A stretch of 64,000 bases of DNA, taken from an uncultured Anaerolineaceae bacterium (GTDB taxonomy: Bacteria; Chloroflexota; Anaerolineae; Anaerolineales; DRMV01). Below the pieces are notes generated by a model. That model was not told the DNA's origin and searched no databases. It saw only the letters and a list, made by a program, of their open reading frames with translations. The translations under genes were made by a program, and so were the position numbers. Below, piece after piece: positions 1 to 64,000 of the stretch. The stretch is from positions 19,871-83,870 of the forward strand of contig CAYUOX010000062.1 of NCBI GenBank assembly GCA_964446575.1. The letters are read 5' to 3'. Positions within the stretch are counted from its first letter, which is position 1; each line of letters begins with the position of its first letter.

Positions 1-206
1 ACAAACACCTTACCCATTCTTCCTCCTCTTTGGGGCAAACAGAGCGACTTCATGGTTGAAGATTTGAATATGGGTGTTCAGATGTGCTCATTTCAGAACA
101 TTACACCATGTGATATGCAGATTTCGTCACCGAAAAAATTCCATTTCCTCGCCCGGCATTTCCTCATGATAACGCGCTTAGTAGACGAATTAACAAGCAC
201 ATAGCC

Positions 207-234
207 TTGCCAAGGAGCGCTATTATCGTACAAT
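207..234 (+). promoter_or_regulatory. candidate sigma-70 promoter (TTGCCA-16 nt-TACAAT) in low-GC region upstream of npdG
   Basis: TTGCCA at 207..212 and TACAAT at 229..234, read directly from the sequence. Confidence 0.35.
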
Positions 235-266
235 TCGCGAGTTTTGAACCAGAAAAAGATTGACCC

Positions 267-295
267 TTGCACAAATCTGCCTTTTGTGCTATAAA
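267..295 (+). promoter_or_regulatory. candidate promoter TTGCAC-17 nt-TGcTATAAA overlapped by inverted repeat GCACAAA-N7-TTTGTGC
   Basis: -35 at 267..272 and an extended -10 at 287..295. A perfect 7-bp inverted repeat at 269..275 / 283..289 fills the spacer, so it is operator-like. Confidence 0.4.
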
Positions 296-411
296 GAAAG
301 CGGCGGCTGTTCCGGGTGCCCCCCTCACTCGGGACGGCCGCCGTCCTTTTGGGGTACAATCGGGGCACCGCGCCATCCTCCGCGGCTCAGCCCCTCGACA
401 AGGAGACTCGC

Positions 412-1086
412 ATGGACCCCAAACCCACTCTGGCCGTCATCGGTGGAACTGGCAAAGAAGGACGCGGCCTGGCCTACCGTTGGGCCAAGGCCGGCTATCC
501 CGTCCTCATTGGCTCGCGCTCGCTGGAACGGGCCCAAGCCGCGGCCCAGGTCATCCGCGAACGCGTCGGCCCGCACGCGCGAGTCGAAGGGCGCACCAAC
601 GCCGACGCGGCCGCGGCCGGCGACATTGTGGTCTTGGCCGTACCTTACAGCGCGCATCGAGCCACGGCCGAAGCCTTGCGCGCAGCCGTTCAAGGCAAAA
701 TCGTGGTCGACGTCACCGTACCCCTGCAGCCTCCGAAGGTCACCAAAGTGCATCTGCCCCCCGCGGGCAGCGCAGCCCTGGAGGCCCAAGAAATCTTCGG
801 ACCCAACGTGCACGTCGTCGACGCGTTCCAAAACATTTCGCACCACGTGCTCTGGAGCGACGAGACCCCGGAAATGGACGTGCTGGTCGCGGGCCGCGGC
901 AAGGCCGCCCGCCAAGTGGTCATGCGCCTGGTCGAAGACGCGGGCTTTCGGGCCTGGGACGCGGGCCCCATCGAGAACACCATCGTCATCGAAGGCCTGA
1001 CCTCGGTGCTGATCTACATCAACAAGCAATACGGCGGCCCCAACGCCGGGGTTCGCATCGTTGGCGTTCACGCGCGTTCGGCATGA
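412..1086 (+). CDS. npdG: NADPH-dependent F420 reductase (NpdG/Fno-like)
   Basis: Part of track ORF 316..1086. ATG at 412 lies 5 nt after AAGGAGA. N-terminal Rossmann motif LAVIGGTGKEGRGLAYRWAKAGYPVLIGSR and ~225 aa length fit F420:NADP oxidoreductases. The stop overlaps the next start (ATGA). Confidence 0.75.
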   Translation: MDPKPTLAVIGGTGKEGRGLAYRWAKAGYPVLIGSRSLERAQAAAQVIRERVGPHARVEGRTNADAAAAGDIVVLAVPYSAHRATAEALRAAVQGKIVVDVTVPLQPPKVTKVHLPPAGSAALEAQEIFGPNVHVVDAFQNISHHVLWSDETPEMDVLVAGRGKAARQVVMRLVEDAGFRAWDAGPIENTIVIEGLTSVLIYINKQYGGPNAGVRIVGVHARSA

Positions 1087-1853
1087 CCACGCCCCTCACC
1101 TTGACCCCGCTGCCGGGCATCCCCGAAGTGCGCCCGGGGGATTCGCTGGCGGCCCTCGTGCAGCAAGGCTTGGCCGCGGCCGGCCTCACCCTGCGCGACC
1201 ACGACATTCTCGTGGTGGCCCAGAAGATCGTCTCGAAGGCTGAGGGCCGTTTCGTGCGCCTGGAAGACATCACCCCCTCCCCACGCGCGCGGCATCTCGC
1301 GCAGCGCACGGGCAAGGATCCCCGCTTGGTCGAACTCGTCCTGCGCGAGAGCCGCGAGGTGCTGCGGGCCGTGCCGGGCGTGCTCATCGTCGAGCACCGC
1401 TTGGGCTTCGTTTGCGCCAACGCGGGCATCGATCGCTCCAACGTCCCGCAGCAGGGCAAACCCGGCGAGTGGGTGTTGCTCTTGCCCCGCGACCCCGACG
1501 CCAGCGCGGCCCGCTTGCGCGCGGCCCTGGAAGCGGCCACAGGCGCGCGCGTCGGCGTCTTGATCATCGACTCCCACGGTCGGGCCTGGCGCCTGGGCAC
1601 GGTGGGCACCGCCATTGGCTTAGCGGGCCTGCCCGCGTTGGTCGATCTGCGCGGGCGAACCGACCGGCAAGGCTATGTCCTCCAAGTGACCCAAGTCGCG
1701 GTGGCCGACGAACTCGCGGCCGCGGCTTCGCTGATGATGGGCCAAGCCGCGGAAGGCACGCCCATCGTGCACGTGCGGGGCTTTCCCTATGCCCTGGGCG
1801 AAGGGCGCTTGGCCGACCTGCTACGGCCGCGAGAGCGCGATCTCTTTCGCTGA
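1083..1853 (+). CDS. cofE: coenzyme F420-0:L-glutamate ligase (CofE / FbiB N-domain-like)
   Basis: 3' part of track ORF 267..1853. ATG 1083 overlaps the npdG stop. Motifs VVAQKIVSKAEGR, CANAGIDRSN, IIDSHGRAWRLG and MGQAAEGTP are typical of CofE. Confidence 0.8.
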   Translation: MTTPLTLTPLPGIPEVRPGDSLAALVQQGLAAAGLTLRDHDILVVAQKIVSKAEGRFVRLEDITPSPRARHLAQRTGKDPRLVELVLRESREVLRAVPGVLIVEHRLGFVCANAGIDRSNVPQQGKPGEWVLLLPRDPDASAARLRAALEAATGARVGVLIIDSHGRAWRLGTVGTAIGLAGLPALVDLRGRTDRQGYVLQVTQVAVADELAAAASLMMGQAAEGTPIVHVRGFPYALGEGRLADLLRPRERDLFR

Positions 1854-1865
1854 CGGAGGCACCCC

Positions 1866-2711
1866 ATGCACAACCGCCGCGGCAGGATGCATCGGTGGTG
1901 GGCGCTGCTTGTCGTGGTGTTGGTGGGTGGAACGCTCCGCGTGGGCCTGGCGCACGCAGCCGGGCCGTTCGCGGAGCCTTCTCCCCATCCCCCCCTCAAT
2001 GAGCCCGAGGCAGAAAACCAAGTGCCGCCCGCGGTGTGCGCGGAAGTGCGTCGCTTGCACCGTCTGGCGCTTCGCCTGACCCGGCTCGACCCAGCCCAAG
2101 CCGACGCGTTGGCCCGCAGCCTGGGATATTCGCCCCAGGCCAGCGCGGGGTTGATGTGCGCGCCGCTGAGCGTGTATGTGCTGCGGCAAGTCGGCCTCGC
2201 ACCGCCCAGTGAGCAGCCTGCCGCGTATTGGCTGTTGGACCCGCAACGAGAACGCGACAAGGTGCAGCGCCTGTTCGGCCAGGGGTTCTTGCACGACCTG
2301 CTCACCGGCCTGCCCTCACGGCTGGACTTCCGGTCCCGCCCCTTCATCCCCGGCGATGTGCTGTACTTTTATTCGGGTTCATGGGGCACGTTTTCGCACA
2401 TGATGGTGGTGACCTATGTCGACCGGGCCGGCCGGGCTTATGGGCTGAGCAACCTCAACACCCCGCGGGGCTACATTGTGCGCGAGGTCATGCTCTATGA
2501 CCCGGCTCGGCCCGGCGTCGGCCAGTTGGCACGCTGGAACGACCCCCGGTGGGCCTGGTTGGGGCTCACCGGGTTCGGCGGGGTCGAAGTGTGGCGGCCT
2601 GTGCGTTGGGCCCCTTATGCCAGCGGGTTGGGCCGGGGCGCGTGCGCGGAACCGCCCGCGCCCGGCCTCTGGCTGTGGGATGTGGCTACGGAGGCGCAAG
2701 CCGCGGAATAA
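1866..2711 (+). CDS. hypothetical secreted protein (weak NlpC/P60-like Cys...His arrangement)
   Basis: ORF 1866..2711 with ATG start and an N-terminal hydrophobic signal (WWALLVVVLVGGTLRVGLAHA). LMCAPLS ... GDVLYFY..GTFSHMMVV loosely resembles papain-fold cell-wall peptidases. Function not supported beyond that. Confidence 0.5.
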   Translation: MHNRRGRMHRWWALLVVVLVGGTLRVGLAHAAGPFAEPSPHPPLNEPEAENQVPPAVCAEVRRLHRLALRLTRLDPAQADALARSLGYSPQASAGLMCAPLSVYVLRQVGLAPPSEQPAAYWLLDPQRERDKVQRLFGQGFLHDLLTGLPSRLDFRSRPFIPGDVLYFYSGSWGTFSHMMVVTYVDRAGRAYGLSNLNTPRGYIVREVMLYDPARPGVGQLARWNDPRWAWLGLTGFGGVEVWRPVRWAPYASGLGRGACAEPPAPGLWLWDVATEAQAAE

Positions 2712-2716
2712 GCCCC

Positions 2717-3616
2717 TTACGCTTCCACCGGGCCCAACACGCGCGCTTTGAACCACGGAATGAGCAGCAGGGCCAGCAACACCAGCGACAGCAACGCGCC
2801 CCGCAGCCACTCCGACGCGCCTGAAGCGCCGGCCTGCTGGCGGTCGATGAACACCAGGAACATGACCACCGCGGTCATGAGCGCCGCGGTCACGCCGGCG
2901 TACCAGCCCGCGGGGTGCCGCGCGGCCAGCAAGCCAATGGCCACGATGAACAGCGCGGTGGACGCGTACAGCACGTAGCCGCCCAAGAACAGTTCCGGAT
3001 GGCTATAGCGCGGGTCGAAATAGGGCGCGCTGGGGTTGTGCATGAAGTAGCGCACTCCATGTTGCGCGTTCATGTAGACCATGCCCGCGGTGATGCCGAG
3101 CCAACCGAACACCACCACTTGGGCGATTTTGGTCTTCACATCGCCTTGCTCCAGCAGCAACATCACGAAGTAGGCGATCAAGCCCAAAAGCATGATGGTC
3201 ATGGCCGGCGCCATGCCTGCCGCGGCGTTCTTGCCCCCGCCGGGCTGACGCACGACCAATACCATCCACGGGATGACGAACGACAGGCCGCCGATCGCGG
3301 GCAAAGCCAACAAAGCCAGCGCCAAGGGCCGCGCCCACGGTTTGCCCGCGTAGATGTCCTTGGCGATGACGACCAAGGCCGCGCCCGCGAACACGAACAG
3401 CGCCATCCAGACGTGGAACGTGACCGTCAGGATGGGCACTGGCGTATCCCAAACGCCGTCGGGCTCGGCAACTTGCCACACTTCGCGCAGGGCCTTGAGG
3501 CAGGGGTTCAACGTGTCCAGCGTCTTAAAGGGGGCCACGAACATGAGAAACAGGCCCATGGCCACCGCGACGAGGGCCAAGATGGTCCGTTGGGTGGGGG
3601 TGGTCTTACCGGTCAT
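2717..3616 (-). CDS. hypothetical polytopic membrane protein
   Basis: Track ORF 2717..3676. ATG at 3616 is preceded by GGAGGAGG. About 8 hydrophobic helices are visible in the translation; no family recognised. Confidence 0.6.
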   Translation of the reverse strand: MTGKTTPTQRTILALVAVAMGLFLMFVAPFKTLDTLNPCLKALREVWQVAEPDGVWDTPVPILTVTFHVWMALFVFAGAALVVIAKDIYAGKPWARPLALALLALPAIGGLSFVIPWMVLVVRQPGGGKNAAAGMAPAMTIMLLGLIAYFVMLLLEQGDVKTKIAQVVVFGWLGITAGMVYMNAQHGVRYFMHNPSAPYFDPRYSHPELFLGGYVLYASTALFIVAIGLLAARHPAGWYAGVTAALMTAVVMFLVFIDRQQAGASGASEWLRGALLSLVLLALLLIPWFKARVLGPVEA

Positions 3617-3698
3617 GTCCAACCTCCTCCAGGGTGAAAGGGATCGCGAAGGGCGATGGTATAATGCTTGTAACACACCCTACGCGGGGCCACCGGGT

Positions 3699-4157
3699 TC
3701 AAGTCGGCGGCAACTCCGAGGTACAGTAGGGACAACGCGTGGCCCGAATCGGAATCGTGGAGTAGCAATATGGGCACGTTTTGGTCGTGGGTTCGGCTGG
3801 GGTGGGAGCCTCAGGCTCGCGCTGCCAGCGCTGCACGCCCCGCACCAGCAAGAACACCGCAAACGCGATGATGAGGAAGTACACCACCGCGTTGATGAAC
3901 AAGCCGTAGTTCAGAGTGACTGCACCCGCGGCTTGCGCCTCAGCCAACGACGGGTACGGTGGCGGTGGCGTACCAGCCCGCAGCACGACGAACAGGTTGG
4001 TGAAATCCACCCCACCCAGCAGCAACCCCACGGGCGGCATGAGGATGTCATTGACCAAGGATTTCACGATGGCCCCAAACGCCGCGCCCAAAATGATGCC
4101 AACAGCCATGTCCAACACGTTGCCACGCATGACAAAGTCTTTAAAATCTTGCCCCAT
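3699..4157 (-). CDS. mscL: large-conductance mechanosensitive channel MscL with C-terminal CxxC...CxxC tail
   Basis: Track ORF 3699..4232. ATG at 4157 has AGGAG 8 nt upstream. N-terminus [44 protein letters not shown] is the MscL signature. The tail is [24 protein letters not shown]. Confidence 0.85.
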
Positions 4158-4256
4158 AACGTCCGCTCCTGATTCCGACGGCCCCCGAGGGATATCCGCC
4201 TTTTCTTTCAGTATACGCATCCCGCATCCCATTGTCTTTGAAGTTTGGCAAATACC

Positions 4257-4940
4257 ATGAACACTTCGCCCTCCTTAGAAGCCCTTTTGCGGCAAAATTC
4301 GGTGTTCCAACTGTTAGACCCGTCCGACCACGAAACCCTGATTCGCGCGGCCCGCGAGGTCACCCTGGAAAAAGGCGCGCTGCTCTGCCACCAGGGCGAA
4401 GTATGGCCTCGCGCAGGGTTGCTGGCCTCGGGCGCGGCTCAATGGAGCCTGGTCTCGCCCGCGGGCCGACGTCAGGTCGTCTTTCGGCTCACCGCGGGGG
4501 AAGCCATCTGGGGCCACAGTTTGTTCGACGACCGGCCCATGCCCGCGTCGTTGGAGATCATCGCACCCGCGCAGGTGTATTGGTGGCCCCGCGAAGTCAT
4601 CATGCCAGTGCTCTCCCGCCGCGTCGAGGTGGTGTGGGCGGTGACTCGCGAGATGGTCGATTGGATGCGCCGGGTGCGCGAGGTCATCTACAGCCTGGCC
4701 TTCCACTCGGTGGCCCACCGCGTCGCGCGCCTGCTGCTGGAGCACTACCCGCCGTGCGAGGGGCGGCCGGTGCCACGACACCTCACGCTGGACGAGATGG
4801 CCGCCATGGTGGGCACCAGCCGCGAGTTCGTCAGCCGCGTCTTACAGCGCTTGGCGCGTGAGGGTGTGCTGCAAGTGCGCCGCCGTCATTTGGTCTTCAC
4901 CGACCGACGCCGTCTGGAACAACTGGCCCGAGGAGGTTGA
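4257..4940 (+). CDS. Crp/Fnr family transcriptional regulator
   Basis: Track ORF starts at TTG 4245; the first ATG is 4257. It has a cyclic-nucleotide-binding-like beta-roll followed by a C-terminal HTH ([30 protein letters not shown]). No N-terminal Fnr Cys cluster. Confidence 0.8.
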
Positions 4941-4946
4941 AGCCGC

Positions 4947-5780
4947 ATGCCCGTCCCAACGCCCTCATCGCCCACGGCTCGACTGATCTGGGCGTGGGCC
5001 GAGCCCTTTTTCTGGCCACGCGGGCCGCGCGCGGTGTTGCTCGTTCACGGCTTCACCGCGACGCCGCAAGAAATGCGCTTCTTGGGCGAGCACCTGGCCG
5101 CGCGCGGCTATACAGTATTGGGCGTCCGCCTGGCCGGTCATGCCACCCAAGTACAAGACATGGCCCGCACCACCTGGCGCGATTGGGCCGCTTCGGTCGA
5201 AGACGGCTGGCATATGCTGCGCAGCGCGGGCTATGAGACCATCGCGGTGGTCGGCCTGTCGTTGGGCGGCGCGCTGGCCCTCTACCACGCCGCGCGGTTC
5301 CCCGTAGCCGCGGTAGGGGTGTTGGCCGCGCCCTATCGTCTGCCCTCGCACCCCTTGATGCCCCTGCTGCCCCTGCTGCACTGGATCATGCCTTACTGGT
5401 CCAAGCGCTTCTGGCGCCCGCCCATGGTCGACCCTGTGCGGCTGCCCGAAGTTCATTTGAGTTATCCGGCCTATCCGACCCGTAGCCTGCTGACCTTTCG
5501 GGCATTCTTGACGCACCTACACGGCTTGTTGAGCCGCGTGACCGCGCCCGCGCTGTTCGTCTATGCGACCGGCGACTCGGTCGTGCCCGTTTCCCATATG
5601 GAACACTATGCCCAGGCCATTGCCTCAACCCACAAAGAGACCGTGTTGCAACGGGTCAATCGGCATGTCATCACCTTGGGCGCGAATCGTGAGGAAGTCT
5701 TTCGGGCCGTGGGCGATTTTTTAGACCGCGTGCTGCCCCGGCCCCGCCCGGAGGCGCATCCCCCCGACCTCGAGGCTTGA
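4947..5780 (+). CDS. alpha/beta hydrolase (carboxylesterase / lysophospholipase-like)
   Basis: ORF 4947..5780. Contains LLVHGFTATPQEM and the nucleophile elbow GLSLGG, with a late Asp/His region (ATGDSVVP ... NRHVIT). Confidence 0.75.
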   Translation: MPVPTPSSPTARLIWAWAEPFFWPRGPRAVLLVHGFTATPQEMRFLGEHLAARGYTVLGVRLAGHATQVQDMARTTWRDWAASVEDGWHMLRSAGYETIAVVGLSLGGALALYHAARFPVAAVGVLAAPYRLPSHPLMPLLPLLHWIMPYWSKRFWRPPMVDPVRLPEVHLSYPAYPTRSLLTFRAFLTHLHGLLSRVTAPALFVYATGDSVVPVSHMEHYAQAIASTHKETVLQRVNRHVITLGANREEVFRAVGDFLDRVLPRPRPEAHPPDLEA

Positions 5781-5781
5781 C

Positions 5782-6933
5782 ATGAACCGCGACCTGCTCT
5801 TAATGACGCTCTCGTTGCTGGCGTGGGGCGTGGGCGATGGGCTGTTCTATCACTTTCAGCCCCTCTATTTGGCCCAATTGGGCGCATCGCCGCAAGGAAT
5901 TGGCCGGGTGTTGGGCGTAGCCGGTGCGCTAATGACGGTGGTGCATTTGCCCGTAGGCCGTTTGGTGGACCGGTGGGGCCCGCACCGCCTGTTGGCCGCG
6001 GGGTGGATGGTAGGCACGTTGGGGGCTGTGGCCATGGCCGCCGCGCGCACGCTGCCGCTGTTCGTGGTCGGGTTGTGGCTCTATCACGCGGCCCTGTTCG
6101 TGATGGTGCCTCTGCAGGCCTACTTGAGCCTGGTGCGCGGGCGCTTGTCGCTGACCCGGGTGCTCACCCTCACCTCAGCCGCGTTCAACTTAGGCACGGT
6201 GTTGGGGCCCTGGCTGGGCGGGCGCATCGCGGCCCTATGGGGCTTGCCCCGGGTGTACGCGCTGGCCGCGGCCCTGTTTACGCTATCGACCGCGCTGGTG
6301 CTGCGCACCCGCCCTCACCCATGGAACGACGGAAAACACGCTTCGGCCGCGGCGCGCGCGTCCCTCTCACAAGCGCTGCGACAACTGCCCGGGCCGGTGT
6401 GGGCCTGGGTGCTGTGGATTCTGGTCGTCTTCGTGTTGGTGACGGTGCCGCAGCCCTTGCTGCCCAACTTTCTGACCACGCACCGAGGGGTGTCATTGCC
6501 GCGCATTGGCGAACTGGGCACCCTGTACGCGTTGGGCGCGACCGCGTCCAACGCGCTGTTGGGCGGGCTGAGCGCCCGCTGGGGGCTGAGCCTGGCGCTG
6601 GCCGGCCAAGTGGCCGCCGCGGGGATGGTGTGGTGGGGCCAAGGCATGAACGCCTATCGGGCCGCGTATTTTCTCTTCGGTGGGCTGCGGGCTACCCGCC
6701 CGCTGGCGCACGCCCAAGCCCAAGCGCTCGCGCCGGCCGGGCAGCGTGGCTTGACCTATGGCCTGATCGAGACCGTGGTCGGGCTTTCGCTCACCGTGGC
6801 CGCGCCACTGGCCGGTTGGCTCTATGCCCAACAGCCGGCCCTGCTTTTTCTCATGCCCCTGCTGGGCTTGGCCTTGCTGCCCCTGGGCTGGTGGCTGAGC
6901 CGTAGCCCAAGGCCTACTTCCGCGTCACCGTGA
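5782..6933 (+). CDS. MFS transporter
   Basis: ORF 5782..6933 starts 2 nt after the upstream stop. About 12 hydrophobic segments and the MFS loop motif PVGRLVDRWGPHR. Confidence 0.8.
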   Translation: MNRDLLLMTLSLLAWGVGDGLFYHFQPLYLAQLGASPQGIGRVLGVAGALMTVVHLPVGRLVDRWGPHRLLAAGWMVGTLGAVAMAAARTLPLFVVGLWLYHAALFVMVPLQAYLSLVRGRLSLTRVLTLTSAAFNLGTVLGPWLGGRIAALWGLPRVYALAAALFTLSTALVLRTRPHPWNDGKHASAAARASLSQALRQLPGPVWAWVLWILVVFVLVTVPQPLLPNFLTTHRGVSLPRIGELGTLYALGATASNALLGGLSARWGLSLALAGQVAAAGMVWWGQGMNAYRAAYFLFGGLRATRPLAHAQAQALAPAGQRGLTYGLIETVVGLSLTVAAPLAGWLYAQQPALLFLMPLLGLALLPLGWWLSRSPRPTSASP

Positions 6934-7888
6934 ACGCGTCGATCACCCCGTGCTTCAGCGTGTGCATCTCAAAGCGCAGTTCGTGCGCGTCGGCCCAGAC
7001 GAACAGCGCGCCATAGTCCTCGTTGAAGCGAAAGATGCTGCCGGCCACCACCGTCTTGAACTCATACAGACTGGGGTAGCCCCCCACGCCGTTGACCACA
7101 TAATAAATACCATCGCGCTCGATGCGTTCATACGTGTGGTCGTGGCCGGCCAGCACCACATCTGCGCCCCAGGCCGCATAGGGCCATTGCAGCCGCTTTT
7201 GCGATCCATGATGCCCCGACGAAAAAGGCGCGTGATGGAGCACCACAATCTGCCACGGCGTGGTCGACGCGGCCAGCCCGGCTTGCAGCCACTGGGCTTG
7301 TTTAGATTCTGCGGTCGTGCCGTCAGGCTCCTGCCAGTTGCTATCCAGGACGAAAAAGTGCACGGGCCCGCGCACGAAATCGTAATAACGGCCATTGCCA
7401 GGCAAGTACGTGATCTTCTCCAGCGCGGGCAACTTCTTGCGATGATAGCCCCAGTCATGATTGCCCCACGCGGGGAAGAACGCGCCTCGGGCCAGATAAT
7501 CGCCGAAATACGCGGCCACATTCGCGTCCCAGGTGTCCAGGCTGCCGTTGGGGTAGTTGTTGTCGCCCACAGTGACGATGAAGTCGGGCGCGGCCCGGTG
7601 TACCAAATCGGCCACGGCCTCCAACGCGGGGCCCGCATAGCCAAAGTCGCCGATGACCGCGAAGAAGACCGGCGCATAGGCCTCGGTGGGCGTGGGCGCC
7701 ACAGTGGCCGTGGGACTGGGCTGCGGTGAAGGCGTAGGCGTCACTGGCGGCGTAGGGGGCGCGGTCGCGGACGCGGCCACCACCGTGTACACGGCCGCAG
7801 GGGGAGCCGTCGCCGTGGGCGCGGCCCGCTGACAGCCCACCAACCACAACACCATCCACAAACCAAGCCACATCTTCCGTCGCATCAT
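6914..7888 (-). CDS. metallophosphoesterase lipoprotein (calcineurin-like)
   Basis: Track ORF 6914..7930. ATG at 7888 follows GAGAGGAG. Lipobox LWLVGC is followed by a Pro/Thr-rich linker, then motifs GDFG, GDNNYP, GNHD, HHAPFSSG and GHDHTYER. Confidence 0.8.
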   Translation of the reverse strand: MMRRKMWLGLWMVLWLVGCQRAAPTATAPPAAVYTVVAASATAPPTPPVTPTPSPQPSPTATVAPTPTEAYAPVFFAVIGDFGYAGPALEAVADLVHRAAPDFIVTVGDNNYPNGSLDTWDANVAAYFGDYLARGAFFPAWGNHDWGYHRKKLPALEKITYLPGNGRYYDFVRGPVHFFVLDSNWQEPDGTTAESKQAQWLQAGLAASTTPWQIVVLHHAPFSSGHHGSQKRLQWPYAAWGADVVLAGHDHTYERIERDGIYYVVNGVGGYPSLYEFKTVVAGSIFRFNEDYGALFVWADAHELRFEMHTLKHGVIDAFTVTRK

Positions 7889-8008
7889 GTCGCTCCTCTC
7901 GGCAGAATGCACGGCCAACGGCTGGGCCATTATACCCGCCTCGGTTGCGGGTGACCATCTTCACATTCTCGCGGCGGCCCGCCCGCGGATGCGTTCCCCA
8001 ATGGTAGA

Positions 8009-8707
8009 ATGCCGGGCATGGCCAAGATCTGGAACGTCCTTCGATGCGCGCTGCTCATCGGCTGGTTGGCGTTCGTCAGCAGCGGGTGCACCCAAGCCGC
8101 CACCCCGTCTCCCCTGGGCGCGTGGAGCGTGCAATGGTGGACCGACTTTCACGAGCCCGGGCCTTGGCAACCGGGCGGCGGGCCTGGCACCATCGCCTCA
8201 TATAGCCCCGATGGGTACCGCCTGGCCAGCGTCATGCCCGGCGTGGCGGTGTGGAGTTTGCACCCCACCGCGTACGAACAAATTCGCTTAGCCGCGCACT
8301 TAGAAGCCGACCCCACCCCGGTCACCGCGCGCGGCGCGTATGGCCTGGTGTGCGGCTATCAGAGCCCCCAGCAGATGATCGTCTTCGCGCTGGGCAGCGA
8401 CGGCACCTATGCGGTTTGGCAGGTAACGCCCAAAGGCACGCGACCGCTGCACACCACCGCGGCCGAAGCCCCGGCGTTTCGTGGCCATCCCGCGGTGCGC
8501 GCGGCCCCGCAAAGCAACCGGATGATGGTAGAATGCCGGGACACGGGCTTGCGCTTGTGGGTCAACGGCCATTTACTCCTGGCCACCGAGACCCCCGGGC
8601 CCAAAGGGCAGGTCGGCATGTGGGTGCGCACCCCCGCCAACGGCGCCTTTGCCTCGTGGGGCGGTGTCTTCCACGACCTCACCCTTTGGACCTGGCAGCG
8701 GCCCTAA
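8009..8707 (+). CDS. hypothetical lipoprotein, jelly-roll (LamG/DUF1080-like) domain, paralog 1
   Basis: ORF 8009..8707 with lipobox FVSSGC. The C-terminal pattern YGLVCGYQ..., NRMMVECRDTGLRLWVNGHLL and GQVGMW parallels the next gene. Confidence 0.55.
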   Translation: MPGMAKIWNVLRCALLIGWLAFVSSGCTQAATPSPLGAWSVQWWTDFHEPGPWQPGGGPGTIASYSPDGYRLASVMPGVAVWSLHPTAYEQIRLAAHLEADPTPVTARGAYGLVCGYQSPQQMIVFALGSDGTYAVWQVTPKGTRPLHTTAAEAPAFRGHPAVRAAPQSNRMMVECRDTGLRLWVNGHLLLATETPGPKGQVGMWVRTPANGAFASWGGVFHDLTLWTWQRP

Positions 8708-8729
8708 CCCCCACCACGAGGGATGTCCC

Positions 8730-9473
8730 ATGAATCACCGCCTTCATTGGATGTTGGCCCTGGCCCTGCTGCTGAGTTTGTCGGCCTGCACCGCGCCCAC
8801 GGCCCCACCGACCCCTTCCCCCACGCCGCGGGTGTTGCTCACCCTACCGCTACCCACTCCAGTACCACCCACGCCCACGCCAACCCCCACACCCATCCCG
8901 GCCGAGCGCATTCTTTTCCAAGATGACTTCTCAGACCCCAACAGCGGCTGGACGCGCTTCAAGGCCGAATGGGGCATTAGCGACTATATCAACGGCCGCT
9001 ACCGCATCGGCGTGGGGCTGGCCTACACCGACTTGTGGGCCAACCCGGGCCTGGACTTCGACGATGTGCGCATCGAAGTGGATGCGCAAGCCGTTGCAGG
9101 GTCGGAATACAACAGTTTTGGCGTGATCTGCCGCTATCAAGACGACCAGAACTTCTATTTCTTCATTCTGAGCAACGCGGGCTATTACGCCATTATCAAG
9201 ATGGTCGATGGCGAGCAATATCAACTCACCCCCGAGCGTCAATTGGCTGTGCGTGGCATCATTCGGCCGGGCAGCCAAGTCAACCGGGTGCAAGCCGAGT
9301 GCGTGGGTGACCACCTGCGGCTCTATGCCAACGGGCATCTTTTGGCAGAGGTGCAAGACGACACCTTTCGCCATGGCGATGTGGGGCTGATCGCGGGTGC
9401 GTTCACCGATGCCGGCGTCATCGTCGAGTTCGACAATTTTGTCGTTCTGCGGCCCGAAGCCGACGCGCGCTGA
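8730..9473 (+). CDS. hypothetical lipoprotein, jelly-roll (LamG/DUF1080-like) domain, paralog 2
   Basis: Track ORF 8649..9473; ATG at 8730. Lipobox LLSLSAC and a PT-rich linker are followed by FQDDFSDPNSGW, FGVICRYQDDQNFYFF, NRVQAECVGDHLRLYANGHLL and GDVGL. Confidence 0.6.
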   Translation: MNHRLHWMLALALLLSLSACTAPTAPPTPSPTPRVLLTLPLPTPVPPTPTPTPTPIPAERILFQDDFSDPNSGWTRFKAEWGISDYINGRYRIGVGLAYTDLWANPGLDFDDVRIEVDAQAVAGSEYNSFGVICRYQDDQNFYFFILSNAGYYAIIKMVDGEQYQLTPERQLAVRGIIRPGSQVNRVQAECVGDHLRLYANGHLLAEVQDDTFRHGDVGLIAGAFTDAGVIVEFDNFVVLRPEADAR

Positions 9474-9626
9474 GCGCGTGCAAAATACCACCCTGGCTGG
9501 CGAAAGGCTTTACCCATTTCAGGGGGATGCCCTCCGGGCAGGGCCGGCCGCGCGCGGGTCTGACAACTCGTGTTACAATCGCGGCACGACGCGACGAGGC
9601 ACGACGCGCCTCGCGAGGGGTTGCTT

Positions 9627-9992
9627 ATGGATCCGCACCGGCGTCGGCGCTGGCTCTTCTTTTTCCTCAGCATCGGCGTGGGGCTGGCCGCGGGGTTGTA
9701 TTACGGCTGGGTCGTGCGCCCCGTGCGCTATGTCGACACCAGCCCCGACACCCTGCGCCAAGACTACAAGACCGACTTCGTGCTCATGGTGGCCGAGGCC
9801 TGGCAAGGCACGGGCGACATCGACATGGCGCGGCACTATTTGGCCTTGCTGGGTGGTGATCCGCGCGCCCAGGTCGAGCAAGCCTTGCAATACGCGGCCC
9901 AAGTCGGTTACGGTCCGGCCGACCTGCACCGTATGCGCAGCCTGCTGCAGGCCCTCCAACAGGCGCTGGCCACCGAGGAGGCCCAGCCATGA
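9627..9992 (+). CDS. hypothetical membrane-anchored protein (short paralog)
   Basis: Track ORF 9570..9992; ATG at 9627. Arg-rich N-terminus plus one TM helix, then the conserved PVRYVDTSPDTLRQDYK...LALLGGDP. The stop overlaps the next start (ATGA at 9989). Confidence 0.55.
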   Translation: MDPHRRRRWLFFFLSIGVGLAAGLYYGWVVRPVRYVDTSPDTLRQDYKTDFVLMVAEAWQGTGDIDMARHYLALLGGDPRAQVEQALQYAAQVGYGPADLHRMRSLLQALQQALATEEAQP

Positions 9993-10894
9993 CCCGCGCT
10001 CGCGCCGCCCGCCGCAGCGGCCCGCGTCCTCGGGCTCGGCCTCCGCGGCGAGGTAACGGCTATTTGCTGACCGGCTTGCTCCTGGGCGTGGGTTTGGGGC
10101 TGTTGGTGGCGTGGGTGTTGGCCCCCGTGCGCTATGTCGACACCACGCCTGACCGCCTGCGCGCGGACTTCAAAGACGCGTATCGCGCGCTCATCGCGCT
10201 GGCCTATCAAGGCAACCCCGACCTGGTGCGGGCCCAGGCGCGCTTGGCCCTATTGGGGGACCCCAACCCCGCGCAAGCCCTGGCCGTGCAGGCCCAACAC
10301 GCCCAAACGCGCGGTGCGCGCACCTACGAAATCGAGGCCCTACAGCGCCTGGCCGCGGACCTGAGCCGCGCGGCCGGTGCCGGCGTCGCGCTTTCGCCAG
10401 CCCGGCCGGCCAACGCGGAGCCTTCCCCCACCCCCACCCCAACCACGGCGACCCTGCCCGCCGCGGCCCCGCCCACCGTGGCCGCGGTGCGCACCCCCAC
10501 CCCCACCCCTTCGCCGCGCCCGACCGTGGTGGTCGAGGCCACGGCCACGCCGGCCCTCTTCTTCCGCGTGTTCAAGAAAGAGATGGTGTGCGATCCTGCG
10601 CAGCCCGGCCTGGTGCGGGTCGAAGTGTACGACGCGGAGGTTCAACCCCTGCCCGGCGTGGCCATCGTCGTGCTCGGGCCCCAAGGCGAGCAGGTCATCT
10701 ACACAGGCCTGCAGCCCGAGCGCGGGCTGGGCTATGCCGACTTCATCATGGACGCGGGCGCCACGTATCGGGTGCGGGTGCAAAGCGGCAGCGAAACCGC
10801 GGACGGGCTGGGCGCGGTCACTTGCCGGGGCGACCAAGGAGAAACGTATGCCGGCGGCTGGCAGGTGATTTTCACCGCGCGGCCCACACCGTAA
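9989..10894 (+). CDS. hypothetical membrane-anchored protein (long paralog with PT linker and C-terminal beta-rich domain)
   Basis: ORF 9989..10894. It shares the N-terminal module of the previous gene (PVRYVDTTPDRLRADFK...LALLGDPNP). A PT-rich linker and a ~100 aa C-terminal domain follow. Confidence 0.6.
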   Translation: MTRARAARRSGPRPRARPPRRGNGYLLTGLLLGVGLGLLVAWVLAPVRYVDTTPDRLRADFKDAYRALIALAYQGNPDLVRAQARLALLGDPNPAQALAVQAQHAQTRGARTYEIEALQRLAADLSRAAGAGVALSPARPANAEPSPTPTPTTATLPAAAPPTVAAVRTPTPTPSPRPTVVVEATATPALFFRVFKKEMVCDPAQPGLVRVEVYDAEVQPLPGVAIVVLGPQGEQVIYTGLQPERGLGYADFIMDAGATYRVRVQSGSETADGLGAVTCRGDQGETYAGGWQVIFTARPTP

Positions 10895-10907
10895 ACGCGA
10901 GGTCCTC

Positions 10908-11492
10908 ATGCAGTGGTGGGAGAGTTTCGGCTTAGGCCTCTCGGCCGCACTGATGCCGGGCGCGCTCCAGGCGTTCTTCTTCGCGCAGGCCGTGCAGCGT
11001 GGCTGGCGCGGGGCTTGGTATTTGGCCTTTACGCCGGTGGTGAGCGATGGGCCGGTGGTCGCGTTCACCTTGTGGGCGCTGGGGCGGTTGCCCACCGCGT
11101 GGCTGGCAGGGCTGCGCTGGGTGGGCGCGGCGTTTTTGCTGTGGGTGGCCTGGCGGCTATGGCATACGGCCACGGCCACCACCGCGGCCTCCGCGTCCAC
11201 CGCGCAGGTGCGCACCTTGGCCCAAGCCGTGAGCATCAACTGGCTCAACCCCAATGTGTACATCTTCTGGGCCACGGTGCTGGGTCCGCCGGTGCTTGCA
11301 GCGTGGCGGATGGAACCTTGGGCCGGCGTGCGTTTGGTGGCCGCCTTCTACGCGGCCATTGTCGCGGGCTCGTTGGCCGTGCTGTTCGTGTTCAGCCGAG
11401 CCCACGGCCTTGCGCCTGCGTGGCGGGCGCGGCTCACCCGGCTGAGTGCGGGGCTCATGGCCCTGTTCGCGGCGCTGCTGGCCTTCGGATAG
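10908..11492 (+). CDS. LysE/RhtB family amino-acid exporter
   Basis: ORF 10908..11492. About 190 aa with 5-6 TM segments. The N-terminal pattern GLSAALMPGALQAFFF...GPVV and the size fit the LysE family. Confidence 0.7.
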   Translation: MQWWESFGLGLSAALMPGALQAFFFAQAVQRGWRGAWYLAFTPVVSDGPVVAFTLWALGRLPTAWLAGLRWVGAAFLLWVAWRLWHTATATTAASASTAQVRTLAQAVSINWLNPNVYIFWATVLGPPVLAAWRMEPWAGVRLVAAFYAAIVAGSLAVLFVFSRAHGLAPAWRARLTRLSAGLMALFAALLAFG

Positions 11493-11530
11493 CGCCTCGC
11501 GGCACTGTCCTCGCGTGCGGTCGCGCGGCC

Positions 11531-12874
11531 TCATCCTTGAGCCCCATGGTCGGCCGCGGCCTTGGGCGCGTCGTCTTCCGAGGACGTTGCGCCTTGCATC
11601 TCGGCCAACAACTGCCGGGCCCGGTCCAGGCGGATGGCCCCTTCGGCGACCATCTGCTGCGCGATGCGCTGCGCCAATTCGCCCGTGGCCCCCGCGGCCA
11701 TAGCGATTTGCCGCGCGTGCAGGCGCATATGCCCTCGTTGGATGCCCTCGGTGGCCAAGGCCCGCAGCGCGGCCAGGTTCTGCGCCAGACCTACTGCGAC
11801 CACGATTTCGGCCAATTCGCGCGCGGTGGTGACCCCCATCAGTTGCAGCGCCGCGCGCGCGCCAGGGTGCGCGCGGGTGGCCCCCCCCACGATGCCCACG
11901 GCCAAAGGCATCTCTAAAGTCCCCACCAGCGCGCCGTCGGCATCGACCTCCCAAGTCGACAACGAGGTATAACGGCCATGCCGCGCGGCATACGCATGCG
12001 CGCCGGCTTCGACCGCGCGCCAATCGTTGCCCGTGGCAATAAGCACCGCGTCAATGCCGTTCATGATGCCTTTGTTGTGCGTCGCGGCGCGATAAGGGTC
12101 GGCGGCGGCAAAGGCCCACGCGGCCACAATGCCATCGCGCACCGCTTGACCCGAAAACCCCCGAAACGCCAACGCATCCGCGGGGATGCGCACCCACGCG
12201 CGCGCCAGCCGCCGATCGGCCAAATTGGACAAAATGCGCAGCACGGCCCGCCCGGAGGTCAAATCCTCTAAATGCGGCGCCAAATGCTCGCACGCGGTGT
12301 TGACCGCGTTCGCGCCCATGGCGTCGCGCACGTCGTAGATCAAATGCACCACCAAAAAGGTCCCCAGCGCCGGATGCGTCAACACCCGCACCTCCAAATC
12401 GCGCGGGCCGCCGCCCAGGCGTTCCAACAGCGGGTCCAGCCCCTGCAGCCGGGCCAGCAGTTCGTCTTTGGCCTCCAAAACACGCAGCCGGGCCGCGTAG
12501 GGGTCGGGCACATCCACCAATTGGATTTGGCCGATCATGAGGGGGTCGGTGGCGTGGGCGCGAAAACCACCCCCCGCGCGGGCCAGTTTGGCCATGTATG
12601 AGGCACCGGCCACGATGGACGGCTCTTCGACTGCCATGGGCACCAGCACCTCACGGCCGTTGACCACAAAGTTGGTGGCAATGCCCAAGGGCAGGCCATG
12701 CACACCGATGACATTTTCGATCATGGTGTCGGCCAGGTCGGGGGTGAGCCCGGCCTCACCCCCCAACGCGGCCAGGGCCTCGGGCGACAGCCATCCTAAT
12801 TCGACCAACCGCTGCCGCCGCTGGGACCAAGGCAAGTGATAAAAGCCGGGCAGGCGAGAAGTGGGCTGAGGCAT
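11531..12874 (-). CDS. mvaA: hydroxymethylglutaryl-CoA reductase, class II
   Basis: Track ORF 11531..12985; ATG at 12874 follows AGGAGA. Motifs ENVIGVHGLPLGIATNFVVNG, VPMAVEEPSIVAGAS, DAMGANAVNT, GNDWRAVEAGAHAYA and EGIQRGHMRLHAR. Confidence 0.85.
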   Translation of the reverse strand: MPQPTSRLPGFYHLPWSQRRQRLVELGWLSPEALAALGGEAGLTPDLADTMIENVIGVHGLPLGIATNFVVNGREVLVPMAVEEPSIVAGASYMAKLARAGGGFRAHATDPLMIGQIQLVDVPDPYAARLRVLEAKDELLARLQGLDPLLERLGGGPRDLEVRVLTHPALGTFLVVHLIYDVRDAMGANAVNTACEHLAPHLEDLTSGRAVLRILSNLADRRLARAWVRIPADALAFRGFSGQAVRDGIVAAWAFAAADPYRAATHNKGIMNGIDAVLIATGNDWRAVEAGAHAYAARHGRYTSLSTWEVDADGALVGTLEMPLAVGIVGGATRAHPGARAALQLMGVTTARELAEIVVAVGLAQNLAALRALATEGIQRGHMRLHARQIAMAAGATGELAQRIAQQMVAEGAIRLDRARQLLAEMQGATSSEDDAPKAAADHGAQG

Positions 12875-12932
12875 GGCGCTTCTCCTGGGGGAAAACTCCG
12901 CGCGGGCCCGCGGCGGGCCCATGGCGCGCGCC

Positions 12933-12969
12933 ATTATACCGCGACGAATGCGCCGGCCCGTGGTATACT
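12933..12969. promoter_or_regulatory. divergent -10 boxes between HMG-CoA reductase gene and moaA
   Basis: GGTATAAT on the minus strand (12938..12933) and TGgTATACT on the plus strand (12961..12969). Confidence 0.4.
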
Positions 12970-13008
12970 TTTTGCAAGAGAACACTCTAAAAAATTCCCG
13001 AGGTGAGC

Positions 13009-13989
13009 ATGGCCTTTGACCGCTATGGCCGGCGGCTGCATTACTTGCGCATCAGCCTGACCGACCACTGCAACCTGCGTTGCGTCTACTGCATGCCGGA
13101 AGACATGACCTTCCGGCCCAACCACGAGTTGATGCAAGACGACGAAATCTTGTTTTTCGTGCGTTTGTTTGCGGATCTGGGGTTCGACAAAATTCGCCTC
13201 ACCGGCGGCGAGCCCACAGTGCGGGCCGGCGTGGTGGACCTGGTGCGCGGCATTGCGGCGACGCGCGGCATTCGCACGGTCACCATGACCACCAACGGCA
13301 TCTTGTTGCCCAAATTGGCAGCAGCGTTGGCCCAGGCTGGGCTGCAGCGGGTCAATGTCAGCCTCGACACGTTAGATCCCAAAAAGTTCCGTCGTCTGAC
13401 CCGCTGGGGTGACCTGGAGGATGTGTTGGAAGGCATTCGGGCTGCGGAAGAGGCGGGTCTGACGCCCATCAAAATTAACGCGGTGGTGGTACGGGGCTAT
13501 AACGAAGCCGATGTGGTCGATCTGGCCGGGCTGACCTTGACGCGCGATTGGCAAGTGCGCTTCATCGAGATGATGCCCTTCGCGGGCGCGACCGACGTTC
13601 AACGCGCGCTGGTGGTCACCACCCACGAGATGATGGCCCAATTGCGCGCGGCTTACGGCGGCCTGGAGCCGGTGGACGGCGGCCGGCTGGACGGCGAAGC
13701 GCGGCTGTATCGGCTACCGGGCGCCCGGGGGACGGTGGGCTTCATCTCGACCATCAGCCAGCCCTTTTGCGCGTCGTGCACGCGCGTCCGGCTCACCGCG
13801 GACGGCCACTTGCGGCTCTGTTTGCTGCGCGAGCAAGAGGTCGACCTGCTCACGCCCTTGCGCCAGGGCGCGTCGCGTGAGACCCTGCGCCGCATGATCA
13901 CCGACGCGTTATGGGCCAAGCCGTGGGGGCACGGCCTGGCCCAAGGCGAAATTCCGCTCAACCGCACGATGAGCCAAATTGGGGGCTGA
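13009..13989 (+). CDS. moaA: GTP 3',8-cyclase MoaA (radical SAM)
   Basis: Track ORF starts at GTG 13003; ATG at 13009 gives MAFDRYGRRLHYLRISLTDHCNLRCVYCMP (CxxxCxxC). The C-terminal Cys cluster CASCTRVRLTADG is present. The start could be 13003. Confidence 0.9.
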   Translation: MAFDRYGRRLHYLRISLTDHCNLRCVYCMPEDMTFRPNHELMQDDEILFFVRLFADLGFDKIRLTGGEPTVRAGVVDLVRGIAATRGIRTVTMTTNGILLPKLAAALAQAGLQRVNVSLDTLDPKKFRRLTRWGDLEDVLEGIRAAEEAGLTPIKINAVVVRGYNEADVVDLAGLTLTRDWQVRFIEMMPFAGATDVQRALVVTTHEMMAQLRAAYGGLEPVDGGRLDGEARLYRLPGARGTVGFISTISQPFCASCTRVRLTADGHLRLCLLREQEVDLLTPLRQGASRETLRRMITDALWAKPWGHGLAQGEIPLNRTMSQIGG

Positions 13990-14003
13990 AAAGCCCCGCG
14001 GCC

Positions 14004-16763
14004 TCAAGCCGCCGCGGCAGGGCGATGGCGCAGCGCGGCCTGGGCTGCGGCCAACCGCGCCACCGGCACCCGGAAAGGCGAGCAACTGACGTAGTTCAGG
14101 CCGATGAGATGACAAAACTCGATGCTGTCAGGGTCGCCGCCGTGCTCGCCGCAGATGCCCACTTCCAAGTCGGGCCGGGCTTCGCGCCCCTCGCGAACGG
14201 CTACACGCATTAGCCGCCCCACCCCCTCCCGGTCGATGGTCTGGAACGGGTTGCGCGGTAGCAATCCCTCTTCAATGTAGTGAGCCAAAAACGAGCGTTC
14301 GGCATCGTCACGGCTGAACCCAAAGGTCATTTGCGTCAGGTCGTTGGTACCAAAGGAGAAGAACTCGGCCACGCGCGCAATGTCGCCCGCGGTCAGCGCG
14401 GCCCGCGGAATTTCGATCATGGTGCCAAACTTGTATGGGAACGACACCCCTCGCTCGCGCATCACCTGCTGGGCCACCTCCTCCAGCCGCGGTTGAATGA
14501 AGTTCAACTCCGCGACATGGCTGACCAAAGGAATCATCACCTCGGGCTTGACCACCACCCCGCGCGCGGCCACATTGGCCGCGGCTTCGAAAATGGCCCG
14601 CACCTGCATTTCCACGATTTCGGGCCGCAGCACGCTCAAACGCACGCCCCGCAGCCCCATCATCGGGTTGCTCTCGTGCAACGCCCGCACCCGAGCCAGC
14701 AGATGCTCCTTTTCGGCCAAGCCATTGGTCTCGCCCCGGGCCTTGAGGGTGGCAATCTCTTCAACCAACTGCTCCACCGAGGGCAAGAACTCATGCAAAG
14801 GCGGGTCGAGCAGGCGAATGATGACCGGGTAGCCGTCCATGGCCTCGAACAGGCCTTCGAACACCCGGCGCTGAAAAGGCAGCAGTTGGTCCAACAGCAC
14901 ACGGCGCTCTTCGTCGCCCTCGGCCAAAATGAAACGCTGGACAATGTCCAACTGTTCGGGCGCGAAGAACATGTGCTCGGTGCGGGCCAGGCCAATGCCT
15001 TTGGCGCCATAACGCCGCGCGCGGGCTGCGTCCTCCCGGCTGTCGGCGTTGGCCCACACCTCCAAGCCGCGGGTAGGCCAACCCGGTGGACCCTGGCGCA
15101 TGTCGGGTCGAGCCGCGATCTCGTCGGCCCAGTCCAGCAGGGTGAGCAGGTCGGTTTGCTCTTCCAGGTCGGGCGCGACGGTGGGCAGTTGGCCCAAGAA
15201 CACCTCGCCAGTGGCGCCGTCCAGTGAGATCCAATCGCCTTCGCGCACGATGACTTCATCGGCCACCATGCGCCGACGCTTGAGGTCAATGCGCAGGCCG
15301 CTCGCGCCCACCACCGCGGGGATGCCGAACTGCCGGGCCACCACCGCGGCGTGGCTTGTCGCGCCACCTTCGCTGGTCAAAATGCCCTGGGACGCGACCA
15401 TGCCGTGCACATCGTCGGGCTTGGTAAAGGGGCGTACCATGATGACGGGCTCGCCTTCTTCTTTGGCCACCCGCTCCGCGGTGTCGGCATCGAAGTAGAC
15501 GCGTCCCACCGCGGCCCCTGGCGACGCGGGCACGCCTCGAGCGATGAGGCGCTCTTCGCGGCGGGCCGCTTCGACGGCCTCGGGCGGGAATTGGGGATGC
15601 AGCAACGCGTTTACCTGGTCGGGCGTGACCCGCAGCACGGCTTCTTCGCGAGTGATGAGCCCTTCGTGCACCATGTCCACCGCAATTTTGACCGCCGCGC
15701 GCGCGGTGCGTTTGCCCGTGCGGGTCTGCAACATCCACAACTTGCCCCGCTCAATGGTGAACTCGATGTCTTGCATGTCACGATAATAGCGTTCCAGCCG
15801 ATCGACGATGTCCAACAACTGCTGGTAGACCTGGGGCAACTCTTCGGCCATCTTCTGGATGGGGGACGGGGTCCGAATGCCCGCGACCACGTCTTCGCCC
15901 TGGGCGTTGAGCAAATATTCGCCCCAGATCTGCTTTTCGCCCGTGCTGGGGTTGCGAGTGAAGGCAACGCCGGTGCCACTGTCCCAACCCATGTTGCCGA
16001 AGACCATGGCTACGATGTTGACCGCGGTGCCCAAATCGTCGGGGATGCCTGTTTCGCGGCGATAGTCGCGGGCCCGCTTGCTGTTCCACGAGCGAAACAC
16101 GGCCTCGATGGCGAGGCGCAACTGTTCATAGGGGTCCTGGGGAAAATCCTGCCCTGTGAAGGCCTGGACAACGGCCTTGTAGCGTTCCACCAGTTCGTGC
16201 AGCGCGGCCGCGTCCAGGTCCGTGTCTTCGCGAGCGCCTTTTTGCGATTTGAGCACGGCGAGCACGTTTTCAAACGCGTCTTCGCGAATGCCCAACACGA
16301 TGGAGCCGTACATTTGAATCAAACGCCGGTAGGCATCGTAAACGAAGCGTTCATCATGGGTGAGGGCGATCATGCCTTGAACGGTGGCATCGGTCAGGCC
16401 AACGTTGAGCACCGTGTCCATCATGCCGGGCATGGAATACTTGGCACCCGAGCGCACAGCCACGAGCAAAGGCCGTTGGGGGTCGCCGAAGGACTTGCCG
16501 GTTTGGGCTTCGACGTCTTGCAAGGCCTCCAGCACCTGATCCCACAAGCCTGGGGGCAATTGCCCGTCATGGGCCAAGTAATAGCGGCAGGCCTCGGTGG
16601 TGATGGTGAAGCCCGGGGGCACGGGCAAGCCTGCGTGGGTCATTTCGGCCAACCCCGCGCCCTTGCCGCCCAGCACGCCCCGAATGGCATCGGGGTCGTC
16701 GCCGACCTCTTGTTTGAGTAAAGGCAAATCAGCGAAACGATAGACCCAGCGTTTGGCGGTCAT
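14004..16763 (-). CDS. ppdK: pyruvate, phosphate dikinase
   Basis: Track ORF 14004..16859; ATG at 16763 follows AGGAGG. About 920 aa with GGKGAGLAEM, the phospho-His region TSEGGATSHAAVVARQFG and the C-terminal FFSFGTNDLTQ ... CGEHGGDP. Confidence 0.95.
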   Translation of the reverse strand: MTAKRWVYRFADLPLLKQEVGDDPDAIRGVLGGKGAGLAEMTHAGLPVPPGFTITTEACRYYLAHDGQLPPGLWDQVLEALQDVEAQTGKSFGDPQRPLLVAVRSGAKYSMPGMMDTVLNVGLTDATVQGMIALTHDERFVYDAYRRLIQMYGSIVLGIREDAFENVLAVLKSQKGAREDTDLDAAALHELVERYKAVVQAFTGQDFPQDPYEQLRLAIEAVFRSWNSKRARDYRRETGIPDDLGTAVNIVAMVFGNMGWDSGTGVAFTRNPSTGEKQIWGEYLLNAQGEDVVAGIRTPSPIQKMAEELPQVYQQLLDIVDRLERYYRDMQDIEFTIERGKLWMLQTRTGKRTARAAVKIAVDMVHEGLITREEAVLRVTPDQVNALLHPQFPPEAVEAARREERLIARGVPASPGAAVGRVYFDADTAERVAKEEGEPVIMVRPFTKPDDVHGMVASQGILTSEGGATSHAAVVARQFGIPAVVGASGLRIDLKRRRMVADEVIVREGDWISLDGATGEVFLGQLPTVAPDLEEQTDLLTLLDWADEIAARPDMRQGPPGWPTRGLEVWANADSREDAARARRYGAKGIGLARTEHMFFAPEQLDIVQRFILAEGDEERRVLLDQLLPFQRRVFEGLFEAMDGYPVIIRLLDPPLHEFLPSVEQLVEEIATLKARGETNGLAEKEHLLARVRALHESNPMMGLRGVRLSVLRPEIVEMQVRAIFEAAANVAARGVVVKPEVMIPLVSHVAELNFIQPRLEEVAQQVMRERGVSFPYKFGTMIEIPRAALTAGDIARVAEFFSFGTNDLTQMTFGFSRDDAERSFLAHYIEEGLLPRNPFQTIDREGVGRLMRVAVREGREARPDLEVGICGEHGGDPDSIEFCHLIGLNYVSCSPFRVPVARLAAAQAALRHRPAAAA

Positions 16764-16879
16764 GGGTACCCTCCTATTGGGAGATGCGAACCAACCCAGC
16801 CAATGGGCAGCCATCCAATGTTCAGGATAGCGCTCGGTGCGGGCACGCGCCATTGTCATTCAGGCAAAAGCCCGGTTCC

Positions 16880-16918
16880 AAACGCAAAACGGCCCGCCGC
16901 GCGGGGCAGCGAGCCGTT
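16880..16918 (-). terminator. intrinsic terminator after the lipoprotein cytochrome c gene
   Basis: Minus-strand reading AACGGCTCGCTGC-cccgc-GCGGCGGGCCGTT, a 13-bp stem with two G.U pairs, followed by TTTTGCGTTT. Confidence 0.6.
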
Positions 16919-16953
16919 CCTGGGAGCCTTGAGATGCTGGCGCCTCCTGGGGG

Positions 16954-17580
16954 TTATTGTTCCTCGCCCGCCGGCGTACCGGCGAGGATCTCTAAACCCT
17001 TGTCGGGCGAATCGGCCGGCCGGCCCAGGGGCATGTCCTTCTTGATCACCAGGCGCTCGTACAAGATGGAGTTCTCCCAATCGCCGCCGCCCAAGATGTC
17101 GTTACCCTGGGCATCGGGCGCGCTGCGGTACGAACCGGCCAGGATGTCTTCGTAGGTCTCCAGGCTCAGGCCTGCGTTGGATTGGGTGCCGACGAAGTTG
17201 GCGTTGTGGCAGGCGGTGCAAGGCACCGAGCCCTCGTACCAAATGCCCATCTCGGTGAACAGCGGCAACACATCGGCCTCAAAGGTGGCCTGACAGGTTT
17301 GTCCGTCCAGGTCGGTGAAGGTGAACGGCTCGTCTTTGGGCGTGCCCGCGGCCACCCACGCGCCGATCAAGTCGGCCGGGTAGACCCGACAGCCCGCGGG
17401 GGCTTCGGCCACGGCCGCACCGGGTTCGGGGGTGGGTTCCGGCGGCAGCGTGGCCGGCGGCAGGGTGGGGATGGGCGTATGTTCGACCTGCGCGAAATCG
17501 GGCGCACCCTGAAGGCCACAACCCACCGCCACCACGGCCACCAGCGTGATCATCAGCCAAACGAAGATTCGCGTGCGCAT
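16954..17580 (-). CDS. lipoprotein monohaem c-type cytochrome
   Basis: ORF 16954..17580, ATG preceded by GAGGAGGTG. Lipobox VAVGCG, a Pro/Thr-rich linker, a single CTACH motif and a distal KKDMPLGRP (candidate Met ligand). It is the last gene of the ACIII-oriented run. Confidence 0.7.
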   Translation of the reverse strand: MRTRIFVWLMITLVAVVAVGCGLQGAPDFAQVEHTPIPTLPPATLPPEPTPEPGAAVAEAPAGCRVYPADLIGAWVAAGTPKDEPFTFTDLDGQTCQATFEADVLPLFTEMGIWYEGSVPCTACHNANFVGTQSNAGLSLETYEDILAGSYRSAPDAQGNDILGGGDWENSILYERLVIKKDMPLGRPADSPDKGLEILAGTPAGEEQ

Positions 17581-17615
17581 AAGGCGTCACCTCCTCGGGT
17601 TCGATGCAGGGGCCG

Positions 17616-18110
17616 TCATTGCCCGGCCTGGGCTTGCAAGGACCGAATGTAGTTGATCACATCCCAACGGTCCCGAATGGTCAGGCTCTCACGCATGGGG
17701 GGCATGTTGGGCGTGCCATTGGTGATGAACACAAACATGCCTTTGTCGTCCAGCGCGGAGGTCACCAAGTTGGCCGGCTTCAGGCCATAATCGGCCATCA
17801 CGCCGTCGCCCTGGCCTTGGGGACCGTGGCACACCGCGCAATGGATGTCATAGAGCACGCGGCCCCGCTGCAACGAGACTTCGTCCGCGGGCACGGGGTT
17901 GTCAGGGACGCCCACATACTTGACATACTCGGCCATATAGGGGACCGAATCCTCGGGCACCGGCAGCGGGTCTTCCATCGGCCGGTACGACGGTTGGTTC
18001 TCCATCATGGAAAGCCAGTCCACCTTGATGATCTCGTAGGTGAACAGCAATCCCACGATGAGGGGACCGCCCAGCAAAGTCAGGATGACGAACAGGCGTA
18101 GACCTTTCAT
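17616..18110 (-). CDS. actE: Alternative Complex III subunit ActE (monohaem cytochrome c, N-terminal anchor)
   Basis: ORF 17616..18110 with a 4-nt overlap with actD. One TM helix, a single CAVCHG and a downstream NMPPM. Confidence 0.75.
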   Translation of the reverse strand: MKGLRLFVILTLLGGPLIVGLLFTYEIIKVDWLSMMENQPSYRPMEDPLPVPEDSVPYMAEYVKYVGVPDNPVPADEVSLQRGRVLYDIHCAVCHGPQGQGDGVMADYGLKPANLVTSALDDKGMFVFITNGTPNMPPMRESLTIRDRWDVINYIRSLQAQAGQ

Positions 18111-18652
18111 ACGAACGACCCCTCCACTTCGGTGACCTCTTGCGCGCCTGCGGCCTGCAGGGCCTTGCGGGCCTCTTCGGCCAAGGTGCGCGAGGTTTGG
18201 AAGAACACCGCGATGGCGCTATCGCTGACCGCGGGGTGATACACCCGCTTGCCCACCACCGGCGGCAGCAGCGACTCGACCAAGACGCCGATGAAGGACG
18301 AGACCAGCAGGCCCAGCATGGTCAGTTCGAAGAGCAACACCAGGCTGGGCGGCACCGAATACAGGGGAAAGCCGCCCACATACAAGGGGTACAGCGCGGC
18401 TGTGCCATGGGTGAAAAACAGCCCCGACAGAAAGCCCAAGAACGCGCCTGCCAAGGCATATTTCGGCACCGCGGTCAACACCCGGGGCCGCCCTAAGATG
18501 CTGCTGGCATAAGGCACGCCGCTCTGAACCTGGATGAACTCATCGTCCACACCCACCTGGCGCAGGGCGTCCAACGCTGCCGGGACCTGCTCCACATCGT
18601 CGAAAACGGCCACGAACATCTGGGGCTCATAGCGCCCTTGATATCGCTCCAT
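18107..18652 (-). CDS. actD: Alternative Complex III subunit ActD (DUF3341-like)
   Basis: ORF 18107..18652, ATG after AAGGAGGG. Soluble N-domain (FVAVFDDVEQVPAALDALRQVG) plus two TM helices. Position between the NrfD-like and monohaem genes fits ActD. Confidence 0.75.
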   Translation of the reverse strand: MERYQGRYEPQMFVAVFDDVEQVPAALDALRQVGVDDEFIQVQSGVPYASSILGRPRVLTAVPKYALAGAFLGFLSGLFFTHGTAALYPLYVGGFPLYSVPPSLVLLFELTMLGLLVSSFIGVLVESLLPPVVGKRVYHPAVSDSAIAVFFQTSRTLAEEARKALQAAGAQEVTEVEGSFV

Positions 18653-18662
18653 GACGCCCTCC

Positions 18663-20108
18663 TTAGTCCAGAGACTCCAGGTCGCTCACCGCAGGCAGGA
18701 TGGCTTTGCCCACCCGCCGCCAGGTGTGCGAGTGCTGGCCCTCTTCCACTTCCCACACCGGGATCAACGGCAAGAACCGCGCCGCCAGGGTGTACAGGAA
18801 GAGGAACAGCATGAACGTGCCAAACACGATGGAGATTTCCACCAGTTGCGGTTCATACCAGCCCCAATCGAAGGGGAAGCGGTTGCGGCTCAGCGCGCCC
18901 GTCACAATGACATAGCGCTCCGCGAACATGCCGATGTTGACCACGATGCCCATGAGGAACATGAGCCACGGCGTGCGCCGGAACTTGCGGTTCCACAGCA
19001 ACAAGCCGGGGATGAACACGTTGCAGGTCACCATGGTCCACCACACGGGCGCGATGTCGCCGAACATGTAGAACTTGAGGATCTCCTTGACCGTGTGCTC
19101 GCCGCCGTACCATTCCAAGATGAACTCGTTGAAGAAGAAGTAGGCCCAACTCAGCGAGATGATCAGCAGCAGTTTGCCCAGCGCGTCGAAGTGCTCGGGC
19201 CGAATGAAGTAGCGCATGTTCTTGGTGGTGGCCCGCACGGTGAACAGCACCACATTCACGGCCGCAATGCCCGACAGCAGCGCGCCGATGATGAAGTAGG
19301 GCCCGAAGATGGTCGAGTGCCAACCCAACTTCATGGCCACCGCGAAGTCCCATGACACGATGGTGTGCACCGAGAACATCACCGGAATGATGGCCCACGC
19401 GAAGATCTGGATGGCCTTCTGCAGGTTCTTCCACTCTTGCTCGGTGCCCCGCCAGCCCAGGGCCAAGATGCCATACACCTTCTTGCGCCAGCCGGTGCTG
19501 CGGTCGCGGGCCATGGCCAAATCGGGAATCAACGGCATATAGAGATACAGGGTGCTGCCGATCAGGTAGGTGTTGATGGCGAAGAAGTCCCACAACAAGG
19601 GGGACCGCCAGTTGGGCCACAGCCAACGCTGATTCGGATAAGGCATCATCCAATAAAAGCGCCAAGTGCGGCCCAGGTGAATGAGGGGATACAGCCCCGC
19701 GGCGGCCAAGCCAAAAGTGGTCATCAACTCAGCCGCGCGAGTGAAGGGCCGCCGGAACTCGGCCTTGAACACCCGCAAAATGGCGGACACGAACGTGCCT
19801 GCGTGGCTGATGCCGATCCAAAACACGAATGCGACGATGAACAGCCCCCAGAAAATGGGCCGTCGAATGCCCGCCAGGCCCAGGCCTTTGAGCATCATAT
19901 AGCCCCAAGCGCCGAACAAGGTGACCGCGGTCAGCAACCCCAGCACGGTGACCGCGATTTTCCAGTCCCGGCTGGTGTCCTCCACGGCCTCCATGACCAT
20001 GTCGTTCATTTCGGCCCGGGACTTGTGGTCCAGCAGGAGATGTTCGCGTTTCATCTCCTCAATGCGGCGGGCTTCTTCTTCGTTGCGGGGGTGGAACTCA
20101 GAACTCAT
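18663..20108 (-). CDS. actC: Alternative Complex III subunit ActC (NrfD/PsrC-like quinol-interacting membrane subunit)
   Basis: ORF 18663..20108, 481 aa with about 10 TM helices. Contains FWGLFIVAFVFWIGISHAGTFVSAILRVF. The start overlaps the actB2 stop by 11 nt. Confidence 0.85.
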   Translation of the reverse strand: MSSEFHPRNEEEARRIEEMKREHLLLDHKSRAEMNDMVMEAVEDTSRDWKIAVTVLGLLTAVTLFGAWGYMMLKGLGLAGIRRPIFWGLFIVAFVFWIGISHAGTFVSAILRVFKAEFRRPFTRAAELMTTFGLAAAGLYPLIHLGRTWRFYWMMPYPNQRWLWPNWRSPLLWDFFAINTYLIGSTLYLYMPLIPDLAMARDRSTGWRKKVYGILALGWRGTEQEWKNLQKAIQIFAWAIIPVMFSVHTIVSWDFAVAMKLGWHSTIFGPYFIIGALLSGIAAVNVVLFTVRATTKNMRYFIRPEHFDALGKLLLIISLSWAYFFFNEFILEWYGGEHTVKEILKFYMFGDIAPVWWTMVTCNVFIPGLLLWNRKFRRTPWLMFLMGIVVNIGMFAERYVIVTGALSRNRFPFDWGWYEPQLVEISIVFGTFMLFLFLYTLAARFLPLIPVWEVEEGQHSHTWRRVGKAILPAVSDLESLD

Positions 20109-20817
20109 GGCGCCCTCCTGCCAGGTAGATCACCTTGGGCTCGGTGCCCAAGGCCTCTTCCAACTTGAAGGCCCGCTCGCTGGCGGCCAATTGGCGCACC
20201 CGGCTATTGGGGTCCCGCCAATTGCCGAAGACGATGGCCTCGGTGGGGCACGCTTGTGCGCACGCGGGCTGTACTTCGCCGTCGTACACTTCGCGGCCCT
20301 CGGCCTTGGCATCTTCCTCGGCCCGGCGGATGCGCTGGATGCAGAATGTGCACTTTTCCATGATGCCCCGGCGCCGCACCGTCACGTCGGGGTTGAGTTG
20401 GAAGTTGAGCGGCTCGGGCCACTCGTAATCGAACCAGTTGAAGGTGCGGGCGATATAAGGGCAGTTGTTGGCGCAGTAGCGGGTGCCGATGCAGCGGTTG
20501 TACACCTGGAGGTTGATCTCCTCGGCCTCGCTATGCAGCGTGGCATACACCGGGCACACGGGCTCGCAAGGCGCGTTGCTGCACTGTTGGCACATGGTCG
20601 GGATGTAGCGCACCCGCAGGTCGTCGCCTTCGCCTTCCCAATAGCGCTGCAGGCGCAGCCAGTGCATGCCCCGACCGTAGGCGTTCTCTTCTTCGCCCAC
20701 GAAGGCCACATTGTTCTCCATGGCGCACGCGGTCACGCACGCGCCGCAACCGTTACAACGGTCCAGGTCAATGACCATGACCCATTTGGTGTGTTCGTGT
20801 CCGTTACCACCAGCCAT
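20098..20817 (-). CDS. actB: Alternative Complex III iron-sulfur subunit (ActB2, 4Fe-4S ferredoxin-type)
   Basis: ORF 20098..20817. Cys clusters CNGCGACVTAC, CQQCSNAPCEPVC, CIGTRYCANNCP and CTFCIQR ... CAQACP are typical of CISM beta subunits. Confidence 0.85.
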   Translation of the reverse strand: MAGGNGHEHTKWVMVIDLDRCNGCGACVTACAMENNVAFVGEEENAYGRGMHWLRLQRYWEGEGDDLRVRYIPTMCQQCSNAPCEPVCPVYATLHSEAEEINLQVYNRCIGTRYCANNCPYIARTFNWFDYEWPEPLNFQLNPDVTVRRRGIMEKCTFCIQRIRRAEEDAKAEGREVYDGEVQPACAQACPTEAIVFGNWRDPNSRVRQLAASERAFKLEEALGTEPKVIYLAGGRHEF

Positions 20818-20830
20818 AACGCGCCTCTCC

Positions 20831-23011
20831 TTACTGGGCTACCCCATCGCCGTACACGCCGACCAAATGCTCTTTGCGGGCCAGGGGCCGTCGGCGGCCG
20901 GTCTTGCGCAACGAGACTCGCACACTGCCCCAAGCCAAATCGCCCGCGGCATTGGTCTGCGCACCCAGCAACTTGGCCGGATTCGCGCCCCGCCCTTCGG
21001 CCCAGCGGCCCAGGGCTTCGTGCCCTTGGCCAAAGGCCAGCGCCACCGTGTCGGGCCGAATGCCAGGGTACACATAGACCGCGGCGTACACCCGGCCGTA
21101 CGGCGAGCGGATTTCCACGATATCGTCGTGTCGCAGCCCCAGTTCGTGGGCCGTTTCAGGGTTGACTTCCACCCACGAGTTCCACATGACCGTGGTCATG
21201 GGCTCGGGGGTTTCTTGCAGCCAAGGCCGATTCGCGCCCGCGCCATCGCCCAAGATGGGATGCGGGTACACCACCAAGTGGAACTCGCCCTCACCAAAGC
21301 GCGGGGCGGGCACCTCCAGCGGCTGTTGCAAGAACGCGGTGGCGTCGAAAGGCTCCATGGCCGCGGGCTCTTGGGTCCACCAGCCACCGTGTTGCAAGAA
21401 ACGGCCCCAGAAGGCCTTGGGGGTGGCTTCCGCGTAGATGCCGCCCTCGGCCTGCATGAGTTGCGCCACGGCCTGTTGGACGAACTCGACTTCGTCTTTG
21501 TAAGGAACGGCTTCGGCCACCGCGCCGCCCATCGCCTGCACCGCGGCCAACAGCACGTCCGCGGTGGCTTTGGTGTCATAAAGCGGCACCACCACAGGCT
21601 GGGATGCCGTCACGGCCAGCCGGTCCGCGCCCACGCGCACCTTTTGGTAGCCCCACGACTCCAACGGGGTGTGGTCGGGGAAGATGTAGTCGGCTTGGGC
21701 CGCGGTTTCGTCGTAGAAGGGCGAGAAGGAAATGACCGTTTCGACTTGGGCCATGGCCTCGGCGAAGCCCAGCCCTGCAGGCAGTTCGAAGACCGGGTTG
21801 ACGCCGTGGATCAGCAACGCCTTGACCTCACCGGCCTTCATGCGGCGCACCAAGTCGGCCATGTCGCTCAGGCTGGCCGCGTCGCGGTCCTCGTAGATAG
21901 GTGCCGCGGGCAGCACCTGCACGCCACCGGGCTGGCCGAAGTTGCCAGCCCACGCGTTGAGGGCCAAGATGGCCTGCGCGGTCTCCAAGCCGTTGGTGTG
22001 CGCCAAGGCCGCGCCACCGGGGATGGCCAAGGGGCGCTCCGCGGTGGCGAAGTAATGCGCGATCTTCTCCAGCAGGGCCATTTCAATGCCGGCTTCTTCC
22101 GCGATGGCTGCCGCGTCCACATCAAACACGGGCGGGACTTCGCCATCGCGCATCTCCGCGGCCAAGCGCCCAATGGCCAAGGCAACCTGCCCCTCGGTGC
22201 CGGGTTTGAGGGCCACCCATTTGTCCGCGCTGGCCGCGGTCATCGACATGCGCGGCTCCAATTGCACGAACAGGCCCCGCACCCCAGGCCGGCCTCGCCG
22301 CATGTGGCCGTAGGCCCGGCTGAAGGCCACGGGCGACAACCAAGTTTCCATGAAGTTCGCGCCGAACGAGACCACGAAAGTGGCCTCCGCGATGTCGAAG
22401 TGCGGCAGGGCCTCTTGCCCCACCACGGCTTTCATGGCCTGCCGCAGGGTCTGACGGGCTTCGAACAGGGCCAGCCCGCCAAAGCGGATGGGCTTGGGCG
22501 CGCCCACGGCAGCCGCGATTTCCGCGACCAAATCGGCCAGATGGTCGGGCACCAACCCCAAGAGGAATTGCACTCCGGGGCCGGCCTGTAAGGCCTGGGC
22601 GACCACTTGCACCGCGTCGTCCCAAAGGAGTTCGCGCCACTCGCCGCTCCCGCGGCCTTGGGCTGCGCGCGGGCCACGCAAACGGTCGGGGTCGTAAAGC
22701 CCTTGCAAACTGGCCTGACCGCGCGCGCAGGTGCGGCCACGATTGACCGGATGCTGCGGATTGCCTTCCACCTTGATGGCGCGCCCCTCGACGGTGCGCA
22801 CCAAGATGCCGCACCCGGCAGGGCACTCGCGGCACAGGGTCGCAAAGTACACACTCTCGCCCGGCAATTGATACTCGGGCATGTCGGTGTAGGGTTTGCG
22901 GCGCACATAGCGGGACATGGGCCCACAGCCCGAGAGCACCGCCGCGACCGCGCCACCTACACCGGCCAGTTTGAGCACATCACGGCGTGTGAGTTTCTTT
23001 TCCTGGCTCAT
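20831..23011 (-). CDS. actB: Alternative Complex III molybdopterin-oxidoreductase-like subunit (ActB1) with TAT signal
   Basis: Track ORF 20831..23044; ATG at 23011 follows GAGGAG. Twin-arginine signal KLTRRDVLKLAGVGG and N-terminal Cys motif CRECPAGCG...C ARGQ. It is encoded separately from the FeS subunit. Confidence 0.85.
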   Translation of the reverse strand: MSQEKKLTRRDVLKLAGVGGAVAAVLSGCGPMSRYVRRKPYTDMPEYQLPGESVYFATLCRECPAGCGILVRTVEGRAIKVEGNPQHPVNRGRTCARGQASLQGLYDPDRLRGPRAAQGRGSGEWRELLWDDAVQVVAQALQAGPGVQFLLGLVPDHLADLVAEIAAAVGAPKPIRFGGLALFEARQTLRQAMKAVVGQEALPHFDIAEATFVVSFGANFMETWLSPVAFSRAYGHMRRGRPGVRGLFVQLEPRMSMTAASADKWVALKPGTEGQVALAIGRLAAEMRDGEVPPVFDVDAAAIAEEAGIEMALLEKIAHYFATAERPLAIPGGAALAHTNGLETAQAILALNAWAGNFGQPGGVQVLPAAPIYEDRDAASLSDMADLVRRMKAGEVKALLIHGVNPVFELPAGLGFAEAMAQVETVISFSPFYDETAAQADYIFPDHTPLESWGYQKVRVGADRLAVTASQPVVVPLYDTKATADVLLAAVQAMGGAVAEAVPYKDEVEFVQQAVAQLMQAEGGIYAEATPKAFWGRFLQHGGWWTQEPAAMEPFDATAFLQQPLEVPAPRFGEGEFHLVVYPHPILGDGAGANRPWLQETPEPMTTVMWNSWVEVNPETAHELGLRHDDIVEIRSPYGRVYAAVYVYPGIRPDTVALAFGQGHEALGRWAEGRGANPAKLLGAQTNAAGDLAWGSVRVSLRKTGRRRPLARKEHLVGVYGDGVAQ

Positions 23012-23079
23012 CCGTGCTTGTCTCCTCGCCTGGGGATGCAACAAAAAACCGCGTCGTTGGGGCCAGGCCCCAGGCGCGG

Positions 23080-23715
23080 TTACTTATGACAAGTTGCGCA
23101 GTCGGACAATTTGACGAAATGTTCCTCGTCGACCGAATTTTTGTGGCAACTCAGGCACCAGCCCATGTTTTGGTTTTTGATGGGCTCGGCTACGGTCATT
23201 TGCCCCACTTCGCCGTGGCAGGTTTCGCACGCGATGCCCGCGTTCACATGGGGCCGATGGCTGAAATAGACGAAGTCGGGCTGCATAGCCACCGGCACCC
23301 AAGGGATGGGCTCGTCTTGCATGGCATAGGGCCGCAACAAGCCCCGGCCTTCCGGCGGACCGCCTTGGCCCTCAGGGCCCTGGCTGGGTTTCCCTTGGCC
23401 TTGGCCCTTGCGGGCCGCGAACTCGTGCAAGCGCTTCTCCGCCGCGGTCTTGGGCTGGATGCTGTTGTGGCAGGCCATGCACTTGGTCAGCGACGGTAGG
23501 CCCGCGCTCACGCCCCGTTGCGCGTTGGAGTGGCAATACAAGCACGACATCCCCAAGTCTTGCACATGGCGCTGGTGGTTGAACTCCAACGGCTGAGCCG
23601 GGGGCTGCTGGCTCTGATAGAGCAGCACCGCGCCCCACAGCACCAGCGCGGCCAGCACCACACCCGCCACCCGCAACGCCACGCTCAGCAAACCACTGCG
23701 TTTGGCTTCGGTCAT
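23080..23715 (-). CDS. actA: Alternative Complex III pentahaem cytochrome c subunit ActA
   Basis: ORF 23080..23715, ATG after GAGGAG. N-terminal TM helix and five CXXCH motifs (CLYCH, CMACH, CETCH, CLSCH, CATCH). Confidence 0.85.
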   Translation of the reverse strand: MTEAKRSGLLSVALRVAGVVLAALVLWGAVLLYQSQQPPAQPLEFNHQRHVQDLGMSCLYCHSNAQRGVSAGLPSLTKCMACHNSIQPKTAAEKRLHEFAARKGQGQGKPSQGPEGQGGPPEGRGLLRPYAMQDEPIPWVPVAMQPDFVYFSHRPHVNAGIACETCHGEVGQMTVAEPIKNQNMGWCLSCHKNSVDEEHFVKLSDCATCHK

Positions 23716-23817
23716 ACCGCGCTCCTCGGTGATGGATGAAATCGAACGGCCGACACGGCTCCCAAGGCGTCCCGATGATTGGGCCCCTCGGCTGGGTCGG
23801 GCTCGGGAAACAGGGCT

Positions 23818-23847
23818 ATTATAACCGATGCGCCCATAATCGGTGAA
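23818..23847 (-). promoter_or_regulatory. candidate promoter of the ACIII cluster (TTCACC-18 nt-TATAAT)
   Basis: On the minus strand, TTCACC is at 23847..23842 and TATAAT at 23823..23818, about 100 nt upstream of the actA ATG (23715). Confidence 0.5.
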
Positions 23848-23870
23848 GATTTTCCCTGACGGCCCTCATG

Positions 23871-24746
23871 TCAAGGCGCAGGCGTGGCCGTGTCTGCAGC
23901 ATCCGCCTCGCCTTCGGCAGCGTCTAATTCGACACCTTTGCCGCTGCGCAGCCGCTCCAACAAGGCTTCGGCCTGCAACTGCGCATTGTGGGTGATGGGG
24001 AAGGTCAGATATTGTTCCAAATCCGCGATGGCCTCGTCGATCTTCCCCAAATTGGCATAGGCGATGGCCCGGTTGAAGTAGACCGCGGCCATGTCAGGGT
24101 TCAACGCTACCACCTTATTGAACGCTTCTAACGCGTCTTCGTCGCGCCCTTGCTTCAAATACAGGCTGCCCAAGTTGAACCACGCGGCCTCTGACTCGGG
24201 GTCCAGTTCCAAAGCCTTTTGGAAGTCTTGCTCGGCCAAATCGTAGATGTCCATTTGGAAATAGGCCAAGCCTCGGTTGATGAACACACTGGCCTCATCG
24301 GCCAGGCCGAATTGTAAGGCTTTGTTGAAATCTTCAACAGCCGAGACCGGCCGGCCCAAACTCAGCAGGACATTGCCACGGGCGGCGAAGGCCTCAGGGA
24401 AATGAGGGTTCTGCTCGAGGGCCTTGTTCAGGTCTTCCAACGCGGCCTCGTTTTCGCCCAACTCCAATTGCAGCAAGGCCCGATAGTAATAGGCTTGCGG
24501 GGCCGCGTCGGGGGCGGCCGCGATGGCAATGTCCAGGGCTTCCAGCGCGCCTTGCACATCACCGGCCGCGCTGCGCTCCAAAGCCAAATTGACGAAATCG
24601 TTGACCACCTCGGCCCGGCTGGCGGGCGGTGGCGTAGCCGCAGCCGCGGTCTGCTGTTGCCACAACACATACCCGCTGCCGACCAACAACATCGCGGCCA
24701 CCGCGGCCAACCAGGTCGAGGGACGGCGCCACCAAACTCGCTTCAT
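23871..24746 (-). CDS. membrane-anchored tetratricopeptide (TPR) repeat protein
   Basis: Track ORF 23871..24776; ATG at 24746 follows AGGTGG. One N-terminal TM helix, then repeated A..Y..RG/A..LG....A..DF..AL..P units (about 7 TPR-like repeats). Confidence 0.75.
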   Translation of the reverse strand: MKRVWWRRPSTWLAAVAAMLLVGSGYVLWQQQTAAAATPPPASRAEVVNDFVNLALERSAAGDVQGALEALDIAIAAAPDAAPQAYYYRALLQLELGENEAALEDLNKALEQNPHFPEAFAARGNVLLSLGRPVSAVEDFNKALQFGLADEASVFINRGLAYFQMDIYDLAEQDFQKALELDPESEAAWFNLGSLYLKQGRDEDALEAFNKVVALNPDMAAVYFNRAIAYANLGKIDEAIADLEQYLTFPITHNAQLQAEALLERLRSGKGVELDAAEGEADAADTATPAP

Positions 24747-24804
24747 GGGCAAACCACCTGCTGTGAAAGTTGTCACGAATTGTACCCCGTTTCGTCAAGG
24801 GCGC

Positions 24805-24840
24805 AAAATGCGGGGAGGACCAGGGATCGGTCCTCCCCGC
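24805..24840 (-). terminator. intrinsic terminator after the 12-haem cytochrome gene
   Basis: Perfect 12-bp stem GCGGGGAGGACC / GGTCCTCCCCGC (24810..24821 / 24829..24840) with a 7-nt loop, followed on the minus strand by ATTTTG. Confidence 0.6.
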
Positions 24841-24870
24841 ATGAGAGGGTGCGGCTCTACCTCGGGGGTG

Positions 24871-27492
24871 CTATGCGCCCTTTTGTCGCAGGGCCATGGC
24901 ACCGATGCCCAGCAGCAGGCCGATGACCAGCGCGGCCACCGCGTAACCTACCGGCACGCCCGTGGGGGCTTCGGCAGGCATCTCGGCCGGGGCCTCTGCC
25001 GCCGCCTCGGCCGCGGTCTGCTCGGCTGCCGCCTCCATCTCGCTCATCTGCTGCTTCAGGGTCTCCACCTCTTCCATGGCCTTCTTACCGGCCACCGCAT
25101 CATGGATCAGTTGGTTCATCAGGTTGATGTGGTCTTCGTTGGAGATGACCTGACCGTAGATGGCGATGACCTCATCCGTCCAGAAGGCCGGATCGACCAT
25201 GTTCTGGTGGCACCCCATGCACACGCCCACCCGCTCCATCTTGGTGCGCTTGTCAGCATCCAAGGGGCGGGAAGCCGGCCAGTGCTGACCGACGGTGACC
25301 AATTGCTCGCCCGTCTCGGGATCGAGCACCACGCTCCAATCGAAGGGCAGGTCGGGGATGGGCTGCATCTGCGGCTGGGTGTTCTGCGGGATCACATTGC
25401 CTTCCGCATCGACCAGGTCGATGTAGCGCGGCTCGGTGTAACCCCGCATGAAGATGCCGTTCTTGATGCCATAGCCCAAGGCCTTGGGGTCGTTGTGGCA
25501 CGACTCGCAAGTGCGAGCCTTGGCGCCCACGGTGTGCGGTTGCGCCGGCGCCATGTCGATGCCCCGCTGGCCTTCCTCACCCGCGCCTTCGGTGTTGGGC
25601 GGCGTGCGACCGATCTTGTTGTGCACCAGCGTGGTCCCATCGGGCCCGATGACGGTGTAGACCACTTGGCAGCCCGGAATGATGGGCGTCACCCGGCCTT
25701 CACCGTTGATGCCCAAGATGGGATCCTCCCAGCGCAGGTAGGCCCGACCTTCGGAGGCCTTACCTGGCTGCTTCTCGGTGTTCTTGCTGAATTCCAGGTG
25801 CTTGGCCGCACCGCCCGCCTCGCGGTACTTGTTGGCCGTCAAGATCCACGAGGTCGAGGTCTTCTCGCCGCTGTAGTCCACGACCACATGGCAGCCATAG
25901 CACTGCGGCGCCCACGAAGCATGGCACGCGTAGCACTCCATGTTGTCCATATGGGCGCCGATCTTGTCCATGGCCACCTGCGAGTCCATGGACTTCCAGG
26001 TGCCTTCTTCCTTGATCTTCTTCAGCAGCGGGACCTCGAAGTCCTTGCCATTGGCCGAGTGCAAGATGACCTTGTCGCCCGACTTGACCACGTTGCCGAA
26101 GGGGTTGCCGCGCGCGGTCAGCAGGTAGCCATCTTCCATGGGATAAATCATGCCGTAGGTCATCCACAGCGGCAGATTATCCTTCCACAGCCCGCGCGGG
26201 GATTCCAGGTCAACCCCTTCCAGAGCCGCGGTCAACTCCTCTTCCTGGTAGCCCAAGGGCAGTTCCCACGGGTAGGCGTCGGGCGTACCGTGGCAGTCCG
26301 CGCACTCGATCTCCACCTGGGCCAGGGTGGTGCCATAGATGTTGCCGTCACCGTGCATGTCGATGCTGGTGTGGCAGTCTTGGCACAACAAGCCACCCTT
26401 CTCGGGGTCCAGGCCCGCGTGGTGGATGTCATCCTGGATGAACAGGTATTGCTTGGTGTGCAGTTTGGGCTGCTTGCCACCCTTCTCGTTGAAGGGCGTG
26501 CCATAGGGGAATTCCATGATGCCCTCGTAACTCACGCCAATGCGCTTGCCGCGGTTGTGGCACGAGTTACAGGTTTCGACGGGAATCCCGCTGTAGGTCT
26601 TGTCGCCCACGGTCACTTGGGTGTCGCGGGTGGCCTGGATTTGGTGCACCAGGATGTGGCCGGGCTCGTCTTTGGGGATGGTGGGGTCGTTGCCCTCGTA
26701 GTAGCCCTCATTGCTGTAGGGCATGTGGCAGGCCGAGCAGCCCGTGCCCCGCCAGTCGCCCCGCTTGGCCCGCGGCGGCGTAGCCACATGGCAGCGCTGG
26801 CAGTCGCTGTGCATGTAGGTGAAGGACGCATACGCGGGGTTCTCGACGATTTCCTCCACCGTGGGCAGCGGCAGGCCTTCCAGTTTGTCGGGAATCTGAT
26901 CCGGCCAGGCCTTCTTCAAGGCTTCGGCATAGGCCTTGTAGGTGTCAGTACCGAAGATGGGGGTCGGCCCGTCCGTATCTTCGATGTCATAGTTGCCGTA
27001 GCGGACCTTGTGGATGTTGTCCGGATCCAGGCCATAGGGGCCACCAAACGCGCCAAAGGCCCACAGCGTGCCGTGGATCTTGCCGGCCTCGGTGTTCATG
27101 AGGGACTTTTGCAGCGCGTCGGCATAGCCCGGATGGCACTTGCCGCAGGTCTTGTCCGCGATCCACAGGTTCCCGGGGTCGGCGTAGAACGGTTGGCCAT
27201 TGCCGCCGTGCGCGGCGTTCTTGGCCTCTTCGTCGTTCATGTCCTCCGCGGTCACCGTGGGATCGCCGCCATGGCACGCAGTACACTGCCCCATGGCGTT
27301 GATCTGCTTCATCATGTCACTGTCTTGCGGGCGAATGTCTTCGATGCCCGCGTGACACGAGAGACAGCCCTCTTCTTCCTGGGCTACCACAGCCTGGGCC
27401 GCGCCCGTTTGGTCGCCCGCGTACACGCCTACGGCGACCAAGGCCACGGTCAGGAGGGTCAGCACCAGGGCCAACATCAGGCGTCGTCTCAT
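24871..27492 (-). CDS. 12-haem c-type cytochrome, signal peptide plus C-terminal transmembrane anchor
   Basis: Track ORF starts at GTG 27501; ATG at 27492 lies 7 nt after AAAGGAGGT. Twelve CXXCH motifs: CLSCH, CTACH, CGKCH, CQRCH, CSACH, CNSCH, CQDCH, CADCH, CYACH, CYGCH, CESCH, CMGCH. Ala/Glu-rich helix and hydrophobic tail VGYAVAALVIGLLLGIGAMAL at the C-terminus. Confidence 0.85.
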   Translation of the reverse strand: MRRRLMLALVLTLLTVALVAVGVYAGDQTGAAQAVVAQEEEGCLSCHAGIEDIRPQDSDMMKQINAMGQCTACHGGDPTVTAEDMNDEEAKNAAHGGNGQPFYADPGNLWIADKTCGKCHPGYADALQKSLMNTEAGKIHGTLWAFGAFGGPYGLDPDNIHKVRYGNYDIEDTDGPTPIFGTDTYKAYAEALKKAWPDQIPDKLEGLPLPTVEEIVENPAYASFTYMHSDCQRCHVATPPRAKRGDWRGTGCSACHMPYSNEGYYEGNDPTIPKDEPGHILVHQIQATRDTQVTVGDKTYSGIPVETCNSCHNRGKRIGVSYEGIMEFPYGTPFNEKGGKQPKLHTKQYLFIQDDIHHAGLDPEKGGLLCQDCHTSIDMHGDGNIYGTTLAQVEIECADCHGTPDAYPWELPLGYQEEELTAALEGVDLESPRGLWKDNLPLWMTYGMIYPMEDGYLLTARGNPFGNVVKSGDKVILHSANGKDFEVPLLKKIKEEGTWKSMDSQVAMDKIGAHMDNMECYACHASWAPQCYGCHVVVDYSGEKTSTSWILTANKYREAGGAAKHLEFSKNTEKQPGKASEGRAYLRWEDPILGINGEGRVTPIIPGCQVVYTVIGPDGTTLVHNKIGRTPPNTEGAGEEGQRGIDMAPAQPHTVGAKARTCESCHNDPKALGYGIKNGIFMRGYTEPRYIDLVDAEGNVIPQNTQPQMQPIPDLPFDWSVVLDPETGEQLVTVGQHWPASRPLDADKRTKMERVGVCMGCHQNMVDPAFWTDEVIAIYGQVISNEDHINLMNQLIHDAVAGKKAMEEVETLKQQMSEMEAAAEQTAAEAAAEAPAEMPAEAPTGVPVGYAVAALVIGLLLGIGAMALRQKGA

Positions 27493-27628
27493 AGACCGCA
27501 CCTCCTTTGGTAGAGTATCGAGATGGGCGTCGAGAGCCGCAACACGCCAAGAGGCGCCTCCCTCTTCGCCCCTTCATTTTCCATTAATTCAACCCCTGAG
27601 GCATCCCACAGGGGCATGATTCATATCA

Positions 27629-27653
27629 CCCTGGAGGGTGATTTCATGAGTCA
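27629..27653. promoter_or_regulatory. bipartite motif CCCTGGAGGG-6 nt-CATGAGTCA upstream of the 12-haem cytochrome gene
   Basis: Exact 10-mer at 27629..27638 inside the palindrome TCACCCTggAGGGTGA (27626..27641). Exact 9-mer at 27645..27653. The same two words with the same 6-nt gap occur at 54645..54669. Confidence 0.45.
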
Positions 27654-27679
27654 TTGATGAAAATCGCCCCGCACCCCTT

Positions 27680-27710
27680 AAAAAAACGAGCCCCCGCAGA
27701 ACGGGGGCTC
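27680..27710 (-). terminator. intrinsic terminator of groES-groEL
   Basis: Minus strand reads GAGCCCCCG-ttct-CGGGGGCTC followed by TTTTTTT, 27 nt after the groEL stop. Confidence 0.8.
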
Positions 27711-27736
27711 GTGGGCCAGGTACGGCCGGTCAGGGA

Positions 27737-29368
27737 TTAGAACTCGGGCGTGGGCGGCGTGTTGGACTTCTCTTCTTCGGGCACGTCGGTGATCAAGGCC
27801 TCGGTGGTCAAGATCATGCCCGCGATGGACGCCGCGTTCTCCAGCGCGCCCCGGGTCACCTTGGCCGGGTCGATGACGCCCGCGTCGACCATGTCCTCAT
27901 ACTTCTCCGTCAGCACGTTGTAGCCGATGCGCTTGTTCTTCTGCTCGGCCTGCAGGCGCTTGACGTGCTCGACCACCACCGAACCGTCAACGCCCGCGTT
28001 CTCCGCGATGAGGCGCATGGGCACGCTCAGGGCCTTGCGCACGATGTTGATGCCCATCTGCTCGTCTTCGTTGTCGCCCTGCAGCCCTTCCAGCGCCTCG
28101 ATGGCGTTCAGCAGCGCCACACCACCGCCGGGCACAATGCCCTCTTCCACCGCGGCCCGGGTCGCGCTCACCGCGTCCTCGACCCGATGCTTCTTCTCCT
28201 TCAATTCGGTCTCGGTCGCAGCACCCACCCGGATGATGGCCACACCGCCGGCCAGTTTGGCCAAGCGCTCTTGCAGTTTCTCCCGGTCATAGTCGCTGGT
28301 GGCGCGCTCGATCTCGGCCTTGATCTGTTCGATGCGGGCCTTGATCATGTCAGGATCGCCCTTGCCGCCGATGATGGTGGTGTCTTCCTTGGTGGCCACC
28401 ACTTTCTCGGCCCGGCCCAAGTCCTCGATGGTCACGCCTTCCAACTTGCGGCCGGTCTCTTCGGAGATGAGTTGCGCGCCCGTCAAGATGGCGATGTCTT
28501 GCAGCATTGCCTTGCGGCGCTCACCAAAGCCGGGGGCCTTCACCGCCAAGACATTCAGGATGCCCCGCAACTTGTTCAGCACCAGCGTGGCCAGCGCTTC
28601 CCCTTCCACATCTTCCGCGATGACCACCAGTTCGCGCTTGCCGATCTGCAGCAACTTCTCCAGCAGCGGAACCAGGTCCTGGGCCGCGGAGATCTTCTTG
28701 TCATACACCAAGATATAGGGGTTCTCGATCACCGCCTCCATGTTCTCGGGGTCGGTGATGAAGTAGGGCGAAATGTAGCCGCGATCGAACTGCATACCTT
28801 CCACATATTCGGTCTCGAACTCCAAGCCCTTGGACTCTTCCACCGTGATCACGCCGTCGTTGCCGACCTTTTCGAAGACCTCGGCGATCAACTCACCGAT
28901 GGCCTGGTCTTGGGCCGAGATCGCGGCCACATGAGCCATTTGCTCCTTGGTCTTGATCTCGATGGCTTCGCCCTTGATGTGCTCGGCCGCCTTCTTGGCC
29001 GCTTTCTCGATGCCGCGCTTGAGCAGCATGGCGTTGGCACCCGCGGCCAAGGCCTTCATGCCCTCGGTCACGATCGCGTGCGCCAACACCGTGGAAGTGG
29101 TGGTGCCGTCACCCGCGATGTCGTTGGTCTTGGTGGCCGCTTCCTTCAGCAATTGCGCGCCCATGTTCTCAAAGGGGTCTTCCAGTTCGATTTCCTTGGC
29201 CACCGACACACCGTCATGGGTGATGGACGGCGCACCGAACTTGCGATCCAAGGCCACATTGCGGCCCTTGGGGCCCAGCGTCGTCGCCACGGCCTTGGCC
29301 AAAATGTCAATCCCTTTCTTCAAACGTTGGCGGGCTTCATCGGCAAAAACGATTTGTTTGGCAGCCAT
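27737..29368 (-). CDS. groL: chaperonin GroEL
   Basis: ORF 27737..29368. [38 protein letters not shown]..., AGDGTTT and GGVALL give an unambiguous GroEL. Confidence 0.97.
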
Positions 29369-29421
29369 AGGGTCACCTCCTTGGCAATGGCTTCTTCAGG
29401 GCGTCGCGTCACGCGACGGTA

Positions 29422-29724
29422 TTACTCTTCGGTCACAATGGCCAAAATGTCACTTTCGCGCAGGATGAGCAACTTCTCGCCATCCACCTTCACTTCCGTC
29501 CCCGCGTACTTCGCGAAGATCACCTTGTCCCCCACTTTGACGCTCATGGGGATGCGGCCGTCACCGTCTTCATTCCACTCACCAGGGCCCACGGCCAACA
29601 CTTCGCCCTTCTGGGGCTTTTCCTTGGCGGTCTCGGGCAACACCAGCCCCGAAGGCGTGCGCTCCTCTTCCTCGATGGGCTTGACTACCACCCGATTGGC
29701 CAAAGGCTGCAATTTCACGGCCAT
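29422..29724 (-). CDS. groS: co-chaperonin GroES
   Basis: Track ORF 29422..29775; ATG at 29724 follows [56 protein letters not shown], about 100 aa. Confidence 0.95.
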
Positions 29725-29786
29725 CTTGCCCTCCTTTTCTTGGAGATGAATCATGATGCAGAGATGATTCTGCACTACCGCCCCTA

Positions 29787-29816
29787 ATCTTAGCGAAGCC
29801 GCTTTTAGGCCGTCAA
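29787..29816 (-). promoter_or_regulatory. candidate groESL promoter (TTGACG-18 nt-TAAGAT)
   Basis: On the minus strand, TTGACG is at 29816..29811 and TAAGAT at 29792..29787. An inverted repeat TGCAGA-N6-TCTGCA (29757..29774) lies between it and the RBS. Confidence 0.5.
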
Positions 29817-29935
29817 CCCTTGGCCCTGGGGCCCGGCTTGATTTTTAACAAATCTCTGATATCCTGAAAGCGTAGCCGGCCTGTTGCCAAAGCGGGACGA
29901 CCACCCGCTTCTTTGCTTTTATTTAGGAGACTCTC

Positions 29936-30850
29936 ATGACCGCCAACGCCAAACCGGGATGGCTCGGCGGTGGCCTCTTGGCCATCGGAACGTTGGCCGC
30001 ACGTTTTGAGGCCGATGTCACCGGGCCCGACGGCGCCCCGCTCGCGGCCGGCACCGCGTTTACCCAAACTTGGCGGCTGCGCAACGGGGGCTCGCGCCCT
30101 TGGGCCATCACCTTCACCGTCTACTTCGACCAGGGCGACCACATGGACAGCCCCGGGAATATCCACCTGCCCTACGCGGTGGACCCCAGCGAAGCGGCGG
30201 ATGCCCGTGTGAACCCACGGCCTCCCGACGCGCCGGGGGCGTACAAGGGCTACGGAGAATTACGCTCTGACCAAGGCCGGGCGTTCGGCATCGGTGCAGA
30301 GCAGCGCACGGCGTTTTGGGTGGCCATGCGGGCGACGGCTCCCGCGGCCACGGCCACGCTGGCCAATGCCGATTTGGCGCTGCCTTATGACCCAGCCAAC
30401 AGCGACACCCTGTACGAGCAAGGCCCTCCGGCCAGCCGCGGCCCCGTCATGGCGGGCGACACCGACACCAACCGCCAAGTTCGCGGCCGCCTCACTTGCG
30501 ACCTCTCCCACATCCCCGGCATGGTAACCCACGCGAAGGTCGACTTGGGCTGCACCCAACAACTCGGCGCCCCCTTCACCGAACTGGGCGGCACCTGGGT
30601 AGCCGAGGTCGTCTTCGCGCGCCCCCTGCGCGCGGGGCTTTACGACCCGCCGGGCACCCCGCTCACCTCGCCGACCGCGTTGCCCACGGAACCGCGGGTT
30701 GAGGTGACCCAGCAAGTGCAGCCCCGCTTGACCGCGGGCGATCCCGAGTTCCACCTGCGCCTGCACCCCCAAAAGCCCACCGACCGCGATGGGAGCGCCG
30801 ACGCCATCCTCTGCCCTCGGGCCGTGCTGCGGATCACCTACCAGCCGTAG
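29936..30850 (+). CDS. NBR1-FW (Ig-like) domain protein, paralog 1 (lacks anchor/linker)
   Basis: ORF 29936..30850, ATG after AGGAGA. FEADVTGPDGAPLAAGTAFTQTWRLRNGGSRPWAITFTVYFDQGDHM matches the FW-domain pattern of the next two genes. The conserved Cys residues are lost and there is no long TM/PT region. Confidence 0.6.
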   Translation: MTANAKPGWLGGGLLAIGTLAARFEADVTGPDGAPLAAGTAFTQTWRLRNGGSRPWAITFTVYFDQGDHMDSPGNIHLPYAVDPSEAADARVNPRPPDAPGAYKGYGELRSDQGRAFGIGAEQRTAFWVAMRATAPAATATLANADLALPYDPANSDTLYEQGPPASRGPVMAGDTDTNRQVRGRLTCDLSHIPGMVTHAKVDLGCTQQLGAPFTELGGTWVAEVVFARPLRAGLYDPPGTPLTSPTALPTEPRVEVTQQVQPRLTAGDPEFHLRLHPQKPTDRDGSADAILCPRAVLRITYQP

Positions 30851-30905
30851 GGGGTGACGCCCATCGTTTTGTTCGCGCGATCCCCCATTCGGAAGGAGTT
30901 GCAGC

Positions 30906-32096
30906 ATGGACACGAAACAAAAGATCCTTTGGCTCGCCGGCGGCCTGGTCGCCGTGCTCCTCCTGTGTGCGCTCGCGATCGGCGGGTTGGTGCTGGCCCG
31001 GCGAGCCACCGCGCCCGCGGCGCCGGACCTCAACGACGAGCAACTGGCCACATGGGCCGCGGCCACGCTCCAGGCCCTGCAGAGCACACCGGCTGGGGGA
31101 ACCCCTCCGGCGGGGCCCACCGCCGCGGCATCGGCCACGCCAGCCATGGCCCCATCGCCCACCGCAGCCCCACCCACCCCCGCGTTCACCGCCACCCCCA
31201 TTCCCACGCCCACCCCACCCTGCTTGGCCGCACGCTTTGAGCGCGATGTCACCGTGCCCGACGGCACCTCGTTCGCGCCGGGCGAGGCGTTCACCAAAAC
31301 CTGGCGGCTGCGCAATGTGGGCTCGTGCACTTGGACCACCGCGTTCACCGTCTACTTCGACCGGGGCGACCACATGGAGGGCCCCGCGGATATCAACCTG
31401 CCCCACGCGGTGGACCCTGGCGAAACGGTGGATGTCAGCGTGACCTTGCGGGCCCCCGACACGCCGGGCACATACAAAGGCTATTGGAAATTGCGCTCGG
31501 ATCGGGGAGAGGCCTTCGGCATTGGATCCTCCCGTGATGTGGCCTTTTGGGTCGAGATCAAGGTCGTCGCACCCACCCTGCCGCCGCCCCCAGCCCCTAT
31601 CCTCAATTTTTACGACGAAGCCCCAGCGGCCGAGTGGGTGAGTGGCGCCGGGCTGCTGCCCTTCGGCGGACCCGACAACGACCCCCGCGGCTTCGTGATC
31701 CAGCGTTCGGGCATTTTGCTGGAAGACGGCTCCCGGCCGGCCAAAGTGTTGCAGACCCATCCCGAATGGGTCGACGATGGCGTTATCAGCGGCCGCTATC
31801 CTGCCTTTACGGTGGTGGCCGGCCATCGCTTTCGGGCCCAAATCGGGTTCATTGCCCTGAGCGATGGCAGTTGCGGCGTTGGCGATGTGATCTTCCAACT
31901 CAACTACAAAGAAGGCGGCGCGTTGCACCCCCTGGGCCAATGGCGCGAGACGTGTGACGGTGCGCTGCGCTCCTTAGACATCGACCTGAGCAGCCTGGCC
32001 GGGCACACGGTCGAATTCGTGCTGGCTGTGATGGCCAACGGTTCGTCGGCCCAAGATTGGGCCGTGTGGGTCAACCCGCGCATCGAAGCGCCTTGA
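30906..32096 (+). CDS. membrane-anchored NBR1-FW domain protein, paralog 2 (extra C-terminal domain)
   Basis: ORF 30906..32096, ATG after AAGGAG. TM helix and PT/A-rich linker, then CLAARFERDVTVPDGTSFAPGEAFTKTWRLRNVGSCTWTTAFTVYFDRGDHMEG...YKGYWKLRSDRGEAFG, then a ~180 aa domain. Confidence 0.7.
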   Translation: MDTKQKILWLAGGLVAVLLLCALAIGGLVLARRATAPAAPDLNDEQLATWAAATLQALQSTPAGGTPPAGPTAAASATPAMAPSPTAAPPTPAFTATPIPTPTPPCLAARFERDVTVPDGTSFAPGEAFTKTWRLRNVGSCTWTTAFTVYFDRGDHMEGPADINLPHAVDPGETVDVSVTLRAPDTPGTYKGYWKLRSDRGEAFGIGSSRDVAFWVEIKVVAPTLPPPPAPILNFYDEAPAAEWVSGAGLLPFGGPDNDPRGFVIQRSGILLEDGSRPAKVLQTHPEWVDDGVISGRYPAFTVVAGHRFRAQIGFIALSDGSCGVGDVIFQLNYKEGGALHPLGQWRETCDGALRSLDIDLSSLAGHTVEFVLAVMANGSSAQDWAVWVNPRIEAP

Positions 32097-32178
32097 GATC
32101 GGATAGAAACGCGCGTGGAGGCCCTGGCCAGGGGCCTCCACGCGCGCGCAGCATCCCTTGGTGTTTCGAGGAGGGCCT

Positions 32179-33027
32179 ATGAACCGCAAACAACAGTTCC
32201 TCTGGATGGGGGCAGGTTTTCTGCTCACCATGCTGATCTGCGGCCTGGGCACCGTGCTGGCCGCGCGCTGGGCCGACCGGGGCCAGCCAGCCACCACGCC
32301 CGATGTGGCGCGTTGGCTCACCGAGGCCGCGCTGACCTCCCAAGCCCTGGTCACACCCCCCGCGGCCGACACCCCTACGCCGCCCACCACCGCGGCGCCC
32401 CCGGCCTCCGCCACCCCCACCCCAACGCCTACGATAGGGGCGCCCTTCACCGCGACGCCCCGCTGTCTGGCCGCGGGCTTTGTCGACGACATCACCGTGC
32501 CTGACGGCACCCAGTTCGCGCCCGGCGAAACGTTTACCAAGACGTGGCGGCTGATCAACCGCGGCGCGTGCCCCTGGACCACGGCCTTCGCGCTGATCTT
32601 CGTCGGCGGGGAACGCATGGGCGCGCCCGAGCGGGTGCCGCTGCCGCAGGCGGTTCCCCCCGGCGGCATGATCGACATCAGCGTAAACATGCGCGCGCCC
32701 ACCGCGCCTGGCGAATATCAGGGTTTCTGGAAGTTGGTTTCCGACAAGGGCACCGAGTTCGGCGTGGGCGACGACGCCGCGCAGCCCATTTGGGTGCTCA
32801 TTCGCGTGGTGGCGACCGCCACCCCTACCCCTTCGACCACGGCCACGCCATCTGGCGCTACCTCCACACCAACGCCGACCGGCGCGCCCCCCACAGCCAC
32901 CGCAACGCCGGCCACGCCCACCGCAACGCCAACGCCTGAAACACCTACGGCCACGCCCACTCCGGTCCCGCCGACGCCCACTCCTACCCCCGTGCCCGCC
33001 ACGCCCACGCCCGCGCCCACCCCTTGA
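32179..33027 (+). CDS. membrane-anchored NBR1-FW domain protein, paralog 3 (PT-rich C-terminal tail)
   Basis: Track ORF starts at TTG 32158; ATG at 32179 follows GAGGAGGG. TM helix and PT linker, then CLAAGFVDDITVPDGTQFAPGETFTKTWRLINRGACPW...YQGFWKLVSDKGTEFG, then a ~70 aa Pro/Thr tail. Confidence 0.7.
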   Translation: MNRKQQFLWMGAGFLLTMLICGLGTVLAARWADRGQPATTPDVARWLTEAALTSQALVTPPAADTPTPPTTAAPPASATPTPTPTIGAPFTATPRCLAAGFVDDITVPDGTQFAPGETFTKTWRLINRGACPWTTAFALIFVGGERMGAPERVPLPQAVPPGGMIDISVNMRAPTAPGEYQGFWKLVSDKGTEFGVGDDAAQPIWVLIRVVATATPTPSTTATPSGATSTPTPTGAPPTATATPATPTATPTPETPTATPTPVPPTPTPTPVPATPTPAPTP

Positions 33028-33078
33028 TGGTTGGCTTGCGGTATACTGTAGGACGCCTCAACGGCAGGAGGTGTCCCC

Positions 33079-34011
33079 ATGCGCCCTGAACCCTTGGTCC
33101 GGGTGCACGAACTCACCCGGTTGTTCGGCGACTTTGTGGCCGTGGATCGTGTCTCGTTCGAAATCTACCCGCGCGAGGTGGTCGGGTATTTGGGGCCCAA
33201 CGGCTCGGGCAAGACCACAACCATTCGTATGCTGCTGGGCCTGCTGCGCCCCAGCGCGGGCTGGGCCACGGTGCTGGGCCACGATGTGCGCCGCGAGCCC
33301 GAGGCCATTCGGGAACAAGTGGGCTACATGTCGCAACGCTTCGCGTTGTATGACGATTTGACCGTGCACGAAAACCTGACCTTCTACGCCCAAGTGTACG
33401 GCGTGCGCGAACGGCACCGCATCGAAGAGGTCGCGGTCGCGCTGGGGCTGCGAGCGCTGTACGGCCGCCGGGTGGGCACATTGCCGGCCGGCTGGCGGCA
33501 ACGCTTGGCCTTGGCCACCGCGCTTTTGCACCGCCCCAAAATCCTGTTCCTCGACGAGCCCACCAGCGGCGTCGACCCACCGACGCGCCGCGCGTTCTGG
33601 GATTTAATCTACGACCTCGTGGCCCAAGACATCGCGGTGTTCGTTACCACCCATTACATGGACGAAGCCGAATATTGCCACCGGGTAGGCATCATGCATC
33701 GCGGGCGCTTGTTGGCCATGGACGCCCCCGCGGCGCTCAAGCAACGCTTGCTGCAAGGCCGCCTGTGGGAAGTGGAGGCCGAACCCCTGTTGGACGCGCT
33801 GGCCACGGCCGAACAATGGCCGCGCGTGCAGCGGGCCAGCCTGCATCGCGACCGCTTGCGCCTGCTGACCGACCCCACTGTCACCGCGCGCGCCGTTCGC
33901 CGCGCGTTGCAAGCCGCGGGCCTGCGCGTCCGCCGAGTGCACGAAGTCGCGCCCAGCCTCGAAGATGTGTTCCTGACCTTGGCGGGCGAACCCTACCCTT
34001 CGTCGGCCTGA
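33079..34011 (+). CDS. ABC transporter ATP-binding protein (ABC-2/DrrA-like)
   Basis: ORF 33079..34011, ATG after GGAGGTG. Walker A GPNGSGKTT, signature LPAGWRQRLALA, Walker B ILFLDEPTSGVD and H-loop TTHYMDEA. No permease gene is adjacent. Confidence 0.85.
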   Translation: MRPEPLVRVHELTRLFGDFVAVDRVSFEIYPREVVGYLGPNGSGKTTTIRMLLGLLRPSAGWATVLGHDVRREPEAIREQVGYMSQRFALYDDLTVHENLTFYAQVYGVRERHRIEEVAVALGLRALYGRRVGTLPAGWRQRLALATALLHRPKILFLDEPTSGVDPPTRRAFWDLIYDLVAQDIAVFVTTHYMDEAEYCHRVGIMHRGRLLAMDAPAALKQRLLQGRLWEVEAEPLLDALATAEQWPRVQRASLHRDRLRLLTDPTVTARAVRRALQAAGLRVRRVHEVAPSLEDVFLTLAGEPYPSSA

Positions 34012-34031
34012 CCTTAGGCAGGAGGAGGCCT

Positions 34032-34739
34032 ATGTCCCCTCAGATGCAACCCACCCTACGCCGCCGACGCCAGCAACAATGGCTGCCGTTCCTCTTCGGC
34101 GGTCTGGCCGTGGTGCTCGTTGTCGTGGGCGTCGTGCTCATCCTCAACACTTGGACCACCACCGGACGCATGCCCTGGCAACCCACGGCAACCCCGACCG
34201 CTACCGCGACGGCCACGGCCACGCCAATTCCGCCTACCGCGACCCCCACCGCGACCGCAACCATCACCCCGACCTGGACGCCAAGCCCCTCGCCGACGCC
34301 CAACGAGCCCTTCCCTTACACGGTTCAACCCGGCGACACGCTCTTCAGCATCGCGGAACAGTTCGGCGTCGACTTGGATGTGCTCATGCTGTGGAACGGC
34401 ATGTCAAACCAATCGGTCTTGTACGCCGGCCGGGAACTGATCATCCCCCTGCCGGGCATGGAGCCGCCGACGCCGACGCCCCTGCCGCCGAATCTCAAGC
34501 CAGGTGACATTATCCTGTATTTCGTGCGACCGGGCGACACGTTGCAAGCCATTGCCGCCAAGTTCTACACCGAGGTGGATGAAATTCGAGCGGCCAACGA
34601 AATGGACGAGGCCACGCCCTTGTATGTGGGCGATCTCATCAAAGTGCCCGTCTATCTCAAAGCCACCCCCACGCCCACGTTCACCCCTTCGCCCACGCCG
34701 CGCGTCACCCCGACCCCTTCGCCCACACCGTCGGGGTAA
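34032..34739 (+). CDS. membrane-anchored protein with two LysM domains
   Basis: 3' part of track ORF 33675..34739; ATG at 34032 follows GGAGGAGG. TM helix, PT-rich linkers and two LysM units (YTVQPGDTLFSIAEQFGVDLDVLMLWNG...; YFVRPGDTLQAIAAKFYTEVDEIRAANEM...). Confidence 0.8.
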   Translation: MSPQMQPTLRRRRQQQWLPFLFGGLAVVLVVVGVVLILNTWTTTGRMPWQPTATPTATATATATPIPPTATPTATATITPTWTPSPSPTPNEPFPYTVQPGDTLFSIAEQFGVDLDVLMLWNGMSNQSVLYAGRELIIPLPGMEPPTPTPLPPNLKPGDIILYFVRPGDTLQAIAAKFYTEVDEIRAANEMDEATPLYVGDLIKVPVYLKATPTPTFTPSPTPRVTPTPSPTPSG

Positions 34740-34745
34740 AGCGTG

Positions 34746-34777
34746 ACCCCGCGGGCCTGAGCACGGGCCCGCGGGGT
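34746..34777. terminator. hairpin between convergent LysM gene and large membrane-protein gene (possible bidirectional terminator)
   Basis: Perfect 12-bp stem ACCCCGCGGGCC / GGCCCGCGGGGT with an 8-nt loop. A T/G-rich run follows on the plus strand and CTTTAC on the minus strand. Confidence 0.5.
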
Positions 34778-34796
34778 TGTGGTGTCTGGTCTGTGG

Positions 34797-37385
34797 TCAG
34801 TGGGTGGACGACTCCGTGGAGGCCGAGTCGGGCCGCGCGGGCGATGCGGGCGGTTCCGCGGAGGCTTCGCGGCGCGCCCGGCGCCACAAAAAGAACAGTC
34901 CCCCTGCCAAAAGGGCCAGGCCCGCGCCGCACAGCAACGCCAACACCCCCAAGCCCTGAAAGCGAATGAGCACCAGCGTGACAGTGGCCAACACCACAAA
35001 ACCGACGGGCGTCCAGATCAGCGCCGGGTCGTTGCTCCACAAGCCATAGCCCAGCACCACCAAAGCCTGCAAGAACAGCACGGCAAAGTACCAGCCGCTG
35101 CGCTGGTCGACCATTTGGATGTAGGTCGTGGTGAAAAGCACCAACTGGGCCACCGCGCCCAACACGAACGCGATCACCCGATGCCCCCGGCGACGGTACA
35201 GGGCGTGAAGCAGCAAGCCAAGCACGGCCGCGGGCACGGTATAGCCCTGGGGCTGGCGCACATGCCACAAGTGCAGGGTCCACGCATAGGCCGCGAAGTA
35301 CAGCCCAGCCGTGGGCACGGCCAGCGCCAGGGGGTGCCACAGCCAAGCGAAGCCGCCCGTCACGGTGGCCATCATGGCCAAAGCCAGCGCGCTCCAACCA
35401 TCGTCGGTGAACAACGCGGTCAGCGCGGTCAGCCACGCGCTGACCAGCGTGCCCCAACCCCAAGCCCGCCACGGCGGCGAAGGGCGCGAGCGCGCGACGC
35501 CCCAGACGACCAGGGCGGCCACAACGGGCCACGCGGCCAGGGTGGCCGGGTGATCCGCGCCCAGGGCGCTCAGCACGAGGCCCCAACTGGCCCACGCCAT
35601 GACGGGCACGCCGGCCCACAACCAGGCTTTACGCAACGCACGGGCATACGCGGCCAAAAGCACGGTCAACGCCAACACCACCCCCGCGTCGCGCAGGGCG
35701 AACTCGCCCCACCGGCCGAGGATTTGCACGCCCAGGCCCCACGCCGTCACCACCAGCCCGCCGCGGGCCACATACATCACGACCCGCCGCTGCGCTCGTC
35801 GAGCCCAGGCATCCAGCGCCGCGCTGCCCAACACCGAGAGCAACCACCACCCAGGCCAATACACATCCGCCTGGCCCGGCCACACGCGGGCGATAAAATG
35901 GGCGAAGGCCGTTTGACTCAACAGCCAGCCCCACAACGTGGGCACCCAGCGCGCGGCCCGCCACCCCATGCTCCACCCCCACAGAGCCCCGGCCAGCCAC
36001 ACCACCAACGCCCCCACATGCCGCCAAGCCACGCTCGAATCTTCCACGAGCAAGACGCCCGCGACCCACCAGCCCAACCCGGCCACGAGTTCCAGCCCCA
36101 GGCCCCACGCGCGGGGCATACCCAACCCAATGCGACGCACCCCTTCCGCAAGGGCCGCGCAGGCCAACGCCGCGAGCGCTAAAGCCACGGCTTGCGGCCA
36201 CCCGGTGGGCCACAGCAGGGTCCACGCGAGCATCGCGCCCAACACAGCCCAGGGCACGGCCCAAGATTCGATCCACGGCGCCGGGCCCAAGCCTCGGCGT
36301 GCCACGGCATAGAAGCCCAGCAGCAAGACGTGCCCCAGCAGGGCCAAACCCGCCATGGTCGGGCGATGCTCGGCTGGGGCATCCAGCACCTCGAAGGCCA
36401 AGATAGGCAGGGCCGTCAGCAGCAACAGCAGGGCCACACCATGGCTCACCGCCCACAGCCAACGCGCGGCGCGCGACAGCCGCGCGCGGCTCCAAGCGGC
36501 CCAGGCCGCGGCGGCCAACACCTCGGCCGTCCATGTCACATGCAAGCGCAGCGCGCGCGCCAAAGGGAAGTAAGGGTCCAGCCATGCCCAAGCGAAAGCC
36601 ACGGACGCGGCGGCCATGGGCCACGCGGCCAAGGTAAGCACGCCCGAGCGCAACAACCAGCCGGCCAGCAGCCAAACCACGGCCAGCACAAAAGTCGCGG
36701 CGGCCCAATATAAATCCTGGCCGTCAGGTCCCCAATACGGTGCGAAGAGATCCGACAACACAGCCGCGTCGGCCCACAAGAAGCCCGCGGCTACGATGCC
36801 CAACACCCGCCCGCCGGTGGGCGTGATGCGATACACGCCCGCGGCCGCGGCGCCGAACAGCGCGGTAGCCAACAGCAAAATGGGCAAGCGCCAGGCCTCG
36901 ACCAACGCGGCGAACAGCAAGGCCGCGGCGATGACGAAAAAGGCGCCCAAATAGAGCACCACGTGCAAAGCCCAAGGCGACGCGCGGCGCGCGGCCGCGG
37001 TCGGGGCCGGCGCGCGCGCTTCGGTTCGGGGTGGATCGGCATAGCGGGCTTGCAGCACCGCGGCCTGCGCGGGGCTGATCAGGCCTTCGCGCGCCCACCC
37101 TGCGATCTCGGCCCGCAGTGCGGCCCGCAGCCCAGGCGACCATGCCGTGCGGCCGTGATAGAACCGCCGCGCGGCCGGCGAGGTCAGAGCCTGCAGCGCG
37201 GCCTGCTGCACCTGCGCGTCCGACGCGCGCAGGGCCAACTGCTCCACCTGCCGCCAAACCGCCGCGGCCGCGGGCGAACTCGCGCGCGGGTCGTGCGGCC
37301 ATTCGCGCAGAGCCTGCTGCAGGCGCGCGGGGTCAGAAGACTGCAAGCGCGCCAGCCACGCTTGGGGGAAAGCCGATTGTGCCAT
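34797..37385 (-). CDS. very large polytopic membrane protein (DUF2157-like N-region), unknown function
   Basis: Track ORF 34797..37670; ATG at 37385 lies 4 nt after the sirtuin stop. About 130 aa soluble N-terminus (…GWAREGLISPAQAAVLQARYA) is followed by roughly two dozen Trp/Ala/Leu-rich hydrophobic segments. Confidence 0.7.
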   Translation of the reverse strand: MAQSAFPQAWLARLQSSDPARLQQALREWPHDPRASSPAAAAVWRQVEQLALRASDAQVQQAALQALTSPAARRFYHGRTAWSPGLRAALRAEIAGWAREGLISPAQAAVLQARYADPPRTEARAPAPTAAARRASPWALHVVLYLGAFFVIAAALLFAALVEAWRLPILLLATALFGAAAAGVYRITPTGGRVLGIVAAGFLWADAAVLSDLFAPYWGPDGQDLYWAAATFVLAVVWLLAGWLLRSGVLTLAAWPMAAASVAFAWAWLDPYFPLARALRLHVTWTAEVLAAAAWAAWSRARLSRAARWLWAVSHGVALLLLLTALPILAFEVLDAPAEHRPTMAGLALLGHVLLLGFYAVARRGLGPAPWIESWAVPWAVLGAMLAWTLLWPTGWPQAVALALAALACAALAEGVRRIGLGMPRAWGLGLELVAGLGWWVAGVLLVEDSSVAWRHVGALVVWLAGALWGWSMGWRAARWVPTLWGWLLSQTAFAHFIARVWPGQADVYWPGWWLLSVLGSAALDAWARRAQRRVVMYVARGGLVVTAWGLGVQILGRWGEFALRDAGVVLALTVLLAAYARALRKAWLWAGVPVMAWASWGLVLSALGADHPATLAAWPVVAALVVWGVARSRPSPPWRAWGWGTLVSAWLTALTALFTDDGWSALALAMMATVTGGFAWLWHPLALAVPTAGLYFAAYAWTLHLWHVRQPQGYTVPAAVLGLLLHALYRRRGHRVIAFVLGAVAQLVLFTTTYIQMVDQRSGWYFAVLFLQALVVLGYGLWSNDPALIWTPVGFVVLATVTLVLIRFQGLGVLALLCGAGLALLAGGLFFLWRRARREASAEPPASPARPDSASTESSTH

Positions 37386-37389
37386 GGGC

Positions 37390-38166
37390 TCACTCCTGAG
37401 GCGTCGCGTCAAGCACCGCGTTCGCCAAGGCGGGCAGCACGTGGGCCACATCACCCCGCAGCACGGCCGCGGCGTGCGGGTCGATTGGCGTAGGATCGCG
37501 GTTGACGACGATAACGGCCGCGCCGTTGCGATAAGCCTGATAAGGCAGTTGGCCCGCGGGGACAACCTCAAGCGACGAGCCGGCAACCAAGACCACATCC
37601 GCCCGCCGGATGGCCTCTTGAGCGGCTTGCCAAGCCGCCGCGGGCAAGGGTTCGCCAAAAAGCACCACATCGGGCTTGAGCACGGCCTGGCAGTGGGGGC
37701 ACGTCGGCAGGTCGGTCGAGCGCAAGAACTCGGGCGTCAGATACGGCGCGGCCGGGCCGCGCCATCCGCATTCGAGGCAGACCATCTCGTTGAACCCGCC
37801 ATGCACCTCAATGACCCGCCGCGAGCCGGCCCGCTGGTGCAATCCATCGATGTTTTGGGTGATCACCGCGTGCAAACGCCCGGCTTGCTCCAAACGCGCC
37901 AGCGCTCGATGGGCCGGGTTGGGCTGGGCCTGCAGCATGTCCAAGGCCAGGGGCCGAATCCAATCGTAAAAGCGCCGCGGGTTCTGCCGAAAGCCCCAGA
38001 TGGAGGCCACCTCCATGGGGTCTACTCGCTGCCACAGCCCTTCGGAGGAACGAAAATCGGGGATGCCCGACGGCGTGGAGATGCCCGCGCCCGTAAAAGC
38101 CACCGCGTGCTGCGCGCCGCGAAGCAAAGTCACGGCCATGTCCCAATCAGGGCCCCAGGTGTCCAT
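37390..38166 (-). CDS. cobB: NAD-dependent protein deacylase (Sir2/CobB family)
   Basis: Track ORF 37390..38271; ATG at 38166 follows GGAGGTG. Motifs GAGISTPSGIPDFRS, ITQNIDGLHQRAG and EVHG, the zinc ribbon CLECG...CPHC, and VVLVAGSSLEV. Confidence 0.85.
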   Translation of the reverse strand: MDTWGPDWDMAVTLLRGAQHAVAFTGAGISTPSGIPDFRSSEGLWQRVDPMEVASIWGFRQNPRRFYDWIRPLALDMLQAQPNPAHRALARLEQAGRLHAVITQNIDGLHQRAGSRRVIEVHGGFNEMVCLECGWRGPAAPYLTPEFLRSTDLPTCPHCQAVLKPDVVLFGEPLPAAAWQAAQEAIRRADVVLVAGSSLEVVPAGQLPYQAYRNGAAVIVVNRDPTPIDPHAAAVLRGDVAHVLPALANAVLDATPQE

Positions 38167-38248
38167 GGCCACCTCCGTAGGTGGGGGCTGCGCGGTTGTG
38201 GTATTTACAGTATAGCAGACGGGGGAAGGGCTCCGAGCAGGGCGCGGC

Positions 38249-39424
38249 TCACGGGCACGCGGTGAGGTCATAATGGGCGGTGTCGGTCAAGATCACCCGC
38301 ACTTGCTCATTGGCGACCAATTGCCGCAAGTCGGGCAGGTGGTTGACGGTGAACAAATGAATGCGCGCGCCGCGCAGCATCCACGCGACCATAGGCGTGT
38401 AAAAGCGCCGGTCCATGGAGATGGCCGAAAAGCCGCCTCGGATGTAGTTCCGCTTCACCTGCACCAAGGCCCACCACAGGTCCCACGGCGTGTTGGGAAA
38501 GGCCTCTTCGTCCACGTTGAAGATCCAATAACTGGTATGCAGGCCAGCGCGGGCGAAGAATTGTAAGCGGTCGGGCGCGTCGGACTCGACGATGGCCCGC
38601 TCACGCAGCCCATAACGCTGCAACAGCACGGCCAAGTCATCGGCTGCGCGCTGGGCTTGGTCTGGGGTGAGGTAGCCGATGGTCTTGATGTCCAGCCAAA
38701 AGTAGCCGCGCGCGCCCACGGCCGCAAACACGTCTTCCAACAGCAGACGCTGCCCCGGCGGGGGCGCCGCGCCGCGATCGTAACGGCCGATGAAATACTC
38801 GCGGCGCTCGGGGTCATAGCGCACATCCATCTCAACCCCCGCGGCGCCCAAGTCGAACGCCCGGCGATAACTGGCGATGGTGTTTTCCGCGATGGCCGGC
38901 GGTTCGGGGTGCCCACGGTGCCCCCAAACCTTGCGGCATCCCGTGTAGAACACGGGATGCGGACGGGTGAACTGCAAGTGCAGGAGGGCATTGTAGCCTA
39001 TGAACGCGAGGGTCACGAGCAGCCCCAGGCGCGCGCCGAGGCGGAACACGGCATGGTCGCGCCACGCGCGCCAACGTCGGCCGTGGACGACCTGCCGCGC
39101 GAGGGGCATGGCAGCAAGCAGCAGGGCGAGCGCGAGCAAGGCGGCCGTGGCCCAACGCAGGCCTTCTTGTGCCCGCGCCTGATAATGGGCCAAGGGCAGG
39201 ATCCCACGGCTGGGCATGAGCCGCGCGGCCACGGCTTCAGGCGCGGCCGCGTACACCCACGCGACGCCCCGCAGCAATCCTGCAGCGCCCAAGGGGTACA
39301 GGGCCACCAAGCCCCACCACGCCCAAGCCCGCGCGCATGGCCGTGCGGAACGGCAATCTCGTGCCGCGCGCGCGGCCGCGAGCACCAGCGCCGCGAGCCA
39401 GAGCCACCAACTTGTCCTGTCCAT
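38249..39424 (-). CDS. glycerophosphodiester phosphodiesterase family protein with N-terminal membrane domain
   Basis: Track ORF starts at TTG 39472; ATG at 39424 follows GAGGTG. Several N-terminal TM helices, then VWGHRGHPEPPAIAENTIASYRRAFDLGAAGVEMDVRYD (GDPD motif). Start uncertain. Confidence 0.7.
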   Translation of the reverse strand: MDRTSWWLWLAALVLAAARAARDCRSARPCARAWAWWGLVALYPLGAAGLLRGVAWVYAAAPEAVAARLMPSRGILPLAHYQARAQEGLRWATAALLALALLLAAMPLARQVVHGRRWRAWRDHAVFRLGARLGLLVTLAFIGYNALLHLQFTRPHPVFYTGCRKVWGHRGHPEPPAIAENTIASYRRAFDLGAAGVEMDVRYDPERREYFIGRYDRGAAPPPGQRLLLEDVFAAVGARGYFWLDIKTIGYLTPDQAQRAADDLAVLLQRYGLRERAIVESDAPDRLQFFARAGLHTSYWIFNVDEEAFPNTPWDLWWALVQVKRNYIRGGFSAISMDRRFYTPMVAWMLRGARIHLFTVNHLPDLRQLVANEQVRVILTDTAHYDLTACP

Positions 39425-39476
39425 GAGCACCTCGCCGGCGCCTATTATCGCGCCGATGAGAGGCCAAGGCAAGGGG

Positions 39477-39506
39477 CCAGAAATGCCAACGCGCCCCGGC
39501 GTTGGC
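39477..39506 (-). terminator. candidate terminator after livF
   Basis: 8-bp stem GCCAACGC / GCGTTGGC (39485..39492 / 39499..39506) with a 6-nt loop, followed on the minus strand by ATTTCT. Confidence 0.4.
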
Positions 39507-39544
39507 GGGGCGCGCGGTCACGCACAGGCAGCCAGCCACGCGGC

Positions 39545-40282
39545 TCAACCGCCCAAATAAGCCTCTTTGACCCGGGGGTCGGCCAACAATTGGTCGCTGG
39601 GGCCCTCCAGGACCAAGTTACCGGTTTCTAACACGTAGCCCCGCTGGGCAAAGCGCAAAGCCATGTTCGCGTTTTGCTCGACCAGCAAGATGGTGGTGCC
39701 CTCTTTGTTGATTTCCTTGAGGGCCTCAAACATCTCTTGCATCAACTTGGGGGCCAAGCCCATAGAGGGCTCGTCCAAAAGCATCATGCGCCGCGCGGTA
39801 ATCAACGCGCGCGCCACGGCCAACATTTGCTGCTCCCCGCCGCTCATGGTGCCGGCCCGCTGATGCCGACGTTCGGCCAACCGAGGGAACAGGTCGAAGA
39901 CCATGTCGAAATCGCGCTGAATGACTTCAGGCGGGTCTTTGCGCGCGAAAGTGGCCAATTGCAGGTTTTCCCACACGGTGAGATTGCCGAACAAACGCCG
40001 GCCTTCGGGCACGTGGCTGATGCCCAACTGGCTGACCACTTTGTGCGGCGGATAGGCCAGCAGGTCATGACCTTCGAACACCATGCGCGTTTCAGGCCCC
40101 ACTTTGACCAGCCGCGAGATGGCCCGCAGCGTAGAGGTCTTACCCGCGCCATTGGCGCCAATGATGGTCACGATCTCGCCCGGATACACCCGGAAGGAAA
40201 TGCCATGCAGGGCCTTGATCGCGCCGTAATAGACTTCCAAGTTTTCTACAATGAGTTGCGGTGTGCGTTCTTCTTGGGCCAT
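39545..40282 (-). CDS. livF: branched-chain amino acid ABC transporter ATP-binding protein LivF
   Basis: Track ORF starts at TTG 40309; ATG at 40282 follows GTGAGGA. Contains GANGAGKTSTL, MSGGEQQMLAVARAL and LLDEPSMGLAP. Confidence 0.85.
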   Translation of the reverse strand: MAQEERTPQLIVENLEVYYGAIKALHGISFRVYPGEIVTIIGANGAGKTSTLRAISRLVKVGPETRMVFEGHDLLAYPPHKVVSQLGISHVPEGRRLFGNLTVWENLQLATFARKDPPEVIQRDFDMVFDLFPRLAERRHQRAGTMSGGEQQMLAVARALITARRMMLLDEPSMGLAPKLMQEMFEALKEINKEGTTILLVEQNANMALRFAQRGYVLETGNLVLEGPSDQLLADPRVKEAYLGG

Positions 40283-40312
40283 AGCGTCCTCACTGCTGGC
40301 TGCGCGCAAGGC

Positions 40313-41080
40313 TTAGGTCACCGCGGTGCCCAGATAGGCCCGGATGACCTCGGGGTTGTTCTGCACCTCTTCGGGCGTGCCTTCCGCGATGATTTCGCCG
40401 AAGTTGAGCACTTGAATCCAACGGCACAAGCCCATGACAAAGCGCATTTTGTGCTCGATGAGCCAGATGGTCAAGTTGAAGGTGTCCCGAATGTAGAGGA
40501 CGAACTCCATGGTCTCTTCCATCTCCGCGGGGGTCATGCCCGCGGTGGGCTCATCCAACAGCAAGAGTTTGGGGCGGGTTGCCAGCGCGCGCGCCATTTC
40601 GACCTTGCGTTGAATGCCGTAAGGCAGCCCGGAGACCACCATGTCGGCATATTGCTCGATGCCCAGCAAGGCCATGAGTTCGCGGGCTTCGCGGTCGATT
40701 TGCCGCTCTTCTTCGTGACGACCGTTGAGGCCGAAAAAAGCACCCAACAAGCCGTAGCGAATGCGTCCGTAGAACGCGATTTTCACATTGTCCAGCGCGG
40801 TCAGATTGCCCCACAAGCGCAGGTTCTGATAAGTGCGGCTGATGCCCAACTTGCCGATCTCATGAGGCGGCTTGCCAGTGATATCGCGTCCCTCGAACAG
40901 AATTTGCCCCTGCGTGGGCTTGTACACGCCGGTGGTGAGGTTGAACACCGTGGTCTTGCCCGCGCCATTAGGGCCAATGAGCCCTCGAATCTCACCGGGC
41001 TCGATGCGAATGTTGAAATTGTGGACCGCGCGCAAACCGCCGAAGAAGTGGGTCAGGTTCTTAATCTCCAGCAGGGGCAT
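40313..41080 (-). CDS. livG: branched-chain amino acid ABC transporter ATP-binding protein LivG
   Basis: ORF 40313..41080. Contains GPNGAGKTTVFN, LPYGIQRKVEMARAL and LLLDEPTAGM, with the C-terminal LivG-type extension. Confidence 0.85.
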   Translation of the reverse strand: MPLLEIKNLTHFFGGLRAVHNFNIRIEPGEIRGLIGPNGAGKTTVFNLTTGVYKPTQGQILFEGRDITGKPPHEIGKLGISRTYQNLRLWGNLTALDNVKIAFYGRIRYGLLGAFFGLNGRHEEERQIDREARELMALLGIEQYADMVVSGLPYGIQRKVEMARALATRPKLLLLDEPTAGMTPAEMEETMEFVLYIRDTFNLTIWLIEHKMRFVMGLCRWIQVLNFGEIIAEGTPEEVQNNPEVIRAYLGTAVT

Positions 41081-42401
41081 GAGAGACCTCCTCTTCGGCC
41101 TGGGCTCGGCGCTCCAAGAACGGCAACCGCAACTCCTGAAAGCCCAACAGGCCCCGCGGGCGCTTGATCATCACCAGAATGAGGATCACCGGGATGACCA
41201 TCCACTTGATGAGTTGGAGCGGCCGCAAGATTTCGCTGAGCATCGTGAACAACACCGTGCCCAAAATCGAGCCGGTGACCGAGTTCAAACCGCCCAGGTA
41301 CAACATGCCCAAAATCTCGGCCGACTTGACCAGGCCAAAGTTGCCCGGATTGATGTAACCAACGATGTGGGCGTACAGGCCGCCAGCCACGCCCGACCAA
41401 AACGCGTGGGTCAAGAAGGCCACCATCTTGACCTTGCGCGTGTTGACGGTCATCATCTCCGCGGCGGGTTCGTTGTCACGCACCGCGCTGGTCGCCTTGC
41501 CCAACGTCGAGGTCACATAATTGTGCATGATCCACACGGCCAGCACGGTCCAGATGAACACCACCAGCAACGAATCAGCCACGTTGGGCTGGCCCATGAA
41601 GCCACGCGCACCGCCCAAGAAGTCGATGTTTTCAATAGCGCTTTTGACGATGAACATGTAGGCCAGGGTGATGATGGCCAGGTAGTCGCCCCGAGTGCGG
41701 AAGGAAGGGATGGCCACGGCCAGAGCGGTGATGGCCGTGACCGCGCCCGCGATGATCAGCGCCACAGGGAAGGCAAAAGGCGCCCAAGCCTCGGGGAAGA
41801 CCGCGGCCCCAAAAACGTCATCATCCACAAAACCCCACACCATGAGGATCGACGCCACATAAGCCCCCACGGCCATGAACCCGGCCACCGAGACGGAAAA
41901 TTCCCCCATCCAGCCGTTCACCAGATTGAGGCTCAACGTCAAGATGATGTTGACGCCCAGCAGACGCAGCACCAACAGCCGATAGTCGCTGGCCGCGGCC
42001 CAAAAGTGCAAAATCACATACACAAAGGCCAGGTTGAAGAGAATGTACCCCCACGAGGGGATGCGTTGCAACCACGCCACCCCGCGCATGCGGCCGAAGC
42101 GCGCCATGAACTTGCGCACCAGATACGTGGCGCCCAACGCGGGGATCACATACACCACCACCACAAAAACCAGAATGTTAGGAATCAACTGCCAGCGTTT
42201 GAAAATCAGCGACAGACCGAAGAAGGACGGCAAGTTGCCCAAACCCAGGAGATAGGCTAAATCGTACCCCACCAACGCTTCGGCCAAGACCGCGGCCAAC
42301 ATCCCCACCAGCCACGCGCTGATGGGCACATCCCGATACGCTTCGCGCCATCGCTGGAACCAGCCTTTGAGCCCAGAGGGTGTTTCAGAGGAGCGCTGCA
42401 T
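41061..42401 (-). CDS. livM: branched-chain amino acid ABC transporter permease LivM
   Basis: ORF 41061..42401, 446 aa polytopic. LivM-type core (…LNLVNGWMGEFSVSVAGFMAVGAY…). It overlaps the livG start by 20 nt. Confidence 0.8.
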   Translation of the reverse strand: MQRSSETPSGLKGWFQRWREAYRDVPISAWLVGMLAAVLAEALVGYDLAYLLGLGNLPSFFGLSLIFKRWQLIPNILVFVVVVYVIPALGATYLVRKFMARFGRMRGVAWLQRIPSWGYILFNLAFVYVILHFWAAASDYRLLVLRLLGVNIILTLSLNLVNGWMGEFSVSVAGFMAVGAYVASILMVWGFVDDDVFGAAVFPEAWAPFAFPVALIIAGAVTAITALAVAIPSFRTRGDYLAIITLAYMFIVKSAIENIDFLGGARGFMGQPNVADSLLVVFIWTVLAVWIMHNYVTSTLGKATSAVRDNEPAAEMMTVNTRKVKMVAFLTHAFWSGVAGGLYAHIVGYINPGNFGLVKSAEILGMLYLGGLNSVTGSILGTVLFTMLSEILRPLQLIKWMVIPVILILVMIKRPRGLLGFQELRLPFLERRAQAEEEVSHAPAGD

Positions 42402-42434
42402 AGTTCCGTCCTCGCAGTGCGAAGATGCCGACGC

Positions 42435-43358
42435 TTACAGCCGCAGGCGCACGCTGTGTTCTTCGCCGAACAAGCCGTAGGGCCGGAAGGTCAAGATCAG
42501 CAACACGATGCTATAGGCCACCAAATCGCGCATGGTCGAGGTCAAGGCCGCGGCGACCAGAATCTCGATGAAGCCCAACAAGAAGCCCCCGGCCACCGCG
42601 CCTAAAATCGAACCCCGGCCACCCAGAATGGCCGCCACAAAGGCCTTCCATCCGATCAACACGCCCAAGTATGGGTCCAGCACCGGGTACGCCATGCCAA
42701 ACAGCACCCCGGCCGCGCCGGCCAGGGCCGAGCCCAAGGCAAACGTGAAGGCAATGATAAGGTCCAACGGCACGCCCATCAGCGGGATGACCGCATAATC
42801 GTAGGACATCGCCCGCATGGCCATGCCCACTTTGGTTTTCTGAATGAACAGGTGCAACAGCACCATGAGCACCACGGCCAACACGATGGTGAGGAGTTTG
42901 AGGTTGGTCACCTGCACTGGGCCGATCTGGAAGGTCGAGACCTCGATCAACGACGGAAAATTGCGGCGGCTCGCGCCCAAGCGCCACAGCACCAGCGTCT
43001 CTAAAAAAATGCCCACCATCAAGCCGGTGATGGCCGCGGAGGCTCGCGGGGCGTCGCGCAAAGGCCGATAGGCCACCCGCTCCACCGCGATGCCGATGAA
43101 CGAGGCCAAAAACATGGTCAACAGCAAGGTCAGCACGAACACGACCACGCCCGAAAAGGGCAAGGTTCCACCTAAGGCCAACCCCAGCAAAACGGTTGCG
43201 ACGAAATAACCAATGTAACTCGCCACCATGAACACATCGCCATGGGCGAAATTGAACAGCATCAAAATGCTGTAAACCATGCTGTAACCCAAGGCGATCA
43301 GGGCGTAAAAACTACCCCATTGCAGCGCGTTGAACAGTTGTTGGGCCACTTGGGACAT
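42435..43358 (-). CDS. livH: branched-chain amino acid ABC transporter permease LivH
   Basis: Track ORF starts at TTG 43379; ATG at 43358 follows GAGG. LFNALQWGSFYALIALGYSMVYSILMLFNFAHGD is the LivH N-terminal signature. Confidence 0.8.
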   Translation of the reverse strand: MSQVAQQLFNALQWGSFYALIALGYSMVYSILMLFNFAHGDVFMVASYIGYFVATVLLGLALGGTLPFSGVVVFVLTLLLTMFLASFIGIAVERVAYRPLRDAPRASAAITGLMVGIFLETLVLWRLGASRRNFPSLIEVSTFQIGPVQVTNLKLLTIVLAVVLMVLLHLFIQKTKVGMAMRAMSYDYAVIPLMGVPLDLIIAFTFALGSALAGAAGVLFGMAYPVLDPYLGVLIGWKAFVAAILGGRGSILGAVAGGFLLGFIEILVAAALTSTMRDLVAYSIVLLILTFRPYGLFGEEHSVRLRL

Positions 43359-43407
43359 AGGCGCCTCGTCAGTGGGCAAAGGTCAGGCTGCCTGAGTTGG
43401 ATGCGCC

Positions 43408-43430
43408 GATTATACCACAGTGGTATAATC
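43408..43430. promoter_or_regulatory. perfect 23-bp palindrome carrying back-to-back extended -10 boxes (livH <-> lepB)
   Basis: GATTATACCAC-a-GTGGTATAATC. It reads TGgTATAAT on the plus strand (43421..43429) and, by symmetry, on the minus strand (43417..43409). Confidence 0.6.
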
Positions 43431-43488
43431 TTCAACCGTGCGCAATCTCATTTCTTCAGCCCCGCGCAAGGGGACGCTTAGGGCGGCC

Positions 43489-44142
43489 ATGTACGACTCT
43501 GAAATACACAACCCCACATCCGACGAGACGTTGCTCCCCAACGAGGAGGAAGCGCCTGCCGGCGGCTTCTGGCGGGCCATGGGCCGTTTCTTGCGCGAGA
43601 CGTTCTACACGCTCTTCCTCACTGCCGCGCTCTACATCGTGCTCAACACCCTCACGGCCCGCATCCGGGTCGAGGGCTACAGCATGGTGCCGACCTTGCG
43701 CGGCGGCGAATTCGTGCTGGTCTATCGCCTGGCCTATCGGTTCGGACGCCAGCCCCACCGGGGCGACATCATTGTCTTTCGCCCCAACGACAACGGGTTG
43801 GGCGATTATATCAAACGGGTCATCGGCCTGCCCGGCGATGAGGTGCTCATTCAAAACGGCACGGTCTTCATCAACAATCGCCCTTTGGACGAGCCCTATA
43901 TCATGGAAAAACCCCGCTACAACGGCTATTGGAAGGTCCCACCAGGGCACATTTTCGTGCTGGGCGACAACCGCAACCACTCGACGGACTCGCACATCTT
44001 AGGGCCCATCCCCTTAGAGCGCGTGTTGGGGCAAGCCGTGCTGGTCTATTGGCCGCCTTCGCGCGTGCGTTGGTTGTTACCGACGCAACCCGACACATCC
44101 AACCTGGTCACCACGGCGGCGACCCCGTCCTTCCGCCCCTGA
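43489..44142 (+). CDS. lepB: signal peptidase I
   Basis: Track ORF starts at GTG 43438, only 8 nt after a -10 box; ATG at 43489 is preferred. S26 motifs GYSMVPTL, GDIIVF, KRVIGLPGD and GDNRNHSTDS. Confidence 0.8.
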   Translation: MYDSEIHNPTSDETLLPNEEEAPAGGFWRAMGRFLRETFYTLFLTAALYIVLNTLTARIRVEGYSMVPTLRGGEFVLVYRLAYRFGRQPHRGDIIVFRPNDNGLGDYIKRVIGLPGDEVLIQNGTVFINNRPLDEPYIMEKPRYNGYWKVPPGHIFVLGDNRNHSTDSHILGPIPLERVLGQAVLVYWPPSRVRWLLPTQPDTSNLVTTAATPSFRP

Positions 44143-44196
44143 CAACTCTCCTTTTTTGTTTTGGATACGCGCGGATAGTGTTGTTTTTCACTATCC

Positions 44197-44231
44197 TTGA
44201 CCGCGCGCGGTGCATATACTAAAGTATGCAC
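44197..44231 (+). promoter_or_regulatory. candidate ArsR-family gene promoter (TTGACC-17 nt-TAAAGT) with overlapping operator-like inverted repeat
   Basis: -35 at 44197..44202 and -10 at 44220..44225. The inverted repeat GTGCATA-N8-TATGCAC (44210..44231) spans the spacer and the -10 box. Confidence 0.5.
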
Positions 44232-44301
44232 ATATCCAAACTTAGCCGACCGTGCAAACGCGTGGGCCAACCTTCTGACCACCCACCTGAGGAGGGCTCT
44301 C

Positions 44302-44655
44302 ATGGTCGCTTTAGCCGATATGACCAACGAAAGCGTACAACTGCACGCTTATTTGTGCAGCGGCTTGGCCGATGCCAAGCGCATCGCCATCCTTTATCTG
44401 TTGGCCGAAGGGCCGAAGAACGTGAACACCTTGGCCCGCACTTTGGGCATCTCCCAGCCCACGGTGTCGCGACATCTCAAAATTCTGCGCGAGCGGGGCT
44501 TAGTCCGGGCCCAACGGCGCAAGCAGGCTGTGTATTACACCCTCAACGACCGCCGTGTCATCGAGGCGTTGGACCTGCTGCGGGATGTGATGCGCGACCA
44601 TCTCCTGAGCCAAGCCCACCTGCTCAGCCCCGACGCCCCTTCCACCGCGGGCTAA
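44302..44655 (+). CDS. ArsR/SmtB family transcriptional regulator
   Basis: Track ORF 44197..44655; ATG at 44302 follows GAGGAGGG. Winged HTH LADAKRIAILYLLAEGPKNVNTLARTLGISQPTVSRHLKILRERGLV. Confidence 0.8.
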   Translation: MVALADMTNESVQLHAYLCSGLADAKRIAILYLLAEGPKNVNTLARTLGISQPTVSRHLKILRERGLVRAQRRKQAVYYTLNDRRVIEALDLLRDVMRDHLLSQAHLLSPDAPSTAG

Positions 44656-44715
44656 CACGACGGTAGGGGCAATGGCGGCCGCGCGGCCCAAACCCACGTC
44701 AAGGCCCGCGTCGCG

Positions 44716-45909
44716 TCAAGGCCGTTCGTCCAAAACCACACGCACATCTCGCACCTCGCCCTCCCGAACGATGCGCACGAGGACCTTGTCGCCCACGCGA
44801 TAGTTCTGTTCCAACCACAAGCGCAGTTCGCGTTCGGTGGGCGTTGGGTGCCCATCCACGGCCACAATGACGTCTCCCCCTACGGGCAGCAACAGGTGCC
44901 CCAATTGCACGGTGCGCCGCCCGCCTTGGATGCCGGCCCGATCCGCAGGGCTTCCTGGGTAGACCGCGACCACCAACAACCCCTGCTCAGGTACCGCGTA
45001 GCCCAAACGACGCAACGCCCGGGCCACAGGCGGCCGCAGTTCATACGTGTAGCCTTCCACCCCCAACCACGGGTGCCGATAGTAGCCCTGCGCGATCAAC
45101 TCGGGCACCACCCGGGCCACGGTGTGTGCCGGAATGGCAAAGCCGATGCCCGCGTTCGCGCCCGAGGGCGAAAAGATGGCCGTGTTCACGCCGATGACCC
45201 GCCCCTCCAAATCCAACAACGGCCCGCCCGAATTGCCCGGATTGATGGCCGCATCGGTTTGGATCACCTCGCCAATGAAACTACCGTCTTCGCTGCGAAT
45301 CACCCGACCCAGCGCGCTAATGATGCCCGCGGTCATGGTTCGATCCAGGCCAAAGGGGTTGCCAATGGCCACCACCCGCTGCCCCACACGCAAGCGCAGC
45401 GAATCGCCCAAGGGCAACGGCGGCACGTGAGGCTGCGGCTGCCCCGGCGGCACTTGCCACTGTAACACCGCCAAGTCGTTGGGCGGGTCCACGCCAACCA
45501 CACGCGCGGGCAGCCGCGTGCCATCGGCCAGCGCGACCTCGATTTCTTGCGCGCCGCGCACCACATGGAAGTTGGTCACGATATGCCCTTGCTCATCCCA
45601 CACAAAACCCGAACCTGTACCCTCCCGCGGGCGCACCTCCCAGAACAGGGTATAGGCATAGGTGCGCGTGGTGATGTGCACCACGCTGACGCTGGCCCGT
45701 TCATAGAGATTTTCCAACCACACTTCTTCGGCGCGTAACAATGGCAAGACATCGGGCACGAGGGTTGGGGGGATGTCCTCCGGTTGGGGCGATGGCGTGG
45801 GTGTCAAGGCCAAGGGCGCGGCCCGCCCGCGCGCGGCCCACAACGCCCACAGCAAAGCCGCCAGCAGGCCCAAAAAGAACCACGGTAGTCGTCTCCAGCG
45901 CAAACGCAT
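44716..45909 (-). CDS. htrA: HtrA/DegP-family serine protease with PDZ domain
   Basis: ORF 44716..45909. N-terminal anchor and catalytic triad context TNFHVV, DLAVLQ and GNSGGPLL, with a C-terminal PDZ-like region. Confidence 0.85.
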   Translation of the reverse strand: MRLRWRRLPWFFLGLLAALLWALWAARGRAAPLALTPTPSPQPEDIPPTLVPDVLPLLRAEEVWLENLYERASVSVVHITTRTYAYTLFWEVRPREGTGSGFVWDEQGHIVTNFHVVRGAQEIEVALADGTRLPARVVGVDPPNDLAVLQWQVPPGQPQPHVPPLPLGDSLRLRVGQRVVAIGNPFGLDRTMTAGIISALGRVIRSEDGSFIGEVIQTDAAINPGNSGGPLLDLEGRVIGVNTAIFSPSGANAGIGFAIPAHTVARVVPELIAQGYYRHPWLGVEGYTYELRPPVARALRRLGYAVPEQGLLVVAVYPGSPADRAGIQGGRRTVQLGHLLLPVGGDVIVAVDGHPTPTERELRLWLEQNYRVGDKVLVRIVREGEVRDVRVVLDERP

Positions 45910-45948
45910 GACTTCCCTCCTCTGGGGCCGCGCGCCGCCATGCCAGGC

Positions 45949-46992
45949 TCACGCGCCGCTCAAGGGGAACTCCGGCCAAGTGGTGATGGGCTGCACCGTG
46001 GTCACCCGGTGCGCGCCGCGGGCGACGAAACGCACAAAGGCCTCGTTGGCTGCGGCGGTGAAATCCGCGCCCGGCACCACGACCGGTGAGGTCGTATCTT
46101 CCAACAAGTAGATGCGCCCAGCCAAGTAGCCCAACCCGCGCGCGTCCAACGCGTTGAGCAAATCGTTGACCGTCCAGGCGACGCAGTGGCTTTTGGCTTG
46201 GCCGGTGATAATGACCGCGTCGTAACGCTGCACGACTTCCACCAGCGCGTCGTTGGGCGGCACCAACGGGCGCCCTTGCAAATCCGTGTTGACCTCAGGC
46301 TTCAAGGCCGAATAATGCTCGGTCAAGGGATGTGACCCTTTGAGGATCAATTGGGGCTGGGCATAACGCGCGACACTGTGGAAGAAGATGGCCTCTTCAA
46401 CCGCGGACACCAGGGCATGCCCAATGCCGCCCAGCATGGCGTGAAAAGGCCAAATGGTGTGCTTGTATTTGCCTTGGGCCTCCAAAGTGCGCACATAATG
46501 CTGCACATATTGCTGCGCCTGTTCGGGCTGTAACCCCAACGCGTCAGCCAACGCGGGGTTGAAGCGCCAGCGGCCGGCCTCCACATCTTCCACCGTGATT
46601 TGGGTGAACGGTTCGGGGTGTTGCCCTTGCTCGTCAACCCAAAACGGGGGATGAAAGATCTGCATGGGCAAATGCGTATCCAGCGTGGCCACGATGTGGG
46701 TCAATATGCCCAAGTGGCGATAGATGAAGGCCACCAAGCGCTGATTGTCCTCCACCGCGCCCCGCCCCGAAGGGCCGGCCACGAACAATTCGAAATCGGG
46801 CAGGCAAAATGTGTTTTGCACATCGATGAGGACCAACGCAATGCGGGGCCGATCTTGCGCCGCGGGCTGCAAGCCATGGGTTTGAGCCCACGCGCGCGCG
46901 TCTTCAAAGCGCCGCGCGTAGTCAACACGCCAGACCTGCGCGACCCGCTCGGGGTCAAAATGGGGCGGCAAAGGCAAAGGACGGAAGGCCAT
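45949..46992 (-). CDS. isochorismatase-fold cysteine hydrolase family protein (nicotinamidase-like)
   Basis: ORF 45949..46992, ATG after [22 protein letters not shown] and [20 protein letters not shown] give the Asp/Lys/Cys pattern, with a large insertion relative to minimal family members. Confidence 0.65.
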
Positions 46993-47132
46993 TGATCACC
47001 TCCCTCATCGCCGAAGACTGGGCGGAATCGGTCAGCACCTTCATTATACAGAGAATGCCATCGCAGGGGGCGTGTTATAATTCGTGCCCCTGAATCGGCC
47101 AAATCGCGCTTGACACCCCCCGAGGTGCATCT

Positions 47133-47516
47133 ATGAAGGCGAAAGTGTTGGTGTTAGAAGACGAAGCCCCGCTGAACGATCTGTACACCCGTGTGTTGGC
47201 TCGCGCGGGCTTTGCCGTGGATCAGGCCTATTCGTTGGCCGAAGCGCGCGCGTTTTTGGAACAAGGGCCTTATGACTTCTTCGTCGTGGACATTCGCTTG
47301 CCTGACGGCATTGCGACCGAGTTGTTGCGGGAATATCGCGAGAGGCTCACGGCCCAGGGCACGCAAGTGGTGATTCTCACGGCTGAAGCGCGCTATCGCA
47401 TGGAACTCGCAGAGATGGGCTATGAGCATTATTTTGAGAAGCCCATTTCGCTGCAAATGCTGAGCACGTTTCTACAACGGCTGTGGCAGGCCCGCCAACA
47501 GGGATTGGGCGCCTAA
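47133..47516 (+). CDS. single-domain response regulator (CheY-like receiver)
   Basis: ORF 47133..47516, ATG after GAGGTG. Contains KVLVLEDE and the phospho-acceptor context FFVVDIRLPDG. 127 aa with no output domain. Confidence 0.8.
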   Translation: MKAKVLVLEDEAPLNDLYTRVLARAGFAVDQAYSLAEARAFLEQGPYDFFVVDIRLPDGIATELLREYRERLTAQGTQVVILTAEARYRMELAEMGYEHYFEKPISLQMLSTFLQRLWQARQQGLGA

Positions 47517-47639
47517 CCACGTCGTGCGGTCGGGGCCCTGGGCAACCACGGCGCGAAACTTTGCCCCCGCACCCATACGAGGCAACGCGGTGCAACGCGC
47601 GCCGCGCGAACGGCGTACTGCGAAGACGCGCCACCCCCT

Positions 47640-47700
47640 GGCCGGGCCACGCCGCGCGGCCGCTGGGCACGCGGCCGCCGGGCGAGGCAGCGCCTCGCCC
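47640..47700. repeat. GC-rich repeat unit copy 1 (24-nt exact direct repeat plus 9-bp hairpin)
   Basis: GGCCGGGCCACGCCGCGCGGCCGC at 47640..47663 is repeated exactly at 47865..47888. Hairpin GGGCGAGGC-agc-GCCTCGCCC lies at 47680..47700 and is followed by CTAC. Confidence 0.7.
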
Positions 47701-47746
47701 CTACTACCCGCCAACTTCCAACGCGCCGACCCCATCCCCCCTTGGT

Positions 47747-47773
47747 CCCCCTTCCCCTACGAGGGGAAGGGGG
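47747..47773. repeat. perfect hairpin H1: CCCCCTTCCCCT-acg-AGGGGAAGGGGG
   Basis: 12-bp perfect stem with a polypyrimidine 5' arm, a polypurine 3' arm and an ACG loop. Confidence 0.7.
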
Positions 47774-47811
47774 GAGATGGTTCGCGTGAGGCGCGGGGCA
47801 GGCCCGCATCG

Positions 47812-47852
47812 CCCCTCCCCCTTTACGAAAGGGGGAGGGGTTGGGGAGGGGG
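47812..47852. repeat. perfect hairpin H2 (CCCCTCCCCCTTT-acg-AAAGGGGGAGGGG) overlapping a four-tract G-run (G5-A-G4-TT-G4-A-G5)
   Basis: 13-bp perfect stem at 47812..47840 with the same ACG loop as H1. G-tracts at 47831..47852 fit the canonical G-quadruplex pattern. Confidence 0.7.
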
Positions 47853-47864
47853 ATTCAACCCGCG

Positions 47865-47929
47865 GGCCGGGCCACGCCGCGCGGCCGCCGGGCCCGCGGC
47901 CCCGGTCCGGGCGACCTGCCGGGTCGCCC
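47865..47929. repeat. GC-rich repeat unit copy 2 (24-nt exact direct repeat plus 8-bp hairpin)
   Basis: Exact 24-mer at 47865..47888. Hairpin GGGCGACC-tgccg-GGTCGCCC lies at 47909..47929 and is followed by CTAC. The stem differs from copy 1 by paired changes on both arms. Confidence 0.7.
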
Positions 47930-47992
47930 CTACCCGCTGCGCCCTTCTGCCCGCTCCCAGCGGTGGGGTATGGTTCCGTGGCGCTGGACCCC

Positions 47993-48020
47993 TTGACGCA
48001 GCCGCCCCTTGTGGTATCCT
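47993..48020 (+). promoter_or_regulatory. candidate ychF promoter (TTGACG-16 nt-TGgTATCCT)
   Basis: -35 at 47993..47998 and an extended -10 at 48012..48020, 35 nt upstream of the ychF ATG. Confidence 0.4.
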
Positions 48021-48054
48021 CGTTCGGTCATACCTTCCCCCGGAGGACGCGGCC

Positions 48055-49119
48055 ATGCAATTGGGTCTGGTTGGCTTGCCCCAGAGTGGCAAGACCACGG
48101 TGTTCAACGCCTTGACCGGCAGTGATGTGCCCTTGGCCATGACCGGCCACCGTTTCGAAGTGCATACCGCGGTGGTGGATGTGCCCGATCCGCGCGTGGA
48201 CGCGCTGGCCGAACGCTTTGGGTCGCGCAAACGCACTTATGCCAAGGTGACTTACGCGGACATCGCGGGCTTGAGCGGTCAGGCTGGCGGCGAACTGCCG
48301 GGGCCGCTGCGCAATCTGTTGGGCCAGATGGACGCACTGGTGCATGTGGTGCGGGCCTTTGACAACCCCCAAGTTCCCCACCCCGCGGGGTCGGTGGACC
48401 CCGCGCGCGACATCGCCGCGCTGGAGCAGGAACTGCTGCTGCACGACTTGGTGACGGTAGAGCGTCGCCTGGCACGGTTGGCCGAAGAACGGCAAAAGGG
48501 CGCCCGACCGAAGGACGACATCGCCCGCGAACGCGCGCTGTTCGAGCGGCTGTATGCCGCGCTGGAGGCCGGCCAGCCGTTGCGGGCTTTGGATTTTTCG
48601 CCTGCAGAGGCCCGAATTCTGGCTGGCTTTGGCTTGCTCACCCGCAAGCCCATGTTGGTGCTGCTCAACATCGGCGACGACGATGAGCCCCCGACCATCG
48701 AGACGCCCAGTCCGCGCACCCGCATTGTCGCGCTGCGCGGCCGCTTGGAGATGGAACTGGCCCAAATGGAGCCTGAGGAAGCCGCCTACTTTCGCCGGGA
48801 ATATGGCCTGACGGAGTCCGCGCTGGAGCAGGTGGTGCGCTTGTCCTATGCCTTGTTGGATCGTCTCACCTTTTACACCGTGGGGGAAAAAGAATCTCGG
48901 GCCTGGTCCTTGCCGCGGGGCAGCACCGCGCTGGACGCCGCGGCCGCGATCCACACCGACTTGGCTCGCGGCTTCATTCGCGCCGAAGTGATCCATTACG
49001 ACGAATTGATGGCCTTGGGCGATTGGGCCGCGGCCCGAGCCGCCGGCAAAATCCGCCTGGAGGGCAAGGACTACGTGGTGCAGGATGGCGATGTGCTGTT
49101 GATTCGCTTCGCCCCTTGA
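48055..49119 (+). CDS. ychF: redox-regulated ATPase YchF
   Basis: 3' part of track ORF 47524..49119; ATG at 48055 follows [28 protein letters not shown] is followed by the C-terminal TGS-like region (…[19 protein letters not shown]). Confidence 0.9.
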
Positions 49120-49315
49120 CGTGCCCCGGCCGCGAAGAAACCGTCCGCTGCCGATTTGCGCATCGCCCCACAGCCGCGAGGTTGCGCAAGCCGTACATCA
49201 TGACCAACCACAGATGCCGTCTGCCCGCGGATGGCGTATAATGGAAAAGAACGCCGCGCGCCCCCGGGGCCTGCGGCGCGTTGTTGGATGTCATCTTGAC
49301 GCAAGGAGCAATGCC

Positions 49316-51214
49316 ATGTCTCGACCGTTTACCCCCACGCCTCTCAAGCGCCGCTATCCGGTGCCTTCGGACATCGAAATCGCGCAAGAGGCCGAACTCA
49401 AGCCCATCACCCAAGTAGCCGAAGAGGCGGGCATCTTGCCCGAGGAACTGGAACTGTACGGCCCCTATAAGGCTAAGGTCAAACTGGAGATTTTGGAGCG
49501 CTTGAAGGATCGGCCCAACGGCAAATACATCGTAGTCACGGCCATCACCCCGACGCCTCTGGGCGAAGGCAAGACCACCACAACAGTGGGTTTGAGCCAG
49601 GCTTTGGGCGCTCACTTGGGCCAGCGGGTGTTCACCGCCATTCGGCAGCCCAGCATGGGCCCCACCTTCGGCATCAAGGGCGGTGCAGCCGGTGGCGGCT
49701 ACAGCCAGGTCATCCCCATGGAGGACTTCAACCTGCACCTCACCGGCGACATTCACGCGGTGAGCATTGCCACCAACTTGCTGGCGGCCGCCCTCGACAC
49801 CCGCATGTTCCATGAGTCCCGCCAGAGCGACGAAGCCCTGTTTCGACGTCTCTTCCCGGTGAAGAACGGCGTGCGCCAGATCCCGCGTGGCTATCGCTAT
49901 CGCATGGAGAAACTGGGCATCAAGCCCGAGGACTTGGACAACTTGACGCCCGAGCAACGGCGCAAATTGGTGCGCTTGGACGTCGACCCGGCGACCATCA
50001 CCCTGCGCCGGGTGGTGGATGTGAACGACCGCCTGCTGCGCGAGGTGGAAATCGGCTTGGGGCCTGACGAGAAGGGCTTTACCCGGCGCACAGGCTTCGA
50101 CATCAGCGTGGCCAGTGAGATCATGGCCATCTTGGCTTTGGCCACCAGCCTCAAAGACCTGCGCGAGCGTCTGGGGCGCATTGTGGTCGGCCTCGACCGA
50201 GAAGGCAACCCCGTTACCGCGGAGGACTTGGCCGTCGCGGGCGCGCTCACGGTGCTGATGAAAGACGCGCTCAAGCCCAACCTGATGCAAACCCTGGAAG
50301 GCACACCGGTCTTTGTGCACGCGGGGCCTTTCGCCAACATCGCCCACGGCAACAGTTCCATTGTGGCCGACTACATCGCGCTTAAGTTGGCCGATTATGT
50401 GGTCACCGAGGCCGGCTTCGGCGCGGACATTGGCTTCGAGAAGTTCGCGGACATCAAAACGCGCTACTCGGGCTTGACCCCCAACGCGGCCGTCATGGTC
50501 GCCACCGTGCGCGCGCTCAAGATGCATGGCGGTGGCCCCAAAGTCACGCCAGGCAAGCCCCTGGACCCGGCCTACACCCAAGAGAATCTGGAACTGCTGC
50601 GCGCGGGCCTGCCCAACCTGATCCACCACATCCAAACCGTGCGCAAGTACGGCATCCCGGTGGTCGTGGCGATCAACGCGTTCTCGACCGACACGCCGGC
50701 CGAGCACGAGATGATCCGCCAAGCCGCGCTGGAGGCTGGCGCGTTCGACGCGGTGGTCACCCGCCACTGGGAATTGGGCGGTGAGGGCGCTATCGACCTG
50801 GCCAAGGCCGTCATGAAGGCCACCGAGCAGCCTTCCCAATTCCGCTTCTTGTATGACCTCGATCTGCCCATCAAGGAGAAGATCGAGATCATCGCTCGGG
50901 AGGTTTACGGCGCGGATGGGGTGGACTTCGAGCCATTGGCCGAGGAGCGCATTGCCGAATACACCCGCCTGGGCTACGACAAACTGCCCATCTGCATCGC
51001 CAAGACCCACCTGAGCATCAGCCATGACCCGAATCTCAAAGGCGCGCCGCGAGGTTTCCGGGTGCCTGTGCGTGACATTCGCTTGTCTGCGGGCGCGGGC
51101 TTCTTGTACCCGCTGGTGGGGAAGATCCGCACCATGCCGGGCTTGCCCACGCGGCCGGCCTACATGAACGTGGATGTCGATCTGGAGACGGGCCGCGTTG
51201 TGGGGCTCTTCTAA
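49316..51214 (+). CDS. fhs: formate--tetrahydrofolate ligase
   Basis: 3' part of track ORF 49121..51214; ATG at 49316 lies 7 nt after [16 protein letters not shown]..., [16 protein letters not shown] and the full ~630 aa length. Confidence 0.95.
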
Positions 51215-51266
51215 GCCGATTTGGCGGGGGACGCCCTCCGGTGCGGCCGAGCCATGCCTCAATGAC

Positions 51267-51300
51267 ACGCCCGGGTAGGGAGACCTGCCCGGGCGTTTTC
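51267..51300 (+). terminator. intrinsic terminator of fhs
   Basis: ACGCCCGGG-12 nt loop-CCCGGGCGT followed by TTTTC, about 50 nt after the fhs stop. Confidence 0.75.
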
Positions 51301-51530
51301 ATCGCGCGTAGATGTGGCCGCGGCCCAGGGATCGCGCCGGCGCGTAGGCCCGGGCCGGCCTTGCGCTGCCCTTGGCGCGCGGCCCAGCCCCATGCGGCCG
51401 CGAACGACCTCGCAGCCCGGCCCAGGCCGCGCGCGGCCCAACTGGTCAGCCCTTCGGCGCGGGACGCGTTTTCTTCGGGGTTGCAGCACCTTGACCGGGC
51501 CCGATGTGGGGCTGCCTCTTGGGGCCAGGC

Positions 51531-52565
51531 TCAAATCGGGTGCAATCCCGGGAACTCCAGGCCCAACGTTTCATCCCACCCCAGAGCGAGGTTGAGGCTT
51601 TGCAACGCGCTGCCGGCCGCGCCTTTCATGAGGTTGTCGATGGCGGCCATGGCCACCAAATGCCCGGTTTCCTCGTCCAGCGCGAAGCCCAAATCGGCAT
51701 AATTCGAGCCAGCCAAAATCTTAGGATCGGGCACGCGATACACCCCGCGGCGCTCTTTGACCAGCCGCAAGAAAGGGTTCTCCTTGGTGACGGCCCGATA
51801 CGCGCGCCAGAGGTCTTTTTCCGTGGTGCCCGGACGCACCCACGCGTGCACGGTGGCCATGGCCCCGCGCACCATGTCCACGGAGGTCATGGTGAGGTGC
51901 ACGTGCGCGAGGCCCAGTTCTTGCATCACTTCCGCGGTGTGGCGATGCCCAAAGGCCGCGTAGGTGCGCACCACGTTGGCCCGTTCGGGGTGATGCGAGC
52001 CTGGGTTGGGCGTGATGCCTCCCTCAGACGAGCCGACCTTGATTTCGGCAATCACCGGGCGGGTGGTGTCGATCAGCCCCGCTCGCAGCGCGGGCCACAA
52101 GGCCAAGTTGGTCGCCGTGGCGTTGCAGCCAACGCCGCTGATGTAGCGCGCGGTGCGCAGTTCCGCGCGGTGTAGTTCGGGCAGGCCATAGACGAAGCGG
52201 TTCAGCCATTCAGGGGCCGCGTGGGCTTGACCATACCAACGGGCATAGAAGTCGGCATCGCGCAGCCGAAAGTCCGCGGACAAATCCACAATATAGGTGG
52301 CCAAATCGGCCCAGCGGGCGATGTGCTTTTGTGCTTCGCCGTGGGGCAAGGCCAAAAAGAGCACATCCACCGGCTCCAGCGCGTCGGGGGTGACGAACTT
52401 GAGGCGGGTGCGCTTGCGCAGGTTGGGATGCACTTGATACACATATTGGCCAACGTAGCGCCGCGAGGTCACCTGGTGCACTTCCAAGCGTGGGTGGTCG
52501 AGCAACAAGCGCAGCAACTCGCCACCGGTGTAACCAGATGCGCCGACAATGCTGACCTTGAGCAT
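51531..52565 (-). CDS. argC: N-acetyl-gamma-glutamyl-phosphate reductase (ArgC/LysY type)
   Basis: ORF 51531..52565, ATG after GGAGG. Contains IVGASGYTGGELLRLL and the active-site region ISGVGCNATATNLAL. Confidence 0.85.
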   Translation of the reverse strand: MLKVSIVGASGYTGGELLRLLLDHPRLEVHQVTSRRYVGQYVYQVHPNLRKRTRLKFVTPDALEPVDVLFLALPHGEAQKHIARWADLATYIVDLSADFRLRDADFYARWYGQAHAAPEWLNRFVYGLPELHRAELRTARYISGVGCNATATNLALWPALRAGLIDTTRPVIAEIKVGSSEGGITPNPGSHHPERANVVRTYAAFGHRHTAEVMQELGLAHVHLTMTSVDMVRGAMATVHAWVRPGTTEKDLWRAYRAVTKENPFLRLVKERRGVYRVPDPKILAGSNYADLGFALDEETGHLVAMAAIDNLMKGAAGSALQSLNLALGWDETLGLEFPGLHPI

Positions 52566-52652
52566 GATGAGCCTCCGAGGTGTGGCGTGGGGTGCAATCC
52601 CGCGCGACCTGGCTGGTCGGAACGGGGCCCGCGGCCGGCCGCGGGGAGGACG

Positions 52653-54464
52653 TCAACGCGCACCCCGCCGGCCGAATTCGCGCTCCAGCATGTCTACGGG
52701 AAGGCGAATCATGGTTGGTCGGCCATGGGGGCAGGTGCGCGGGTTTTCACACGCCAGCAAGTCGCGCAGCAGACGCTCCTGCTCTGAGGGACTTAGCCGT
52801 TGGCCGGCCTTCACGGCCAGGGCCTTGCAAATGCGTCCGACCAAGCGGGCTTCCGCGTCGCCGGCCAAGGGCGTTTCGTCGTGCTCGATGTCTTCTACCG
52901 CGGCGCGCAGCGCGGTGGCCGGGTCCGCGTCTTTTAGCGCCACGGGCACGGCCCGCACGCGAAACATCCCCATGCCGAACGGCTCAACCTCAAACCCCAC
53001 CCGGCGCAGCGTCTCCAAGTGTTCTTCCAGCGTACGGGCCTGCGCCACCGGCAGGGTCACTGTCACCGGTTCCAGCAGCGCTTGCGACGCGGCTTGGGGC
53101 CCACGCCGGGCCATCATCTGCTCGAAGAGCACGCGCTCGTGGGCTGCGTGCTGGTCGATCAAGTACAGGCCATCAGGGCCCTCGGCCACCAAATAGGTCG
53201 CGGCCACTTGGCCGATCAAACGCAGAAGGGGGGGCTCCACGCCAGGCAAGGGCACGGTGGCGGCGGCCGTGGCGGGCTCGGCCGGTTCTGGGGTTTGGGG
53301 GGATAGGACCTCCGGTTGAGGCCGGGCATCGGCTGCAGGGGCCGTTTGTGCCTCGGCCGCGTTGTCCGTCGCCGCATCCCATGGAATGCGCGCGTCAGGT
53401 TGTGCTAAGTCCCACTCACTCAGCGGCGCGGGGCGCTGGGCCAAAGGCGCGTGGGCCAGCAAGGCTTTGCGCACCGCGCGCACCACAGCCCGAAAGACCC
53501 GATCCGGATCGCGAAAGCGTACCTCGGCTTTGGTAGGGTGTACATTCACATCGACCGCGTCCGCGGGCAATGTGATGAACAGCACGGCCAGGGGGTAGCG
53601 CCCCTTCATGACCAGGTGCTCATAGCCTTTGAGCAGCGCGGCCGTGAGGGCCGGGTCCCGCACAGGACGACCGTTGACGAAGAACAGGATGTCGCGGCGA
53701 TGGCTGCGGGTGAGGCCCGGCGGGCTGATGAAGCCGTGTACGGCCAGGCCCAGTTCTTCCGAGATCACGGGCAGCATTTGGCGGGCCTCGGCCGGGCTGT
53801 AAATCAAAGCCAAAACCTCGCGCCGGTCGCCGTGGCCGGCGGTGTTCAGCGCGAGCCGTCCGTCGTGGCTCAGTTTGAACCGCACTTGGGGGTAGGCCAG
53901 CGCGTAGCGCACGACGACTTCGTCAATGGCGCGTTTTTCGGTGCTGGGCCGTTTGAGGAACTTGCGCCGCGCGGGCACATTATAAAATAGGTCTTCGACG
54001 CGAACGTGGGTGCCGGGGGCCATGGCCACGGGCTCGGGCCCGCGTACGATACGCCCGCCCTCGACCACAATCTGCGCGCCCGCGTCCGCGGTGGGCGGGC
54101 GTGAGCGCAAGGTGAGCCGTGCGACCGAGCCGATGGCGGCCAATGCCTCGCCCCGAAACCCCAGGCTGAGGATGTGGAACAGGTCATCGGCACTGGCGAT
54201 TTTGCTGGTGGCATGGCGCTGCACAGCCAAGGGCAACTCGGCCGCGGGGATGCCGTGGCCATCGTCGACCACCTCAATGAGGCGCTGCCCCGCGGCCTGG
54301 ATACGCACTTCAATGCGCTGTGCGGCTGCGTCCAAGGCGTTTTCAATGAGTTCCTTGACCACCGACGCGGGGCGTTCCACCACCTCGCCGGCCGCGATTT
54401 GCGACACCAACTCGGGGGGCAAGGGGCGAATGGGCGCGTGGTTTGCCGATGCGTGCGTGCTCAT
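52653..54464 (-). CDS. mutL: DNA mismatch repair protein MutL
   Basis: Track ORF 52653..54545; ATG at 54464. IRPLPPELVSQIAAGEVVERPASVVKELIENALDA, GFRGEAL and the C-terminal dimerisation region with CPHGRP. Confidence 0.9.
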   Translation of the reverse strand: MSTHASANHAPIRPLPPELVSQIAAGEVVERPASVVKELIENALDAAAQRIEVRIQAAGQRLIEVVDDGHGIPAAELPLAVQRHATSKIASADDLFHILSLGFRGEALAAIGSVARLTLRSRPPTADAGAQIVVEGGRIVRGPEPVAMAPGTHVRVEDLFYNVPARRKFLKRPSTEKRAIDEVVVRYALAYPQVRFKLSHDGRLALNTAGHGDRREVLALIYSPAEARQMLPVISEELGLAVHGFISPPGLTRSHRRDILFFVNGRPVRDPALTAALLKGYEHLVMKGRYPLAVLFITLPADAVDVNVHPTKAEVRFRDPDRVFRAVVRAVRKALLAHAPLAQRPAPLSEWDLAQPDARIPWDAATDNAAEAQTAPAADARPQPEVLSPQTPEPAEPATAAATVPLPGVEPPLLRLIGQVAATYLVAEGPDGLYLIDQHAAHERVLFEQMMARRGPQAASQALLEPVTVTLPVAQARTLEEHLETLRRVGFEVEPFGMGMFRVRAVPVALKDADPATALRAAVEDIEHDETPLAGDAEARLVGRICKALAVKAGQRLSPSEQERLLRDLLACENPRTCPHGRPTMIRLPVDMLEREFGRRGAR

Positions 54465-54639
54465 GCCGCTGATTATAGCACGAGAAGCGCCTCCCCGCCG
54501 GGGCCGCGCGGCGACAACACGCCCCGCTGGCTTCACGTCTGCCAATCACCCAGGGCCTTCAAAAGGATCCCCCTTTTGTCTTGCACGCCATGCCGTCGCC
54601 TACTGCTTCACAATCCTTGCCAGATGTCATCCCTGATAT

Positions 54640-54669
54640 TGTGACATGAGTCACTATCTCCCTGGAGGG
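54640..54669. promoter_or_regulatory. CRP-like palindrome TGTGAcatgagTCACt plus CCCTGGAGGG box upstream of the octahaem cytochrome gene
   Basis: TGTGA-N6-TCACT at 54640..54655 (also GTGAC-atga-GTCAC). CATGAGTCA at 54645..54653 and CCCTGGAGGG at 54660..54669. Same words and same gap as 27629..27653. Confidence 0.45.
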
Positions 54670-54764
54670 CCCTGCGGCTACACTTAACGCGAACCGAAAA
54701 GAAGGGATGATAACTTCCCTCGGTTTGTTGCCTTCTCGCTCATTCAAGACCATGGAGGGTAAGG

Positions 54765-56414
54765 ATGACCACCACCAAACACCGCCTCCACCCTTGGTGG
54801 CTCGGCCTGGGCCTGATGGGTGTGGTGTTGCTGCTGGCTTATGCCACCACCTCGGGTTGGGCGGCCGCGCCCGCCGACTCGAGCGCCAGCCTCAGCACCA
54901 CCATCAAGGCTGAGGACGAGTCCACTGCCGATCACACCCAATTCGAAGAACTCCAACGCGAGTTTGAAAACGCCACAGAGGTCACCCAAGCCTGTTTGGA
55001 GTGCCACACCGAGGCAGCCAAACAGGTTATGGCCAGCACCCATTGGACGTGGGAGTTCCCCGGGGGAGAGGATGGCGAGACCTGGGGCAAGAAGCATGTT
55101 ATCAACAACTTCTGCGTGGCCGTGACTTCCAACTGGCCGCGCTGCACCAGTTGTCATGTCGGCTATGGCTGGAAGGACGACACGTTCTTCGATACGGCCA
55201 CCGAAGCCCAGGTGGACTGCCTGATTTGCCACGATACCACCGGCACGTACAAGAAGTTCCCCACGGGCGCGGGGCACCCCGCGTATGAACCTAAGGAGTT
55301 CCCGCCGGGCAGCGGCAAGATTTGGGAGCCGCCTGATTTGGCCTACGTCGCCCAGAATGTGGGGCGCCCCAGCAACAAGAATTGCGGCGCGTGCCACTTC
55401 TATGGCGGCGGCGGCGATGGCGTCAAACACGGCGACATGGATTCCACTTTGGCCGCACCGCCCAAAGAGGTGGACGTCCACCTCTCGCCCGAGGGCGCGG
55501 GCATGGTGTGCGCCGATTGTCATAAAACCGAGGCCCATCAGGTGCCCGGCAGTCGCTATGCCATGACCCCCAAGGACACCCATGGCAAGGACCTGCCCGT
55601 CTCGGATGGGAATCCGACGACTTGTGAATCGTGTCACGGTTTGACCCCCATGAAGAACCCTAAATTGAACGACCATGTGGACAAGGTGGCTTGCCAGACG
55701 TGCCACATCCCCGCGTTTGCGCGCGGCGACAAGCCCACTAAGATGTGGTGGGACTGGTCGGTAGCGGGTGACAAGCAGCGCGGCGATGGCGGGGTCGAAA
55801 AGGACGAAAACGGTTGGGTCACTTACCACTACAAGAAAGGCGAGTTCGTTCTGGCCAAGAACGTGGTACCCACCTATCTTTGGTTCAACGGCAAGACCAC
55901 CTACATGGTGGAAGGCGAGAAGATCGACCCCAGCGGCGACGTGTACATCAACCGCCCGCAGGGTGGTCCTGAAGACCCCAATGCCCGCATTTACCCCTTC
56001 AAGGTCTTCCGGGGCAAGCAAGGGTATGACCCGGTCAACAAGGTGCTGCTCATCCCGCATCTGTTCCCCTTCAACAAGGAAGACAAAACCGCGTTCTGGA
56101 AGGGTTTCGACTGGGGTGAAGCCTTTCGGGTCGGCATGGAAACCGCGGGTTTGGACTACAGCGGGCAATATGATTGGATCGAGACCACCATGTATTGGCC
56201 CATTACGCACATGGTAGCCCCCGCGGAGCAGGCCCTGAAGTGCAACGACTGCCACGCGCCCAACGGCCGCCTGGCCGAAGTGCCAGGGGTGTACATCCCC
56301 GCACAAACGGGCCACCCCACGCTGGACGCTATCGGCTGGACGTTGAGCGGCTTGACCTTGTTGGGCGTGGTGATCCACGCGGGCTTGCGCGTGGTCAACC
56401 GCAAGCGCGCGTGA
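54765..56414 (+). CDS. octahaem c-type cytochrome, tetrathionate-reductase (Otr) family-like, with C-terminal TM anchor
   Basis: ORF 54765..56414, ATG after GGAGGG. Signal peptide and eight CXXCH motifs: CLECH, CTSCH, CLICH, CGACH, CADCH, CESCH, CQTCH, CNDCH. Otr-like strings ASTHWTWEF, NNFCVAV..NWPRCTSCHVGYGW and VDCLICHDTTGTY. Hydrophobic tail LSGLTLLGVVIHAGL. Confidence 0.8.
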   Translation: MTTTKHRLHPWWLGLGLMGVVLLLAYATTSGWAAAPADSSASLSTTIKAEDESTADHTQFEELQREFENATEVTQACLECHTEAAKQVMASTHWTWEFPGGEDGETWGKKHVINNFCVAVTSNWPRCTSCHVGYGWKDDTFFDTATEAQVDCLICHDTTGTYKKFPTGAGHPAYEPKEFPPGSGKIWEPPDLAYVAQNVGRPSNKNCGACHFYGGGGDGVKHGDMDSTLAAPPKEVDVHLSPEGAGMVCADCHKTEAHQVPGSRYAMTPKDTHGKDLPVSDGNPTTCESCHGLTPMKNPKLNDHVDKVACQTCHIPAFARGDKPTKMWWDWSVAGDKQRGDGGVEKDENGWVTYHYKKGEFVLAKNVVPTYLWFNGKTTYMVEGEKIDPSGDVYINRPQGGPEDPNARIYPFKVFRGKQGYDPVNKVLLIPHLFPFNKEDKTAFWKGFDWGEAFRVGMETAGLDYSGQYDWIETTMYWPITHMVAPAEQALKCNDCHAPNGRLAEVPGVYIPAQTGHPTLDAIGWTLSGLTLLGVVIHAGLRVVNRKRA

Positions 56415-56498
56415 GCCGTGGAACGGCTTGACACTGCTCCACGCTGGGCGGGGGTGTCGGCTCAGCCGGCGCCCCCACCCCCACCAGGAGGACGAAGG

Positions 56499-57119
56499 AT
56501 GAAAACCCGACGCATCTACCTCTACACCCGCTTCGAGCGCTTTTGGCACTGGATGCAGGCGTTGCTGATCATCGGCCTGGGCCTCACCGGTTTCGAAGTC
56601 CACGGCTCGTATTCGTGGCTGGGCTTTGACAAGGCCTACTTCTGGCATGTGCGCTTGGGCTGGGCCTTGGTCGCGCTCATCGTGTTCGCTGCGTTTTGGC
56701 ACTTCACCACCGGCCAGTGGCGCAACTACATCCCCACCCTGGAGCGGGTCGGGGTCATGGTACGCTATTACACCAGCGGCATCTTTCGCAACGAGCCCCA
56801 TCCTTACAAGAAGAGCGAATTGTCGAAACTCAACCCCTTGCAGCGGCTGACCTATCTGGGCTTCAAGTTGGTCATCGCGCCCATCTTGGTGACCACAGGC
56901 TTGCTGCTCATCTACTACAATCGTTGGCCCGAGTGGGGGCTTTCGTGGTCCCTGGGGCAGGTGTCGACTTTGCATCTGGCCGGTGCCTTCCTCATCCTCA
57001 TCTTCTTCATCGTGCATGTGTATATGACAACCACGGGCCAGACGGTGTTCTCGAACATCAAAGCCATGATCGTGGGGTATGAGGAAGTGCCCGAAGAGGA
57101 AGTGGCCGCGGCGGACTAA
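56499..57119 (+). CDS. b-type cytochrome membrane subunit (cytochrome b561 / Ni-Fe hydrogenase b-type family)
   Basis: Track ORF 56418..57119; ATG at 56499 follows AGGAGGA. YLYTRFERFWHWMQALLIIGLGLTG plus 4 TM helices with conserved His residues (HW.., FWH, HLAGAF, VH). Confidence 0.75.
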   Translation: MKTRRIYLYTRFERFWHWMQALLIIGLGLTGFEVHGSYSWLGFDKAYFWHVRLGWALVALIVFAAFWHFTTGQWRNYIPTLERVGVMVRYYTSGIFRNEPHPYKKSELSKLNPLQRLTYLGFKLVIAPILVTTGLLLIYYNRWPEWGLSWSLGQVSTLHLAGAFLILIFFIVHVYMTTTGQTVFSNIKAMIVGYEEVPEEEVAAAD

Positions 57120-57281
57120 TCGCGGCCAAGCCGGCTGCACGGTTCGCCTCTGCGGCTTGGTGCAGGCCGCGGCACGTTGAGCCCACGGGGCCCCACCGGT
57201 ATTCAGGACGACCCCCCAAGGCTGTGGGCCTTTCGAACCGGGCAACATCGGCACTATCATCTCCAACCCAACCGCCTCGCT

Positions 57282-57322
57282 CGTGACGGTGGCCTTGGCA
57301 CGGGGCCAAGGTCACCGTCGCG
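57282..57322. other. long GC-rich hairpin in a 507-bp non-coding spacer
   Basis: GACGGTGGCCTTGGC / GCCAAGGTCACCGTC: a 15-bp stem with one G.T pair and a 5-nt loop, extendable by 3 more pairs (one G.U). There is no flanking T-tract. Confidence 0.6.
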
Positions 57323-57626
57323 CGTCTTGGCACCCAGGCGCGAGCGGCGGCCGAGCCGGCCGCGCGGGCTGTGGCTTCTTGGGGATGGGCTCCGCGCGGG
57401 CCGGCCACGGGGGCGCCCGAGGCGCGCGCCAATACCGCCCGCGCGCGGGCCGTTCGCGGAGCCGTCCCCCGTCCCCGAGGCCCAAGTGACCTCTGTCCAA
57501 ATTTTGGGTTTGTGGTCCCGTTCGGGCCGCTAATTGTGCTTCGCACCCTCCCCAAATGTGCGGGGTGCGGTATAATGAACCGCCGTCGTTGTGGGACGAG
57601 TCTGGAATCCTGTCAGGAGGTGTGCT

Positions 57627-58379
57627 ATGAGCACGCAAGAGCCGGTCGCCGTTGGTGAGACGGCCGAAATCAAGCGCAAAATGCATTTTCGGGGGACCAT
57701 CAAAAAATTGACCGTGGCCGGGGCCATTGTGGACATCGGGCTGGACAAGCCCGCGGTGTTGCACATCTCCCAGGTGAGCCGCGAGCCCGTGTTTCGCATT
57801 GAAGATGTGCTGGAGGTGGGCCAAGAGGTGGATGTCTGGGTGCGGCGCATCAGCCCCAAGGGCATTGTCGAATTGACCATGATCAAGCCCTTGGATTTGG
57901 AATGGCGCGAGATCAAGAAGGGCATGACGGTCAAGGGCAAAGTGATCAAAATTTTGCGCGGCGGCGTCGAGGTTGAAATCGGCGCGGAAGTGCCGGCCTT
58001 TGTGCCCATTGGCGAGATGACCCACGGCTATATTCGCAGCCCGCGCGATGTGGTCAGCGAGGGCGATGAGATCGAGGCCCAGGTTATCGAGGTCAATCGG
58101 CGGCGCAAGCGCATTCGTTTGAGCATGAAGGCGTTGGAGCCCAAGCCCGAAGAGGCCGGCCGCTTGGCGCGCGCGGATCGGGACGACCAAGACGACACCT
58201 ATGTGCCTACGCCCATGGAAGCCGCGCTGCTCAAGGCCTTAGCCGAGGCCAAGGCCGCCGCGGCCGAGGCCTATGGCGAAGAGCGCGAAGCCGCGCTGGC
58301 GCGGGTCGCGGATCTCGAGAAGACCCTGGAAGACATCCGCAAGCGCTTGCGCGGCAATGGACGGCACCGGCTGAACTAA
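57627..58379 (+). CDS. S1 RNA-binding domain protein (two S1 domains, acidic/Ala-rich tail)
   Basis: Track ORF 57591..58379; ATG at 57627 follows CAGGAGGTG. Two S1-like units: FRGTIKKLTVAGAIVDIG..PAVLHISQV..GQEVDVWV and VKGKVIKILRGGVEVEIG..AFVPIGEM..GDEIEAQVIEVNRRRKRIRLS. Confidence 0.75.
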   Translation: MSTQEPVAVGETAEIKRKMHFRGTIKKLTVAGAIVDIGLDKPAVLHISQVSREPVFRIEDVLEVGQEVDVWVRRISPKGIVELTMIKPLDLEWREIKKGMTVKGKVIKILRGGVEVEIGAEVPAFVPIGEMTHGYIRSPRDVVSEGDEIEAQVIEVNRRRKRIRLSMKALEPKPEEAGRLARADRDDQDDTYVPTPMEAALLKALAEAKAAAAEAYGEEREAALARVADLEKTLEDIRKRLRGNGRHRLN

Positions 58380-58393
58380 CACCGCGGCGCGCG

Positions 58394-59989
58394 ATGCGCC
58401 TTCTCTCCCCTCTTGCGGCCTACCTACCGCGTTGGCGAACCAGCCCCGGCCTTGGCGTCGGGGCTTTTGCGCGCGCGTGGTTCACCCGGCACGGCGCCAT
58501 GCTCGCCCTGGCCCTGCTGACCGTGGGCCTGGCCCACCATGTCGCGGGGCGTTACTTCGAGTTTTGGCCCCATCTGGAAGACGAAGTTGCGTATTGGTGG
58601 CAAGCCCAAGCCGCCAGCCAAGGGCAACTGACCGTCCCTTCGCCCCCTGAGCCCCAGTTGTTCTTGATTCCCTTTGTGATTGACCGCGACGGCCAACGAT
58701 TTGGCAAATATCCGCCCGGATGGCCGGTGGTGTTGGCTTTGGGCCTGCGTTGGGGCCGGGCCGCGTGGGTCAACCCCTTTTTGGCGGGGCTGGCCGTATG
58801 GCTGTTGTATCGCCTCGCCAAGCGCGTGGCCGACCCCGTGGTGGCGTGGGTGACCGTGTTGTTGGCCCTTACGTCGCCCTTGTTTTGGCTGCAAGCCGGG
58901 TCGTTGCTGGCCCACATGGCCGCGTGGGTGTTCACCCTGCTGATGCACGTGGCCCTGTTGGACGTGTTATGGCCGCGCGCCGACGGTCCGGCGTGGCCGC
59001 TTCCGGCGCTGGTGGCCGGGGGGAGCGCGGCGCTGCTGCTGCTCACCCGCCCCTGGACCGCGCTGGGGGTGGCCCTGCCGTGGTTGCCCGTGGTGCTGTA
59101 TGCCCTTGTGCGGCGGCCGGCCACGCGGCCCGGTTTGTTGTTGGCGGGCGCGGGGGCCGCGCTCGGCCTCGGGTTGTTCCTGCTTTGGCAGGCCGCGCTC
59201 ACCGGTTCGCCTTGGCAAAGCCCTTACACCCTGTGGTGGCCCTACGACAAACCCGGCTTTGGGCCCGGCCACGGCCCTCTGCCGCAAGGCCACTCGTGGG
59301 CGCAGGGGTGGGTCAACACCCGCTTTAGCCTGACCGTGGCCGCGAGCGACGTGCTGGGCTGGTTGCGCGCGTCGTGGCTGCTCCTGCCGGCCGGCTTGTG
59401 GGCCGCGCGCGGTCGCCCGCGAGCCTGGCCGGCCCTGCTGACTTTTCCCGCGTTGGTGGGGGTATATTGGGCTTATTGGGTCGGCGCGTGGGTCTTGGGG
59501 CCCCGTTACTACTTCGAAGGCCTGCACAGTTGGCTGCTGCTCAGCGCGTGGGGCGGGGTGGCGTTGTGGCGCGGCCTGGGTCGCGTGCGTGGGGGATGGG
59601 CTCCGCGCACGGCCGTCGTGGCGCTGGTGGCCGTGCTGGTGGTGCTCAATCTGCGCTACTACTTGCCCGCGCGTTTGCACATGATGCGCGGCCTCTATGG
59701 TATGACCCCTCGTCGCGTGGCCGTATTCTTGAGCCCCCAGGCGCGCGCGCTCACCCCCGCATGGGTGCGGGTGCAAGGGGTGACCCGTTGGAGCGATTAC
59801 GCGGTCTATGTGCCCCTGCAAGACCCTTGGTTGCGCACGCCATGGGTGTTCGTTATCGATCCGGGCCGCGATGCAGCCGCGTTGGCGGCTTTGCGCGCGG
59901 CCTTGGCCCCCCGGCAGGAGGTCTTGTATAATCCCCGCGAAGCCCCTGCCGTGCTCACCCGGGTCCTGCTGGTGCCCGTGGAGCCCTAA
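58394..59989 (+). CDS. GT-C fold membrane glycosyltransferase (ArnT/PMT family 39-like)
   Basis: ORF 58394..59989. About 12 TM helices. The first loop has EDEVAYWWQA...RFGKYPPGWPVVLALG, typical of undecaprenyl/dolichyl-phosphate sugar transferases. Confidence 0.6.
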   Translation: MRLLSPLAAYLPRWRTSPGLGVGAFARAWFTRHGAMLALALLTVGLAHHVAGRYFEFWPHLEDEVAYWWQAQAASQGQLTVPSPPEPQLFLIPFVIDRDGQRFGKYPPGWPVVLALGLRWGRAAWVNPFLAGLAVWLLYRLAKRVADPVVAWVTVLLALTSPLFWLQAGSLLAHMAAWVFTLLMHVALLDVLWPRADGPAWPLPALVAGGSAALLLLTRPWTALGVALPWLPVVLYALVRRPATRPGLLLAGAGAALGLGLFLLWQAALTGSPWQSPYTLWWPYDKPGFGPGHGPLPQGHSWAQGWVNTRFSLTVAASDVLGWLRASWLLLPAGLWAARGRPRAWPALLTFPALVGVYWAYWVGAWVLGPRYYFEGLHSWLLLSAWGGVALWRGLGRVRGGWAPRTAVVALVAVLVVLNLRYYLPARLHMMRGLYGMTPRRVAVFLSPQARALTPAWVRVQGVTRWSDYAVYVPLQDPWLRTPWVFVIDPGRDAAALAALRAALAPRQEVLYNPREAPAVLTRVLLVPVEP

Positions 59990-60078
59990 GTCCGCGGTCA
60001 ACCCGCCCCCGCGGGTGGATGCTCTGCAGGCGCGGCCATGCGCGTGGCCCGTGGGCGTTGGGGCGTGGCCCGTTGGCC

Positions 60079-60104
60079 GTAACGGTGCTTTGCCAAAAGC
60101 GTCT
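60079..60104 (+). promoter_or_regulatory. ECF-type promoter-like motif GTAAC-16 nt-CGTCT upstream of the ECF sigma gene
   Basis: GTAAC at 60079..60083 and CGTCT at 60100..60104, 26 nt before the sigma-factor ATG. It resembles the GGAAC-N16/17-CGTC autoregulatory ECF consensus. Confidence 0.45.
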
Positions 60105-60129
60105 TCCTTAATAGAGACCGGGGTGTCGC

Positions 60130-60681
60130 ATGGCTGCATCATCCACCGAGGAAGCGCGCCTGCTGGAACGGGCGCGGGCTTGGGATCGGGCGGCTCTGGC
60201 CGAGATCTACGATCGCTATAGCCCTCAGATTTACCGTTTGGCCGTGCGCGTCACCGGTGATCCTGATATCGCTGAGGAGTGTGTGGCCGAGACGTTTACC
60301 CGTTTTTTGGCCGCGTTGCGGCGGGGCGGCGGCCCGCGCGAGCATTTGCGCGGGTATCTGTTTCGCATCGCGCACAACTGGCTGAACGACCACTATCGAC
60401 GGCGGCCCACGATGCGCTTGGATCCGGAGCGCGATGCCCCCGTCGCTCCGGACGGCTGGGACGCGGCTTGGCGGGCCGAGGCGTTGCGCGCGGCGTTGGC
60501 CGCGTTGCCGCCGGCCCAGCGCACGGTGCTCACGCTGCGCTTTCTCGAAGGCTTAAGCCCGCGCGAGGTGGCCGAAGTGATGGGCAAGAGCGTGGGCGCG
60601 GTCAAAGTGTTGCAGCACCGGGCGTTGCGCGCGTTGCGCCGCCAATTGCGACGCGCGGACGGCCCACCTCCGTTGGATTGA
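60130..60681 (+). CDS. ECF-type RNA polymerase sigma-70 factor
   Basis: ORF 60130..60681. Region 2 (IYDRYSPQIYRLAVRVTGDPDIAEECVAETF...YLFRIAHNWLNDHYRR) and region 4 (LPPAQRTVLTLRFLEGLSPREVAEVMGKSVGAVKVLQHRALRALR). Confidence 0.85.
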   Translation: MAASSTEEARLLERARAWDRAALAEIYDRYSPQIYRLAVRVTGDPDIAEECVAETFTRFLAALRRGGGPREHLRGYLFRIAHNWLNDHYRRRPTMRLDPERDAPVAPDGWDAAWRAEALRAALAALPPAQRTVLTLRFLEGLSPREVAEVMGKSVGAVKVLQHRALRALRRQLRRADGPPPLD

Positions 60682-60684
60682 AAC

Positions 60685-61992
60685 ATGACGCGAACTGACC
60701 CTGAACTCCCCGAGGACTTGCGGCCCTATTTCGAGGCCGCGCGCGAACGCATCCCACCGCGGGACCCCGCGCGGGCCGCGGCCGCGCGGCGCGCCTACTT
60801 GGCCCAAGTCGCCGCGTTGGCGGCTTCGGCACCCAACCCAGAACCTCCCACGGTTCGGCGGGCCCCGCGCAGGCTCTGGCTGCGTTGGGCATGGGCCTTG
60901 GCCGTGTTGGTGCTGACCTTGGGCCTTAGCGTGACCACCGTCCAGGCTGCCCAGCACGCGTTGCCCGGATCGCCTCTGTACCCGGTCAAGCGTTGGAGCG
61001 AGGCCGCGCGGCTGGCCTTGACCCGCGACCCTGCCCGGCGGGCCACTCTGCTGCTCACTTTCGCGGAAACCCGGGTGCAAGAGGCGCGCTTGCTGTTGCA
61101 AGAAGGCCGCCTTGACCAAGCCGAGCAAGCGCTGGCCGATTTAGATGCCTACTTGGCCCAACTGGCCGCGCATCCCCCGCGCGCGGCGGGCGAGGCCGTG
61201 CCCCCTGAGTTGGCCACCCTGGAAGAACGCTTCAACGCGGAACTGCTCACCACCGCGGCCTTGGCGCCACCCCCCTTGCGCGAAGACCTGCTGCAAGTCA
61301 TCAATGGCTGGGCCGCACAGCATGCCCAGGCTTTGCAGCATCGGTCCGACGAGTTAACCTTCTTCGTCGGCCCAGTGGATGACATTCAAGGCCAGGTATG
61401 GCGGGTCGGCGATCGTCCAGTCTACATGACCGAAGAGACGCTGATTTATGGCGTGCCCCACGAAGGCGACTTGGTCGAGATTTTGGGCCATGAGAACCCC
61501 GATGGCTCGTGGACGGCGTTGGAAGTGCGCATTGCCGCGCGGCGTCGGGCCCAGCAGAGCACCCAAGTCGAATTTGTCGGCCGTCTGGAGCACCGCGGCC
61601 CCACCCATTGGCAGGTCAACGGCCTGGAACTCACGCTGGCGCCCCAAGCCGACATCGTCGGCGATCCGCAAGAAGGGGAGTGGGTCGAGGTCGCGGCCGT
61701 TTGGGATGCCCGGTTCCAGCAGTGGATCTTGTGGCACGCGGAGCCTGTGGAGCGCATGTATGGCGTCGAGGTGGAATTCTCGGGCCGGCTGACCGCACGC
61801 GAAGGCTCGATTTGGTGGATCGCAGGCTTGCCCGTTGAAGTCACCGAGGCGACCAAGACCACAGGGCCGACGCCTCAAGTGGGCGATTGGGTGGTGGTGC
61901 ACGCCTGGCGCCAGGTGGATGGGTCGCTGTTGGCCGAAGAACTCCATGTTGTGGACGCCGCCGCGCCCGACCCCGACCGCGACGCGCCGTAA
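60685..61992 (+). CDS. putative anti-sigma / membrane protein with three tandem beta-barrel (DUF5666-like) repeats
   Basis: ORF 60685..61992 starts 4 nt after the sigma gene. One TM helix (LWLRWAWALAVLVLTLGL) and a helical region. Three repeats follow the pattern F.G.(L/V)......W.(V/I).G..V........(G)....GD/EWVEV. Confidence 0.55.
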   Translation: MTRTDPELPEDLRPYFEAARERIPPRDPARAAAARRAYLAQVAALAASAPNPEPPTVRRAPRRLWLRWAWALAVLVLTLGLSVTTVQAAQHALPGSPLYPVKRWSEAARLALTRDPARRATLLLTFAETRVQEARLLLQEGRLDQAEQALADLDAYLAQLAAHPPRAAGEAVPPELATLEERFNAELLTTAALAPPPLREDLLQVINGWAAQHAQALQHRSDELTFFVGPVDDIQGQVWRVGDRPVYMTEETLIYGVPHEGDLVEILGHENPDGSWTALEVRIAARRRAQQSTQVEFVGRLEHRGPTHWQVNGLELTLAPQADIVGDPQEGEWVEVAAVWDARFQQWILWHAEPVERMYGVEVEFSGRLTAREGSIWWIAGLPVEVTEATKTTGPTPQVGDWVVVHAWRQVDGSLLAEELHVVDAAAPDPDRDAP

Positions 61993-62135
61993 ACCACGGC
62001 CCAGCCCCGGTGCCCCATCGCGCACCGCGTGCCCAGACCCGCCCCCTACGGGCGAATGCCTCACCCCGCGCGGAACGGTATAATTCCCTTCGGCCGTGCC
62101 AGGCCAACCCATCCCTTGTTGTGTGAGGTGTGCTC

Positions 62136-63005
62136 ATGCCCGCGACTTGGAACTACATCCATCCCGCCACCGATTGGGGGGAGCCGGTCAAGGCCTACCG
62201 TGACATCACGTACTACAAAGCCCAGGGCGTGGCCCGCATCGCGTTCAATCGCCCTGAGGTGCGCAACGCGTTTCGCCCCGAGACCATCGACGAGATGCTG
62301 GACGCGTTTCGAGATGCTTGGCTGGACACGAGCATCGGCACTGTGCTCCTGACGGGCGAAGGCCCCTCGCCCAAGGACGGCGGTTGGGCGTTTTCGGCCG
62401 GTGGGGATCAGCGGGTGCGAGGCAAGGGCGGCTATGAGGGTGGCTACGAACTCCCGCGGCTGCACGTGCTGGAACTGCAGCGTATGATTCGCTTCATGCC
62501 CAAGGTGGTCATTGCGGTGGTGCCCGGCTGGGCGGTGGGTGGGGGGCACAGCCTGCATGTGGTCTGCGACCTCACGATTGCCAGCCGAGAGCACGCCCGC
62601 TTTCAGCAGGCCGACGCCCGAGTCGCCAGTTTCGACGCGGGCTATGGCTCGGCTTACTTGGCTCGGCACATTGGCCAAAAGCGAGCCCGCGAGGTCTTCT
62701 TTTTGGAGAAGGTCTATACGGCTGAAGAAGCCTATCGCATGGGCATGGTCAACGCGGTGGTGCCCCATGCGGAATTGGAAAAAGTGGCCTTTGAATGGGC
62801 CCAAACCATCAACCGCAAGAGCCCGATGAGCATCCGTTTCCTTAAATACGCGTTCAATTTGGTGGACGATGGCTTGGTGGGCCAGCAACTCTTCGCGGGC
62901 GAAGCAACCCGTTTGGCCTACATGACCGATGAGGCCCAAGAAGGGCGGGACGCCTTTTTGGAGAAGCGTGCCCCGCGCTTTGATCAGTTCCCGCGCTGGC
63001 CGTGA
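62136..63005 (+). CDS. menB: 1,4-dihydroxy-2-naphthoyl-CoA synthase
   Basis: Track ORF starts at GTG 62130; ATG at 62136 lies 5 nt after GTGAGGTG. Contains RIAFNRPEVRNAFRP, FSAGGDQRVRG, VPGWAVGGGHSLHVVCDLTIAS and AFLEKRAPRF. Confidence 0.9.
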   Translation: MPATWNYIHPATDWGEPVKAYRDITYYKAQGVARIAFNRPEVRNAFRPETIDEMLDAFRDAWLDTSIGTVLLTGEGPSPKDGGWAFSAGGDQRVRGKGGYEGGYELPRLHVLELQRMIRFMPKVVIAVVPGWAVGGGHSLHVVCDLTIASREHARFQQADARVASFDAGYGSAYLARHIGQKRAREVFFLEKVYTAEEAYRMGMVNAVVPHAELEKVAFEWAQTINRKSPMSIRFLKYAFNLVDDGLVGQQLFAGEATRLAYMTDEAQEGRDAFLEKRAPRFDQFPRWP

Positions 63006-63012
63006 GCCCGGC

Positions 63013-63462
63013 TCAACCTGAGGCCGCGCGCGCATAGAGGGGCACGCGGCGCGGATACGGCGCGTCGAAATAAGGCGATGCAATCAAAAAGTCAGCCGAC
63101 GAACGGTTGGTCGCGGTGGGGATGTTCCACACCTGGGCCATGCGCAATAGGGCTTTGACATCCGGATCGTGCGGGTGGGGCTCCAGCGGGTCCCAAAAGA
63201 AAATCAGGATGTGGATCTCACCTGTGGCGATACGCGCGCCAATCTGCTGATCACCACCCAAGGGGCCGCTCAGCATGCGCTGGATGGGTAGGCCCAGCGC
63301 GCGTTGCAACCGTTGCCCGGTGGTGCCTGTGGCATAGAGGTGATGGCGGGCCAATGTCTCGCGATGGGCGCGGGCCCAATCGAGCAGATCGTCCTTCATG
63401 TTGTCATGGGCCACCAGCGCGATGTGCTTGCGCTCGGGGAGGGGAAGAAGACGGAAGGCCAT
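63013..63462 (-). CDS. mgsA: methylglyoxal synthase
   Basis: Track ORF 63013..63684; ATG at 63462. [38 protein letters not shown] and [20 protein letters not shown]. Confidence 0.9.
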
Positions 63463-63729
63463 GGGTGCGCTCCTGGTGGGTAGTCGGGTCTTGGCGATGA
63501 CCCCAGTATACCCCGAAGGGCGGCGCGGCCCCGTTGGACTTGGTGCCCCAGCGGCGGTTGGCGCGGCGGCGGTCGGCAGGAGCGCGCCATCTGGTCGGCC
63601 AGGGCCGCAGCCCACGGGGTTGGGCCAAAAAGCCCTGTTTTTGGGGCAGGTCAGCGGCTTGTTTCGGCGCGCGCGGTGGTACAATTATTGGCCCGTGCAG
63701 TCTTGATTCTTTGTTTCGCGGAGGCCCAC

Positions 63730-64000
63730 ATGACCGCGTCCCCCGCGCCGGAGAACTCACCCTGGGCTCGTGTGTTTGCAGTGGCCGGCCTGATCGGCTT
63801 GGCCATTGTCATTTTCTTGGCCATCCCGCGCGAGCAAGAAGAGGGCGAAGAGCGTGGCTTTTTCGGCAGCCTACCGGGGCTGCTGTTGCCCGCGCCGACC
63901 TATACGCCTGTGGTGACCCCGACGGTGCCCACGACGCCCACGCCGGCGCCGGCCGCGACCCAAGCCGAGCCCACGGCCACCGTGACCGAGGCGGCCGAGG
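63730..64000 (+). CDS. hypothetical membrane-anchored protein with PT-rich region (5' partial, runs off window)
   Basis: ATG at 63730 opens a frame with no stop to the window end: MTASPAPENSPWARVFAVAGLIGLAIVIFLAI... followed by a Pro/Thr-rich stretch. It is not in the track because it has no stop codon. Confidence 0.45.
   Translation, partial: MTASPAPENSPWARVFAVAGLIGLAIVIFLAIPREQEEGEERGFFGSLPGLLLPAPTYTPVVTPTVPTTPTPAPAATQAEPTATVTEAAE

Follow-up and report, generated by a model that had tools for sequence, protein, structure and literature searches.

A widespread 12-haem cytochrome and its TPR partner beside Alternative Complex III in an uncultured Anaerolineaceae bacterium: a probable plug-in respiratory branch

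The 12-haem c-type cytochrome (MHC) encoded beside an Alternative Complex III (ACIII) in an uncultured Anaerolineaceae bacterium represents a widespread, previously unstudied cytochrome family which, together with a TPR protein, probably plugs into the respiratory chain as a branch; a wire to minerals is not proven. With modest confidence, the locus as a whole is read as two respiratory units working together, the MHC-TPR pair as a side branch beside ACIII and a lipoprotein monohaem cytochrome c (lipoC).

Results

Gene content of the locus

The window, the whole stretch of 64,000 nucleotides that was analysed, had been described in a sequence-only reading as containing nine co-oriented minus-strand genes with 19 haem-binding motifs between 16954 and 27492, and all nine ORFs were recovered at these positions:

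24871..27492, minus strand: MHC, 12-haem c-type cytochrome, 873 aa (ORF, motifs, Pfam, NCBIfam, hydropathy, AF2 model, conservation)
23871..24746, minus strand: TPR protein, membrane-anchored, 291 aa, about 5-6 repeats facing outward (ORF, domains, hydropathy)
23080..23715, minus strand: ActA, penta-haem subunit with N-terminal membrane helix (ORF, motifs, domains, hydropathy)
20831..23011, minus strand: ActB1, molybdopterin-like subunit with TAT signal (ORF, domains, gene caller, hydropathy)
20098..20817, minus strand: ActB2, 4Fe-4S cluster subunit, encoded separately from ActB1 (ORF, domains)
18663..20108, minus strand: ActC, NrfD-like integral membrane quinol-interacting subunit (ORF, domains, hydropathy)
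18107..18652, minus strand: ActD, PF11821/DUF3341 (E 4.7e-23)
17616..18110, minus strand: ActE, monohaem class I cytochrome c with N-terminal helix (ORF, motif, domain, hydropathy)
16954..17580, minus strand: lipoC, lipoprotein monohaem cytochrome c (ORF, motif, hydropathy)

The CXXCH motifs (12 in MHC, 5 in ActA, one each in ActE and lipoC) indeed amount to 19, and a scan of the nine-gene run found neither CXXCK nor CX3-4CH motifs. The proposal that every cytochrome is tethered agrees with the hydrophobic segments found by hydropathy in MHC (residues 5-23 and 850-868), ActA (8-26), ActE (6-24) and lipoC (5-23, running into the lipobox AVGC); the TPR protein has one as well (10-28). From actA to lipoC the genes are tightly spaced or overlapping (ActC/ActB2 by 11 nt, ActE/ActD by 4 nt, ActE to lipoC with a gap of 35 nt), and gaps of 124 and 155 nt flank the TPR gene. 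The window also holds menB, as had been noted (62130-63005, named from a reading of its translation only), and the usual oxidase and cupredoxin partners, reported as not adjacent, are absent from the entire window, as are NirS, Nap and Rieske/cytochrome b genes.

Two units: ACIII with lipoC, MHC with the TPR protein

The identity of actA-B1-B2-C-D-E as ACIII holds in profile searches, in a variant form whose ActB is split and which lacks ActF. ActB1, whose TAT signal terminates in a lipobox (LSGC), carries the domains Molybdop_Fe4S4, Molybdopterin and Molydop_binding (Pfam/NCBIfam), its start being placed at 23011 (726 aa) by the public-record gene caller, with the longest ORF reaching 23044; ActB2 matches a 4Fe-4S dicluster profile and ActC matches NrfD. 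The only domain match of lipoC, to PSCyt1, is sub-threshold. Because lipoC homologues follow ActE in the closest relatives of this ACIII, L088 (55%) and L090 (47%), the latter with no MHC within 6.4 kb upstream of its ACIII (L088 is without upstream sequence), lipoC is assigned to the ACIII unit, as a putative accessory or carrier in this clade. Tri-haem lipoprotein cytochromes occupy the same position after ActE in L010 and L092.

The TPR protein, on the other hand, is assigned to MHC because it follows the cytochrome in phyla without ACIII, so that the view of MHC, TPR protein and lipoC as one system around ACIII did not stand. Judged by gene context, MHC and the TPR protein are a portable pair, a unit separate from ACIII-lipoC: the pair occurs in more than 500 species genomes of many phyla. 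Of 80 loci, clustering puts the TPR gene directly 3' of MHC in 35 and tblastn in 41, and a Rap1a-like gene stands in its place in 28. The TPR protein, with a start (ATG 24746) identical to that of the public-record gene caller and five TPR_1 repeats in the profile search, is 39% identical to its counterpart in the Rieske/cytochrome b-type locus L172; TPR_CcmH_CycH scored 34 bits, under the cut-off of 42, and the CcmI/NrfG-like role is possible. In L001, a Uma2 gene sits inside the MHC-TPR pair.

The MHC family

MHC starts at ATG 27492, as in the public-record gene caller, with a Shine-Dalgarno sequence (GGAGGTG) 6 nt upstream. It matches Cytochrome_C7 with 49.7 bits and, with 42.5 bits against a cut-off of 30, the MtrC/MtrF II-IV domain; it fits no curated family, the nearest model, Geobacter ExtM, being far under cut-off. 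A signal-like helix leads into a tri-haem c7-like region; after a helical stretch come a penta-haem MtrC/MtrF-like domain, a beta-rich domain (haems 9 and 10 and Cys608), two haems, a coiled coil and the transmembrane anchor 850-868 (AF2 model, pLDDT 87.1).

Across phyla the family is 51-60% identical, and neither the 12 CXXCH nor 11 additional His vary among 80 sequences, which leaves one of the 12 haems without a His distal ligand. The lone, invariant Cys608 and haem 10 co-vary among distant relatives, which hints at a candidate catalytic or special site. The C-terminal anchor is present in 16 of 20 Chloroflexota loci as opposed to 3 of 60 elsewhere. From its signal-like N-terminus and transmembrane tail we infer that the Chloroflexota MHC is membrane-bound on the outer face; diderm MHCs have a short tail without the anchor and are therefore probably soluble in the periplasm.

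Transcription signals

The caution against calling this neighbourhood an operon without demonstration was justified, as MHC, the TPR gene and ACIII have separate intergenic signals and appear to be separate transcription units here:

27686..27712, minus strand: strong intrinsic terminator after groEL (terminator scan)
27493..27650, minus strand: MHC leader/promoter region, conserved with L008 despite a different upstream gene
24805..24842, minus strand: hairpin after the MHC stop, 15-bp stem, TTTT tail (fold z -3.84; L008 conservation)
24779..24784, minus strand: TACAAT, -10-like hexamer upstream of the TPR gene (kept in L008)
23818..23847, minus strand: TTCACC-18-TATAAT, promoter-like, upstream of actA (scan, 10/12 matches)
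about 16878..16920, minus strand: stem-loop and U-rich tail after lipoC (fold z only -0.63)

Of the hairpin plus T-tract proposed after MHC, the stem is real (a perfect 15 bp, 24842-24808, in an 88-nt fold of -43.7 kcal/mol) and kept in the 92% relative L008, whereas the adjoining TTTTG run is too short a T-tract for the terminator scan, which did not call it; the element may act as a partial terminator or stabilise the mRNA. TACAAT is present as described, with no -35 at proper spacing. The promoter-like sequence before actA was found by the scan, but with one site where 2.0 are expected it lacks significance alone and is suggestive by position only, and the terminator said to close the run has its stem and U-rich tail but a weak z, so that its ending the ACIII-lipoC unit is plausible. 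The strong groEL terminator isolates MHC from upstream transcription, and the MHC leader/promoter region holds a perfect 7-2-7 palindrome, TCACCCTCCAGGGTGA (27626-27641). A histidine kinase and a response regulator precede MHC in relatives including L008; here groESL takes their place, and the locus is thus rearranged.

Neighbouring quinol-oxidising complexes

A comparison with relatives recovered the adjacency of MHC and ACIII in part: it is found in four of 80 MHC loci, all from Chloroflexota, but is missing from the 73% sister L001, from L002 and L003, from all of the approximately 55 non-Chloroflexota loci and, looked at from the ACIII side, from all of about 20 informative ACIII loci (those that extend upstream), L090, a close relative by its ACIII, among them. 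Among Chloroflexota, MHC(-TPR) lies immediately upstream of a quinol:cytochrome c oxidoreductase in 11 of 17 informative loci (four ACIII of two lineages and seven Rieske/cytochrome b complexes), loci which are phylogenetically non-independent and may represent only three independent junction events (neighbour-joining tree, without support values). Full synteny, MHC-TPR-ActA-B1-B2-C-D-E, is kept in L010/L170 and L069 at an MHC identity of 56-60%, and in L011 MHC-TPR-COX1 is followed by an ACIII of a different lineage. The order MHC-(TPR)-FeS flavoprotein-cytochrome b-subunit IV-Rieske-tetrahaem cytochrome c is shared by L004, L007, L016, L046, L171, L172 and L173, which represent a sister clade, the TPR-like gene overlapping the next gene by 8 nt in L171 and 4 nt in L172. 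NirS-like genes adjoin in L005, L069, L171, L046 and L173 (Cytochrom_D1 confirmed by Pfam for L171 and L173), and NapAB adjoins in L046. Since non-homologous complexes, ACIII and Rieske/cytochrome b, replace each other at the same place, gene order supports a real functional coupling of MHC to quinol oxidation in Chloroflexota, in line with the link suggested by the sequence-only reading.

Discussion

In the preferred explanation, menaquinol would be oxidised at ActC and its electrons would reach acceptors outside the membrane, on its outer face, by way of the Fe-S clusters and the haems of ActA and ActE, with lipoC as the usual tethered carrier of the clade. MHC, held at the membrane by its C-terminal helix, would exchange electrons with ACIII as a side branch of the chain, probably taking quinol-derived electrons when oxygen is poor, and would hand them to an extracytoplasmic acceptor, or reduce the acceptor itself, an N-oxide or sulfur compound being likelier than a mineral; the TPR protein may aid maturation or docking of MHC. 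The NirS/Nap neighbours and Fnr/Crp regulators of relatives suggest links to anaerobic or N-oxide respiration there: Crp/Fnr regulators are found at Alphaproteobacteria loci, one of which also has HemN and FixS/FixI genes.

It is rather unlikely that the arrangement is coincidental, a mobile, separately regulated MHC-TPR cassette beside an ordinary ACIII-lipoC operon, with ACIII feeding an oxidase encoded elsewhere and MHC drawing on another electron source. The separate transcription signals, the occurrence of the cassette alone and with its own regulators in most phyla, the upstream boundary rearranged relative to L008, the Uma2 insertion in the L001 pair and the adjacency missing in L001-L003 and L090 would all fit, but 11 of 17 informative Chloroflexota loci put the cassette directly before complex-III-type enzymes of three different kinds, genes overlap in L171 and L172, the nine-gene synteny persists at 56-60% MHC identity, and, for a genome with several thousand genes, the chance of the pair landing by one of a few such clusters is estimated, though not computed, at well below 1% per event.

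Less likely still is a route from quinol to the cell surface, in which ACIII, the tethered monohaem cytochrome and MHC would deliver electrons to an insoluble or extracellular acceptor, for instance Fe(III), Mn(IV) or an electrode, or draw electrons from one. The 12 haems, the above-threshold MtrC/MtrF II-IV domain and a modelled beta-rich domain as in MtrC-family proteins speak for it, as do the Porin_5 outer-membrane protein gene adjoining MHC in diderm relatives (9 of 80 loci plus L168 and L169), the remote relative ExtM, whose gene shares the Geobacter ext cluster with that of the porin ExtI (PMC5877670), the origin of the loci chiefly from marine sediment or hydrothermal metagenome bins, and the part in iron reduction that has been proposed, in other phyla, for ACIII-like clusters neighbouring multihaem cytochromes (PMC9386147). 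However, extracellular multihaem cytochromes were the least conserved class in a survey of Desulfuromonadia (PMC11492766), so that the cross-phylum conservation and invariant haem sites of MHC count against this route, and Ardenticatena maritima 110S, an iron- and nitrate-reducing Chloroflexi isolate, transfers electrons to electrodes without any cytochrome of more than seven haems (PMC5808234). Moreover, neighbour-gene clustering of MHC loci yielded no MtrA/MtrB-type partner, the Porin_5 protein is small (roughly 390 aa), diderm MHCs are probably periplasmic, and the NirS, Nap and haem-copper oxidase neighbours of relatives suit soluble acceptors. With the anchor mainly a Chloroflexota trait and Fnr-type regulators nearby in relatives, nothing specific was found for the surface route that had been proposed.

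That MHC would instead oxidise an extracytoplasmic donor (such as a reduced sulfur compound, Fe(II) or hydroxylamine), with electrons flowing to lipoC and an oxidase and backwards via ACIII to quinones, is very improbable, even though many MHC carriers are binned into groups whose better-known physiology is sulfur oxidation (among them Thiosymbion, Sedimenticola, Chromatiales, Halothiobacillaceae and a Beggiatoa relative). The invariant Cys608 co-varying with haem 10 would fit, His/Cys-ligated haems being typical of sulfur-metabolising cytochromes (bioRxiv 10.1101/2025.11.18.688581), as would the proposal that ACIII of iron oxidisers carries electrons uphill (PMC4643136, PMC5566968) and the NAD(P)-type flavoprotein in the Rieske/cytochrome b clusters of relatives, found likewise in anammox complexes for which NAD(P)H formation has been proposed (PMC12954380); yet haem ligation by Cys608 is only putative, sox, dsr and cyc2 were not noticed among the neighbours (in passing, not by dedicated search), and Fnr/Crp-type regulators with NirS and Nap neighbours better suit a reductive low-oxygen role.

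The proposed MHC-TPR side branch beside a quinol-oxidising complex has a parallel in a remote relative: Geobacter ExtM is likewise a 12-haem cytochrome and its gene lies beside those of a Rieske protein and cytochrome b (PMC5877670).

Organization of the cytochrome gene cluster

The sequence-only reading had described nine consecutive genes on the minus strand with 19 haem-binding CXXCH motifs, and both the open reading frames and the motif count are confirmed. The run leads from the 12-haem c-type cytochrome (MHC; 24871-27492, 873 aa) through the gene of a membrane-anchored TPR protein (TPR; 23871-24746) and the Alternative Complex III (ACIII) genes actA, actB1, actB2, actC, actD and actE to a lipoprotein monohaem cytochrome c (lipoC; 16954-17580), with 12 motifs in MHC, five in ActA and one each in ActE and lipoC, while CXXCK or longer-spaced haem motifs are absent from the nine frames. 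Hydropathy analysis agrees with the proposed membrane tethers, a C-terminal helix (residues 850-868) together with an N-terminal signal-like helix in MHC and the lipobox in lipoC, and places an N-terminal helix in each of TPR, ActA and ActE. The proteins of the cluster are identical to public ones from metagenome contig ena:ERZ27262694:k141_293289 (160,618 bp), with cluster-mates labelled Chloroflexota. The cluster is preceded by GroES/GroEL with a strong terminator and followed by pyruvate phosphate dikinase.

Between actA and lipoC the intergenic distances are 10-68 nt (35 nt from actE to lipoC), except where genes overlap, with 11 nt for actB2/actC and 4 nt for actD/actE, and the gaps between MHC and TPR and between TPR and actA measure 124 nt and 155 nt. 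The hairpin noted 3' of MHC does exist; its 15-bp stem is perfect and leads into a TTTTG run, and its 88-nt fold amounts to -43.7 kcal/mol (z = -3.84). In L008, a relative with 92% identity, both this hairpin and the TACAAT 5' of the TPR gene have been conserved. The promoter proposed before actA, TTCACC-18-TATAAT, is the sole sigma-70-like site in 11 kb, yet by count such a site is not significant (one versus 2.0 expected). MHC, TPR and actA-lipoC are likely to form three transcription units, as judged from spacing and signals, and with the intergenic signals and gaps around the TPR gene it was fair to speak of a neighbourhood and not of a demonstrated operon.

The MHC leader of ~155 nt is conserved with L008, and synteny breaks exactly upstream of it (window 27493-29775 versus L008 4500-6433), where the adjacent gene is groEL in the window and a response regulator in L008; groES-groEL occupies the place at which L008 and most Chloroflexota loci carry a dCache histidine kinase and a NarL-type response regulator. 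A search of the window for homologues of this MHC-associated histidine kinase/response regulator, of NirS, of COX1 and of Rieske/cytochrome b found none. Inside the conserved leader, ~134 nt upstream of the MHC start, resides a perfect 7-2-7 palindrome, TCACCCTCCAGGGTGA (27626-27641), the layout of which resembles NarL-family operators, with a NarL-type regulator encoded upstream in relatives. As a general NarL-type operator the palindrome was rejected, being common only to the 92% relative and absent from the other kinase/regulator loci.

Additional features of the window are the following.

Further features of the window
4245-4940, plus strand: Crp/Fnr-family regulator, ~20 kb from the cytochrome cluster
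29936-33027, plus strand: three tandem PF16158 (N_BRCA1_IG) paralogues, then an ABC-transporter ATPase
34797-37670, minus strand: open reading frame of 957 aa with coding-like GC3, no Pfam match at E <= 0.001
54765-57119, plus strand: octahaem cytochrome of 549 aa (Pfam PF11783, Cytochrome_cB; eight CXXCH), then a cytochrome b561-type protein (PF01292)
58394-59989, plus strand: open reading frame of 531 aa with coding-like GC3, no Pfam match at E <= 0.001

The octahaem/b561-type pair represents a second quinol-linked multihaem module in the window. In Alphaproteobacteria, the divergent neighbour of MHC is usually a Crp/Fnr regulator.

The 12-haem cytochrome family

Among 8,000 candidates examined, at least 2,549 proteins belong to the MHC family at E <= 1e-5, with at least 524 matches in species-representative genomes. 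Carriers include Chloroflexota, Thermaceae, Alpha- and Gammaproteobacteria, Planctomycetota, Gemmatimonadales, Flavobacteriales, Dadabacteria, Poribacteria and Acidimicrobiia, mostly bins from marine sediment, sand or hydrothermal sites. Even between phyla, members share 51-60% identity with the MHC of the window. Clustering at 50% leaves a handful of representatives of the family; the wider superfamily comprises 205 at E <= 1e-30. Present in >500 species-level genomes of many phyla, the family has neither a curated name nor a solved structure; database entries read 'cytochrome C', 'cytochrome c3 family protein' or 'hypothetical', and a literature search did not retrieve a description of it.

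MHC contains c7/c3-type haem domains and an MtrC/MtrF II-IV penta-haem domain scoring above the Pfam threshold. A first AlphaFold2 model from 25 sequences reached a pLDDT of 57 and gave only noise with Foldseek against the PDB; a model from a 119-sequence alignment reached a pLDDT of 87.1 (pTM 0.88) and displays a beta-rich domain at residues ~455-650 which holds haems 9 and 10. Foldseek of the latter model against the PDB gave no match at E <= 0.001, and a PDB sequence search with the family profile returned a trivial cytochrome c555 match only (E 0.0011).

Throughout 80 aligned sequences all 12 CXXCH motifs and exactly 11 further histidines are invariant, and one haem is therefore left without a histidine as distal ligand. 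The single invariant lone cysteine is Cys608 in the motif PGCQ. In 12 distant relatives (31-57% identity), the four proteins without Cys608 all lack haem 10 (CXXCH at 531) as well, while haem 10 is retained in seven of the eight with Cys608. Such co-variation would suit an unusual and possibly His/Cys-ligated haem 10, a type of ligation typical of sulfur-metabolizing multihaem enzymes (bioRxiv 10.1101/2025.11.18.688581).

Of 20 Chloroflexota proteins, 16 carry the C-terminal membrane anchor, versus three of 60 others, one of the three from an Acidimicrobiia bin. Because the anchor tail is absent there, the diderm proteins are probably soluble in the periplasm, and the anchor appears to suit cells that lack an outer membrane rather than to serve for display at the cell surface.

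The TPR protein and other neighbours of the 12-haem cytochrome

Neighbouring genes were compared in 80 genome loci with 10-kb flanks and in nine loci with precomputed Pfam annotation, the clustering of the 80 loci being subject to strict open reading frame criteria against spurious overlapping frames in GC-rich DNA. A TPR gene follows MHC directly on the same strand in 35-41 of the 80 loci, an order which extends over Chloroflexota, Thermaceae, Gammaproteobacteria, Planctomycetota and Flavobacteriales, and 18 loci have a gene for a ~200-aa protein behind the TPR gene. Of the proteins initially grouped around ACIII, lipoC goes with it (see below), whereas TPR, following MHC across phyla, is therefore the partner of MHC and not of ACIII. 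Most simply, TPR, with five TPR_1 repeats by Pfam, would serve as a maturation or docking factor for MHC. In the sister locus with 73% identity, L001, a putative endonuclease gene of the Uma2 family (10974-11672) separates MHC from TPR, and another Uma2 gene is located at the end of the L010/L170 cluster.

In 28 of the 80 loci, mostly alphaproteobacterial, a Rap1a-like protein of ~130 aa (PF18602) is encoded directly downstream of MHC. A Porin_5 outer membrane protein adjoins MHC in diderms (nine of the 80 loci, in addition to L168 and L169). MHC, the Rap1a-like protein and Porin_5 constitute a diderm three-gene set (L168 10001-13939; L169; L024, L064 and others), which loosely parallels Geobacter ExtM/ExtJ/ExtI. 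Regulatory and maturation genes also occur nearby, namely Crp/Fnr regulators with CcmF/H/I in 19 alphaproteobacterial loci, ccm genes in Thermaceae, a dCache/PF21623 histidine kinase with a NarL-type regulator in Chloroflexota loci including L008 and L086, and sigma-54 regulators in some Gammaproteobacteria.

A reduced Alternative Complex III with a lipoprotein cytochrome

The assignment of the downstream genes to ACIII holds, as all defining subunits except ActF are present. Pfam and hydropathy analysis identified c7/c3 domains with five CXXCH and an N-terminal helix at residues 8-26 in ActA, a TAT signal with Molybdop_Fe4S4, Molybdopterin and Molydop_binding domains in ActB1, Fer4 domains (4Fe-4S diclusters) in ActB2, NrfD (PF03916, E 2.4e-21) with several hydrophobic segments in ActC, PF11821 (DUF3341; 82 bits versus a cut-off of 25.7) in ActD, and a class I cytochrome c with a single CXXCH (Cytochrome_CBB3/Cytochrom_C) in ActE. 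A second ActC- or NrfD-like match for ActF occurs nowhere in the window, with lipoC placed directly after ActE, and because of this the complex is filed as a reduced, presumably ActF-less variant. Of the menaquinol:cytochrome c (or HiPIP) oxidoreductase activity expected of ACIII, menB in the window is the only hint, pointing to menaquinone. As proposed, no oxidase genes adjoin the complex. The twin-arginine signal of ActB1 (window 22900-23011, minus strand) ends in a lipobox, LSGC here and LTGC in the close ACIII relative L090 (7010-7130), which suggests that ActB1 of this clade is TAT-exported and lipid-anchored.

lipoC itself matches Pfam only as a sub-threshold PSCyt1. In a reciprocal survey of 80 metagenome ACIII loci with ActC proteins 39-66% identical, homologues of lipoC are located directly behind ActE in L088 (55%) and L090 (47%), and L092 and L010 carry a tri-haem lipoprotein class I cytochrome in this position. 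An MHC or TPR partner appears in none of the ~20 ACIII loci with upstream sequence, close relative L090 included. lipoC is therefore predicted by gene order to be an accessory or carrier that belongs to the ACIII of this clade, independent of MHC. By analogy with known monoderm lipoprotein cytochromes, a lipid-anchored carrier would be expected in a cell without a closed periplasm.

Exchange of quinol oxidoreductases beside the 12-haem cytochrome

Adjacency of MHC to ACIII, central to the sequence-only reading, is rare among relatives, but adjacency to a quinol oxidoreductase recurs in Chloroflexota. The full order MHC-TPR-ActA-B1-B2-C-D-E is found only in L010 (on the same contig as L170; MHC 60% identical) and L069 (56%, labelled Promineifilaceae), while in L011 MHC-TPR is followed by haem-copper oxidase subunit I and then by an ACIII of a different lineage (ActA 31% identical). 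ACIII adjacency is absent from the 73% sister L001 and from L002, L003, L012, L017 and L020. In seven loci (L004, L007, L016, L046, L171, L172, L173), which are another Chloroflexota clade in the MHC tree, a Rieske/cytochrome b complex lies behind MHC, usually after the TPR homologue, in the order Fer4_20/Pyr_redox_2 FeS flavoprotein, cytochrome b6, subunit-IV-like protein, Rieske protein and tetra-haem class I cytochrome c. The L004 cluster spans 6213-11582. In L171 and L172 the TPR-like gene reaches into the flavoprotein gene, by 8 nt and 4 nt, respectively. A 'Rieske' tblastn match in L085 was disregarded, as no Rieske gene is among the genes called there.

Altogether, the MHC-TPR pair lies immediately upstream of a quinol:cytochrome c oxidoreductase in 11 of 17 informative Chloroflexota loci, and these enzymes fall into three kinds, of which two are non-homologous. 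When one enzyme gives way to a functional analogue in a constant position, this counts as a classical sign of functional coupling and would hardly arise by chance. The alternation of ACIII and Rieske/cytochrome b beside MHC therefore argues for functional coupling, and we lean, by a narrow measure, towards MHC-TPR being coupled to a complex-III-type enzyme in Chloroflexota. Against this, the independent events are few, the nearest sister L001 as well as L090 lack the adjacency, the transcription units in the window are apparently separate and the upstream boundary has been rearranged (groEL versus response regulator). A purely coincidental meeting of MHC-TPR and ACIII is unlikely.

Possible roles of the 12-haem cytochrome

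Several neighbours of MHC in relatives point to low-oxygen respiration. NirS-like proteins were recognized by tblastn directly upstream of MHC in L005, L069 and L171 and after the bc cluster in L046 and L173, with Cytochrom_D1 confirmed by Pfam in L171 and L173; L046 has NapAB genes divergent from MHC; L171 and L011 have haem-copper oxidase genes close by; and Fnr-type regulators are common in Alphaproteobacteria, with HemN and FixS/FixI at one locus. Such NirS, Nap and oxidase genes are absent from the window.

In the arrangement proposed here, ACIII with lipoC would be the normal quinol-oxidizing trunk and MHC-TPR a portable branch, which in Chloroflexota would be plugged into a complex-III-type enzyme. 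As the acceptor at the end of the branch, a soluble nitrogen or sulfur compound, or else a hub role, is more likely than mineral reduction. An electron wire from quinol to the cell surface, to an insoluble or extracellular acceptor or for electron uptake, had been the initial proposal. In its favour are the Porin_5 proteins beside MHC in diderms, the MtrC-like domain of MHC and its remote relative ExtM within the Geobacter ext cluster. A wire to minerals is now improbable: the MHC family is extremely conserved, while extracellular multihaem cytochromes are the least conserved class in Desulfuromonadia (PMC11492766), the missing anchor tail in diderms points to the periplasm, no MtrAB-like conduit was seen among the neighbours and the neighbours indicate soluble substrates. 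A reversed electron flow with MHC oxidizing a donor is the least probable of the alternatives.

The branch might be taken one step further. It is conceivable, though doubtful, that MHC-TPR is an unrecognized, horizontally mobile terminal module, in which a 12-haem enzyme with a His/Cys-type active haem (haem 10 with Cys608) reduces or oxidizes a substrate so far assigned to no multihaem enzyme and docks on any complex-III-type oxidoreductase of its host; this could be ACIII, Rieske/cytochrome b or, via the periplasm of diderms, the housekeeping bc1 complex. If true, the module would define a new respiratory branch, anaerobic or microaerobic, that is widespread among bacteria of marine sediments.

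That ACIII or bc complexes feed multihaem cytochromes is not a new concept; it was considered on theoretical grounds (Refojo 2012 and Dibrova 2013, cited in PMC5317091), has been proposed from genomes (PMC9386147) and is under study in anammox bacteria (PMC12954380). The literature search yielded no prior description of the TPR or Rap1a-like partner of the MHC family, of the alternation between ACIII and Rieske/cytochrome b or of the co-variation of Cys608 with haem 10. Which acceptor ACIII uses when no oxidase adjoins is an old question, and a direct interaction of ACIII with periplasmic multihaem acceptors has been a matter of theory only (cited in PMC5317091). In the present locus and its relatives, such an acceptor now has a concrete candidate that can be put to the test. 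Identification of the substrate of MHC might extend the cycling of nitrogen, sulfur or metals in sediments by one step, and work on MHC would clarify extracytoplasmic electron transfer in bacteria without an outer membrane.

Comparison with known systems

Gene order and the kinds of subunits from ActA to ActE are like those in the ACIII of Rhodothermus marinus, Flavobacterium johnsoniae and Roseiflexus castenholzii. While known systems comprise ActABCDEF, ActB is split into B1 and B2 in the window and ActF is absent; a split ActB is known in iron oxidizers (PMC4643136) and act clusters without ActF have been reported in Caldithrix and MBNT15 (PMC5317091, PMC9386147). The window ActE further differs from those of the three species by an N-terminal helix and the lack of a lipobox cysteine, and an extra lipoprotein cytochrome follows it. 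The Qrc complex of sulfate reducers (QrcABCD) uses the same building blocks, and Qrc models of NCBIfam are the top matches of ActA, ActB1 and ActB2. Qrc membership was rejected, with scores of 104 versus a cut-off of 180, 292 versus 440, 256 versus 400 and 23.5 versus 570; Qrc has four subunits without ActD and ActE, both of which are encoded in the window.

Like the CcmI/NrfG chaperones, the TPR partner is membrane-anchored with outward-facing repeats and encoded beside a multihaem cytochrome. It co-occurs strongly with MHC, and ccm genes adjoin MHC in Alphaproteobacteria and Thermaceae. The match to PF23914 (TPR_CcmH_CycH) reaches 34.1 bits versus a cut-off of 42, similarity among TPR proteins is generic, and MHC does not possess non-canonical haem motifs needing a dedicated lyase.

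Concerning MHC, the best curated match is the ExtM model NF040943 (E 4e-65, residues 229-769), which makes ExtM a remote relative only, as 220 bits fall short of the equivalog cut-off of 800. ExtM of Geobacter sulfurreducens (GSU2935, in extHIJKLMNOPQS) is also a 12-haem protein encoded beside a Rieske protein, ExtO, and a cytochrome b, ExtP, in a cluster with the porin ExtI and the small protein ExtJ (PMC5877670); it is shorter, with ~600 aa versus 770-870 aa in the MHC family, and no homologue of a rhodanese or of MccSep/ExtKL was noticed in the window. Judged from the structural model, MHC appears to mix haem domains with a beta-rich domain as the decahaem outer-surface family MtrC/OmcA/UndA does, but its family is far more conserved. 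Membership in OmcA/MtrC (TIGR03507) was rejected at 27 bits versus a cut-off of 209, MHC lacking a lipobox, and neighbour-gene clustering of the 80 MHC loci gave no MtrA- or MtrB-like neighbour. Ardenticatena maritima 110S was dismissed as a model, since its cytochromes have at most seven haems. In His/Cys-ligated catalytic multihaem cytochromes of the SoxA, TsdA and MccSep type, the conserved cysteine is the distal haem ligand, the position considered for Cys608.

The anammox Rieske/cytochrome b complexes Kuste4569-4574 and Kustd1480-1485 are complex-III-type enzymes encoded with large multihaem c-type cytochromes, for which the multihaem part has been proposed to catalyse the favourable half-reaction and the complexes to make NAD(P)H (PMC12954380). 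The window differs from them in having ACIII and neither a Rieske/cytochrome b complex nor a flavoprotein, and MHC is not HAO-like. The likeness, by composition, is with the Rieske/cytochrome b loci of the related Chloroflexota (L004, L007, L016, L046 and L171-L173), which combine an FeS/FAD subunit, cytochrome b, subunit IV, Rieske protein and multihaem cytochrome c as the anammox complexes do.

What the first reader, a model, noticed from the sequence alone, without database searches (positions are those of the whole stretch)
24871..27492. 873-aa, 12-haem, tail-anchored cytochrome with large haem-free inserts that I cannot place in a named family
The translation has a signal-like N-terminus (RRRLMLALVLTLLTVALVAVGVYA) and twelve canonical CXXCH motifs. 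Eight of them lie in the first half. The C-terminal half has three stretches of roughly 100 residues or more without haem motifs, between CADCH/CYACH, CYGCH/CESCH and CESCH/CMGCH. These look like inserted non-haem, possibly beta-rich, domains. The protein ends in an Ala/Glu-rich helix (EEVETLKQQMSEMEAAAEQTAAEAAAEAPAE) and a single hydrophobic anchor. Haem wire, insert domains and tail anchor together resemble a surface-exposed terminal reductase or oxidase more than a small electron shuttle. I do not recognise it as HAO, NrfA, Otr, MtrA/OmcA or MccA type by eye.
Basis: partly seen in the sequence, partly recalled or inferred. Interest (0 to 1): 0.65.

Follow-up and report, generated by a model that had tools for sequence, protein, structure and literature searches.

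The report
Uncharacterised 12-haem respiratory cytochrome family
The gene is real and encodes a membrane-anchored protein carrying twelve haem groups; it belongs to a large, highly conserved and never-studied family that sits next to quinol-oxidising respiratory complexes and is probably switched on when oxygen is scarce, so it probably carries or delivers respiratory electrons outside the cytoplasm, but its substrate is unknown.

Summary
The minus-strand ORF 24871-27492 encodes 873 aa with 12 CXXCH motifs, a Sec-type N-terminus, folded and conserved haem-free domains, and a C-terminal helix plus one transmembrane anchor.

It matches no characterised enzyme family and no solved structure by sequence profile or Foldseek. 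It is not an orphan either. More than 2,500 protein clusters in at least 563 species genomes share 50-60% identity with it. The hosts include Chloroflexota, Thermaceae, Alpha- and Gammaproteobacteria and others. The family is a separate clade of the superfamily of ExtM, the uncharacterised 12-haem subunit of Geobacter Cbc6, and all 12 haem sites are collinear.

In the window it is followed by a TPR protein and an alternative-complex-III/Qrc-type operon. Related Chloroflexota loci carry ACIII or Rieske/cytochrome b modules, NirS and haem-copper oxidases. Proteobacterial copies lack the tail, have FNR boxes (27-fold enriched) and FnrL/FixK-like regulators, and lie beside or inside ccm genes.

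Haem 10 is the only variable haem in the superfamily. It covaries with the lone invariant Cys608 (p=3e-10), which suggests a His/Cys haem.

Best reading: a low-oxygen respiratory electron-output module fed by quinol oxidases, possibly a terminal reductase. The substrate is unknown.

The parts
24871..27492 (-). Gene for the 873-aa, 12-haem cytochrome (stop codon included)
   Evidence: ORF and translation. The same 873-aa gene is called on the source contig.
27501..27507 (-). Shine-Dalgarno AAGGAGG, 8 nt upstream of ATG 27492
   Evidence: Read from the sequence.
27625..27642 (-). Perfect palindrome ATCACCCT-CC-AGGGTGAT in the promoter region; candidate operator
   Evidence: A similar TCACCCTCGGGGGTGA lies about 90 nt upstream of the 92%-identical orthologue in L017. 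Function not tested.
27418..27492 (-). N-terminal signal-like hydrophobic segment (aa 1-25, RRR...VYA|G)
   Evidence: Hydropathy. Diderm homologues have ordinary Sec signal peptides. Cleavage not tested.
27133..27384 (-). Haems 1-3, c7-type trihaem module (aa 37-120)
   Evidence: Pfam PF14522: 49.7 bits against a cut-off of 24.8.
26809..27132 (-). Haem-free, mostly helical domain (aa 121-228), containing conserved Met132
   Evidence: AF2 model with pLDDT 85-98. Met132 is invariant in the core family and alternates with His in distant relatives.
26284..26808 (-). Haems 4-8, pentahaem module resembling MtrC/MtrF domains II/IV (aa 229-403)
   Evidence: Pfam PF22113: 42.5 bits against a cut-off of 30, profile positions 7-165 of 176. 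This is the most conserved block, with 55% of columns at least 90% identical.
25936..26283 (-). Haem-free beta-rich domain (aa 404-519)
   Evidence: AF2 strands 455-487 with pLDDT about 85-93. 33% of columns are at least 90% conserved.
25888..25935 (-). Haems 9 and 10 (CYACH-x6-CYGCH, aa 520-535); haem 10 is the only variable haem of the superfamily
   Evidence: Haem 10 is lost in 31 of 106 representatives; every other haem is lost in 4 or fewer.
25510..25887 (-). Haem-free beta-rich domain (aa 536-661) carrying invariant motifs LRWE, GxNGEGR and PGCQ
   Evidence: AF2 strands 574-649. Invariant columns.
25669..25671 (-). Codon of Cys608, the only cysteine outside a CXXCH motif; candidate sixth ligand or partner of haem 10
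   Evidence: 99% conserved in the core family. It covaries with the haem-10 motif among 50%-identity representatives: [[24,4],[10,52]], Fisher p=3e-10.
25495..25509 (-). Haem 11 motif CESCH (aa 662-666)
25222..25494 (-). Haem-free stretch (aa 667-757)
   Evidence: 28% of columns are at least 90% conserved. Model confidence is mixed, 60-87.
25207..25221 (-). Haem 12 motif CMGCH (aa 758-762)
24958..25140 (-). Long helix with Ala/Glu/Pro-rich linker ('stalk', aa 785-845)
   Evidence: AF2 helix 785-833. Not conserved. Present only in the long form of the family, 70 of the 120 closest homologues.
24874..24957 (-). C-terminal Gly-rich transmembrane anchor with a basic end (aa 846-873)
   Evidence: Hydropathy and AF2 helix 848-872. 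Tails of homologues are compared. NCBIfam reports no sorting-signal domain.
23871..24776 (-). Membrane-anchored TPR protein, the conserved downstream partner
   Evidence: Pfam TPR hits. Orthologues lie immediately downstream on the same strand in 24 of 88 loci.
23080..23715 (-). ActA/QrcA-like pentahaem subunit
   Evidence: Five CXXCH motifs. QrcA model 104 bits.
20831..23044 (-). ActB1/QrcB-like molybdopterin-fold subunit with a Tat signal
20098..20817 (-). ActB2/QrcC-like 4Fe-4S subunit
18663..20108 (-). ActC (NrfD-type quinol-interacting membrane subunit)
   Evidence: Pfam PF03916.
18107..18652 (-). ActD
   Evidence: Pfam PF11821, 82 bits.
17616..18110 (-). ActE-like monohaem class-I cytochrome c
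   Evidence: Pfam PF13442.
16954..17580 (-). Lipoprotein with one CTACH motif; probable membrane-tethered electron carrier ending the operon
   Evidence: Translation. No family hit.

Best explanation
The protein is an extracytoplasmic 12-haem electron-output module of the anaerobic or microaerobic respiratory chain. It is exported by Sec and matured by the Ccm system. In this Anaerolineales-type organism a C-terminal helix and one transmembrane segment hold it at the outer face of the cytoplasmic membrane.

It is co-encoded with a TPR helper protein and an alternative-complex-III/Qrc-type quinol:cytochrome c oxidoreductase. The proposed electron path is menaquinol -> ActC/ActB -> ActA/ActE haems -> the conserved 11-haem chain of this protein. 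The chain combines a c7-like trihaem module, an MtrC-like pentahaem module and three further haems.

The twelfth, evolutionarily optional haem (haem 10) sits in the beta-rich C-terminal domain and is probably ligated or flanked by the invariant Cys608. I propose this site is where electrons leave to a soluble acceptor. That would make the protein a terminal reductase rather than only a shuttle.

Shown here: sequence features, family size, conservation, gene neighbourhoods, FNR-box enrichment, and the haem-10/Cys608 covariation.

Inferred: coupling to ACIII, the direction of electron flow, His/Cys ligation, and catalytic function. The substrate is unknown.
For: (1) Twelve CXXCH motifs, a signal peptide and an anchor.

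(2) The closest named relative is ExtM (NF040943, E 4e-65). Intermediates score 350-430 bits on the ExtM model, and all 12 haem sites are collinear. ExtM is the 12-haem protein of the Geobacter Cbc6/'bc complex' cluster, which includes a Rieske protein and cytochrome b. That cluster is predicted to be a quinol:cytochrome c oxidoreductase (PMC2825233, PMC5877670, PMC13591261).

(3) In the window the gene and its TPR partner directly precede ActA, B1, B2, C, D and E on the same strand, with no terminator found between them.

(4) In 11 of 17 Chloroflexota loci with enough downstream sequence, the cytochrome-TPR pair heads an ACIII or a Rieske/cytochrome b module. NirS or a haem-copper oxidase subunit I is often adjacent.

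(5) Regulation by low oxygen. FnrL/FixK-like regulators are divergently encoded in 18 loci. FNR boxes are enriched 27-fold in the 300 nt upstream of the gene.

(6) The pattern of constraint looks like that of an enzyme. Identity is 50-60% across phyla, with many invariant polar residues in the haem-free domains.

(7) Haem 10 is the only variable haem and covaries with Cys/Met at position 608, p=3e-10.

(8) Proteobacterial copies are stand-alone genes with their own FNR-type promoter. That suits a terminal enzyme drawing on the general periplasmic electron pool.
Against: - No experiment exists for any member of the family, nor for ExtM.
- Conserved His, Met and Cys candidates number about 12 for 12 haems, so there is no obvious five-coordinate catalytic haem.
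The Fisher test treats representatives as independent, which ignores their phylogeny.
- ACIII already has its own exit haems (ActA, ActE), and the operon also encodes a monohaem lipoprotein. The 12-haem protein is therefore not needed as a simple carrier, and adjacency does not prove electron transfer.
- The ActB/C subunits score best on Qrc models, and Qrc runs in the opposite direction (cytochrome -> quinone).
- In most proteobacterial loci no complex-III-type module is nearby.
Confidence: 0.45

Rival explanations
1. It is a pure electron wire or hub with no catalysis of its own. The 12-haem protein only relays or stores electrons between the quinol oxidase (ACIII or Rieske/cytochrome b) and separate terminal enzymes such as NirS, haem-copper oxidases or NO reductases. 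The stalk places it level with stalked partners in a monoderm envelope.
For: - About 12 conserved axial-ligand candidates for 12 haems, so no open coordination site is evident.
- ExtM sits in a cluster whose catalytic polysulfide reductase is a different protein, ExtKL/MccSep, which has an 'unidentified electron donor' (bioRxiv 10.1101/2025.11.18.688581).
- NirS is directly adjacent in L002, L013 and L081, and NirS in L013 has its own Ala/Glu-rich stalk.
- Multihaem class-I cytochromes are also present in these operons.
Against: - Electron shuttles usually diverge quickly. Here the haem-free domains keep 23-33% of columns at least 90% identical across phyla.
- Proteobacteria already have soluble cytochromes c for NirS, yet keep this 780-aa protein as a separately FNR-regulated gene.
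- The optional haem 10/Cys608 site is hard to explain for a simple wire.
Confidence: 0.25
2. It is an electron-input module. The protein oxidises a periplasmic or extracellular donor (reduced sulfur compound, Fe(II), or a partner hydrogenase or cytochrome) and feeds the electrons through the Qrc-like complex into the menaquinone pool, as Desulfovibrio TpIc3-Qrc does.
For: - ActA, B1 and B2 score best on QrcA, QrcB and QrcC models, all below their cut-offs.
- A His/Cys haem would resemble the thiosulfate- and sulfur-oxidising cytochromes TsdA and SoxA (established knowledge).
- Many carriers are sulfur oxidisers: Thiosymbion, Beggiatoa-like, Sedimenticola, Acidiferrobacter, Woeseia.
Against: - ActD and ActE are ACIII hallmarks, not Qrc ones.
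- The neighbours are electron sinks (NirS, haem-copper oxidase) rather than donor-oxidising enzymes.
- FNR-type induction fits acceptor-side enzymes.
- No donor-specific genes recur in the 88 loci.
Confidence: 0.1
3. It is a cell-surface metal or mineral reductase for extracellular electron transfer, analogous to MtrC/OmcA or the Gram-positive OcwA.
For: - Haems 4-8 match the MtrC/MtrF domain II/IV profile above its cut-off.
- Haem modules are interleaved with beta-rich domains, as in MtrC/OmcA.
- The stalk plus anchor would project the protein about 7 nm from the membrane of a monoderm-type cell. This distance is inferred from the 49-residue helix.
Against: - The family-level OmcA/MtrC model fails: 27 bits against a cut-off of 209.
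- There is no structural match to MtrC, OmcA, UndA or OcwA chains by Foldseek or by profile.
- The named diderm (proteobacterial, Oceanithermus) homologues inspected are soluble periplasmic proteins with no lipobox and no MtrA/MtrB-type partners. Only a Porin_5-like gene appears, in 6 loci.
- The anchor is lineage-specific.
Confidence: 0.1
4. Its role is tied to cytochrome c biogenesis itself, for example as a haem or electron buffer for the Ccm system, rather than to respiration.
For: - CcmF lies within 8 kb in 22 of 88 loci.
- The gene, with its TPR/u200 or Rap1a-like partner, is embedded inside the ccm locus in Oceanithermus profundus and in a Thalassospiraceae MAG.
- The TPR partner weakly resembles the CcmI/CycH TPR domain: 33.8 bits against a cut-off of 42.
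Against: - A 12-haem protein is itself the heaviest Ccm client, which explains the linkage more simply.
- Chloroflexota loci, including the window, show no ccm genes but do show respiratory modules.
- No precedent is known.
Confidence: 0.04

Closest known systems
ExtM (GSU2935), the 12-haem cytochrome of the Geobacter sulfurreducens extHIJKLMNOPQS / Cbc6 (CbcMNOPQR) cluster
   Same: - It is the only named family with a strong hit: NF040943, 220 bits, E 4e-65 over aa 229-769.
- Both have 12 haems, and all 12 CXXCH sites and the haem-free domains are collinear with ExtM-like intermediates.
- Cys608 and haem 10 are present in those ExtM-like intermediates.
- Both are encoded beside a quinol-oxidising membrane module (PMC2825233, PMC5877670).
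   Different: - The score is far below the 800-bit equivalog cut-off.
- The window protein is about 170 aa longer in its core, plus about 90 aa of stalk and anchor.
- Its partner module here is ACIII/Qrc-type, not Rieske/cytochrome b. No ExtKL, ExtN, rhodanese or porin genes are present.
- ExtM itself has no demonstrated function (PMC13591261).
MtrC/OmcA/MtrF outer-surface decahaem cytochromes
   Same: Haems 4-8 match the pentahaem domain II/IV profile PF22113 above its threshold. Haem modules alternate with beta-rich domains.
   Different: - TIGR03507 scores 27 bits against a cut-off of 209.
- There is no Foldseek or profile match to solved Mtr/Omc structures.
- It has 12 haems, not 10.
- There is no lipoprotein signal and there are no MtrAB partners.
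- The named diderm homologues carry ordinary Sec signal peptides with no lipobox, so they are predicted to be periplasmic.
Alternative complex III (ActABCDEF) and the Desulfovibrio Qrc complex with their cytochrome partners
   Same: The gene is the first of an operon-like string with ActA, B1, B2, C, D and E. As with TpIc3-Qrc or cytochrome c-ACIII, a periplasmic-side multihaem protein would exchange electrons with the pentahaem or hexahaem subunit.
   Different: It is not homologous to any Act or Qrc subunit. To my knowledge no 12-haem subunit occurs in the solved ACIII structures. This ACIII has a split ActB and no ActF.
His/Cys-ligated haem cytochromes (TsdA, SoxA, DsrJ, NaxLS)
   Same: A single conserved Cys outside the haem-binding motifs is coupled in evolution to one particular haem. 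Some relatives have Met at that position, as expected of an axial ligand.
   Different: There is no sequence similarity. Ligation has not been shown. Those proteins have 1-3 haems.
NrfA with its dedicated maturation factors NrfEFG
   Same: A multihaem protein is encoded next to CcmF/H/I-type lyase genes and a TPR protein.
   Different: There is no CXXCK or other non-canonical motif. The adjacent CcmF does not reach the NrfE-specific cut-off (631 bits against 927) and in Oceanithermus appears to be the only Ccm system. There is no similarity to NrfA.
Anammox-type Rieske/cytochrome b complexes with multihaem and NAD(P)-oxidoreductase-like subunits
   Same: In L005, L011, L016, L025 and L057 the cytochrome(-TPR) is followed by a GltD-like FeS flavoprotein, cytochrome b, subunit IV, a Rieske protein and a multihaem class-I cytochrome c. 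In L005 and L057 NirS comes next. The resemblance in composition is drawn from established knowledge of the anammox complexes.
   Different: Homology of the multihaem subunits was not tested. That arrangement is not present in the window itself.

Membership tests
ExtM (NCBIfam NF040943 equivalog) | Whole-protein score at or above the curated cut-off of 800 bits | tested here: not met
   220.2 bits, E 4.1e-65, aa 229-769 matching profile positions 146-583 of 599.
ExtM (NCBIfam NF040943 equivalog) | Twelve collinear CXXCH motifs with the same haem-free domains | tested here: met
   Alignment A2 includes proteins scoring 350-430 bits on the ExtM model. C43 through C758 all align, and the haem-free domains align as well. 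A bona fide ExtM (at least 800 bits) was not in hand.
ExtM (NCBIfam NF040943 equivalog) | Encoded with ExtN, a Rieske protein (ExtO), cytochrome b (ExtP) and ExtKL | tested here: not met
   The window has an ACIII/Qrc-type module instead. Some family members (L005, L011, L016, L025, L057) do sit beside Rieske/cytochrome b genes.
OmcA/MtrC decahaem family (TIGR03507) | Family model score of at least 209 bits | tested here: not met
   27.1 bits.
OmcA/MtrC decahaem family (TIGR03507) | Pentahaem domain II/IV (PF22113) present | tested here: met
   42.5 bits against a gathering cut-off of 30, aa 229-403.
OmcA/MtrC decahaem family (TIGR03507) | Lipoprotein signal and porin-cytochrome (MtrAB-type) partners | tested here: not met
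   No lipobox in the window protein or in diderm homologues. No such neighbours in 88 loci.
Catalytic multihaem enzymes (NrfA, HAO/HDH, Otr, MccA, ONR) | Detectable homology to the family, or a diagnostic motif (CXXCK, CX15CH, and so on) | tested here: not met
Cytochrome c7-type trihaem domain (PF14522) | Domain score at or above the gathering cut-off | tested here: met
   49.7 bits against 24.8, aa 37-120.
Alternative complex III subunits (ActA-ActH) | Homology to a known Act subunit | tested here: not met
   No Act, Qrc or NrfD family hit for the 12-haem protein. Only its neighbours are Act subunits.
His/Cys-ligated haem cytochromes | A cysteine thiolate as the sixth ligand of a c-type haem | tested here: inconclusive
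   Covariation of Cys608 with haem 10, p=3e-10. No coordinates, spectroscopy or haem-containing model were available.
Sortase/exosortase-type C-terminal sorting signals | A recognised signature motif upstream of the TM helix and basic tail | tested here: not met
   No CTERM or LPXTG model reported by NCBIfam at E<=1. Tails of homologues share only a loose GGxN / Gly-rich TM / basic pattern.

The most novel reading that the evidence does not exclude
This is a member of an unrecognised class of FNR-controlled terminal oxidoreductases. It is a ~770-aa, 12-haem periplasmic enzyme whose active site is a His/Cys-ligated accessory haem (haem 10/Cys608) in a beta-domain. It occurs in more than 560 species of marine-sediment and hydrothermal bacteria from at least seven phyla. 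It is fed by ACIII, Rieske/cytochrome b or soluble cytochromes, and it reduces (or oxidises) a so far unassigned sulfur, selenium or nitrogen compound during anaerobic respiration.
Probability: 0.3. Interest if true: 0.8.

Novelty: new variant of a known kind. Interest (0 to 1): 0.58.

Why it matters
Multihaem cytochromes carry out much of anaerobic nitrogen, sulfur and metal cycling, and only a handful of families have known functions. This family is large: more than 2,500 clusters at 90% identity, in at least 563 species genomes. It is unusually conserved across phyla and is wired into the respiratory chain, beside ACIII, Rieske/cytochrome b, NirS, haem-copper oxidases and FNR regulators.

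Assigning its function would annotate thousands of 'hypothetical' or 'cytochrome C' genes in sediment and symbiont genomes. It could reveal a missing respiratory reaction. It would also shed light on ExtM/Cbc6 of Geobacter, whose role is still unknown.

The family has culturable carriers (Oceanithermus profundus DSM 14977, O. desulfurans, Tropicimonas, Aliiruegeria, Aliiroseovarius), so the question can be tested directly. The haem-10/Cys608 covariation gives a precise site for mutagenesis.

Tried and rejected
- **Foldseek of the full-length AF2 model against PDB:** no match at E<=0.001.
- **Sequence searches against PDB chains:** phmmer with the single sequence and hmmsearch with the 65-sequence profile gave only spurious hits.
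- **Modelling the C-terminal half alone (aa 403-760, 20-sequence alignment) for a domain-level fold search:** pLDDT 41, so it was discarded and not searched.
- **tblastn against PLSDB plasmids:** only distant 22%-coverage hits in Sphingobium megaplasmids, annotated as hypothetical or multihaem cytochrome.
- **Literature searches:** accession numbers of cultured-organism homologues returned nothing. Multihaem + ACIII + Chloroflexi/Anaerolineae returned nothing specific.
- **Typing the adjacent CcmF as a dedicated NrfE-like lyase:** ambiguous. It passes the generic CcmF/NrfE model and falls below the NrfE-specific cut-off. No non-canonical haem motif exists that would require a dedicated lyase.
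- **C-terminal sorting signal or sortase substrate:** no recognised domain.
- **GTG start at 27501:** rejected because it overlaps the Shine-Dalgarno sequence.
- **The 996-aa plus-strand ORF 24523..27513:** rejected as an antisense artefact of a 62-65% GC gene. My first greedy ORF picker wrongly chose it in 18 loci, and this was corrected.
- **Pairing other axial ligands with their haems by covariation:** not possible, because the other 11 haems are almost never lost.

Full report
**1. The observation**

The minus-strand ORF 24871..27492 encodes 873 aa. The ATG at 27492 lies 8 nt downstream of AAGGAGG. The alternative GTG at 27501 overlaps that ribosome-binding site. GroEL, just upstream, ends in a strong terminator at 27712-27686. 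The same 873-aa product is called on the public source contig, ENA ERZ27262694 k141_293289, 160.6 kb.

There are 12 CXXCH motifs, at aa 43, 70, 116, 231, 252, 308, 370, 397, 520, 531, 662 and 758. Composition-preserving shuffles give a mean of 0.03 and a maximum of 2. The protein has 25 cysteines, 24 of them in the motifs. It has no CXXCK and no extended motif. The N-terminus (RRR, a hydrophobic stretch, then VYA|G) looks like a Sec signal. Residues ~846-870 form a second hydrophobic helix.

An AlphaFold2 model built on 65 homologues has pLDDT 77.6 and pTM 0.77. The stretches 404-519 and 536-661 are beta-rich with high confidence, and 121-228 is helical. Residues 785-833 form one long helix and 848-872 a transmembrane helix. 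The haem-free stretches keep 23-33% of their columns at least 90% identical among homologues. The Ala/Glu tail keeps none. A fourth haem-free stretch, between haems 3 and 4, was overlooked.

**2. Family**

Pfam recognises only generic modules. These are a c7-type trihaem domain (aa 37-120) and an MtrC/MtrF domain II/IV-type pentahaem module (aa 229-403), both above their thresholds. The only strong NCBIfam hit is ExtM (NF040943), at 220 bits and E 4e-65 over aa 229-769, well below the 800-bit equivalog cut-off. OmcA/MtrC, DmsE, HmcA and NrfH models score at noise level.

The protein is nonetheless far from an orphan. The word-indexed search returned more than 2,549 clusters, and the top 120 are full-length at 50-91% identity. 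They include Anaerolineales, Ardenticatenia, Caldilineae, Thermaceae/Oceanithermus and Rhodobacteraceae (Tropicimonas, Aliiruegeria, Aliiroseovarius, Roseibium). They also include Rhodospirillales, Woeseia, Thiosymbion, Sedimenticola, Beggiatoa-like and Competibacteraceae, plus Acidimicrobiia, Planctomycetota, Gemmatimonadales and Dadabacteria. Source annotations read 'cytochrome C', 'multiheme c-type cytochrome' or 'hypothetical protein'.

In the exhaustive search of 50%-identity representatives, the orthologous family collapses to about six representatives. These lie inside a superfamily of 1,946 representatives, 383 of them below 1e-30. More distant full-length members score 350-430 bits on the ExtM model. 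They align with all 12 haem motifs and with the haem-free domains. The window protein is therefore a distinct, tight clade of an ExtM-like 12-haem superfamily. The 'inserts' are ancestral to that fold.

**3. What is known about ExtM**

GSU2935 is a 12-haem, 68-kDa cytochrome. It is conserved in all Geobacter genomes within a cluster that also encodes a 10-haem cytochrome, a Rieske protein and a cytochrome b. The cluster has been called a 'bc complex' and later Cbc6/CbcMNOPQR. It is predicted to be a quinol:cytochrome c oxidoreductase of unknown physiological role (PMC2825233; PMC5877670; bioRxiv 10.1101/2021.04.15.440034; PMC13591261). The neighbouring ExtKL (MccSep) has been shown to be a polysulfide reductase with an unidentified electron donor (bioRxiv 10.1101/2025.11.18.688581). 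ExtM itself has never been characterised.

**4. Context in the window**

Downstream on the same strand, with no terminator-like site detected between genes, lie:
- a membrane-anchored TPR protein (23871-24776);
- a pentahaem ActA/QrcA-like protein (23080-23715);
- a Tat-exported molybdopterin-fold ActB1/QrcB-like protein (20831-23044);
- a 4Fe-4S ActB2/QrcC-like protein (20098-20817);
- NrfD-type ActC (18663-20108);
- ActD (18107-18652);
- a monohaem ActE-like cytochrome (17616-18110);
- a lipoprotein with one CTACH motif (16954-17580).

Together they form an alternative-complex-III/Qrc-type quinol:cytochrome c oxidoreductase.

**5. Context elsewhere**

I called ORFs in 88 loci and clustered the neighbours.

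- **Immediately downstream, same strand.** A ~289-aa TPR protein follows in 24 loci (Chloroflexota, Thermaceae, Gammaproteobacteria), often followed by a ~200-aa protein with no family hit (12 loci). In Alphaproteobacteria and some others a ~129-aa Rap1a-like periplasmic protein follows instead (20 loci; Pfam).
- **Chloroflexota.** The cytochrome-TPR pair heads an ACIII module (window, L002, L012, L019, L020, L081) or a module of GltD-like FeS flavoprotein, cytochrome b, subunit IV, Rieske protein and multihaem class-I cytochrome c (L005, L011, L016, L025, L057). That is 11 of 17 loci with enough downstream sequence. NirS is adjacent in L002, L005, L013, L057 and L081. A haem-copper oxidase subunit I lies between the TPR gene and ActA in L012 and L020. 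Two-component regulator genes usually lie upstream.
- **Alphaproteobacteria.** The gene is divergent from an FnrL/FixK-like regulator followed by CcmF, CcmH and CcmI.
- **Oceanithermus profundus DSM 14977 and a Thalassospiraceae MAG.** The gene and its small partners are embedded inside the ccm locus.
- **FNR boxes.** The motif TTGAY-N4-RTCAA occurs 10 times in 30.6 kb of 300-nt upstream windows and 15 times in the remaining 1.23 Mb. That is a 27-fold enrichment, and all hits are in proteobacterial loci.

The recurrent themes are quinol-oxidising complex-III analogues, denitrification and oxidase genes, low-oxygen regulators, and the cytochrome c maturation system.

**6. The tail**

The helix plus anchor is present in 70 of the 120 closest homologues (median length 867 aa). 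It is absent from the rest (median 784 aa), which end about 40 residues after haem 12. The short-form copies I inspected, from Roseibium, Oceanithermus and two unnamed contigs, have ordinary Sec signals. The tails are not conserved in sequence. They share only an Ala/Pro/Glu linker, a loose GGxN, a Gly-rich TM helix and a basic end. No sorting-signal model matches them. The conserved functional unit is thus a soluble periplasmic ~770-aa protein. The tail appears to be an adaptation that tethers it, on a ~49-residue helical stalk, to the membrane of Chloroflexota-type envelopes.

**7. A special haem**

Cys608, in the invariant PGCQ motif inside a beta-strand of the second beta-rich domain, is the only cysteine outside the haem motifs. 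It is 99% conserved in the core family.

Across the 50%-identity representatives, haem 10 (C531xxCH) is the only haem that is frequently absent: 31 of 106, against 4 or fewer for each of the others. Its presence tracks Cys (or Met) at position 608. The contingency table is [[24,4],[10,52]], Fisher p=3e-10. The test ignores phylogenetic non-independence, but the losses occur in several dissimilar sub-lineages.

Conserved candidates for distal ligands are H95, M132, H283, H345, H357, H380, H514, C608, H653, H737 and H788, plus H358 or H478. That makes about 12 for 12 haems. M132 and H380 alternate His/Met in distant relatives, as axial ligands do.

The simplest reading is an invariant 11-haem chain plus an accessory haem that is ligated or flanked by Cys608. 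His/Cys haems are known from TsdA, SoxA, DsrJ and NaxLS (established knowledge), where they have very low potentials and/or reactive roles. I could not verify the contact, because model coordinates are not exposed and the model has no haems.

**8. Mechanism**

I commit to the following. The protein is an extracytoplasmic electron-output module of low-oxygen respiration. In this organism it is co-produced with ACIII. Electrons would pass from menaquinol through ActC/ActB to the ActA/ActE haems and into the 11-haem chain. The haem-10/Cys608 site in the beta-domain is the likely point of delivery to a soluble acceptor, which would make the protein a terminal reductase.

Arguments for catalysis rather than a pure wire:
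- cross-phylum conservation of the non-haem domains;
- the optional Cys-coupled haem;
- the stand-alone, FNR-controlled genes in Proteobacteria.

Arguments against:
- no evident open haem coordination site;
- ExtM's probable role as a relay in Cbc6.

Overall confidence is 0.45.

Rivals:
- pure wire or hub to NirS and oxidases (0.25);
- reverse, Qrc-like electron input from a donor (0.10);
- Mtr-like surface metal reductase (0.10);
- Ccm-related role (0.04).

**9. Comparison and novelty**

The protein works most like ExtM/Cbc6-type multihaem partners of quinol oxidoreductases. Its modules resemble c7 and MtrC pentahaem units. It fails the membership tests for ExtM proper, OmcA/MtrC and all catalytic multihaem enzyme families with solved structures.

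It is best classed as a new variant of a known kind: a multihaem respiratory cytochrome associated with complex-III analogues. It belongs to a large family that has not been named or studied. The association of a 12-haem protein with ACIII, its embedding in ccm loci, and the haem-10/Cys608 couple are, as far as the searched literature shows, undescribed.

I score interest at 0.58. A specialist would want to know the substrate, and culturable carriers make the question testable. Nothing here yet contradicts existing concepts.

Noticed in passing
window 16954-23715 (minus strand): This is an alternative-complex-III-type operon of unusual composition. ActB is split into a molybdopterin-fold subunit and a FeS subunit, and both score best on Desulfovibrio QrcB/QrcC models. 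ActD and ActE are present, and no ActF is seen. The last gene encodes a lipoprotein with a single CTACH motif and no family hit.
   Followed up: partly
window 27625-27642 (minus strand); L017 about 90 nt upstream of its orthologue; L009 about 307 nt upstream: A perfect 8+2+8 palindrome, ATCACCCT-CC-AGGGTGAT, lies between the GroEL terminator and the cytochrome gene. Near-identical TCACCC...GGGTGA palindromes lie upstream of two related Chloroflexota genes. This may be an operator for the two-component regulators often encoded upstream in Chloroflexota loci.
   Followed up: partly
window 24523-27513 (plus strand): A 996-aa open reading frame runs antisense to the cytochrome gene. It is longer than the real gene and is a typical high-GC artefact. 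A naive longest-ORF picker chose it in 18 of 88 loci.
   Followed up: yes
L089 (Oceanithermus profundus DSM 14977, CP002361.1 628024-650393) 10001-13840; also L004, L049, L060, L058: The cytochrome, a TPR protein and a ~195-aa protein with no family hit are inserted, in opposite orientation, in the middle of what appears to be the organism's only ccm locus (ccmC-I on one side, ccmB, ccmA and ccdA on the other). In a Thalassospiraceae MAG (L058) the cytochrome and its Rap1a-like partner sit between ccmC and ccmE on the same strand.
   Followed up: partly
L013 5656-7536: The NirS encoded directly upstream of the cytochrome gene has a lipoprotein-type N-terminus followed by a ~100-residue Ala/Glu-rich, coiled-coil-like linker. 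This resembles the stalk on the cytochrome's C-terminus. Several respiratory enzymes in these Chloroflexota may be held on stalks above the membrane.
   Followed up: no
L005, L011, L016, L025, L057 (downstream of the cytochrome): A ~670-aa GltD-like NAD(P)-binding FeS flavoprotein precedes cytochrome b, subunit IV, a Rieske protein and a four-haem class-I cytochrome c. This composition recalls the anammox Rieske/cytochrome b complexes that carry an NAD(P) oxidoreductase subunit.
   Followed up: no
L012 4715-6310 and L020 (between the TPR gene and ActA): A haem-copper oxidase subunit I (CtaD model 335 bits, below its 671-bit cut-off) is encoded between the cytochrome-TPR pair and the ACIII genes. 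Whether it is an O2 or an NO reductase was not examined.
   Followed up: no
L002 7387-7671 and L081 (between the Crp-family regulator and NirS): A 94-aa protein with the 'hybrid cluster protein-associated redox disulfide' domain (TIGR03980/DUF1858) lies upstream of NirS and the cytochrome gene.
   Followed up: no
NCBIfam models NF040967 (ExtN) and NF040968 (ExtO): The two models give nearly identical hits (72.4 and 72.3 bits, same residues 503-670, same profile positions) on this c-type cytochrome. Yet ExtO is described in the literature as a Rieske Fe-S protein. The two models may have been built from the same or mislabelled sequences.
   Followed up: no
window 13003-13989 (plus strand): This ORF begins with a radical-SAM-like CNLRCVYC motif and may be MoaA. 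It lies beside the PPDK gene (14004-16859) that ends the respiratory gene string. It was not checked against any library.
   Followed up: no

Follow-up and report, generated by a model that had tools for sequence, protein, structure and literature searches.

RAYT-type transposases recognize single-stranded hairpins that carry a GTAG guide, and GTAG-tagged REP sequences were reportedly described by Nunvar in 2010 and by Bertels and Rainey in 2011. Bacterial intergenic DNA also harbors dispersed, non-coding, MITE-like families of 100-300 bp, such as Correia/NEMIS in Neisseria, the pneumococcal BOX/RUP, the SNRs of Deinococcus and the cyanobacterial Nezha/STRR, which have terminal inverted repeats, as the element described here may have, and resemble it in their long hairpins and variable internal boxes. 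In operational terms, a REP is recognized by a GTAG (or GTGG) lying 0-2 nt from the foot of a hairpin with a stem of 7-20 bp and a loop of 2-5 nt, the basal stem being fully paired and at least three of the first four bases being G or C (Quentin et al., PMC6006769). Among the Chloroflexi, clustered GTAG REPs have been described as GTAG-23 of Thermomicrobium roseum (Di Nocera et al., 2013; PMC3733652). In the stretch of 64 kb analyzed here (hereafter the window; G+C of 64.8%), we consider it quite probable that positions 47633-47940 hold a BIME-like mosaic of short, non-coding, hairpin-forming repeats, members of families dispersed in an Anaerolineales (Chloroflexota) lineage.

The cluster lies in the spacer between a response-regulator receiver gene (47133..47516; Pfam PF00072, E=1.4e-14), 3' of its stop codon, and ychF (48055..49119, with the ATG at 48055; Pfam YchF-GTPase_C, TGS and MMR_HSR1), both genes being on the plus strand. 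The first part of this spacer (47517..47632) is GC-rich, unique and outside the repeat family, without blastn match to other element loci; the matches begin at spacer position 117. Within it, 47559-47582 is 75% identical to 47741-47764 (repeat pair D3) and may be a decayed fragment. A sigma-70-like promoter candidate for ychF (TTGACG-16-TATCCT with a TG extension, plus strand, a consensus match only) is found at 47993-48020, downstream of the repeat cluster and outside it. A site scan of 47000-48300 found no terminator-like site or hairpin with a T-run, and the region was accordingly rejected as an intrinsic terminator. Other known arrangements were discarded as well: a CRISPR array, as there is no regular repeat-spacer pattern; a DGR template/variable-region pair, as the differences are not A-specific and neither a coding target nor a reverse transcriptase is nearby; and integron attC sites, as there are no cassettes.

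All modules of the cluster are given on the plus strand. As stated in the preliminary description, the 24-mer GGCCGGGCCACGCCGCGCGGCCGC occurs exactly at 47640-47663 and 47865-47888; elsewhere in the window it has no match, even with three mismatches allowed, and none was obtained in 100 shuffles. The direct repeat around it extends over 44 nt with 91% identity (47633-47676 versus 47858-47901) and is here called module A; its GC-rich first copy was delimited by repeat search, and its second copy is the 3' continuation of the core in the family alignment. Each copy is followed, as had also been noticed, by a perfect hairpin running into CTAC, that is, GTAG on the minus strand. Hairpin 1 (47680..47704, subtype B) has the form GGGCGAGGC-agc-GCCTCGCCC and reaches 34.6 bits (E=3e-8) with the REP model R1, and hairpin 2 (47909..47933, subtype D) has the form GGGCGACC-tgccg-GGTCGCCC and reaches 38.5 bits. 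The hairpin type of the cluster can be written as GTAGGGGC. Hairpin 1 is followed by a linker, TACCCGCCAACTTCCAACGCGCCGA (47705..47729), with the short-repeat motif CCAACTTCCAAC, which is kept in the related metagenome contigs L003 and L005; CCAAC-type repeats similar to those of the linker are also seen upstream of ychF in two relatives (L044 and L048). The core palindromic unit, module F (47730..47857), was defined by the inverted repeats I2, I7 and I8, by a profile match and by alignments with 21 other copies. It comprises, in this order, a C-tract (47730-47741), the hairpin H1 with a perfect C/G-tract stem of 12 bp (47747-47773), a small hairpin CGCG-TGAGG-CGCG (47783-47795), the hairpin H3 with a perfect C/G-tract stem of 13 bp (47812-47840) and the invariant G-tract 24-mer GGGGGAGGGGTTGGGGAGGGGGAT (47831-47854), H1 and H3 coming from the inverted-repeat search. 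The right boundary of the family-related sequence is CCGCTGC (47934..47940), where the blastn matches stop at 47937-47940.

Both hairpins of the window fall within the operational definition of a REP, since CTAC/GTAG stands at 0 nt from the foot, the stems and loops measure 9 bp with 3 nt and 8 bp with 5 nt, and the base is GGGC/GCCC; in 27 family members too CTAC is directly at the foot of the stem. They likewise fit the GTAG REP description of Di Nocera et al. (PMC3733652). The two REPs are on the same strand, head-to-tail and 229 bp apart, so they do not form the inverted doublet of a REPIN. In a survey that used only CCCCTAC as an anchor, 76 sites were found in about 270 kb, of which 16 had a perfect stem of 8-9 bp ending exactly at CTAC and 60 had none; by our own estimate, about 0.01 perfect CTAC-anchored stems of at least 8 bp would be expected by chance in the surveyed sequence. 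An alignment of 22 hairpins, whose members were selected for at least 7 of 8 pairs (a bias that the anchor-only survey does not have), showed 96% of its cells paired and a covariation score of 0.458. Shuffles gave 0.146, none of the 500 attaining the observed score, and slid partners gave at most 0.095. At the base of the stem the four GGGC/GCCC pairs hardly change, while the inner four change in concert; five of the eight stem pairs vary on both sides across the 22 hairpins, and covariation extends beyond the two copies first seen. The mismatches in the stems (four G:T versus three A:C) have no strand bias and therefore give no pointer to an RNA-level function on one strand. The covariance model built from this alignment returned the two window hairpins at 38.5 and 34.6 bits, the next best site in the window scoring 15.8 bits. 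In other loci it exceeded 30 bits only in those of the window lineage and of the metagenome-assembled genome JALSPJ01; the ychF loci of relatives gave no match, nor did loci from other phyla. Dispersed copies of the REP hairpins are present in L003, L005 and L008 and in five loci of JALSPJ01. The stem sequences (GGGC-NNNN...) and the REP palindrome are described in no paper of the searchable literature.

The preliminary description had taken the paired stem changes as the signature of selection for structure. The covariation is real at the level of the family, but the changes separate REP subtypes and do not record structural selection on one evolving hairpin: the two window hairpins are distinct subtypes, which are found side by side within full units elsewhere. 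Subtype D, with its arms and CTAC tag and with tgccg, tgtcg, tgcc, agcc or agccg as the loop, is also present in L028, L032, L036 and L043.

The modules are dispersed over unrelated loci. The exact 24-mer had no match in 185,579 GTDB species genomes, and the species representative of the window organism is either absent from this set or different at the site. In JGI metagenomes the 24-mer was found in six contigs; three of them (L003, L005 and L008, all from Ga0256914) have it in a composite context, with C/G-tract hairpins 5' and CTAC-tagged hairpins 3' of it, and the other three (L004, L006 and L007) were set aside as chance matches, their flanks sharing nothing with the element. Similarity of the three composite contigs to the window in blastn is confined to 47633-47940, with 78-90% identity, and the neighbors of their copies (sufBD and rpoC, polyprenyl synthase) are unrelated to the window genes. 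Comparison of these contigs gives a modular order in which the core F is followed by module A, which sits 3' of the core in all three, and then by variable REP subtypes: B-C in L003 and L008, C-D in L005, and B or D in the window. Module E, formed by CACGGAGA-type short repeats, is present or absent among copies. L003 carries the composite as a tandem array of 2.2 copies with a unit of 240 bp. The preliminary description spoke of two copies bracketing a hairpin-rich core; the window order, A-B and then F-A-D, corresponds better to about 1.3 units of such a tandem composite. REPs and further conserved motifs are here assembled in intergenic DNA, their order and number differing between copies, as in a BIME-like mosaic.

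A wider set of copies was obtained with the most conserved stretch of the core, GGGGGAGGGGYTGGGGAGGGGGAT, which occurs in 35 stretches of GTDB genomes, among them four in another Chloroflexi genome assembled from a metagenome and 23 in JALSPJ01 ("Anaerolineales bacterium 356-284_metabat2_scaf2bin.041"), 20 of the latter being confirmed by the profile. JALSPJ01 is related to the window organism, whose HtrA-like protease is 80% identical to its own; since the close YchF homologues also carry the labels Chloroflexi or Anaerolineales, the window organism is taken to be an Anaerolineales relative. The loci of JALSPJ01 hold one to five tandem core units each in the profile search, and the copies there share the layout of the window core, namely a pair of C/G-tract hairpins with a small one in the middle and then the G-tract, with a GGCC...GGCC hairpin at the place of the window 24-mer. 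According to a crude GC3-based gene caller, all arrays are intergenic, and the 16 arrays with both neighbors resolved lie between co-directional genes in 12 cases, between convergent genes in four and between divergent genes in none. Such avoidance of divergent intergenic regions, where divergent promoters would lie, is the pattern reported for REPs (PMC3733652). A six-frame pseudo-protein search for spurious ORFs over copies of the element gave one match, a public 488-aa "protein" (P0001) that ends in the translation of another repeat copy.

In the window itself, the nhmmer core profile has a single match (47738-47887, E=2e-27). The preliminary description had pointed to loosely similar GCCGCGCG-rich strings in other long spacers, near 51400 and 57400; these were rejected as family members, as they have no profile match and reach at most 8.3 bits with the REP model, and they read as generic GC-rich spacer. 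We infer a high copy number in the window genome from the related assemblies, the 64 kb holding this one cluster. The presence of only one cluster, by both profile and REP covariance model, counts against the reading that we favor, and so does the rarity of head-to-tail REP dimers in described families, where inverted doublets are favored (PMC3733652).

Turnover of the cluster can be seen at the level of strains. The ENA contig k141_293289 (L001) encodes the exact YchF protein and is 99.8-99.9% identical to the window over 38140-59119, and its ychF spacer exceeds that of the window by 85 bp. This additional stretch, which contains module E repeats, is placed directly 3' of the CTAC of hairpin 2 (after 47933) and ends in another ...CCGCCGGGTCGCCCCTAC. 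Moreover, five of the 18 substitutions of this contig in 9.8 kb are inside the 25 bp of 47893-47917, against a background of about one per 900 bp. The indel together with this cluster of substitutions indicates that the array is a hot spot of structural variation. The third "REP" of L001 is a hybrid, with the 5' arm GGGCACGC of one subtype and the 3' arm GGTCGCCC of another, and it may have arisen when two neighboring REPs lost the DNA from one loop to the other.

Set beside the described systems, the REPs of this cluster resemble GTAG REPs (PMC3733652) in having a fully paired, GC-rich stem of 8-9 bp with GTAG at its foot and a loop of 3-5 nt, in the several stem subtypes per lineage, in their extragenic copies downstream of genes, and in their clustering, tandem reiteration with flanking DNA and strain-variable content; unlike them, the window REPs are arranged head-to-tail and not as inverted doublets. 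With the BIMEs of E. coli the cluster shares the mosaic of REP hairpins and short conserved motifs, in variable order and number, at intergenic 3' ends of transcription units. BIMEs, however, have REPs in alternating orientation separated by short linkers, whereas the main linker here is a C/G-tract palindrome of about 130 nt with hairpins of its own, and BIMEs bind gyrase, IHF and Pol I, no such binding being known for the window element. Compared with Correia/NEMIS, BOX/RUP, SNRs and Nezha/STRR, the element has no sequence similarity and is bounded by C/G tracts of low complexity that could form G-quadruplexes, and neither a target-site duplication nor a parent IS has been identified for it. 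The core layout can be summarized as C-tract, C-tract, loop, G-tract ... C-tract, loop, G-tract, G-tract, and its center is an invariant G5-A-G4-TT-G4-A-G5 stretch, a textbook G-quadruplex motif. It is conceivable, though unlikely, that the core unit acts as a hairpin/G-quadruplex switch, for example at GGGGGAGGGGTTGGGGAGGGGG. Covariation is weak in the core, where the pairs are mostly invariant, with one lineage-level compensatory change, and slid controls are still 75-80% paired; the core therefore yields no real covariation evidence.

It is possible, if doubtful, that the core (47730-47857 together with module A) is a MITE moved via its terminal inverted repeats by a DDE-type or other transposase, and that the REPs are a separate family sharing only intergenic "landing pads" with it, in which case the cluster would be a nest of two selfish families that have no relation to each other. 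At its ends the core does have imperfect inverted repeats (I2), formed by the outer C-tract and the last G-tract and 71% complementary over 24 nt, but they are of low complexity, and C/G tracts can pair by composition alone, as in the slid controls. JALSPJ01 carries the full element as a long palindrome of ~300 bp with clear ends, CTTACTTTTAyACACAT...ATGTGTGTAAAAGTAAG, core copies are found with REPs in either orientation or without REPs, and in Alphaproteobacterial MAGs the same 22-nt G-tract and C-tract termini enclose a different internal sequence, all of which would suit such a MITE. On the other hand, it lacks an identified target-site duplication, no known or observed transposase has matching ends, and the window lineage amplifies the unit as a tandem array, not as single insertions. 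A role for the host is quite unlikely, in our view, although the copies are downstream of genes and never between divergent ones, the hairpins are very stable, and roles of this kind have been reported for REPs of E. coli (PMC3733652, PMC6006769). Domesticated chromosome or RNA elements, acting as protein-binding sites, stabilizers of mRNA 3' ends, terminators or insulators between the response-regulator transcript and ychF, fit poorly with the missing T-run terminator in 47000-48300, with an orientation that is not fixed relative to transcription (nine arrays antisense and three sense to co-directional genes, two of the latter independent), and with an element that only some close relatives possess and that varies in content between strains.

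The preliminary description had also offered a small structured RNA or a protein-binding insulator, and neither suggestion is supported, given that the element has no Rfam match, is absent upstream of ychF in all relatives fetched and varies in its orientation to genes. The relatives concerned are seven (L044 and L046-L051), with YchF 83-91% identical; their spacers upstream of ychF measure about 70-280 bp, the preceding genes encode an AMP-binding enzyme, DUF7990 or methylmalonyl-CoA mutase, and neither profile nor blastn found any trace of the element there. A ychF-specific structured cis-regulatory leader or small RNA gene (riboswitch-like, sRNA) could draw on the covarying stems and on the folding of the plus strand, slightly better than that of shuffled sequence (z=-2.3). 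Against it, the minus strand folds no better than shuffled sequence (z=-0.97), the element is upstream of the promoter-like site of ychF and stands beside unrelated genes elsewhere, and Rfam gave no family at gathering thresholds in the whole window; relaxed searches of the spacer (E<=10) gave weak, irrelevant matches, the best being the antizyme frameshift element (E=0.015), far below its gathering score. This leader or RNA is highly improbable and already largely refuted by the comparative data, and the modules at unrelated intergenic loci in related Chloroflexota argue that they are not a locus-specific RNA. Hardly any credit at all can be given to a duplication that happened once, locally, in a neutral spacer whose hairpins were formed by chance in GC-rich DNA: the single cluster in the 64-kb window would agree with it, but the same modules at many loci in other assemblies already refute it, and chance does not account for the 16 perfect CTAC-anchored stems. 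The cluster is most probably REP/BIME-like "junk" or selfish DNA, not a ychF-specific regulator, and the suggestion of a REP/MITE-like element made at the outset was the right one, with modules that recur at non-orthologous intergenic loci and hairpins of the GTAG REP type.

If the cluster is such a BIME-like mosaic, its REP hairpins would be present or past substrates of a RAYT-type HUH/Y1 transposase. A tblastn search with IS200 TnpA, a weak test, found no RAYT/IS200-like gene in about 370 kb. The arrays would grow and shrink as directly repeated modules recombine or slip against each other. If the host is affected at all, this would be incidental: the stable hairpins lie toward the 3' end of the response-regulator transcript and might there stop exonucleases or reduce read-through into ychF, whose own promoter seems to be retained 3' of the cluster.

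Some of the modules were also seen outside the lineage. The REP palindrome GTAGGGGCGACC-N4-GGTCGCCCCTAC, that is GGGCGACC-N4-GGTCGCCC-CTAC, occurs in 39 stretches of IMG/VR viral contigs with 47-72% G+C. Its commonest form there is a perfect 28-bp palindrome, GTAGGGGCGACCGGCCGGTCGCCCCTAC, sometimes as inverted doublets; contig L068 has inverted, REPIN-like doublets of the same REP sequence, and some of these contigs carry Mu-like phage genes. In cultured phage and plasmid records the palindrome gave chance partial matches only, and the G-tract 24-mer was not found in the viral contigs. The G-tract 24-mer, the 22-nt termini and the three-helix inverted-repeat build are also seen in several Alphaproteobacteria MAGs and in other Chloroflexota. 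It is conceivable, though unlikely, that these are undescribed, widely travelling families, making up a REP/RAYT-like or MITE system that moves horizontally between phyla, perhaps with transposable phages as carriers. If this were true, such horizontal spread would set them apart from the REPs known to date, which are inherited vertically and bound to a lineage. Only this wider distribution, of the REP palindrome among Mu-like viral contigs and of the G-tract unit in several phyla, would go beyond routine.

For the locus itself, the repeat cluster explains the oddly long, hairpin-rich spacer of ychF, and the two plus-strand frames that are open through the whole of it carry a risk of N-terminal over-extension of ychF. 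The change of a whole module between strains that are 99.9% identical makes the arrays useful as strain markers and as recombination hot spots. With this cluster, an uncultured Anaerolineales lineage joins the bacteria that have GTAG-type REPs and BIME-like mosaics.

The arrays around the palindromic repeats also contain short-repeat modules. Module E (ATGCTGCCTGCTGATCTCACACGGAGACACGGAGAACAC...GGATGTTTTCGC), made of CACGGAGA-type short tandem repeats, is inserted after window 47933 in the near-identical strain contig L001 (9795-9879) and occurs in the Ga0256914 metagenome contigs L003 (82-140 and 727-785) and L008 (60-120). Its analogue in the JALSPJ01 MAG is a CGCGGATAAA/CGCGGATGAA module adjoining the REPs (L028 1150-1480 and 6860-7160). 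Short repeats of the CCAACTTCCAAC/CCAACCACCAAC type recur at array edges (window 47708-47725; L028 7290-7330). Relatives without the repeat element have them as well, immediately ahead of the ychF promoter region (L044 3880-3950; L048 3900-3960).

The surroundings of ychF are strikingly unstable when relatives with 83-91% identical YchF (L044-L051) are compared with window 47133-49119. At least four different genes were seen upstream of ychF, and the response regulator occupies this position in the window lineage only. The whole spacer before ychF is open in two plus-strand frames, window 47483-48115 and 47524-49119, so that the N-terminus of YchF can be over-extended by about 177 codons. The repeat-derived end of the 488-aa public protein P0001 (NCBI source), a translated further copy of the window's repeat (…RRPHPPLVPPSPRRGRREMVRVRR…GVGEGGFNP…AGSPLPA), is an annotation artefact. 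For formate-tetrahydrofolate ligase (window 49121-51214), the longest ORF has 697 aa, the gene call on L001 (11262-13160) has 632 aa, and the Pfam match begins at residue 83; judging from this gene call and Pfam match, translation probably starts around window 49316.

Directly 3' of the ligase gene, window 51262-51300 has the classical shape of an intrinsic terminator, GCCCGGG-tagggagacct-gCCCGGGC followed by TTTT, which shows that T-run terminators are in use elsewhere in the organism of the window. The sequence GTAGGGGCAATGGCGGCCGCGCGGCCC (window 44663-44689, minus strand) lies within the 49-bp gap separating convergent MarR-like and HtrA-like genes; with 13.7 bits (E about 0.08) it matches the REP covariance model weakly. 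It is possibly a degenerate REP, or else no more than a terminator palindrome.

Uncultivated viral contigs (47-72% G+C; IMG/VR, L052-L090) contain REP subtype D, the second hairpin of the window cluster (47909-47933), in 39 stretches. Its usual form there is a perfect 28-bp palindrome, GTAGGGGCGACCGGCCGGTCGCCCCTAC; REPIN-like inverted doublets occur occasionally (examples of the subtype are L068 4577-4662 and L061 74-101). The subtype was not found among cultured phages or plasmids. Part of these IMG/VR contigs carry Mu-like phage genes, namely Mu Gam, Mu-like prophage I and Rha.

The 22-nt G-tract GGGGGAGGGGTTGGGGAGGGGG, a canonical G-quadruplex motif, also occurs in Alphaproteobacteria MAGs (L012, L013, L016-L018, L034, L038), in Fimbriimonas (L009) and at Chloroflexi MAG loci (L023, L035, L037, L039). 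In the Alphaproteobacteria MAGs, a different long palindrome of ~125 bp ends in this G-tract on the right and in the exact complement of the G-tract on the left. This palindrome represents either the same architecture in a second phylum or the convergence of low-complexity hairpins.
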